A DNA stretch of 64,000 bases from Octopus bimaculoides. Lineage: Eukaryota. Numbering within the stretch: position 1 is the stretch's first letter; each line of letters begins with the position of its first letter. The stretch spans positions 172,523,590 through 172,587,589 of the forward strand of contig NC_068982.1 in NCBI RefSeq assembly GCF_001194135.2. Reading direction: 5' to 3'. Shown here piece by piece: positions 1 through 64,000 of the stretch. A program made the position numbers and the translations under genes. Under the pieces are notes generated by a model. That model ran no database searches, had not been told where the DNA came from, and saw only the letters and a program-made list of their open reading frames with translations.

Positions 1-12814: not shown

Positions 12815-13425
12815 TTTGCCACAAGGGCAGCATGAAAGAGGAGATTAAGTCGATTACATCGACCCCAGTGCTTAACTGGTCCTTATTTAATCGACCCCGA
12901 AAAGCTGATGATGATGATAATGATAACCTTCTCTACGATAGGCACAAGGCCTGAAATTGTGGGGAAGGGGGGGATAGTCGATTACATCAACTCCCAATGT
13001 TTCGTTGATACTTAATTTATCGATCTCGAAATGATGACGATGATGATTTCAAATTTTGGCACACGACCAACAATTTCGGAGGATGGGGTCAGTTGATTAC
13101 ATCGACCGCAGTGATCAACTGGTATTCTTATTTCGTGGACCCCACTCCCGTAAAGGATAAAATGTAAAGTCGGCATTTGATCATCGCTTGCTCCAGAGAG
13201 AGCTAACTTAGAGCCATAACGACAGTTAACAAGCCATTTCATTTGTATTTAGTTATGCGGGCTGTCAGAGAGATATAATACCTTCTTATTTAGGTCTACA
13301 AGTTTCAAGGGACGCAGGTTTGTTGATGCCATCAACTCAAGTACTGGAGTTGGTTTTATTTTATCATGCCCGGATGGATAAAATAACCTTGATCGGCGGG
13401 ATTTGAATCAGAATATTAAAAATTA
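12815..13425 (-). mobile_element. Four tandem partial copies of SINE family B
   Basis: Variants of CACAAGG...GTCGATTACATCGACCCCAGTG..AACTGGTACTTA..TATCGACCCCGAAAG start near 12816, 12941, 13056 and 13292. Confidence 0.75.
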
Positions 13426-14551
13426 TCGCTTCACAAAGTTACACACCGTTCAATGAAACTCAATACCTGGTCGATAATTGTTTCATCGACCCCAAAGTAT
13501 GAAATAGAAAGACTCCAAGCAAAACAACTCCCAGCAAAAGGCAAGAGAAAAGTTCCATTAAAACAAGTGGTTTAATGTTTATGTCTTTCATTGTTTTATT
13601 AAGGAAATCAAATAAAACGTGACATTTTTTTGCATGTGTAATGGCCATTACATACATACATACATTGTTGTGCTGTCGTTTTGTACAAGTCATATATTGT
13701 AAGTTAATAAGTTACTTAACAAAAAAACTATTTGTTTAATTACTTTGACAAATATTTATGGCATTTAAATGAAATGTGATATTCGTTCTGTGACTTTTAT
13801 TTCCGTTCACCAATGCGAGGTCTTTGAAGTTTTCGTATTCTTACCGAAAGAAAAAGTATTCCTCCCACCCCCTCGCTCTTCCTCCCCTCACTTCCCTCTC
13901 CCTCCCCGCTCTTTCTCCTTTGAGCTATGTTCTCAGATCGAATCCCATCTGTCGTCTTTCCAGTGGTGGCCTTGTGGCTTAACTAACTATCTAACAGAAA
14001 TCGTTAGTGGTTTTTGTCGCGTCACCAAGTTGGCTGGTGACGGGTGCCTTTGTTTTCTTTCGTGCCGCATTGCTGAGATTCCTAAATTCTTCAGCTCGTA
14101 CACATCTTTCTCAAAGCTTTCCCTCGAATAAACGTTGCGCCATTGAGTTCAAAGCAGAGGTGATTTTTCTCTTTTAAAGAGTGAGTGAGAGAAATGCTTT
14201 CATTTTTATTTAATTATTTCTATTGGTAGATATGTAAAAACACTTTGAAAGAGAGGAGTCCACCACACAAGCGTTACGCTCTCGCACACATTCATTGACA
14301 TGTTGAGTACATGGCATTAATTAATTAATTCTATCTTTTTTAATACGGGTAATTTTTTTTTTTTTGCAAGTCTTTTTCCCGACCATAATTAACGCTAGAT
14401 TTAATTTGATAAGATAAAGAATACCTGAAGATAGCATTAATTAATGAAGTACAGTTGGTTACCGATGAAAGCTTTGTGAACGATATCTACTCTATGATGT
14501 GTGTACGTGTGTGTCTGTGTGTATGTATGTATATTTATCTATCTATAAAGT

Positions 14552-14583
<32 letters not shown>

Positions 14584-14734
14584 TGTGCATCGCGCGCACG
14601 TGTGTGAGCAAATATGAAACATTTAGAGTGGGAGCCAGATTTTCAACTTATTCTGTTTTCTAAAGTTCTTTATTATTTCCGAAATAAAATATCCCTTTTC
14701 ATTTGCATTCTTCAAAAAAAAGTAAGCAATCTGA

Positions 14735-14794
<60 letters not shown>

Positions 14795-15069
14795 CGTCCT
14801 CTCTTTCTGTATATATATANNNNNNNNNNTATATATATATATATATATATATAAAGATAGATAGAGAGAAAGAGAGAGATTATAAATCTACCCCTTTTTT
14901 TTTGTTGTTGCTTACGACGGTTTTTTGGGAAGACGAAGAGATCCCTTAATATTTAAATCCTTCAAAAAAAAAAAAAAAAGGAAAGCAAGAAAGAAAAATG
15001 AGAATAGAAGAATAAACCTTATGTTTTAAAATATAATTTATTATAAGGAATTGTTTATTAATAAGATGG

Positions 15070-15450
15070 TGTTGTCAGAATCAGCAAAGCAGGACAAAAT
15101 TCCTTGTTATTTACATTTTAAATTCAAAACCTGTCGTTGTTGATTTTAATCTTTCTTCCTTCCAGGATCGATGAATTAAAGTACTAGTCTTGTCTCCTAT
15201 GGTATAAACTTATATTATTATTAACTATGAACAATTTGGTAGAATCGGTAGAGCGGTGGGCAGAATGGCTTGAGATATTTGATTACGTCCCCTTACGTTC
15301 TGATTTCAAATCTCGTCGAGGTCAATTTTACCTAACCTCATCCAGTGTCGATAAAAAGAAGTAGTAGTCAGAGTACTGGGAGTGATATAATCGACTGTAC
15401 CCCTTTTCCAGATTTCTGTGACCCTGTTCCAAAGTTAGAAATCATGCTAT
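15070..15450 (+). mobile_element. Two diverged SINE family B copies
   Basis: TGGTAGAATCGGTAGAGC..TTACGTTCTGATTTCAAATCTCGTCGAGGTCAATTTT..GTCGATAAAA..AATCGAC aligns with the copy at 43610-43812. Confidence 0.65.
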
Positions 15451-15539
15451 TAATATTTCCCATCGTTAGGTTCTTAAGATAAGTGTCACCTGTCTTTGAG
15501 TTTACCTTATTTAAATATGAGATTGAAATAGCTTGGATA

Positions 15540-16270
15540 GATCGATAGCTAACTCAATAGTGGGGGGGGGGGGAATAGGTTGAAAAAGAGAGATGGATAA
15601 ACAGATAAATAGATAAAAAATATGTAGGTTGGGTGGATAACGAGAAGAACAGAGAGAGTAGCGGGGATAGAGAAATATTGGGAAAGTGATAGTAAAATAT
15701 TAGCGAACGTGCGAAAGAGAATGTGTTGTAATAAGAAAAGAGTGAAAGAACGCGTAGGGAATAAAAGAAAAGACTGTATGAGAAGTGGTGGGAGAAGTAG
15801 AGAGAAGTAAGTGAAAAAGAAAAAAATTTTATAAATAAAGAATGGATAAATAGATTTAGAAATTGAAAGAGGGAAGGGGTAAGTGGGGGATATCGAAATG
15901 GGAGAAATTAGAAAAAAAGGAAAAGAGAAAGAGGGAAATGTGGCGGAGGTGGGAAGAAAATCGAAGAGAGAGTAATAAAGAAATTGAAAAAAGAAAAATT
16001 GTATAGAAATCTTTGACTAAAGCAGTGAGGGAGGCTTTTCAGAGGGAGGGAGAGAGAGAGAGAGAGAGAGAGAAATTGAAAGAGTATCAGAAAAAGTGAG
16101 AGAAAGAGAGAGGAAGACGAAGAGAATGATAAAAGAAACAAAAAGAGATAGATAGATAGAAAGGCAGATAATCACAAATAGATTGATACAGAGAGAGAGA
16201 GAGAGAACGAAAAATAGAAAGAGAGAATGGTGGGGGGGATCAGCGATAGATAGATAGAACGGACGGTTTT
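15540..16270 (+). repeat. Long purine-skewed low-complexity tract
   Basis: About 730 bp dominated by A/G, including (GA)n and (GATA)n. A pyrimidine tract follows at 16375-16488. Confidence 0.85.
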
Positions 16271-16649
16271 CAAAACAAGCAAAGTATTCGGATGTCATAA
16301 GAATTTTCGTTTGTTTTGCAATCCTGGGGAAAACTCAAAAGAAAAACTGCTGACTTGGAAATCTCTTCCAAACTGTATTTTCCCTCCCCTTCCTCCTCCT
16401 CTTTCCACCTCCTTCTGACGACGACTCTTTTCCATGACTTACTTTCCTCTCTCTCTCTCTCTCTCTCTCTCCCTCTCTCTCTCCTCTCTATGTTATGACG
16501 TAACATAGTTGCGAGATCAATACAGCTGAGTAGTTTTGTCTGATGTTGTGCAGTGTGTGAGAAAGAATAAGGCCGGCCGCCATTGCCTGATAGAGGTTAA
16601 TGTACTGTGAGCGGTTACGCGCGCGTATATTCTGTGTATGTGTGTGTGT

Positions 16650-16693
<44 letters not shown>

Positions 16694-17430
16694 NNNNNNN
16701 NNNNNNNNNNNNNNNNNNNNNNNNNNNNNNNNNNNNNNNNNNNNNNNNNNNNNNNNNNNNNNNNNNNNNNNNNNNNNNNNNNNNNNNNNNNNNATATATA
16801 AAAGCGTTATGTATATATCTTTTCTATGTTATGACTGTATGTTACAAGAAGGGGGGAATGTCTGAGTGTGCGTATGTTTGTATAAAGCAAGCAGACAGTA
16901 CGAAGTCTGTAATGCGCATATGCGTCTGTGGGCGGGGGGCTGTCCTATGGGAGCTTCTGTTTAAAAACTTCCTGTGTGTGTACATGTACGGTTATATAAT
17001 AATGTATCTGTATATGTGTGTATGTAAGGCTTGCAGCAAATGTTGAGTGAGTTCGAGATGACATGTTTTCTTAGTCGTGTGTCGGTGTTCGCTCTTTGTA
17101 ATTACGTATGTGATGATGTGTTTAACTGTGTATAGGAGCTACGTGTATAACATGAGCATTTCGCTGCTTAATGCACTTTCTATATGCTTATCACTTTTTG
17201 TTTGATGCACCCTATACCATTCACTGTGAGGTTTGCATTTCGTTACGTACTTAGACACGCGCAAACATACACAAATACGTGCGCACAGGCACAGACACAC
17301 GCACACACGTGTGAAGAACTATCTAGGTAAACGGTATTAAAACGTGTGCGTATATATACACAGACACATATATATATATATACACATATACATACTTACC
17401 TACATATATATATGTGTGTATATATATATA

Positions 17431-17634
17431 TTTGTCATAAGACTGCGGGGTTTTTACTTGAAAAAAGCGACCCCGATACTCATTTTTTAAAGCGTGGTAA
17501 ATATATTCTGTTGGTCACTTTTGGCTAATAGCTAATTTACAGGGAATGTAAACAAAGAAACTCCGGTTGTCAAGCGGGGATGAGTAAACACAAACCCCAA
17601 AACACACACACTCACTCACACACATGTGCGCACG

Positions 17635-17674
<40 letters not shown>

Positions 17675-17826
17675 GAGCTCGCACACAGTTTGCGTCTACA
17701 AAATGAATTCACTCACGAGGCATTGGTCTATCAGAAGATATTTTGCCTGCGGTGGCGCGTGTGGAACCGAAGTCGAAAGCATGTGGTTGCAAAGTGAGCT
17801 TCTTAATCACAGATATACTTGTGCCT
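17431..17826 (-). mobile_element. SINE family A, old full-length copy that retains CpG
   Basis: Tail, (CA)n and head are all alignable despite heavy divergence. Confidence 0.7.
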
Positions 17827-18077
17827 ATATAGTCATAGTTGCCTCCATAACCATGCACAAACACACCATATTGTTATAAAAGTGAAATTGCTTGAGAAGC
17901 TGGTGTGGGATTTTTCGACGTTTCGGACAATTTTCTTTTTCCAAAGTTTGAGAACTATTTTTTTACCTCAGCCTAAATCTATCAGACATTTCGACAATGG
18001 TAAAGGTTGACAGGAAGTGGTATATGCCCATATACTTACTAATGTATGTATGTGTGTTATATACCTGTGTATGTATA

Positions 18078-18114
<37 letters not shown>

Positions 18115-18739
18115 CAACAATATGTATTTATATATAACAAACAATATATATATATGTACACACACACATAGTATATACATGTGTGTATATACACACAACC
18201 ACACAGGTATGTTTCTTTATATGAATAGTTATATTTGGGTGTATCTGTGTGTGTGCACGCATGCATATACGTACGTCATTTACATAGATTTTATACATAG
18301 TCAACAGGTAAGATCCGGAGATACTCGATATAGAAAACACGTTGAAGTGTTCAAATGATTTAGGTTATATATGTCTATATATATAAGGGCGATTCTTTCT
18401 TGTCTTGGGATTCATCGTCAAACGGCTGGGTGGAATTGCACGAAAAATTACACAGATGTGTAGAATGATCTGGTGGTGTTGCTAGGCTTTATATTTTTTT
18501 CATAACACCCGTGGTTACCGAGATAATTTGCTATAATAATACTCTTGTGACTATGAATGAGAAAGGAAGGGGTAATGTCACACTTGGTAGTAGGATGATG
18601 AAAATAGTACGCTGAAAGGAATAAATCAAACAGCGTTTCAACTCTTTGTGAATATATGTGTGTGTGTGATGTAAAAGGGGGGTATGTGAATGTGTGTGCG
18701 CGCACAATGGAAGTGGGATTTTTTGTGAAGTCTTTCTTT

Positions 18740-19175
18740 GTAGTGTTTCAGTTATTTGTTTTTCAGTTTCAGATGTTTTCTTTTTTCTTTAGGTTTTTAA
18801 ATTTTGTGTAATATTCCACATTGAGTTTGAGGTATTTAATGTTTTTCAGTTATTATTGTTTTGTTGTTTTTTGACCTCTGAAAAATTTTTAAGATTTTTG
18901 ACCCATTTTTTAATTTCTTTTGATTTTTGTTTTATTTTTTGTTTGTTTCTGTTGTTTTGCATCTTTGTTGCTTACTATTTGGGTTTATTTTTTGATTTGG
19001 TTGAATCTTGGTTTTTTTTTTTTTTTGGTCAGTTATTTTTAGCGTTTTGACAGAAAAAGTCATCCTAAAATTGATTTTTAACGTAAGCGTGCCCAAACAA
19101 GTCGAATGCTTACACAGAGCCGGTTTTACAGCCACATCATCCAAACCGACCGGGTGAAACCGGGCTTAAATTATA
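18740..19175 (+). mobile_element. Possible non-autonomous Helitron-like remnant
   Basis: A T-rich body ends in a GC-rich CCGGGTGAAACCGG hairpin-like motif near 19150-19165. The expected CTRR terminus is not evident. Confidence 0.3.
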
Positions 19176-19706
19176 TATCTCTTATATGTGCATACATGTT
19201 TATCTTGTGTGTGTGTGTGTGTGTGTGTGCATATCATCCAGTGTTTTAAATCTGGGTTCTGTCCCCGTTAACGGGGTAGGCCGGATCTACCTCAATGTCA
19301 TAACAACCGAGGTAGGTAGGTGCATCCCACCCCAGCCTTTGGGCTCGCCGGTGCCTATTCTCCCTTACTACCATGAGGCTTTTTTGGATCTGGATTTTCT
19401 ACGGGGAGCATGTCCTTGCTTACTCCCAACCTCAGTTTCTAGACATGAGTGGCCCCAAGACCAAGACTTCCTCCACGATTTTAAAGTAATGTGGTGGAAA
19501 ACTAGCTCAAGAAGGCTACTCCCTGAGACCCCTTTCGCAGCACCATGTTCGTTCTGTTGTCGGTAAACAAAGTCCGTTTTGTTTTTATCCTCCCGTTCAT
19601 TTTTCTAACGTCCTGTACCCGGATATGCAACTATATATACATGTAGATGTAGGTATGTACATATATGTATGTATACATGCGTATGCTTATATATCATTTG
19701 TATTAT

Positions 19707-19765
<59 letters not shown>

Positions 19766-20069
19766 AGAGAAAGAAAGAGAGATAGGTAGATACATATATA
19801 TGTGTGTGTATGTATATATATATAAAGAATATAAAAGATATATTAGGTATATGTATAGCATGCAGCATATGTATAGTTAATAATAAATTATTATATTCTT
19901 TATGCAAGTATGCATTTGTACATATACAGAGGTGTGGATATATACATTATATACACCGGAGGTATTTGTGGGAAGACCAAATAGGCGTGAGAACGTCTGC
20001 GTGGGTGAGCTTTTGTAGTAGTCTTGTGCGTGTTCGTATGTGTGAAATATGCGGGATATTTTAGTCTGT

Positions 20070-20146
<77 letters not shown>

Positions 20147-20294
20147 ATACAAATAATATGTGAGTATATGTATGTACATACTTACATCTACCTGTATATA
20201 TAGATGCATATCCGGGTGCAGGACGTTGCAAAAAAAAAAAAAAAAACGTGGACAAAATGATAAGCAGAGCACAGAAAACACACAGGCCACATAG

Positions 20295-20332
<38 letters not shown>

Positions 20333-21024
20333 CCTGCTCTTCATATTTCGGCGCAGTCGCAGTTACTGCTCGTATGGCATGGCTTTCACAGTGCGTGTGT
20401 GTCTGTTTTTGATTTCTTATGGTTGTATCTCGACCTCATAGTGTTTATCGTGACCTGCGCGTATATTATATTATGCCTTATATATAACATACTTACAAGG
20501 CGGAATGAAAGCGTGCACGCGTGCGCTCACTCACACTCACATATTTCAGTGTAAGCATATCGTATAAGTTCGTGTTGTGCATGTGTGTCTGCGTAAGTAT
20601 ATGAATGTGTGTGTGTGCGTATATGTATTTACATTTTTATATACATTTATATATATATACACATATCGGAATATTTGTACATAAATGCGTGTTTTACTAG
20701 CCTATTAGTTATGCGCATTTGTGTTTGTGTGGGCTTCTCGCTGTGATCTTACGTAATATTAGCGTACGTATGTGTGTGTGTAGGCTGAGAATTATGTATC
20801 AGTGTGTGTGTGTGCGTGTGTGTGTGTGGTCATACATGTTTGCATTTGTGTGTTGTGTTTCTGTAGGTATAATATCGGTGATACATATGTATGTATAACC
20901 ATTGTCTCTGCACGAACTACCTGCATATGTGGTATACATTTATGTATGTCGTGACTCAGTCGTGTGCGCGCGCGCGTGTGTGTGTACGTGCAGCTTCACA
21001 TGATTTAAGTGGTGCTGTGTTCGC

Positions 21025-21056
<32 letters not shown>

Positions 21057-21320
21057 GTGTGTGTGTGTGTGCCAGATTATGTTTTGGATTTTTCGTTATG
21101 TGTGTTTCCTTCTGTATAGTTTCTTTTATGTTATAAATTTGGCAGTCTTTCGGTATCAGTAGACATCATCATTCACCCTCTTTTTCAGCATAACTTCTTT
21201 ATCTGTGTCATGAAAGAACTTTGTGTGGATGAATGACATTGTCTACTAATACTGAAAGATTGGCGTGTGTGTGTGTGTGTGTGTATCTATCTGTCTATAT
21301 ATATATAAATATATATATAA

Positions 21321-21368
21321 GGGCATTACTGTACAAGAATGCCGAGGCATTCTCGTATAGTAATGCCC
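21321..21368. repeat. 23-bp near-perfect palindrome within TA runs (mini-MITE-like)
   Basis: GGGCATTACTGTACAAGAATGCC-GA-GGCATTCTCGTATAGTAATGCCC; 21 of 23 positions are Watson-Crick pairs. Confidence 0.9.
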
Positions 21369-21495
21369 CTATATAAATATAAATAATTATGCTCTTGGGA
21401 AGAATGGATGGATTTTTTTCCCTTATGAAGTTTTTTTTACTCTAGCTACCTGATAAGTTCTTGTAAAAGATCTTATCCTATTATTGAATATATAT

Positions 21496-21531
<36 letters not shown>

Positions 21532-21795
21532 GTATGTATTCTACAGAATTCTCGAACGAAAGGTGGCTGGCTTCTGGTTTTTCCCGTCTTCAACCCGATT
21601 TTCGGTCTTCACAACCATCCTACATTTGAGATTTCTTTTATTTTTCTATAGACTTTCGATTCATTCGGCGCTTCTAAGTTTGTTTACAAAATACATATGT
21701 GCGTGAGTGTGCGCGCACACGCGAGTGTCTGTATATTTGTACTGGAATATGTATTACGTGTTAATATGTGCGATAATGTTCTTCATACCTAAGTA

Positions 21796-21832
<37 letters not shown>

Positions 21833-21840
<8 letters not shown>

Positions 21841-22821
21841 ACACTTCTATCGCCATTATATACAAACAAACCATCTTCTCTCACTATAAATATTGACAGA
21901 CGCGNNNNNNNNNNTTCCCGCCAGAACACAAACTGACCAATCACAGCCCCTAATAAGGTCACGTGATAGTGTTATTCTAATGATTTTCTGGAGCCCCTAT
22001 TTTACTATAAATAGACTAAATTATCCCCGCCAATTCGTCGCGCCCCAGATCGTCTAGATCTGGCCGTCGGCCACACACGCGTAACACAGCCAGCCAGTTT
22101 CCAGCGACGACATCAACACCCTCATACAACTATGAACTACAAGCATCGTCCCCGACGTCGCCAGCAGCAACACGACACTNNNNNNNNNNACGACTACCAG
22201 CATCGTCCCCAACAGCGTCAACATGACTTCTACGTACACGAGCTACCGACAGCTAACCGCAGAATCTCTCTTCGATCCTGTTTGTGTGAATCACCTCACC
22301 ACGAAATAACAGCCAAGAACCCAGCCTGCGAAGAACATCTTTATTCAAGAACCCGGCTTGGCATGGAAGCCCTAACATCACAACTAGTGATCGCTCTGCC
22401 CCACACGCCTTAACTTCTTATATACAGACACTTACCACNNNNNNNNNNAAGAACCCGGCTTGGCATGGAAGCCCTAACATCACAACTAGTGATCGCTCTG
22501 CCCCACACGCCTTAACTTCTTATATACAGACACTTACCACTGTGTACTCTAAGAACTGGTATCTTAAATCCTTATACGTGTTACCGACTCTATTCAATAC
22601 TGTGTATCTCTCGCACCCACATACATGTATTACTTACATACACTCTTTTGTTTACATGACGGCCTGTCTTTTGTTGTGTTTTATTATGTCGCATTCACAC
22701 ACACACAGACATACGATTTAATGCTCCAATAAATACTACTGTTATTCATCTTCATACCGTTGTGTTCCTATCGTCTTCCTTATTGGCATTTACGAATTCT
22801 CTATGTTATCAAAGTATAACA
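21833..22821 (+). mobile_element. Probable solo LTR inserted in (TA)n
   Basis: A CpG-rich block flanked by (TA)n on both sides. It has CCAAT (21937), CACGTG (21960), TATAAA (22006) and AATAAA (22728) in that order, and ends ..GTATAACA. A 5' TG terminus is not clear. Confidence 0.5.
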
Positions 22822-23061
22822 TATATATATATATATCATTTGATATATTTTTGTGTTCGACCGTGTGACGCGTTTATAAAAGGAGCCTGTTTTTCCATTC
22901 GTCACCATTTCTCCCTTTTGGTTCGCACGGTCGTTCTTACATATATATGCATGTAGCCAATGAATGAAGGACTTCACGGATATTCGTCGACATATATATA
23001 TATATATAAGCCGACATTAGTGATACATATAAATGTAACGTATGTTATGTTTGCTTACACA

Positions 23062-23062
<1 letters not shown>

Positions 23063-23133
<71 letters not shown>
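23063..23133. repeat. (CA)n microsatellite
   Basis: Seen directly in the sequence. Confidence 0.97.
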
Positions 23134-23136
<3 letters not shown>

Positions 23137-23546
23137 CTGGTGATTCATTCCATTGCAACTCAGAGATTCTGTTCACCTGTGTTCTATCAGTGAGTCGATC
23201 AAACCTTTTTGTGTCATCGATAGCAGACGACAGAGAAAGTCCGGTTAGCAATTGAATAAATCATCGGCTGTCTTCTCTGTAATAAATCTTCTTTAAGCGC
23301 CCGGCAGCCGAACAGCATTTCAAAATACTGCGCCAGGTTATTTCTATCGCTCATTAAAATTTCAGTTTCGTTTCATGTCGTGTCTCTGCCAATAGCATCA
23401 ATGTAACCGAATGAGCTTCGTACACTATCAGGGTATAAGGAAGTTTCCAAAACTAACATCCGATAAGGCTTGTTATTCAACATGAGCAATGACGATGGAA
23501 GCCTACCTTCCGTTGAGCAGTCATACCAGAGATGGATTGATTATAC

Positions 23547-23940
23547 TCTTTTACTTGTTTCAGTCATTTGACTGCGACCATGCTGGAGCACCGCATTTAG
23601 TCGAGCAAATCCACCCCAGGACTTATTCTTTGTAAGCCTAGTACTTATTCTATCGGTCTCTTTTTGCCGAACCGCTATTTTACGGGGACGTAAACACACC
23701 AGCATCGGTTGTCAAGCAATAGTGGGTGGACAAACACAGACACACAAAAACACATACATACATATATACATATATACGACGGGCTTCTTTCAGTTTCCAT
23801 CTACCAAATCCACTCACAAGGCTTTTGTCGACCCGAGGCTATAGTAGAAGACACTTGTCCAAGGTGCCACGCAGTGGGACTGAACCTGAAACCATGTGGC
23901 TGGTAAGCAAGCTACTTACCACACAGCCACTCCTGCACCT
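23547..23940 (-). mobile_element. SINE family A, full length, young
   Basis: Complete head, core, microsatellite and tail. Confidence 0.92.
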
Positions 23941-24705
23941 AATTCGCCTATGTCCATAAATCTCTTCTTTGGTCCTGTGTTTACGCCGTAAGATTTTTTT
24001 GACCCTTATGAAAGAGGCTTGGTGTATGTACCATCAAAACTATATTGAAGTTCCTTCGCCATTCTACAGTTTTCAGTTCCTTAGGGAGGAAAATGCTCTC
24101 TACGTAGCTTTGATTTTGTTTCAGTCATTGGATTACGGCCATGCTGGGGCTTCGTCTGGAAGGGTTTTTAGTCGAGAACAATTCGAGCCCAGTACTTCTT
24201 TTTTCACAGCCTCGTATTTATTCAACCGTTCTCGTTGCCGAACGGGTACATAAGCAAACCAATACACGCGCGCGCGCACACAAACACACAGACACGCACG
24301 AGTCAGTGCATGTGTGTTTTGTGGTATGTTATTTCTAACGAATGTGTAGCTGTTACTCGGCCTTCTGATATCCACCGTTCTCGATTCCACTGTTAATACT
24401 CTACAGCATATGCTTCAAGGAAATTATTGATCTGCCGAGAGACATATTGATCCCCAGAAATTATGCACGTTGTTCGTTCTCGCAGAATTATTATAATGGA
24501 CATTCCAATAGTTTTCTTTTCTGTATTCTACACGTTCTTGACTATTGTGTGTGTGTGGTGTGTATTTGAATGTGGGTGCGCCTATGTATATGCATACATG
24601 TGTGTATGTGTCCACACGTCTCTTTGTGTTTATTAGACTTAAAATAAGTACTGGGGTAGGTTTGTTCAACCAAAGCCCTCCAAAGGTGTATTCCAGCATG
24701 GCCAC

Positions 24706-24749
<44 letters not shown>

Positions 24750-25477
24750 AACAATATATGAGTATATGCATATATATGTACATGCCTTCATCTACATGTA
24801 CATATAGATACATAGCTGGGTACATGACGTTGCAAAAAACATGGACAAAATGATAAACAAGGTTAAAAAAACACGCAGGCCGCATAGAGAACATATCCTT
24901 CATCAGCTGCCACCATTAAAACACTGGCGTTTCGAAGAGTTACACACACATACATACATACGTACGTACGTACAAAAACATTCACACACGCTCACACATA
25001 AATATACATACACTGAACACCATTAGTTTAATGGAGTACTTTGTGTGTGTGTATATGTGTGTGTGTGTGAATGCGCGTGCGCTCTTACACAGATATGGTT
25101 AATGACTGATTAGTTGTTTTCACGGTCATTGACCGGGCCATCAAAACAACTTTGCCTTTCCTTAAACTAACCAATTACCTCCCCTCCTTCCTTCATTATC
25201 TTTTTCGCTAATATTCCTTCGCCCACTTCCACTCTCATTTCTCATTCACTTCACTCACTTTCTCCAGACACTCCCCTCTCGCGCATGCTCAACAATGTAT
25301 TTTCGTTTTCTATTTCATGTCATTCTTCACTCTGTCTCCGATCTCATAGAATAGGGACGAGGAAAATCTGTTCTCGTTCCCCAATGAAGGGTTTTGATCG
25401 AATCCAGGGTAACACGTTTCCAAGTGGAACTCGAACTCAATCACCTCTTGGTCTCATTAGTATCACTTTTTAAACAT

Positions 25478-25850
25478 AGATGTAGACTTCGCTCTGTGGT
25501 AAGAAGCTTGCCTCCCAACCACACGGTTCCGGGTTCAGTCCTACTGCGTGGCACCTTCGGCAAGTGTCTTCTAATACAGCCTCGGGCCGACTAAAACTTT
25601 GTCATTGGATTTGGTTGGCGGAAACTGAAAGAAGCCCGTCGTGTACACACGCACATACACACACACATACACGTATATATTATGGTGTGTTTGCGTCCCC
25701 GTAACTTAGCGGTTCGTCAAAAGTAGCCGATAGAATAAGTGCCAGACTCAAATAAGAAAGTAGTGGGGTCGATTCATTCGACTAGAAAAAAATCTTCTAG
25801 ATGGTGCCCCAGTATGGCCGCTGTCTAATAACTGAAACAAGTTTAAAAGA
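25478..25850 (+). mobile_element. SINE family A, full length, diverged but CpG-retaining
   Basis: CCGGGTTCAGTCC..GCCTCGGGCCGAC..AAGCCCGTCG..GCGGTTCG..CCGATAG are all retained. Confidence 0.85.
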
Positions 25851-25854
25851 AAAC

Positions 25855-25916
<62 letters not shown>

Positions 25917-26361
25917 CGAAGAATATATGCATGTATACACACATATTTGTACATACTTACATCTACATGTGTATATAAATGCATATCAGGGTACAGGACG
26001 TTAGAACAATGAACTACAGAGAATGGAACGAACACATAGGAAAACAGATAGCCACTTGGAATAATTCCATCGTCAGCTGCCTCTATTCTAACTATATATA
26101 TATATACATAGGAAAAGTTGAAAAAGGAGACGAACGCTCAAGATGTTATTTATATCTTCTACAAATGTAGAAGATATGAAGATATAAATGTTTTAATAAC
26201 ATCCTGGGCGTTTGTCTCCTTTCAATTTTTCCTATTTTCTCCTAAATACGACTTACTTATCCCGGAATCAAATCACACAGAAATGTTAATCATTGTTTCG
26301 TAGGACACTTAAGCAACATTTAGCTACCTTGTAATTATACCCCTAGACCTTTCCTATAAAT

Positions 26362-26396
<35 letters not shown>

Positions 26397-26790
26397 GATT
26401 GTCTCTTCTTGCTAGTTAATTCAACTTGAATGTTTTTTCCGATTTAGTTTTATCTTTGCATATCTTTGCGCGGATGTCCCTCGCTAAGAAATGAATTGAT
26501 AGTGAGACATCTATACGTGAGTGAATTTAAGTGACGAAAGCTTGTACAGCCCTTTTGGGACTGTCTCGGTCGCAAGAGTAGATTCCAGTAACAGGTATCG
26601 CACGATTCCTGCTACTATCTTTCTCCTGGAAGAGTACCCTGGGAATGTATTTAACCCTTAGATGGTACACTGACTGTTACTACCGGACCAGAACGGACAG
26701 GGAGTTATTGTAATTAAGGGGTAACTCTGTATTACCCAACAATTCCGGAACTGGAATCACAAAAACGGATGCAGTTTAATATCATACACT

Positions 26791-50329: not shown

Positions 50330-50530
50330 TTTCAGGCACCGACCGATTGGCAACGCATTGAGGCATAAATCAGCTGTCACGTGCTGAATATTTAACAAGA
50401 TGGCGTAGTGACAGCTGGAACGCCTTTGATAAAATATGTCTGTTCGATATGGCTGACTTGGGACTAAACAACAACAATAATGCACCGTTATATTACAACG
50501 TAACGACAGGGTATCTACGTGGCCATTGGA
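50330..50530 (+). promoter_or_regulatory. Candidate promoter at the CpG-depletion boundary
   Basis: About 11 CpGs in 190 bp, with ATTGG (50346), CAGCTG (50371), CACGTG (50378) and YY1-like CAAGATGGCG (50396). The last motif overlaps a family F repeat. Confidence 0.35.
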
Positions 50531-50940
50531 CTTGCTAGAAATAGCAGCTAAATCTCCTCTTGAAAAGAAGGCAATATTTGATAATGTCATATTAGGACAC
50601 ACTACATGTAAATGATAACACACCAGAAAATTTGATTGGCTATAACATCGCTTTCATTTATTTTACACTGTTATTGTAGAATGGACTTATGACAAATTCC
50701 ATCCATTTGGTCGTTTGTTCATTAAATATTCGTTTTTTTTCCCCCCCTTTGATTTTTTTTTACACGCTAGCATATCTTAGATGAGAATTGGTTTTGAGAT
50801 AGGGTTTTTCTAGATGGATGCTTTACCAGGGTTTTTTATAATTCTCAAGTGCAGTGTGTCTGGTCATAATGTTAACTAACAAGGAATATCAACTTCAGCA
50901 CTGGCTCATTCGTATGGTGACAATCAAAATATCACACACA

Positions 50941-50976
<36 letters not shown>

Positions 50977-51264
50977 GCTTGATACAGTTTCTATCTGTCA
51001 CAAGGTATTGATCATTCCAGGGCTGTAGCAGAAAATACTTGCCCAAGATGCCACACTGTACAACTGCATTTGAAATCATAAGTTTGCAAAGCAACCTTTT
51101 TAAACATACACTCATGCTTGTGTCTGTATGTAATGCATTATTTTATAACATAAACTCAAATGTCTACTCTGAGTACTGAAGAAATATCATATATTAATGA
51201 TAGCTGATCGAAAAAGAAAAGAAAAACGCATGAGGGAAATTGATTTATAAATGAATTTGATTGT

Positions 51265-51405
51265 TGTAAGTGGTTGGGCATTCAGCCACAGAAATCAAGC
51301 CAAAACAGACTATGGAATCTACTGTGGACCTTGGTATTGCCAGTTCCTGTCAAGCCATCCAACCCATGCCAGCATGGAAAACAGGCCTTAAATGTTGATG
51401 ATTGA
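51265..51405 (+). mobile_element. RTE-associated 3'-tail repeat (..CCAACCCATGCCAGCATGGAAA..(GAT)n)
   Basis: Other copies are at 53700-53835(-), 57280-57650(-), 59440-59570(-) and 62965-63282(+). Confidence 0.7.
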
Positions 51406-51600
51406 TTTCCAACCAAACGTTTATATCTTCCATCTGTGATAAAGCTACATCTCAGGGCATTCAGCCATCAAAAGATCTACAAATGAAGTTCTTGTCATCA
51501 AATTCCATGTGCAACTGTAAAGCAAGTGGCATGGACATATTTGTGTATGTTTGTGTGTTATTTTTTAAAGGTGTGTGTGTGTGTGATGAGTTTGAGGAAT

Positions 51601-52660
51601 TTATCATATAGGTAGGTGTCCTGTAGGATTCTTTTCTCAGCACCCCTGGTGTTTATTATAGTTCTCCAGGCCAATATTGAGGAGAAGTTTATGGTGAGAT
51701 GTCCATGGGAACTTCTTTTTGTCAATGACCTTGTTTTTGTAGATGACTCTGTTGAAGAATTAGAGAGAAAAATTCCAAACTTGGGAGCAAACGCTTGAAT
51801 AAAGAGGTCTTCAAGTAAGCATAACGAAGACAAAAGTTTTAATTAGCTGGAAAGAAGATATGATTCTCCTTCCCTCTGAAAAGTGGCTATGCTTGATATG
51901 GAGAGAAAAAGTAAGTAGGAATGTTATACAGCGTAACCAAAGTAAACTATGGGTGCATAAAAGATATAGAAGATCACAGGTAAACTGAATGAAAAGGAAG
52001 ACTTCATACAGGGCAGATGAACAAGAGTTGTTAGTAATATGAGTAGCAGTGAAGTAAATTCATTCAAATGCTCGGTAGGTGACTAATTAGCTGTGAAAAT
52101 AAGTGTTCTGAAAGCATAGTAATAAGAGTAAGAATAACTTCTGCTGGCAATGAAGATATTCTCTCTCTCTCTCTCTGTGGAGTGTATAAGGCTTTTAAAT
52201 AAAGTGTGATGTGCAGTTAGGAGATGCTGGGAAGTATGAGGGTGTGGTACCTGTGTATGAAGTGCAAAACATTAGCATAAATACGAGGAGGATGTATGGA
52301 AGATGGAATGAAATGAGGTGAGCATAGATGTGTAACATTAGAGTGCATGAGCTACATTGCACCAGTGAACAGAAGAGAAAAAAACTGGGTATAAGGGGAA
52401 TCAGATGTAGTGTGTAAGAGGGAAGGCTAAAGTGGTGTGTGTGTGTGGTGGTGGTGGTGGTGGGAGACATTTGGCAATTGTCAAGTGATCCAGATGGAAT
52501 GAACATTCAAAAAAGAGGGGCATAAGGAACAAGTGAAGAAGGCTGATTTTAAGGAGTTGATATATACAAGGGATTGTAATAAGTGGTAAGGTGTTGCGAT
52601 GGTGAAACTGTCCAGCTGTTCCTAGTATCAACAAATCGACATGAAACTGATGAGGAGGTT
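51601..52660 (+). pseudogene. Degenerate RTE-clade LINE ORF (RT C-terminal half to 3' end)
   Basis: Reads SAPLVFIIVLQANIEEKFMVRCPWELLFVNDLVFV (decayed YADD motif), E*RGLQVSITKTKVLIS and EKLGIRGIRCSV*EGRL. There are many stops and frameshifts. Confidence 0.85.
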
Positions 52661-52751
52661 GTGTTTGAGTATATAGAAGTATATCTGTGAATAAATTGCA
52701 TAAATCGCAGCAATGCAATACAATAATGACACAAGGCTGCCTATGTGTGTA

Positions 52752-53319
52752 CAATAGTACCTCACTTTATGAGGACCTGCTTTAAGAGACCCTGGTTTCA
52801 CGAGTTATTACTTTTCAAGCACAACATCCACAGTTTGAATGAAGGGCAAAAGTTTCTACTACCATAACAAATGCTTTTGCGTGTTACCAAGAAATTCATT
52901 GAGAGCGAGAAAAAGCTTCTTCTAAACAAACAACTCTAGGCTTGTCTTTTAAAAAGAAATCTATAAGTCCGTCTAAGAAGGCTTGTGAATCGGTGATCGC
53001 ATCTACAAGTGATGGTGTGTGCATGTCTAGTGCGAGTAAAAGTGATTCAGAAAACGATTATAATAATAATATTTGTTTTATTATAAATTATCTTGACATT
53101 CTTTTTACTTTACATAAAATATTCTTTACATTCTACTGTTATTTTATTGTCATTTATTTACAAGTATTATAAATTTTATAGGTGAAATATTTTTCTGGGA
53201 AGATGATGAAGTATGATTTATAACATTGCTACATGAGAAATTATTACCCTGCTTTACTGAGTTTTCACTTTACGAATGGTCTCCAAGAACAAATTAAATC
53301 GTATATTGAGGCATTACTC
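52752..53319. mobile_element. Tigger/pogo-like MITE, CpG-decayed
   Basis: TA|CAATAGTACCTCACTTTATGA matches TCGTATATTGAGGCATTACTC|TA at 16/23 inverted positions, with TA on both sides. Confidence 0.6.
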
Positions 53320-53961
53320 TACATGTATTCAGTGTGTATGATGTGGAGTGTCTATGTAGTTTAGAAGTGACAAAAATATAATTCTGAGCCTACAGGCATT
53401 CCTTCAGAGGCTGTAGACGAGATATGCAGTAGGTGAAGCATATCTTTCTCTAACCAAAGACTTAATAACAAAAAACAACTGATAAATAATGGGTCATTGT
53501 TGTTTAGACCCTGGGTCAATGACTTTGATTAAGTGGATTTGTAATCACTGACATTCCATTCATTAATCATTCTAATCTGTTTAAAGATATCCAGGATGAT
53601 ATTTTCCAATGAGGCCTTTTCGTTTTCAAGGCATCAGTACATAATGTCATATAATAATATCTAACTACTATACTATCAAATGTGTTTCTATGTATATATA
53701 TATACATCATCATCATCATTCAAACATCCACTTTTCCATGCTTGCACGGGTCAGACAAAATTTGCTGAGGCCAATTTTCTATGGTTGGATGCTCTTCCTG
53801 CCGTCAACTCTTACCTTGTTTCCAGGCAAGATGATGCTTACCATGGTCAGACATGTTTTTCCACAGATGACCGGAAATTAATGACATCACTCATATGATG
53901 GCAATGCTTGTTTGCAACTATCACATGATGTCTGGTCAAGAGCACACACAGACACAGCCAC

Positions 53962-54104
53962 ATACAATGGGCTTTTTGCAGTTTCCATCTACCTAATCCA
54001 CTCGTAAGGATTGGGCTACAGCAAACGGCACTTTTCCAAGGTTCCATGCAGTGGGACTTCCAAGACCACAAGATTGAGAAGTAAGCTTCTTACCCACGCA
54101 GCCA

Positions 54105-54108
<4 letters not shown>
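53962..54108 (-). mobile_element. SINE family A head, CpG-decayed
   Basis: TACGACGGGC>TACAATGGGC, TTCCGTCT>TTCCATCT, CCACGCAG>CCATGCAG. Confidence 0.8.
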
Positions 54109-54156
<48 letters not shown>

Positions 54157-54921
54157 AAGAGAGCATGTGTATGCTTTTCTTGTTTCAACCAACATTAATA
54201 TTACCATTTCTGTTTCAACATCATTATATCATTGCTGTTACACGAGTCAAACAATGCCGACAGAGAATAAACAATGGCATTTTGCAGTAGTGGTGATGAC
54301 GTTTGGTGGAGGCTGGTGGAAATTTCCTAGTACAATAAGCATACACTTTAAAGAAACATATCCAGCAAATGGCTTTTCGTATTACTTCCCTTAATTTCAC
54401 TTATTTCTTATTTTAAATTTTTACAAAAGTTCTGTGTGTGTGTGTGTTTTGGATTGCTGAAAATATCCAACAACAATAATTTCTCTAATTATGTTACTAG
54501 TTTTGTATGTGCATGTGACTGGCTGGATACACACACACACACACACACACATATAACACAAACATATAAATATATAGATATATATATCGTATAACACAAA
54601 CACACACACACATATATATTTGTACACACGCTCACACCTCATTTGTTAATAAGTGACAAATAAAAGAAAAGGACACACTATTATATGTAGAACTTTGTTG
54701 TGTGTGTGTGTGTGTGTAACCTGCACACCCGGTCACATCTATCTGCTACACCCAACTGGCGTACTTTCATCTATATCCATCCTCCTTTGTTTCAATACTT
54801 TTGGTTTCAATTAAATTACACTTGGTAATTCAATTAACTGTGCACATGCATTACATCATTACATACGTACATGCAGAAAAGTCAGTGCAGGCAGACATAC
54901 AGCTCATTTATGATATATATA

Positions 54922-54975
<54 letters not shown>

Positions 54976-55071
54976 NNNNNNNNNNNNNNNNNNNNNNNNN
55001 NNNNNNNNNNNNNNNNNNNNNNNNNNNNNNNNNNNNNNNNNNNNNNNNNNNNNNNNNNNNNNNNNNNNNNN

Positions 55072-55119
<48 letters not shown>

Positions 55120-55142
55120 ATAGACACACATAAATATATGTG

Positions 55143-55180
<38 letters not shown>

Positions 55181-56171
55181 AATATATATACATATAGAGA
55201 CATATACATTCACATTTGCACGCACACACATGCGCACACATTGCTTTCTGCCCAACAAACTCCCAAGCCCCATTCTGCTGCACTGCTGGTGAAAATAAGA
55301 TAGAAGTCCCCGATCTGCAGTGCTGAAGGCAAAGTTTTTATGTGTATGTTACGCATATACATATCCATGTGTGTATGCACATGTTTGTACACATGTATGT
55401 GTGTGCACGTGTGTGTGAAAGTGTATAGAAGTGTGTATGTGAGAAAATACATAAAAGAATATATATATATATAGACGGATGTGCATGCATATTTGTTGTT
55501 CCGAGCCCAGGTGCAGCATCATCATCATGAACTACTACTACTACTACTATAAGGGTTTCAGATGTACCATAAGGAAGTCAGCCATGACAATGGGTTAGCT
55601 AACACTCCCAACATACAGTCCTTCTGTGTTTTAAAATAACAGCTTCACCATAACTATTAGATGCTATTCATCGTTTCTCATCCTCCCTCTATCTACTCCC
55701 ACTCCTTCAACATGCATCTTTCTGCTTTTTTTTCTTTTCTTTTTTTCTTTTTACTTCTACCTACTTTTGGTCTGCCTCATCCTCCTTCTCCTCCTCCCGT
55801 GTCTCTATGTCCTTCCCACATCCATCATCATCAGCATATCTTTATTTTTAATTTTAGTTTTCTTTTTTGAACTGTTATAATTTTTTCTTTTATTTTCAAG
55901 TCTTTCTTATTTCTATTTTTTTTTTTTTTTTTTTCATGCCATTTTAAAAACTTTTGAAAGTTTCCTTGTTCTGCAGAGGAAATTCTTCAACTCTTAACTT
56001 ACTTTGTTCTTTGTCTTGTTTTGTTTTGTTTTGTTTTACTCTTTTTTTTTATACGTGTATTTTTTTCTCCCCTCTGTTACTGCTGCAATAATTCTTTGCC
56101 ATCTCCTCCCCAACCTCACTACCCTGCACTCTTATTTTCCCCCCAAAGGTGACTGACATTCTCCTCTTGAC

Positions 56172-56220
<49 letters not shown>

Positions 56221-56632
56221 TTCTATCAAACCTGCAGTCTGTTCAAGAGAGGAGTGGACTAGCACATGTGTGTATGTGTAATGAATATGAGAATGTATTG
56301 TGCTTATTTTCATTGTTGTTCAGCCCCTTTAGAGCCCTGCTTCTGCAGCAGTTCTATCATCATCAAAGGGGTTCAGGCTATTACTACTATCCCATTCCCA
56401 TCTAAATTTTATTCAGACATAGCATATCTCGGACTACATTATACAATATGCCCTACTATTTTTAAAATAGCTGGGTTATGATTCGAGGAAGAAGGCTGAG
56501 CAGACTATGTAGAGATAGAAGCATTTTGCAATGATTTCATAGTTTTAGTGGGGGAAACCAAATAGCCTAGACCCAGGGGGAACTAGTCATAATCTGTTTT
56601 GCAAGGGAGAAAAAAAATGGTAACTTGAAGAT

Positions 56633-56773
56633 AGGCGCAGGCATGGCTGTGTGGTAAGAAGCCTGCTTCCCAATCACTTGGCACCTTGGGCAAGTGTTTT
56701 CTACTATAGCCTTGCACTGACTAAAGCTTTGTGAGTAGATTTTGGTAAACAGAAACTGAAAGAAGCCTGTCAT
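56633..56773 (+). mobile_element. SINE family A head, CpG-decayed
   Basis: CCGAC>CTGAC, ACGG>ACAG, CCCGTCGT>CCTGTCAT. Confidence 0.85.
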
Positions 56774-56864
56774 ATATATATATTGAATTGCCCAGGGCTA
56801 TAGTAGAATAATAAATAAAAAGAAAAGGAAAGCTTCTTACGATGCAAAGAGGAGAGTTTTGAAG

Positions 56865-57030
56865 CCTTTGTATGTGTCAAGCACAAGGGCCAAAGTGCAA
56901 GTTCATTACAACGACCCCAAAAGGATGAAGGGCAAAGCTAACCTTGGTGGAATTTGAGAGTAGAGACAGATGGAATGCCATTAAGCATTTTGTCTAGCAT
57001 GCTAAAGATTCTGCCAGCTTGCCATCTTAA
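56865..57030 (-). mobile_element. SINE family B, CpG-decayed
   Basis: AGGATGAAGGGCAAAGCTAACCTTGGTGGAATTTGAG..AAGCATTTTGTCTAGCATGCTAA. Confidence 0.75.
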
Positions 57031-57052
57031 AGAAATTATATAACCTTTTTAT

Positions 57053-58059
57053 TTTTTTACTTGTTTCAGTTATTAGGCTGTGACCAGGCTGGGGCACTGC
57101 CGTGAGGATGTTTTTGTCAAATAAATCAACCCCCGTACTTTTTTTTTTTTCTTCAAGCTTGGCACATATTCTGTTGGTCTCTTTTGCAAAACTGCTAAGT
57201 TATAGAGGTGTAAACACACCAATATCAGTTATGAAGTGGTGATGGGGGACACGCACAAAGACACACACACATATACACCCATCATCATCATCGTCATCAT
57301 TTAAACTTTTACCATGCTGGCATGGGTTGGACGGTTTTACAGGAGCTGGCTAGCTGAAGAGCTGCTCATGTTTCATGTCTGTTTTCGCTTGCTTTCTATG
57401 GTGGGATGCCTTTCCTAAACACTAACCATCGTAACAAAGTGTATGAGGTGCTTTTATGCAGCACTGGCACAGGTGCATTTATGTGGCACCGATACGGGTT
57501 CTTTTTATGTGGCATCAACATCCACAAGCCTGCAAAGTTAGTGCTGGTACAACGAAAAAAAAGCGCCCCTACCCATGCCATGTTAACACACCCATGCTGG
57601 TGCTGCATAAAAGCATACAATACCCTCTGCGAAATAGTTGGCATTAGGATGGACATATACGACAGACTTCTTTCAATTCCTGTCTACCAAATCCATTCAC
57701 AAAGCCTTGGTCGGCCCAAAGCTATAGTAGAAGACACTTGCCCAAAGTGCCACACAGACTGGTGCCACGCAAGACTGAACCCACAACCATGTAGTTGGGA
57801 AGCAAACTTCTTATTTCTTTATTGCCCACAAGGGGCTAAACATAAAGGGAACAAACAAGGACAGACAAGGGGATTAAGTCGATTACATCGACTCCAGTGC
57901 ATAACTGGTACTTAATTTATCGACCCCGAAAGGATGAAAGGCAAAGGCGACCTCGGTGGAATTTGAACTCAGAACATAAAGACAGACGAAATACCGCTAA
58001 GCATTTCGCCCGGCATGCTAACGTTTCTGCCAGTTCGCCACACAACCATGCCTGAGCCT
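57053..58059 (-). mobile_element. Nested stack: SINE A interrupted by an RTE-tail repeat and a SINE B
   Basis: A tail 57053-57270, RTE-tail 57280-57650, A head 57657-57813, B 57814-58039, rest of A head 58040-58059. Confidence 0.8.
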
Positions 58060-58869
58060 ATGATAACTTCTTACAGTGATGATGATGATGATGATGATGA
58101 TGGTGGTGATAATGAAGGGTTATGGTATTAAAGGATCACAAATTCCAAGAATGGTCTGCAAGTCATATAAAATGACTTCAGTACATGTCTGGGACTTCTT
58201 TCATGTATCATAGGTATGGGTATAGCAAAGTTGACCATACCAAGATTTTGCACTACATCTCTGTCTGGTGCTCTCCTGATTCTGCCATGCATTGTAATGC
58301 TAATGATATCTAAGTTTGGCAGCATTAGTTGGGACCAGAAGGAAACGATTTTAATGCTGATAAACTCAAACCCCCAAAAAACAACATTTGATCTGGATAT
58401 TGTTTATTGCAGTGTTTGCTATTCCTCAATCCTAACAGAATTACTATAATTACGATGATTGTTATTATTTTAATGATGATGATGATGATGATAATGATGA
58501 AGACCAACGAACATCCAAATACACACACACACACACACACACACATGTGCATGCACACACATTTCTGTCAACTTTTCTATAAATGCCCCTGTTAAGTCTT
58601 TATTAAAAAAAAAAAAAAGACAGTCAAATAAACAAAAAAGTAAATAAATAAAAGACAGAAAGAAAAAAAAACAAAAGAACAACAGCAAAAATAAAACAAG
58701 ATCTTGTGGGTAAATAAATATTATTGCAGATGTAGAATGAAAGGTATGGTGGGAAAACATTATTATTATTTTCTCAGCCCAACCTTATTACCATTATTTT
58801 GAGTGATTTGAAATTATTATTATTATTATCATCATTATCATTATTGCTGTCATTATCATCATCATCATC

Positions 58870-59075
58870 ATCATCATATGCTGAATCAGTACAGCGATGG
58901 AGAAAATGCTTTGTGTTGTTGTTTAGGTGGTTTGGTCTGTACTCCCAAAGTCCAGTGAGCCTCAGCTTTACCTTTCGTCCATTATGGCAGGGTAGGCGAT
59001 ATAAAGTACCAGCCAAATCATTGTACCCATTCCCCCATAAATTTTGTGGCTCTGTGACCATATGTGACAAATAAA
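58870..59075 (+). mobile_element. SINE family B, decayed
   Basis: GAAAATGCTTTGTG..GCCTCAGCTTTACCTTTCGTCC..AAAGTACCAG..AAATTTTGTGGCTCTGTG. Confidence 0.65.
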
Positions 59076-59436
59076 GGGATTATTACCATTGTTTTGAAAT
59101 TTTGTAAATCCCATGATAATACAGATTGGAAGCATATTCGTAGCTGCTCTTCCTATTTGCGGTTATGCTGTTGTGAATTGCGGTGAGATGTGTTTGTGCA
59201 TTTATGGTCTGTTAGTAATTGTGGTAGTGAGCCATGTGGTTTACTATTTTGCTTTCAGATCGAGTTTTTCTTTCTTTGTTTTATTAACCCCTTACTTGGG
59301 ATAGGGTGTACATGAGTTGTGGATTGATGAAAATTCATCTTTTAAATGTCAGTTGTAAAACTGAAGCAGTGCAGTACTTCTTAATACTTTTGATATTATT
59401 ATTTCTGTTGAAATGCACTGCTTTTCACCATCATCG

Positions 59437-59484
<48 letters not shown>

Positions 59485-59724
59485 GTACCATTCTTTAATG
59501 TCCGTTTTTCCATGCTGGGGTTGGACCGTTTAACCAGAGCTGGTTAAATGGAGGGCTGCACCAGGTTCCATATATATGTATGTATGTATGTATTGTAGTC
59601 TATACACATGCACATAGCTTTCTCCATCGCAGTCTCTCTCATCTGATATATATATCATAAACTAATATATATACTGATATATATATATATATATATATAA
59701 TATATATCTTGTTCACCGATTTAT

Positions 59725-59768
<44 letters not shown>

Positions 59769-61311
59769 TATACATGTATATGTATATATATATGTGTGTG
59801 TGTGCGTGTGTGCACACATATATATATGCATATATATATATATATATATATAGAGAGATATATATGCGGCTTCCATGAGTATAACAGTACCTCAAGGGAT
59901 ATATGAAGAACATCTTGTGACAATCATGCCATTGCCTTACAGGCGTCCTGTGTAATTCTAGCTTGGATGTGCAATCGTGTTGTGGTATTTCTTTGTTTAC
60001 TGAGGAATTTCGCTTATCTTGGAATTCTCAATATTGGATTCTTTCAGCCTGCATGTTTTGATGTCATTCCTTTGTGATACCATGTCACAGATTCTCTTCT
60101 CTACTGCCAGGAAATGGTATTTCTGTCCAATGTGCTTCTCACATCTTCTGCTTGCATGAAACCATTTTACAACTTTTGCTCATTGTTTCTGTATTTTGTT
60201 TGCTCTATTTTCTATTTTCATTCTATCTCTCTTCATTTTTTTTTCCCTCCCTTTTCTCTTCCTTCTCTTTGACTTCTTATTTTTATGTATAGGTCTTATC
60301 TATNNNNNNNNNNNNNNNNNNNNNNNNNNNNNNNNNNNNNNNNNNNNNNNNNNNNNNNNNNNNNNNNNNTATATATATACATACATACATACGTGAACAC
60401 GCATACATACAGAGTTATCATCCTTAAGACATACACATGTATATGTATGTATTCAGACATGTACTTCCACATATAAATAATTTATATACTGTTAGCAAAA
60501 TTTAAAACTGGGATGGTGATGAACCTAATTATAAATATGTATTTATTCATTTATATATTGCATGTGTGAGTAAGCACATGTGTGTGTGTGTGTGTGTGTG
60601 CAGGCATTGCTCAAAGTGTCACTCAGTGGAACTGAACCTGAAATCGTGTGGGTGGGACACAAACTTCTTAGCCACGTAGTTATGCTTAGTTGCTTGCATG
60701 CACGTGTTTGTGCATATATATTTGAAATAGGTGTATATAATTATGACACCGAAACAGAGGGATAAGCTTCATAAAGCGATTTCCCCAAAATAATGTTTTT
60801 CTTTTCAATGTTCTTAATATGAAAATATGTATGAATGGTGTATGATCAATAGATTTGACCTTTCTAGATATGCTTATGTTGCTACCATCATGGATATGAA
60901 TGAATTTAATTTTATTTGCTGGTTGATACCGATTTGTAGAAGTGGAGCAGTTTGTTTGTATCTTGATATAAGGGGTTGTTTAGGCAGAACTGAGTTGTTG
61001 ATGTTGTTGGTGTTATATGACCCCTGACCTTACATTGAATGTGCAGTATGGACAGAAGTCACAACATACTGTGTTTCATCCAATGTCCAGTCTGTTATTC
61101 TTATGTTTTCAGTTCTGAAGAGAAGTTCATGGTGGGTCTGGTCAAACATGTCAACTGCTGTTCTTCTACATTAAGTCTCAGCTGATATACACAACGTAGA
61201 CCAATATTTGGAACTAAGGTGGTTAATAATACTGCTGCCTTTTCAATGTTTGTTGGACTGAATCCAGTGATGTTCTGGGTTGTTATAGATATATCTGGGT
61301 GCATGACAGTA

Positions 61312-61490
61312 AGGGAGTGAATTGGCAGAGTTATTAGAGCTTCCAGTTGTAAAGCTTTGTGGTATTTATTCTAACTTTTGGCATTCAAAGGTCAAATCAT
61401 GCTGAAGTCATCTTTGGCTTTCATTCTTTCTGGATCAATTACAGAAGTATCAGTCCAAGAGCAATGAACTGGCAGAACTATAAGAATGTT
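61312..61490 (+). mobile_element. SINE family B, fully CpG-decayed
   Basis: TTGGCAGAGTTATTAGAGC..TCATGCTGAAGTCATCTTTGGCTTTCATTCTTTCTGGATCAATT aligns with 43610-43812, with every CG lost. Confidence 0.7.
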
Positions 61491-62536
61491 GGAGCAGATG
61501 CCTTGTGGCATCTGTTCTGGTTCTTCTGCATTTCAGAGTCTAATTCTGCCTAATTCTTCTACAAAGCACTCTTACCAACCTGCAGACCCAGCATGATGAG
61601 TAAGGAAGAATTTCAAGACAAGAGACTGTGCCAAATAGAGGGCAAACAGATGGTACTGAGCAGAGTTGAGAGATGGGTTCTTCCAGCTGGAGAGGCAAGT
61701 GCCCTGATGAATGAATGAAGAAATGAAGGAATGAATGCATGCGCAACAGTGATTGAATAGGAGTTAACAGTGACTATATAGGCTAGGCTGGACCTTGCCT
61801 TGCCAACAAACTGAGATGCAAAAGTTGTAGAGTTGAAGTCTGATTGTTTATTTATTCTTCTGTGCTGTTGTTCATGTTTAACACCAGGTCAACTCTGACT
61901 GAGTAAAAAAACCTGTGATCAAAAGTATTCCACCTGTAACTTATACCTCCTTTTTCTTTTCTTTCTCATTTCAGGTAAAGTATATACATCTACGACTACA
62001 ATATCTAATATGTCCATCCTTTTTATAAGACAGTAAGAGGTGATCTGAGGAAGATTTGGCTACTATTTCTAGCAAGTGCAATGACCAGGTAGAAGCTTGT
62101 ACTTTGCTTGATGTTATTGGTTTTTGTTGTTGTTGTTCTTGTTTAGCTCCAAGCCAACTCTCATCAAGCAGGCCTGTGTTCAGAGGCATTCCAGCCCAGA
62201 AGTTACAACATTTTTTTTTTTATGGCTATGTAGGACTACATTATGCCATATGTCTTGTCTTTGTGTAAGATGGTAGCTTTATTTTGCAACATAAGGGATA
62301 TTTGGCTTCTATTTCTATCAGGTTGTATTATAAAAATAGAGGCTCTCTCATTGCGTTCTCATATAGTTGGTTATTGGGTTGGGCATAGTTAATGGGTTGG
62401 TTGATGTGCGTTGGACTTTTAGTGTTAATTGGTTTCTTGTGGTGTAGTCAGATGAGTGAACAGGGAAATCCCTCATTACTTATTCTCATCTGTATCTCTA
62501 TGCCACTGGCTTAACCCTCTGTTATTACTTCACCAC

Positions 62537-62945
62537 TCTTTTACTTGTTTCCGTCATTTGACTGCGGCCATGCTGGAGCACCGCCTTTTGTCGAGGAAAT
62601 CGACCCCAGGACTTATTCTTTGTAAGCCTAGTACTTATTCTATCGGTCTCTTTTGCCGAACCACTAAGTTACGGGGACGTAAACACACCAGCATCGGTTG
62701 TTAAGCGATATTGGGGAGACAAACACAGACACACAAACACACACATATATATATATATACATATACATATATATATATATACGATGGGCTTCTTTCAGTT
62801 TCCGTCTTCCAAATCCACTCACAAGGCTTTGGTCAGCCCGAGGCTATAGTAGAAGACACTTGCCCAAGGTATCAAGCAGTGAGACTGAACCCGGAACCAT
62901 GTGGTTGGTAAGTAAGCTACCTACCACACAGCCACTCCTGTGCCT
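62537..62945 (-). mobile_element. SINE family A, full length, young
   Basis: Near consensus. Its few differences include CG>CA/TG changes (CCGCT>CCACT, ACGACGG>ACGATGG, GTCGGCC>GTCAGCC). Confidence 0.93.
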
Positions 62946-62964
62946 ACACTGTTCATTTTACACA

Positions 62965-63282
62965 TCCACAAACACACTGCTGCCTGACTGGCTCTCGTGC
63001 CAGTGCTGCATGAATGACTCCTGTATCAGTGACACATAGGAAGCACCATTCAAGCATGGGTTGTTGCCAGTGGTGCCTGACTGGTCCTCATGCCGGTGAC
63101 ACATAAAAAGCACCCACTACACTCTCAGAGTGGTTGCCGTTAAGAAGGGTATCCATCTGTAGAAACCATGCCAGATCAGATTGGAGCCTGGTACAGTCTT
63201 CTGGCTTGCCAGTCCTCAGTCAAACTGTCCAACCCATGCCAGCATGGAAAGTGGACGTTAAACAACAATGATGATGATGTGG
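62965..63282 (+). mobile_element. RTE-associated 3'-tail repeat
   Basis: GAGTGGTTGCCGTTAAGAAGGGTATCCATCTGTAGAAAC..CCAACCCATGCCAGCATGGAAAGTGGACGTTAAAC..(GAT)n. Confidence 0.75.
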
Positions 63283-64000
63283 ATGACTGTGTGAGAAACT
63301 GCATTTTAAAGAAATTATAACTTACAATTAATGATATGAAAAACCTTGTTATTTCTGTTACCATCATTGTAGGAGGTGTATCTACTAATGTTTTTGTATG
63401 TGCAGATACATATTGGTGCACACACATGCATGTGATACATGGTAGTTTCATTCTAGTGTGAATTGCAGGCCTAATTATGCCAAGAATGTACTCAACAGGG
63501 ATAGGTACAAGGGAATTTCATTTATGTGTGAGTGTGTATTTAGGTTTTTACTGGATTTGTGACCACTTCAACCGGACAGTTAAGTATCAAAGGCCACAAA
63601 AGAACTGCCGCAATCAAATGCTTGTCCAATGTTGTTGAAAAAAGCTCAATGTAGATATGGGCAAAGAGAAATGATCAATAGATCAAGTTATAGATTCCAT
63701 TGGTTATTTATAGGAAATATAAGGAAGAAGAGAACTGATTACTTTGATGATCAGTGTGGCATAGTAGTTGGAAACACAGACCTAGGAACACAAGATCACA
63801 AAAAGAATGGCCCAGTTTTGAATCCCACTGGAGACAGAATTTTGTAAAGCAACAGGAGGATACTTAGGTGTCATGACTTGGGTGGGTCCGGCTCCTGTAG
63901 AGTGTCAGGAATAAGGGCCAAAACATTTGCTGGATGGAAGTTCTTCCTCTGAAGATCTCTCCTGCTGTGAACTCACCTTGTGGCGAGTTTCAGATATATT

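What the first reader, a model, noticed from the sequence alone, without database searches (positions are those of the whole stretch)
50500..64000. Sharp CpG-depletion boundary at ~50.5-51 kb: a fossil edge of gene-body methylation
Seen in the sequence: the same SINE families occur on both sides, which gives an internal control. Old copies on the left (17431, 25478, 35063, 37470) keep their CGs while carrying other substitutions. Copies on the right (50975, 53962, 56633, 57053, 61312) have lost almost every CG, specifically to TG or CA. For example, GCCGAACCGCTAAGTTACGGGGACGT becomes GCAAAACTGCTAAGTTATAGAGGTGT at ~57185. Even the young copy at 62537 shows CpG transitions. Established knowledge: molluscs have mosaic gene-body methylation, and 5mC deaminates to T. 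Inference: the right 13 kb lies inside a methylated host gene whose exons I could not identify, and the left 50 kb is unmethylated. T-rich tracts on the plus strand suggest plus-strand transcription.
Basis: partly seen in the sequence, partly recalled or inferred. Interest (0 to 1): 0.7.

Follow-up and report, generated by a model that had tools for sequence, protein, structure and literature searches.

The report
Edge of a CpG-depleted (methylated) domain

Summary
CpG observed/expected (o/e) drops from 0.87 (1-50500) to 0.31 (50501-64000) at identical G+C (0.375/0.374). TpG+CpA rises and GpC does not change. The maximum-likelihood change-point is 50520-50800 (log-likelihood ratio 104; 0 of 2000 block permutations reach it).

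The SINE internal control holds. At equal non-CpG divergence (0.116 vs 0.128), left copies keep 196/256 consensus CpGs and right copies keep 17/54. Of the 37 right-side losses, 32 are TG or CA. CpG decay per unit of neutral divergence is k=2.1 on the left, which is the neutral value for a dinucleotide, and 11.7 on the right.

Three independent short-read assemblies carry one unbranched contig across 50269-50930, so no misjoin lies at the step.

Germline 5mC decay is the only good explanation. However, RNA laid on 78% of the right side shows no exon or splice junction, Pfam finds no coding frame, and no strand signal is significant. No bisulfite data could be reached, and the taxon label was coded.

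This is a textbook footprint of mosaic methylation. Interest is low.

The parts
1..50520 (.). CpG-replete domain (o/e 0.87), inferred to be unmethylated in the germ line
   Evidence: SINE CpGs are lost at k=2.09 per unit of neutral divergence, which is the neutral expectation for a dinucleotide.
50240..50770 (.). Transition zone. CpG o/e is about 1.0 up to 50520, 0.59 for 50521-50770 and <=0.2 beyond.
   Evidence: The zone lies inside one unbranched contig (50269-50930) in three independent DNA runs.
50521..64000 (.). CpG-depleted domain (o/e 0.31, 141 CpGs where about 408 are expected at the left-hand ratio). It runs to the end of the window.
   Evidence: k=11.7.
50510..50599 (.). Short, very high-copy repeat lying on the change-point (about 4,300 times single-copy depth in DNA run X1). 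Part of a moderately repeated element from about 50240 to 50600.
   Evidence: Depth table. Partial RNA reads. Diverged CpG-free copies at 62047-62195 and 62296-62365.
50998..51086 (-). SINE head fragment: 0 of 4 consensus CpGs kept, 28% non-CpG divergence
53962..54058 (-). SINE head fragment: 0 of 4 CpGs kept, 17% divergence
56631..56775 (+). SINE head: 1 of 7 CpGs kept, 12% divergence
57055..57798 (-). SINE tail (57055-57260) with 0 of 11 CpGs kept and SINE head (57657-57798) with 2 of 7 kept. About 400 bp of other sequence lies between them.
60607..60658 (-). SINE head fragment: 0 of 2 CpGs kept
62535..62946 (-). Young complete composite SINE (5% divergence). The tail keeps 10 of 11 CpGs and the head keeps 4 of 8.
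54976..55071 (.). Assembly gap inside an (AT)n/(AC)n microsatellite. Continuity not testable.
60304..60369 (.). Assembly gap not bridged by short-read contigs of four runs
60978..63965 (.). Stretch with the densest low-depth, exact-match RNA contigs and no splice junctions, as expected for unspliced or intronic RNA or for a trace of genomic DNA
   Evidence: RNA run X26 holds 0.40 of the sampled words; contig list

Best explanation
The step at about 50.5 kb is the edge of a domain whose CpGs have been methylated in the germ line for as long as the resident SINE copies have been there. 5-methylcytosine deaminates to thymine, so on either strand CpG turns into TpG or CpA. Right of the edge this has removed about two thirds of the CpGs, both from unique DNA and from every older SINE copy. 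Left of the edge, CpG dinucleotides disappear only at the rate expected from ordinary point mutation. Shown: the composition step, its sharpness, the type of substitution, its independence from copy age, and its independence from assembly joins. Inferred: that methylation is the cause; that the domain belongs to a transcription unit, most likely a long intron of a broadly expressed methylated gene whose exons lie in the untested 22% or beyond base 64000; and that the edge may lie inside or beyond that gene rather than at its promoter.
For: (1) Composition: CpG o/e goes from 0.87 to 0.31 at equal G+C, TpG+CpA rises and GpC does not change. There is a deficit of about 267 CpG and an excess of about 401 TG+CA. 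(2) Change-point at 50520-50800, logLR 104; 0 of 2000 permutations reach it and the left side is homogeneous. (3) Age-controlled SINE test with a leave-one-out consensus: left 196/256 CpG sites kept, right 17/54 (Fisher p=6e-10), at non-CpG divergence 0.116 vs 0.128. Fitting P(kept)=exp(-k*d) gives k=2.09 on the left and 11.7 on the right (likelihood-ratio test p=6e-12). In the 8-16% age class the fractions kept are 0.82 vs 0.21, and in the 16-35% class 0.63 vs 0.00. (4) Of the 37 right-side losses, 32 are TG or CA. Different right copies show TG or CA at the same site, so the decay is independent and post-insertion, not a subfamily difference. (5) A consensus-free test on left/right alignments counts 271 cases of left CG with right TG/CA against 44 of the reverse. 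The GpC control is 148 vs 110. (6) The same contig 50269-50930 occurs without mismatch in three independent runs, with similar depth to its left neighbour. Within that one contig, CpG per C drops from 11/53 to 5/81 (p=0.014). (7) Literature: in Octopus bimaculoides fewer than 10% of CpGs are methylated. They are clustered in introns and exons of a subset of genes, and transposons and intergenic DNA are largely unmethylated. The pattern is the same across tissues (PMC9476566). CpG depletion is a standard proxy for germline methylation in invertebrates (PMC8857923 and PMC2975444, listed). (8) Low-depth exact RNA contigs are densest at 61-64 kb.
Against: No methylation data could be examined. No exon, splice junction or protein domain was found in the right domain. 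RNA contig coverage at 56-59 kb (about 5%) is no higher than in the left control (0-12%), so transcription does not visibly start at the step. The youngest SINE copy is only weakly decayed, with the tail keeping 10 of 11 CpGs, so ongoing methylation is not demonstrated.
Confidence: 0.75

Rival explanations
1. The domain is methylated but is not a gene body. It could be methylation spreading beyond a transcript end, a methylated intergenic or repeat-associated block, or an unannotated non-coding transcription unit.
For: No exon or splice junction in 78% of the domain. No Pfam hit. The published octopus classes include methylation downstream of the transcript end, and somewhat higher methylation on intergenic repeats than on repeat-free intergenic DNA (PMC9476566).
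Against: In that methylome most methylated CpGs lie in introns and exons. A 13.5-kb or longer uniformly depleted block is more than typical spill-over. Cephalopod introns are long, so an exon-free 13 kb is unremarkable (my own knowledge).
Confidence: 0.15
2. Assembly chimera: two unrelated loci, one methylated and one not, were joined through the repeated element at 50.24-50.6 kb, so the sharp edge is artificial.
For: The step coincides with a repeated element. The short-read graph has a branch node at 50269-50297 in all three runs. A 990-N gap lies 1.5 kb to the left.
Against: A single unbranched exact contig covers 50269-50930, that is the whole repeat plus unique right flank and the change-point itself, in three independent runs. 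The left contig 49610-50297 overlaps it by 29 nt, with matching depth in run X1 (52.9 vs 57.2). In run X11 the left contig has about half the depth of the right one (7.88 vs 14.4) and carries a 1-bp deletion at 50193, which I read as one allele of a heterozygous indel.
Confidence: 0.05
3. Copy-age or subfamily artefact: the right-hand repeats are simply older, or derive from a CpG-poor source gene.
For: Several right-hand copies are old (17-28% divergence).
Against: Mean non-CpG divergence is the same on both sides. Age-matched classes differ by 0.82 vs 0.21 and 0.63 vs 0.00. TG and CA outcomes are mixed at the same sites. Unique DNA shows the same step.
Confidence: 0.02
4. A regional mutational bias that is not due to methylation, such as replication timing, recombination or biased gene conversion.
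For: None specific.
Against: G+C, the GpC ratio and non-CpG divergence are equal on both sides. The effect is confined to CpG and goes to TG/CA, and it switches within about 250-500 bp.
Confidence: 0.03

Closest known systems
Mosaic gene-body methylation of Octopus bimaculoides (methylation patterns MP1-MP4; Macchi et al. 2022, PMC9476566)
   Same: A low overall methylation level, with methylated CpGs clustered over introns and exons of a subset of genes and stable across tissues, while most repeats and intergenic DNA are unmethylated. This predicts exactly such two-state CpG landscapes. The MP3 class (first third of the gene unmethylated) and MP2 class (methylation past the transcript end) allow an edge with no exon nearby.
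   Different: Here only the mutational footprint is seen. Neither 5mC, nor the gene, nor the species identity was verified.
CpG o/e as an evolutionary signature of germline methylation in invertebrates (honeybee PMC2975444; Cnidaria PMC8857923; Ciona methylated and unmethylated domains, the last from my own knowledge of Suzuki et al. 2007)
   Same: Low-CpG and high-CpG compartments, with transcription units as the targets and CpG to TpG decay as the mechanism.
   Different: Those studies work gene by gene or genome-wide. Here the edge is resolved to a few hundred bases at one locus and calibrated with interspersed SINE copies, giving a relative decay constant of 11.7 vs 2.1.
Vertebrate CpG-island shore
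   Same: A sharp change of CpG o/e caused by a difference in germline methylation.
   Different: The CpG-replete side is at least 50 kb long at 37.5% G+C. It is not a 1-2 kb G+C-rich island in a globally methylated genome.

Membership tests
Germline-methylated domain of a mosaic invertebrate methylome | Strong regional CpG depletion at unchanged G+C, with a compensating TpG/CpA excess | tested here: met
   o/e 0.31 vs 0.87, G+C 0.374 vs 0.375, TG+CA o/e 1.43 vs 1.17
Germline-methylated domain of a mosaic invertebrate methylome | CpG-specific hypermutability, independent of the age of the sequence | tested here: met
   k=11.7 vs 2.09 per unit of non-CpG divergence, likelihood-ratio test p=6e-12; 32 of 37 losses are TG/CA
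Germline-methylated domain of a mosaic invertebrate methylome | 5-methylcytosine actually present at the remaining CpGs (bisulfite, EM-seq or nanopore) | not testable with these tools
   No bisulfite library could be listed. The 2026 'GENOMIC OTHER' run gave less than 1x depth in unique DNA, which is uninformative.
Germline-methylated domain of a mosaic invertebrate methylome | The organism has a CpG methylation system and a mosaic pattern | not tested
   Species names are coded in the run tables and the homology search gave one unnamed hit. The literature supports this feature for O. bimaculoides, if that is the species or clade.
Gene-body methylation (the domain equals a transcription unit) | Exons and introns of an expressed gene under the domain | tested here: inconclusive
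   No exon or splice junction in 10.4 of 13.3 kb and no Pfam domain. Sparse unspliced RNA contigs are densest at 61-64 kb but are also present in the left control. The stretches 54.1-56.2 kb and 59.4-60.4 kb, and everything beyond 64 kb, were not examined.
Gene-body methylation (the domain equals a transcription unit) | The domain edge coincides with a transcription start or end | tested here: not met
   No unique RNA coverage from 49610 to 54100 in three deep RNA runs, each sampled at about 6%
Assembly misjoin | Loss of independent read or contig support across the junction | tested here: not met
   The exact contig 50269-50930 occurs in runs X1, X9 and X11 and covers the change-point
Vertebrate-type CpG island | A short (about 1-2 kb) G+C-rich, CpG-rich island in depleted surroundings | tested here: not met
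   The CpG-replete state extends over 50 kb at 37.5% G+C

The most novel reading that the evidence does not exclude
The methylation edge is set by neither a promoter nor a transcript end, but by a sequence element or a chromatin boundary inside a long intron or intergenic stretch. The roughly 4,300-copy short repeat at 50510-50599 sits exactly on the change-point and could mark, or act as, such a boundary.
Probability: 0.07. Interest if true: 0.55.

Novelty: already known. Interest (0 to 1): 0.2.

Why it matters
Taken alone, this is a clean single-locus illustration of a well-known phenomenon. It has three modest uses. First, interspersed SINE copies give an internal clock, which shows that unmethylated CpGs in this genome decay at exactly the neutral dinucleotide rate and CpGs in the depleted domain decay about 5.6 times faster. 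Second, the edge is localised to about 250-500 bp with no exon nearby. If that held genome-wide, it would bear on how invertebrate methylation domains are delimited. Third, it flags the region right of 50.5 kb as probably belonging to a broadly expressed gene, which is useful for annotating a gap-rich scaffold.

Tried and rejected
- RNA mapping. After that I avoided long (CA)n and (AT)n runs. Four stretches were examined and only repeat-derived partial reads were found.
- Left control for RNA. The stretch 42860-46200 turned out to be repeat-rich and also carries two exact low-depth RNA contigs, so the idea that transcription is confined to the right is not clean.
- Bisulfite search returned nothing. 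I tried to read C-to-T conversion from the 2026 'GENOMIC OTHER' run at 80% likeness, but depth in unique DNA was too low.
- Six-frame translation by DNA reference was rejected because of stop codons. I repeated it with all open frames of >=50 aa joined by X and got 0 Pfam families. Exons shorter than 50 codons would be missed.
- Rfam at gathering thresholds and ARAGORN over the whole window gave 0 hits, so there is no intronic snoRNA or miRNA and the SINE heads are not recognised as tRNA.
- A homology search with a SINE-derived frame, meant to name the taxon, gave one unnamed ENA hit.
- I suspected a mariner-like transposase in the frame at 50309-50653 (-), but Pfam gave no support.
- Strand tests (poly-T vs poly-A tracts, AT and GC skew, SINE orientation, TG vs CA asymmetry) were all non-significant.
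- A splice-donor-like AAG|GTGAGT lies on the minus strand at 63971-63980. About six such hexamers are expected by chance in this stretch, and five occur, so it is not evidence.
- Bridging gap 60304-60369 with DNA contigs failed.
Full report

Yes. Over the whole window, CpG observed/expected (o/e) is 0.874 for 1-50500 and 0.306 for 50501-64000. G+C is the same on both sides (0.375 vs 0.374). GpC o/e is also essentially the same (0.96 vs 1.05), and TpG+CpA o/e rises from 1.17 to 1.43. All 2-kb windows on the left are >=0.61 and all from 50001 rightwards are <=0.45.

A binomial change-point scan on C-followed-by-G places the maximum at 50521, with a plateau from 50520 to 50800 and a log-likelihood ratio of 103.7. 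With 500-bp blocks the ratio is 101.3. None of 2000 block permutations exceeds 34, and the largest step within the left 50 kb alone is 2.4, so the left side is homogeneous.

The fine profile is as follows:

| Interval | CpG o/e |
|---|---|
| 48990-50520 | 1.03-1.13 |
| 50521-50770 | 0.59 |
| 50771-51270 | 0.19 |
| 51271-51770 | 0.05 |

The switch is therefore complete within about 250-500 bp. It is present both in sequences repeated within the window (0.95 to 0.41) and in unique sequence (0.83 to 0.26). The right side lacks about 267 CpGs relative to the left-hand ratio and has about 401 extra TG+CA.

**2. The N gaps and the possibility of a misjoin**

The window has 21 N runs. None lies at the step; the nearest is 48000-48989. 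The step lies inside assembly contig 48990-54975.

Logan contigs from three independent DNA runs (X1, X9, X11; different samples and studies) each contain an exact, unbranched contig covering 50269-50930. That interval includes the change-point itself. Each run also has an exact contig from 49610 that either overlaps it by 29 nt at 50269-50297 (X1, X11) or ends at 50140 (X9). Depths match in X1 (52.9 vs 57.2). In X11 the left contig has about half the depth of the right one (7.88 vs 14.4) and carries a 1-bp deletion at 50193, which I read as one allele of a heterozygous indel. Within the single contig, CpG per C falls from 11/53 (50269-50520) to 5/81 (50521-50958), p=0.014. I therefore find no sign of a misjoin, although only long reads could exclude a repeat-mediated chimera.

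The two gaps named by the scan's program are different cases:
- Gap 54976-55071 is embedded in (AT)n/(AC)n and cannot be tested with these tools.
- Gap 60304-60369 is not bridged. Contigs from four runs stop 19 nt into it on the left and start at 60370 or later on the right.

Continuity across both gaps is unproven. However, each of the three right-hand pieces is depleted on its own (o/e 0.348 for 55072-60303 and 0.257 for 60370-64000). All 16 left contigs of >=600 bp are >=0.705.

**3. The internal control**

The abundant repeat is a composite SINE made of a head of about 165 bp, a microsatellite, and a tail of about 190 bp. BLAST with both modules found 22 head and 18 tail copies.

I aligned each module and built a CpG-aware consensus with the scored copy left out. 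I then counted, per copy, the fate of consensus CpG sites and the divergence at all other sites. Results:

| Measure | Left | Right |
|---|---|---|
| Consensus CpG sites kept | 196/256 (39 TG/CA, 21 other) | 17/54 (32 TG/CA, 5 other) |
| Mean non-CpG divergence | 0.116 | 0.128 |
| Fraction kept, 8-16% divergence class | 0.82 | 0.21 |
| Fraction kept, 16-35% divergence class | 0.63 | 0.00 |
| Decay constant k | 2.09 | 11.7 |

- The kept-versus-lost difference gives Fisher p=6e-10.
- k comes from fitting P(kept)=exp(-k*d), where d is the Jukes-Cantor-corrected non-CpG divergence. The difference in k has likelihood-ratio test p=6e-12.
- A dinucleotide is destroyed by a change at either base, so k=2 is the neutral expectation. 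The left side sits on it, and the right side is 5.6 times faster.
- At the same consensus site, different right copies carry TG, CA or something else. The decay is therefore independent and post-insertion, not inherited from a CpG-poor source gene.
- A consensus-free count over all left/right alignments gives 271 cases of left CG with right TG/CA, against 44 of the reverse. The GpC control gives 148 vs 110.
- The youngest right copy (62535-62946, 5% diverged) keeps 14 of 19 CpGs. This lies between the two models and does not differ significantly from left copies of the same age (p=0.53).

The 'would refute' condition that CpG loss scales only with overall copy age is rejected.

**4. What is in the depleted domain?**

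I looked for the host gene.

- *Deep RNA runs.* I used three RNA-seq runs from 2026 (raw reads, about 6% of each read, apparently unstranded) and three to four RNA runs held as contigs. They were laid on 49610-50930, 50980-54100, 56225-59420 and 60370-64000. That covers 78% of the bases right of the step.
- *High depth.* All high depth comes from reads that fit only in part, meaning repeats from elsewhere. No bin of unique sequence has exon-like depth, and no junction has the form of an intron.
- *What remains.* Only short, exact, low-depth (2-8x) contigs in the total-RNA-like runs X25, X26 and X47 are left. Many lie between 60978 and 63965, where X26 holds 0.40 of the sampled words (pieces). 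Few lie at 51.8-54.1 kb and 58.9-59.4 kb.
- *Left control.* The stretch 42860-46200 also has two such contigs in X26 and none in X25 or X47.
- *Reading.* This pattern fits unspliced or intronic RNA of a transcription unit near or beyond the right end of the window. It is weak evidence, it carries no strand information, and it does not begin at the step.
- *Other searches.* All open frames of >=50 aa right of 50200, joined and scanned against Pfam, gave no family at E<=0.1. Rfam and ARAGORN found nothing in the whole window.
- *Strand indicators.* All are non-significant. Poly-T vs poly-A tracts number 11 vs 6. AT skew is -0.033 on the right and -0.042 on the left. Five of six right-hand SINEs are in minus orientation (p=0.22). 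TG vs CA outcomes are 17 vs 15.

**5. Mechanism**

The only well-established process that removes CpG specifically, towards TG/CA, several-fold faster than background and in a sharply bounded block is deamination of 5-methylcytosine in the germ line. This is established knowledge, and CpG o/e is routinely used as its proxy in invertebrates (for example PMC8857923 and PMC2975444).

For cephalopods, Macchi et al. (PMC9476566) report the following for Octopus bimaculoides:
- Fewer than 10% of CpGs are methylated.
- CpGs are nearly all either methylated or unmethylated, with few at intermediate levels.
- Methylated CpGs are clustered in introns and exons of a subset of broadly expressed genes.
- Transposons and intergenic DNA are largely unmethylated.
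- Genes fall into four classes. MP1 is methylated throughout, including the promoter. MP2 has a methylated body and downstream flank but an unmethylated start. MP3 has the first third unmethylated. MP4 is unmethylated.

These facts explain two things seen here. SINE copies are CpG-rich on the left and decayed on the right, because they take the state of their surroundings. An edge also need not coincide with an exon, promoter or transcript end.

I therefore commit to a long-standing germline-methylated domain, most probably part of a long gene (intron) that continues beyond base 64000. The edge is either intragenic (MP3-like) or lies some distance from the first exon. The methylation step and the gene are inferred, not shown. 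The taxon is also not verified: run tables are coded and my one homology search returned a single unnamed hit.

**6. Rivals**

- *Age or subfamily artefact.* Refuted.
- *Mutational bias not due to methylation.* It does not fit the specificity or the sharpness.
- *Repeat-mediated assembly chimera.* Unlikely given, but only long reads can exclude it.
- *Methylated but not genic.* This remains open at roughly 15%.

**7. Comparison, novelty and score**

This is the classic footprint of a mosaic methylome, as described for Ciona (from my own knowledge), for honeybee and Cnidaria (PMC2975444 and PMC8857923, listed) and, at the methylome level, for octopus (PMC9476566). It is not a vertebrate-type CpG island, because the CpG-replete side is at least 50 kb long at 37.5% G+C.

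Nothing here departs from the known kind. The added value is the clean quantification (k=2.1 vs 11.7) and the localisation of an exon-free edge. The novelty rating is 'already known' and interest is 0.2.

The most novel reading not excluded is that the edge is defined by a sequence or chromatin boundary element. A repeat of about 4,300 copies lies exactly on the change-point. I give this about 7%.

Noticed in passing
window 50510-50599 (within a repeated element from about 50240 to 50600): A short segment with about 4,300 times single-copy depth in DNA contigs lies exactly on the CpG change-point. RNA reads match 50510-50557 and then continue into a different, consistent sequence. Many DNA contigs elsewhere join SINE-tail-like sequence (about 49800) directly to about 50530. 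Diverged, CpG-free copies lie at 62047-62195 and 62296-62365 on the minus strand.
   Followed up: partly
window 33701-33874 and 34403-34717, flanking the gap 33876-34402: An AT-rich tandem repeat of 63-64 bp (also scored at 127 bp), 96-97% identical between units and containing CpGs (for example TTCGTGTAAACCGC). It is probably one satellite array interrupted by the assembly gap.
   Followed up: no
window 22347-22556: Two copies of a 102-bp unit (90% match) spanning two 10-N gaps. This may be a real tandem duplication or an assembly artefact.
   Followed up: no
window 60978-63965: Low-depth, exact-match RNA contigs (runs X25, X26, X47) tile much of the unique sequence without splice junctions. 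In run X24, seven read pairs begin at 63771, and two fixed differences from the reference occur (63784 A>G, 63957 C>T). A donor-like AAG|GTGAGT lies on the minus strand at 63971-63980, close to the window end. Together these may indicate a transcription unit continuing beyond base 64000.
   Followed up: partly
window 62535-62946: In the youngest SINE copy in the depleted domain, the tail keeps 10 of 11 CpGs but the head keeps only 4 of 8. This is an uneven decay within one element, although the numbers are small.
   Followed up: partly
window 49285-49552 and 44127-44445; also 37470-37622, 57869-58041, 61319-61454; also 51277-51392, 57290-57410, 63147-63262: At least three further interspersed repeat families are present besides the main composite SINE. 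ARAGORN and Rfam recognise none of the SINE heads as tRNA-like. There are too few copies in the window to build a consensus.
   Followed up: partly
window 28000-33000: A mild dip of CpG o/e to 0.61-0.72 inside the CpG-replete side. It is not significant as a change-point (the maximum logLR within the left side is 2.4).
   Followed up: yes
whole window: There are 21 N runs (10 to 990 N). The sequence next to many of them is microsatellite (for example 1557, 9939, 10362, 26836, 46249, 54976). The scaffold is therefore a chain of short contigs broken at simple repeats, and order and spacing should be treated with caution.
   Followed up: partly
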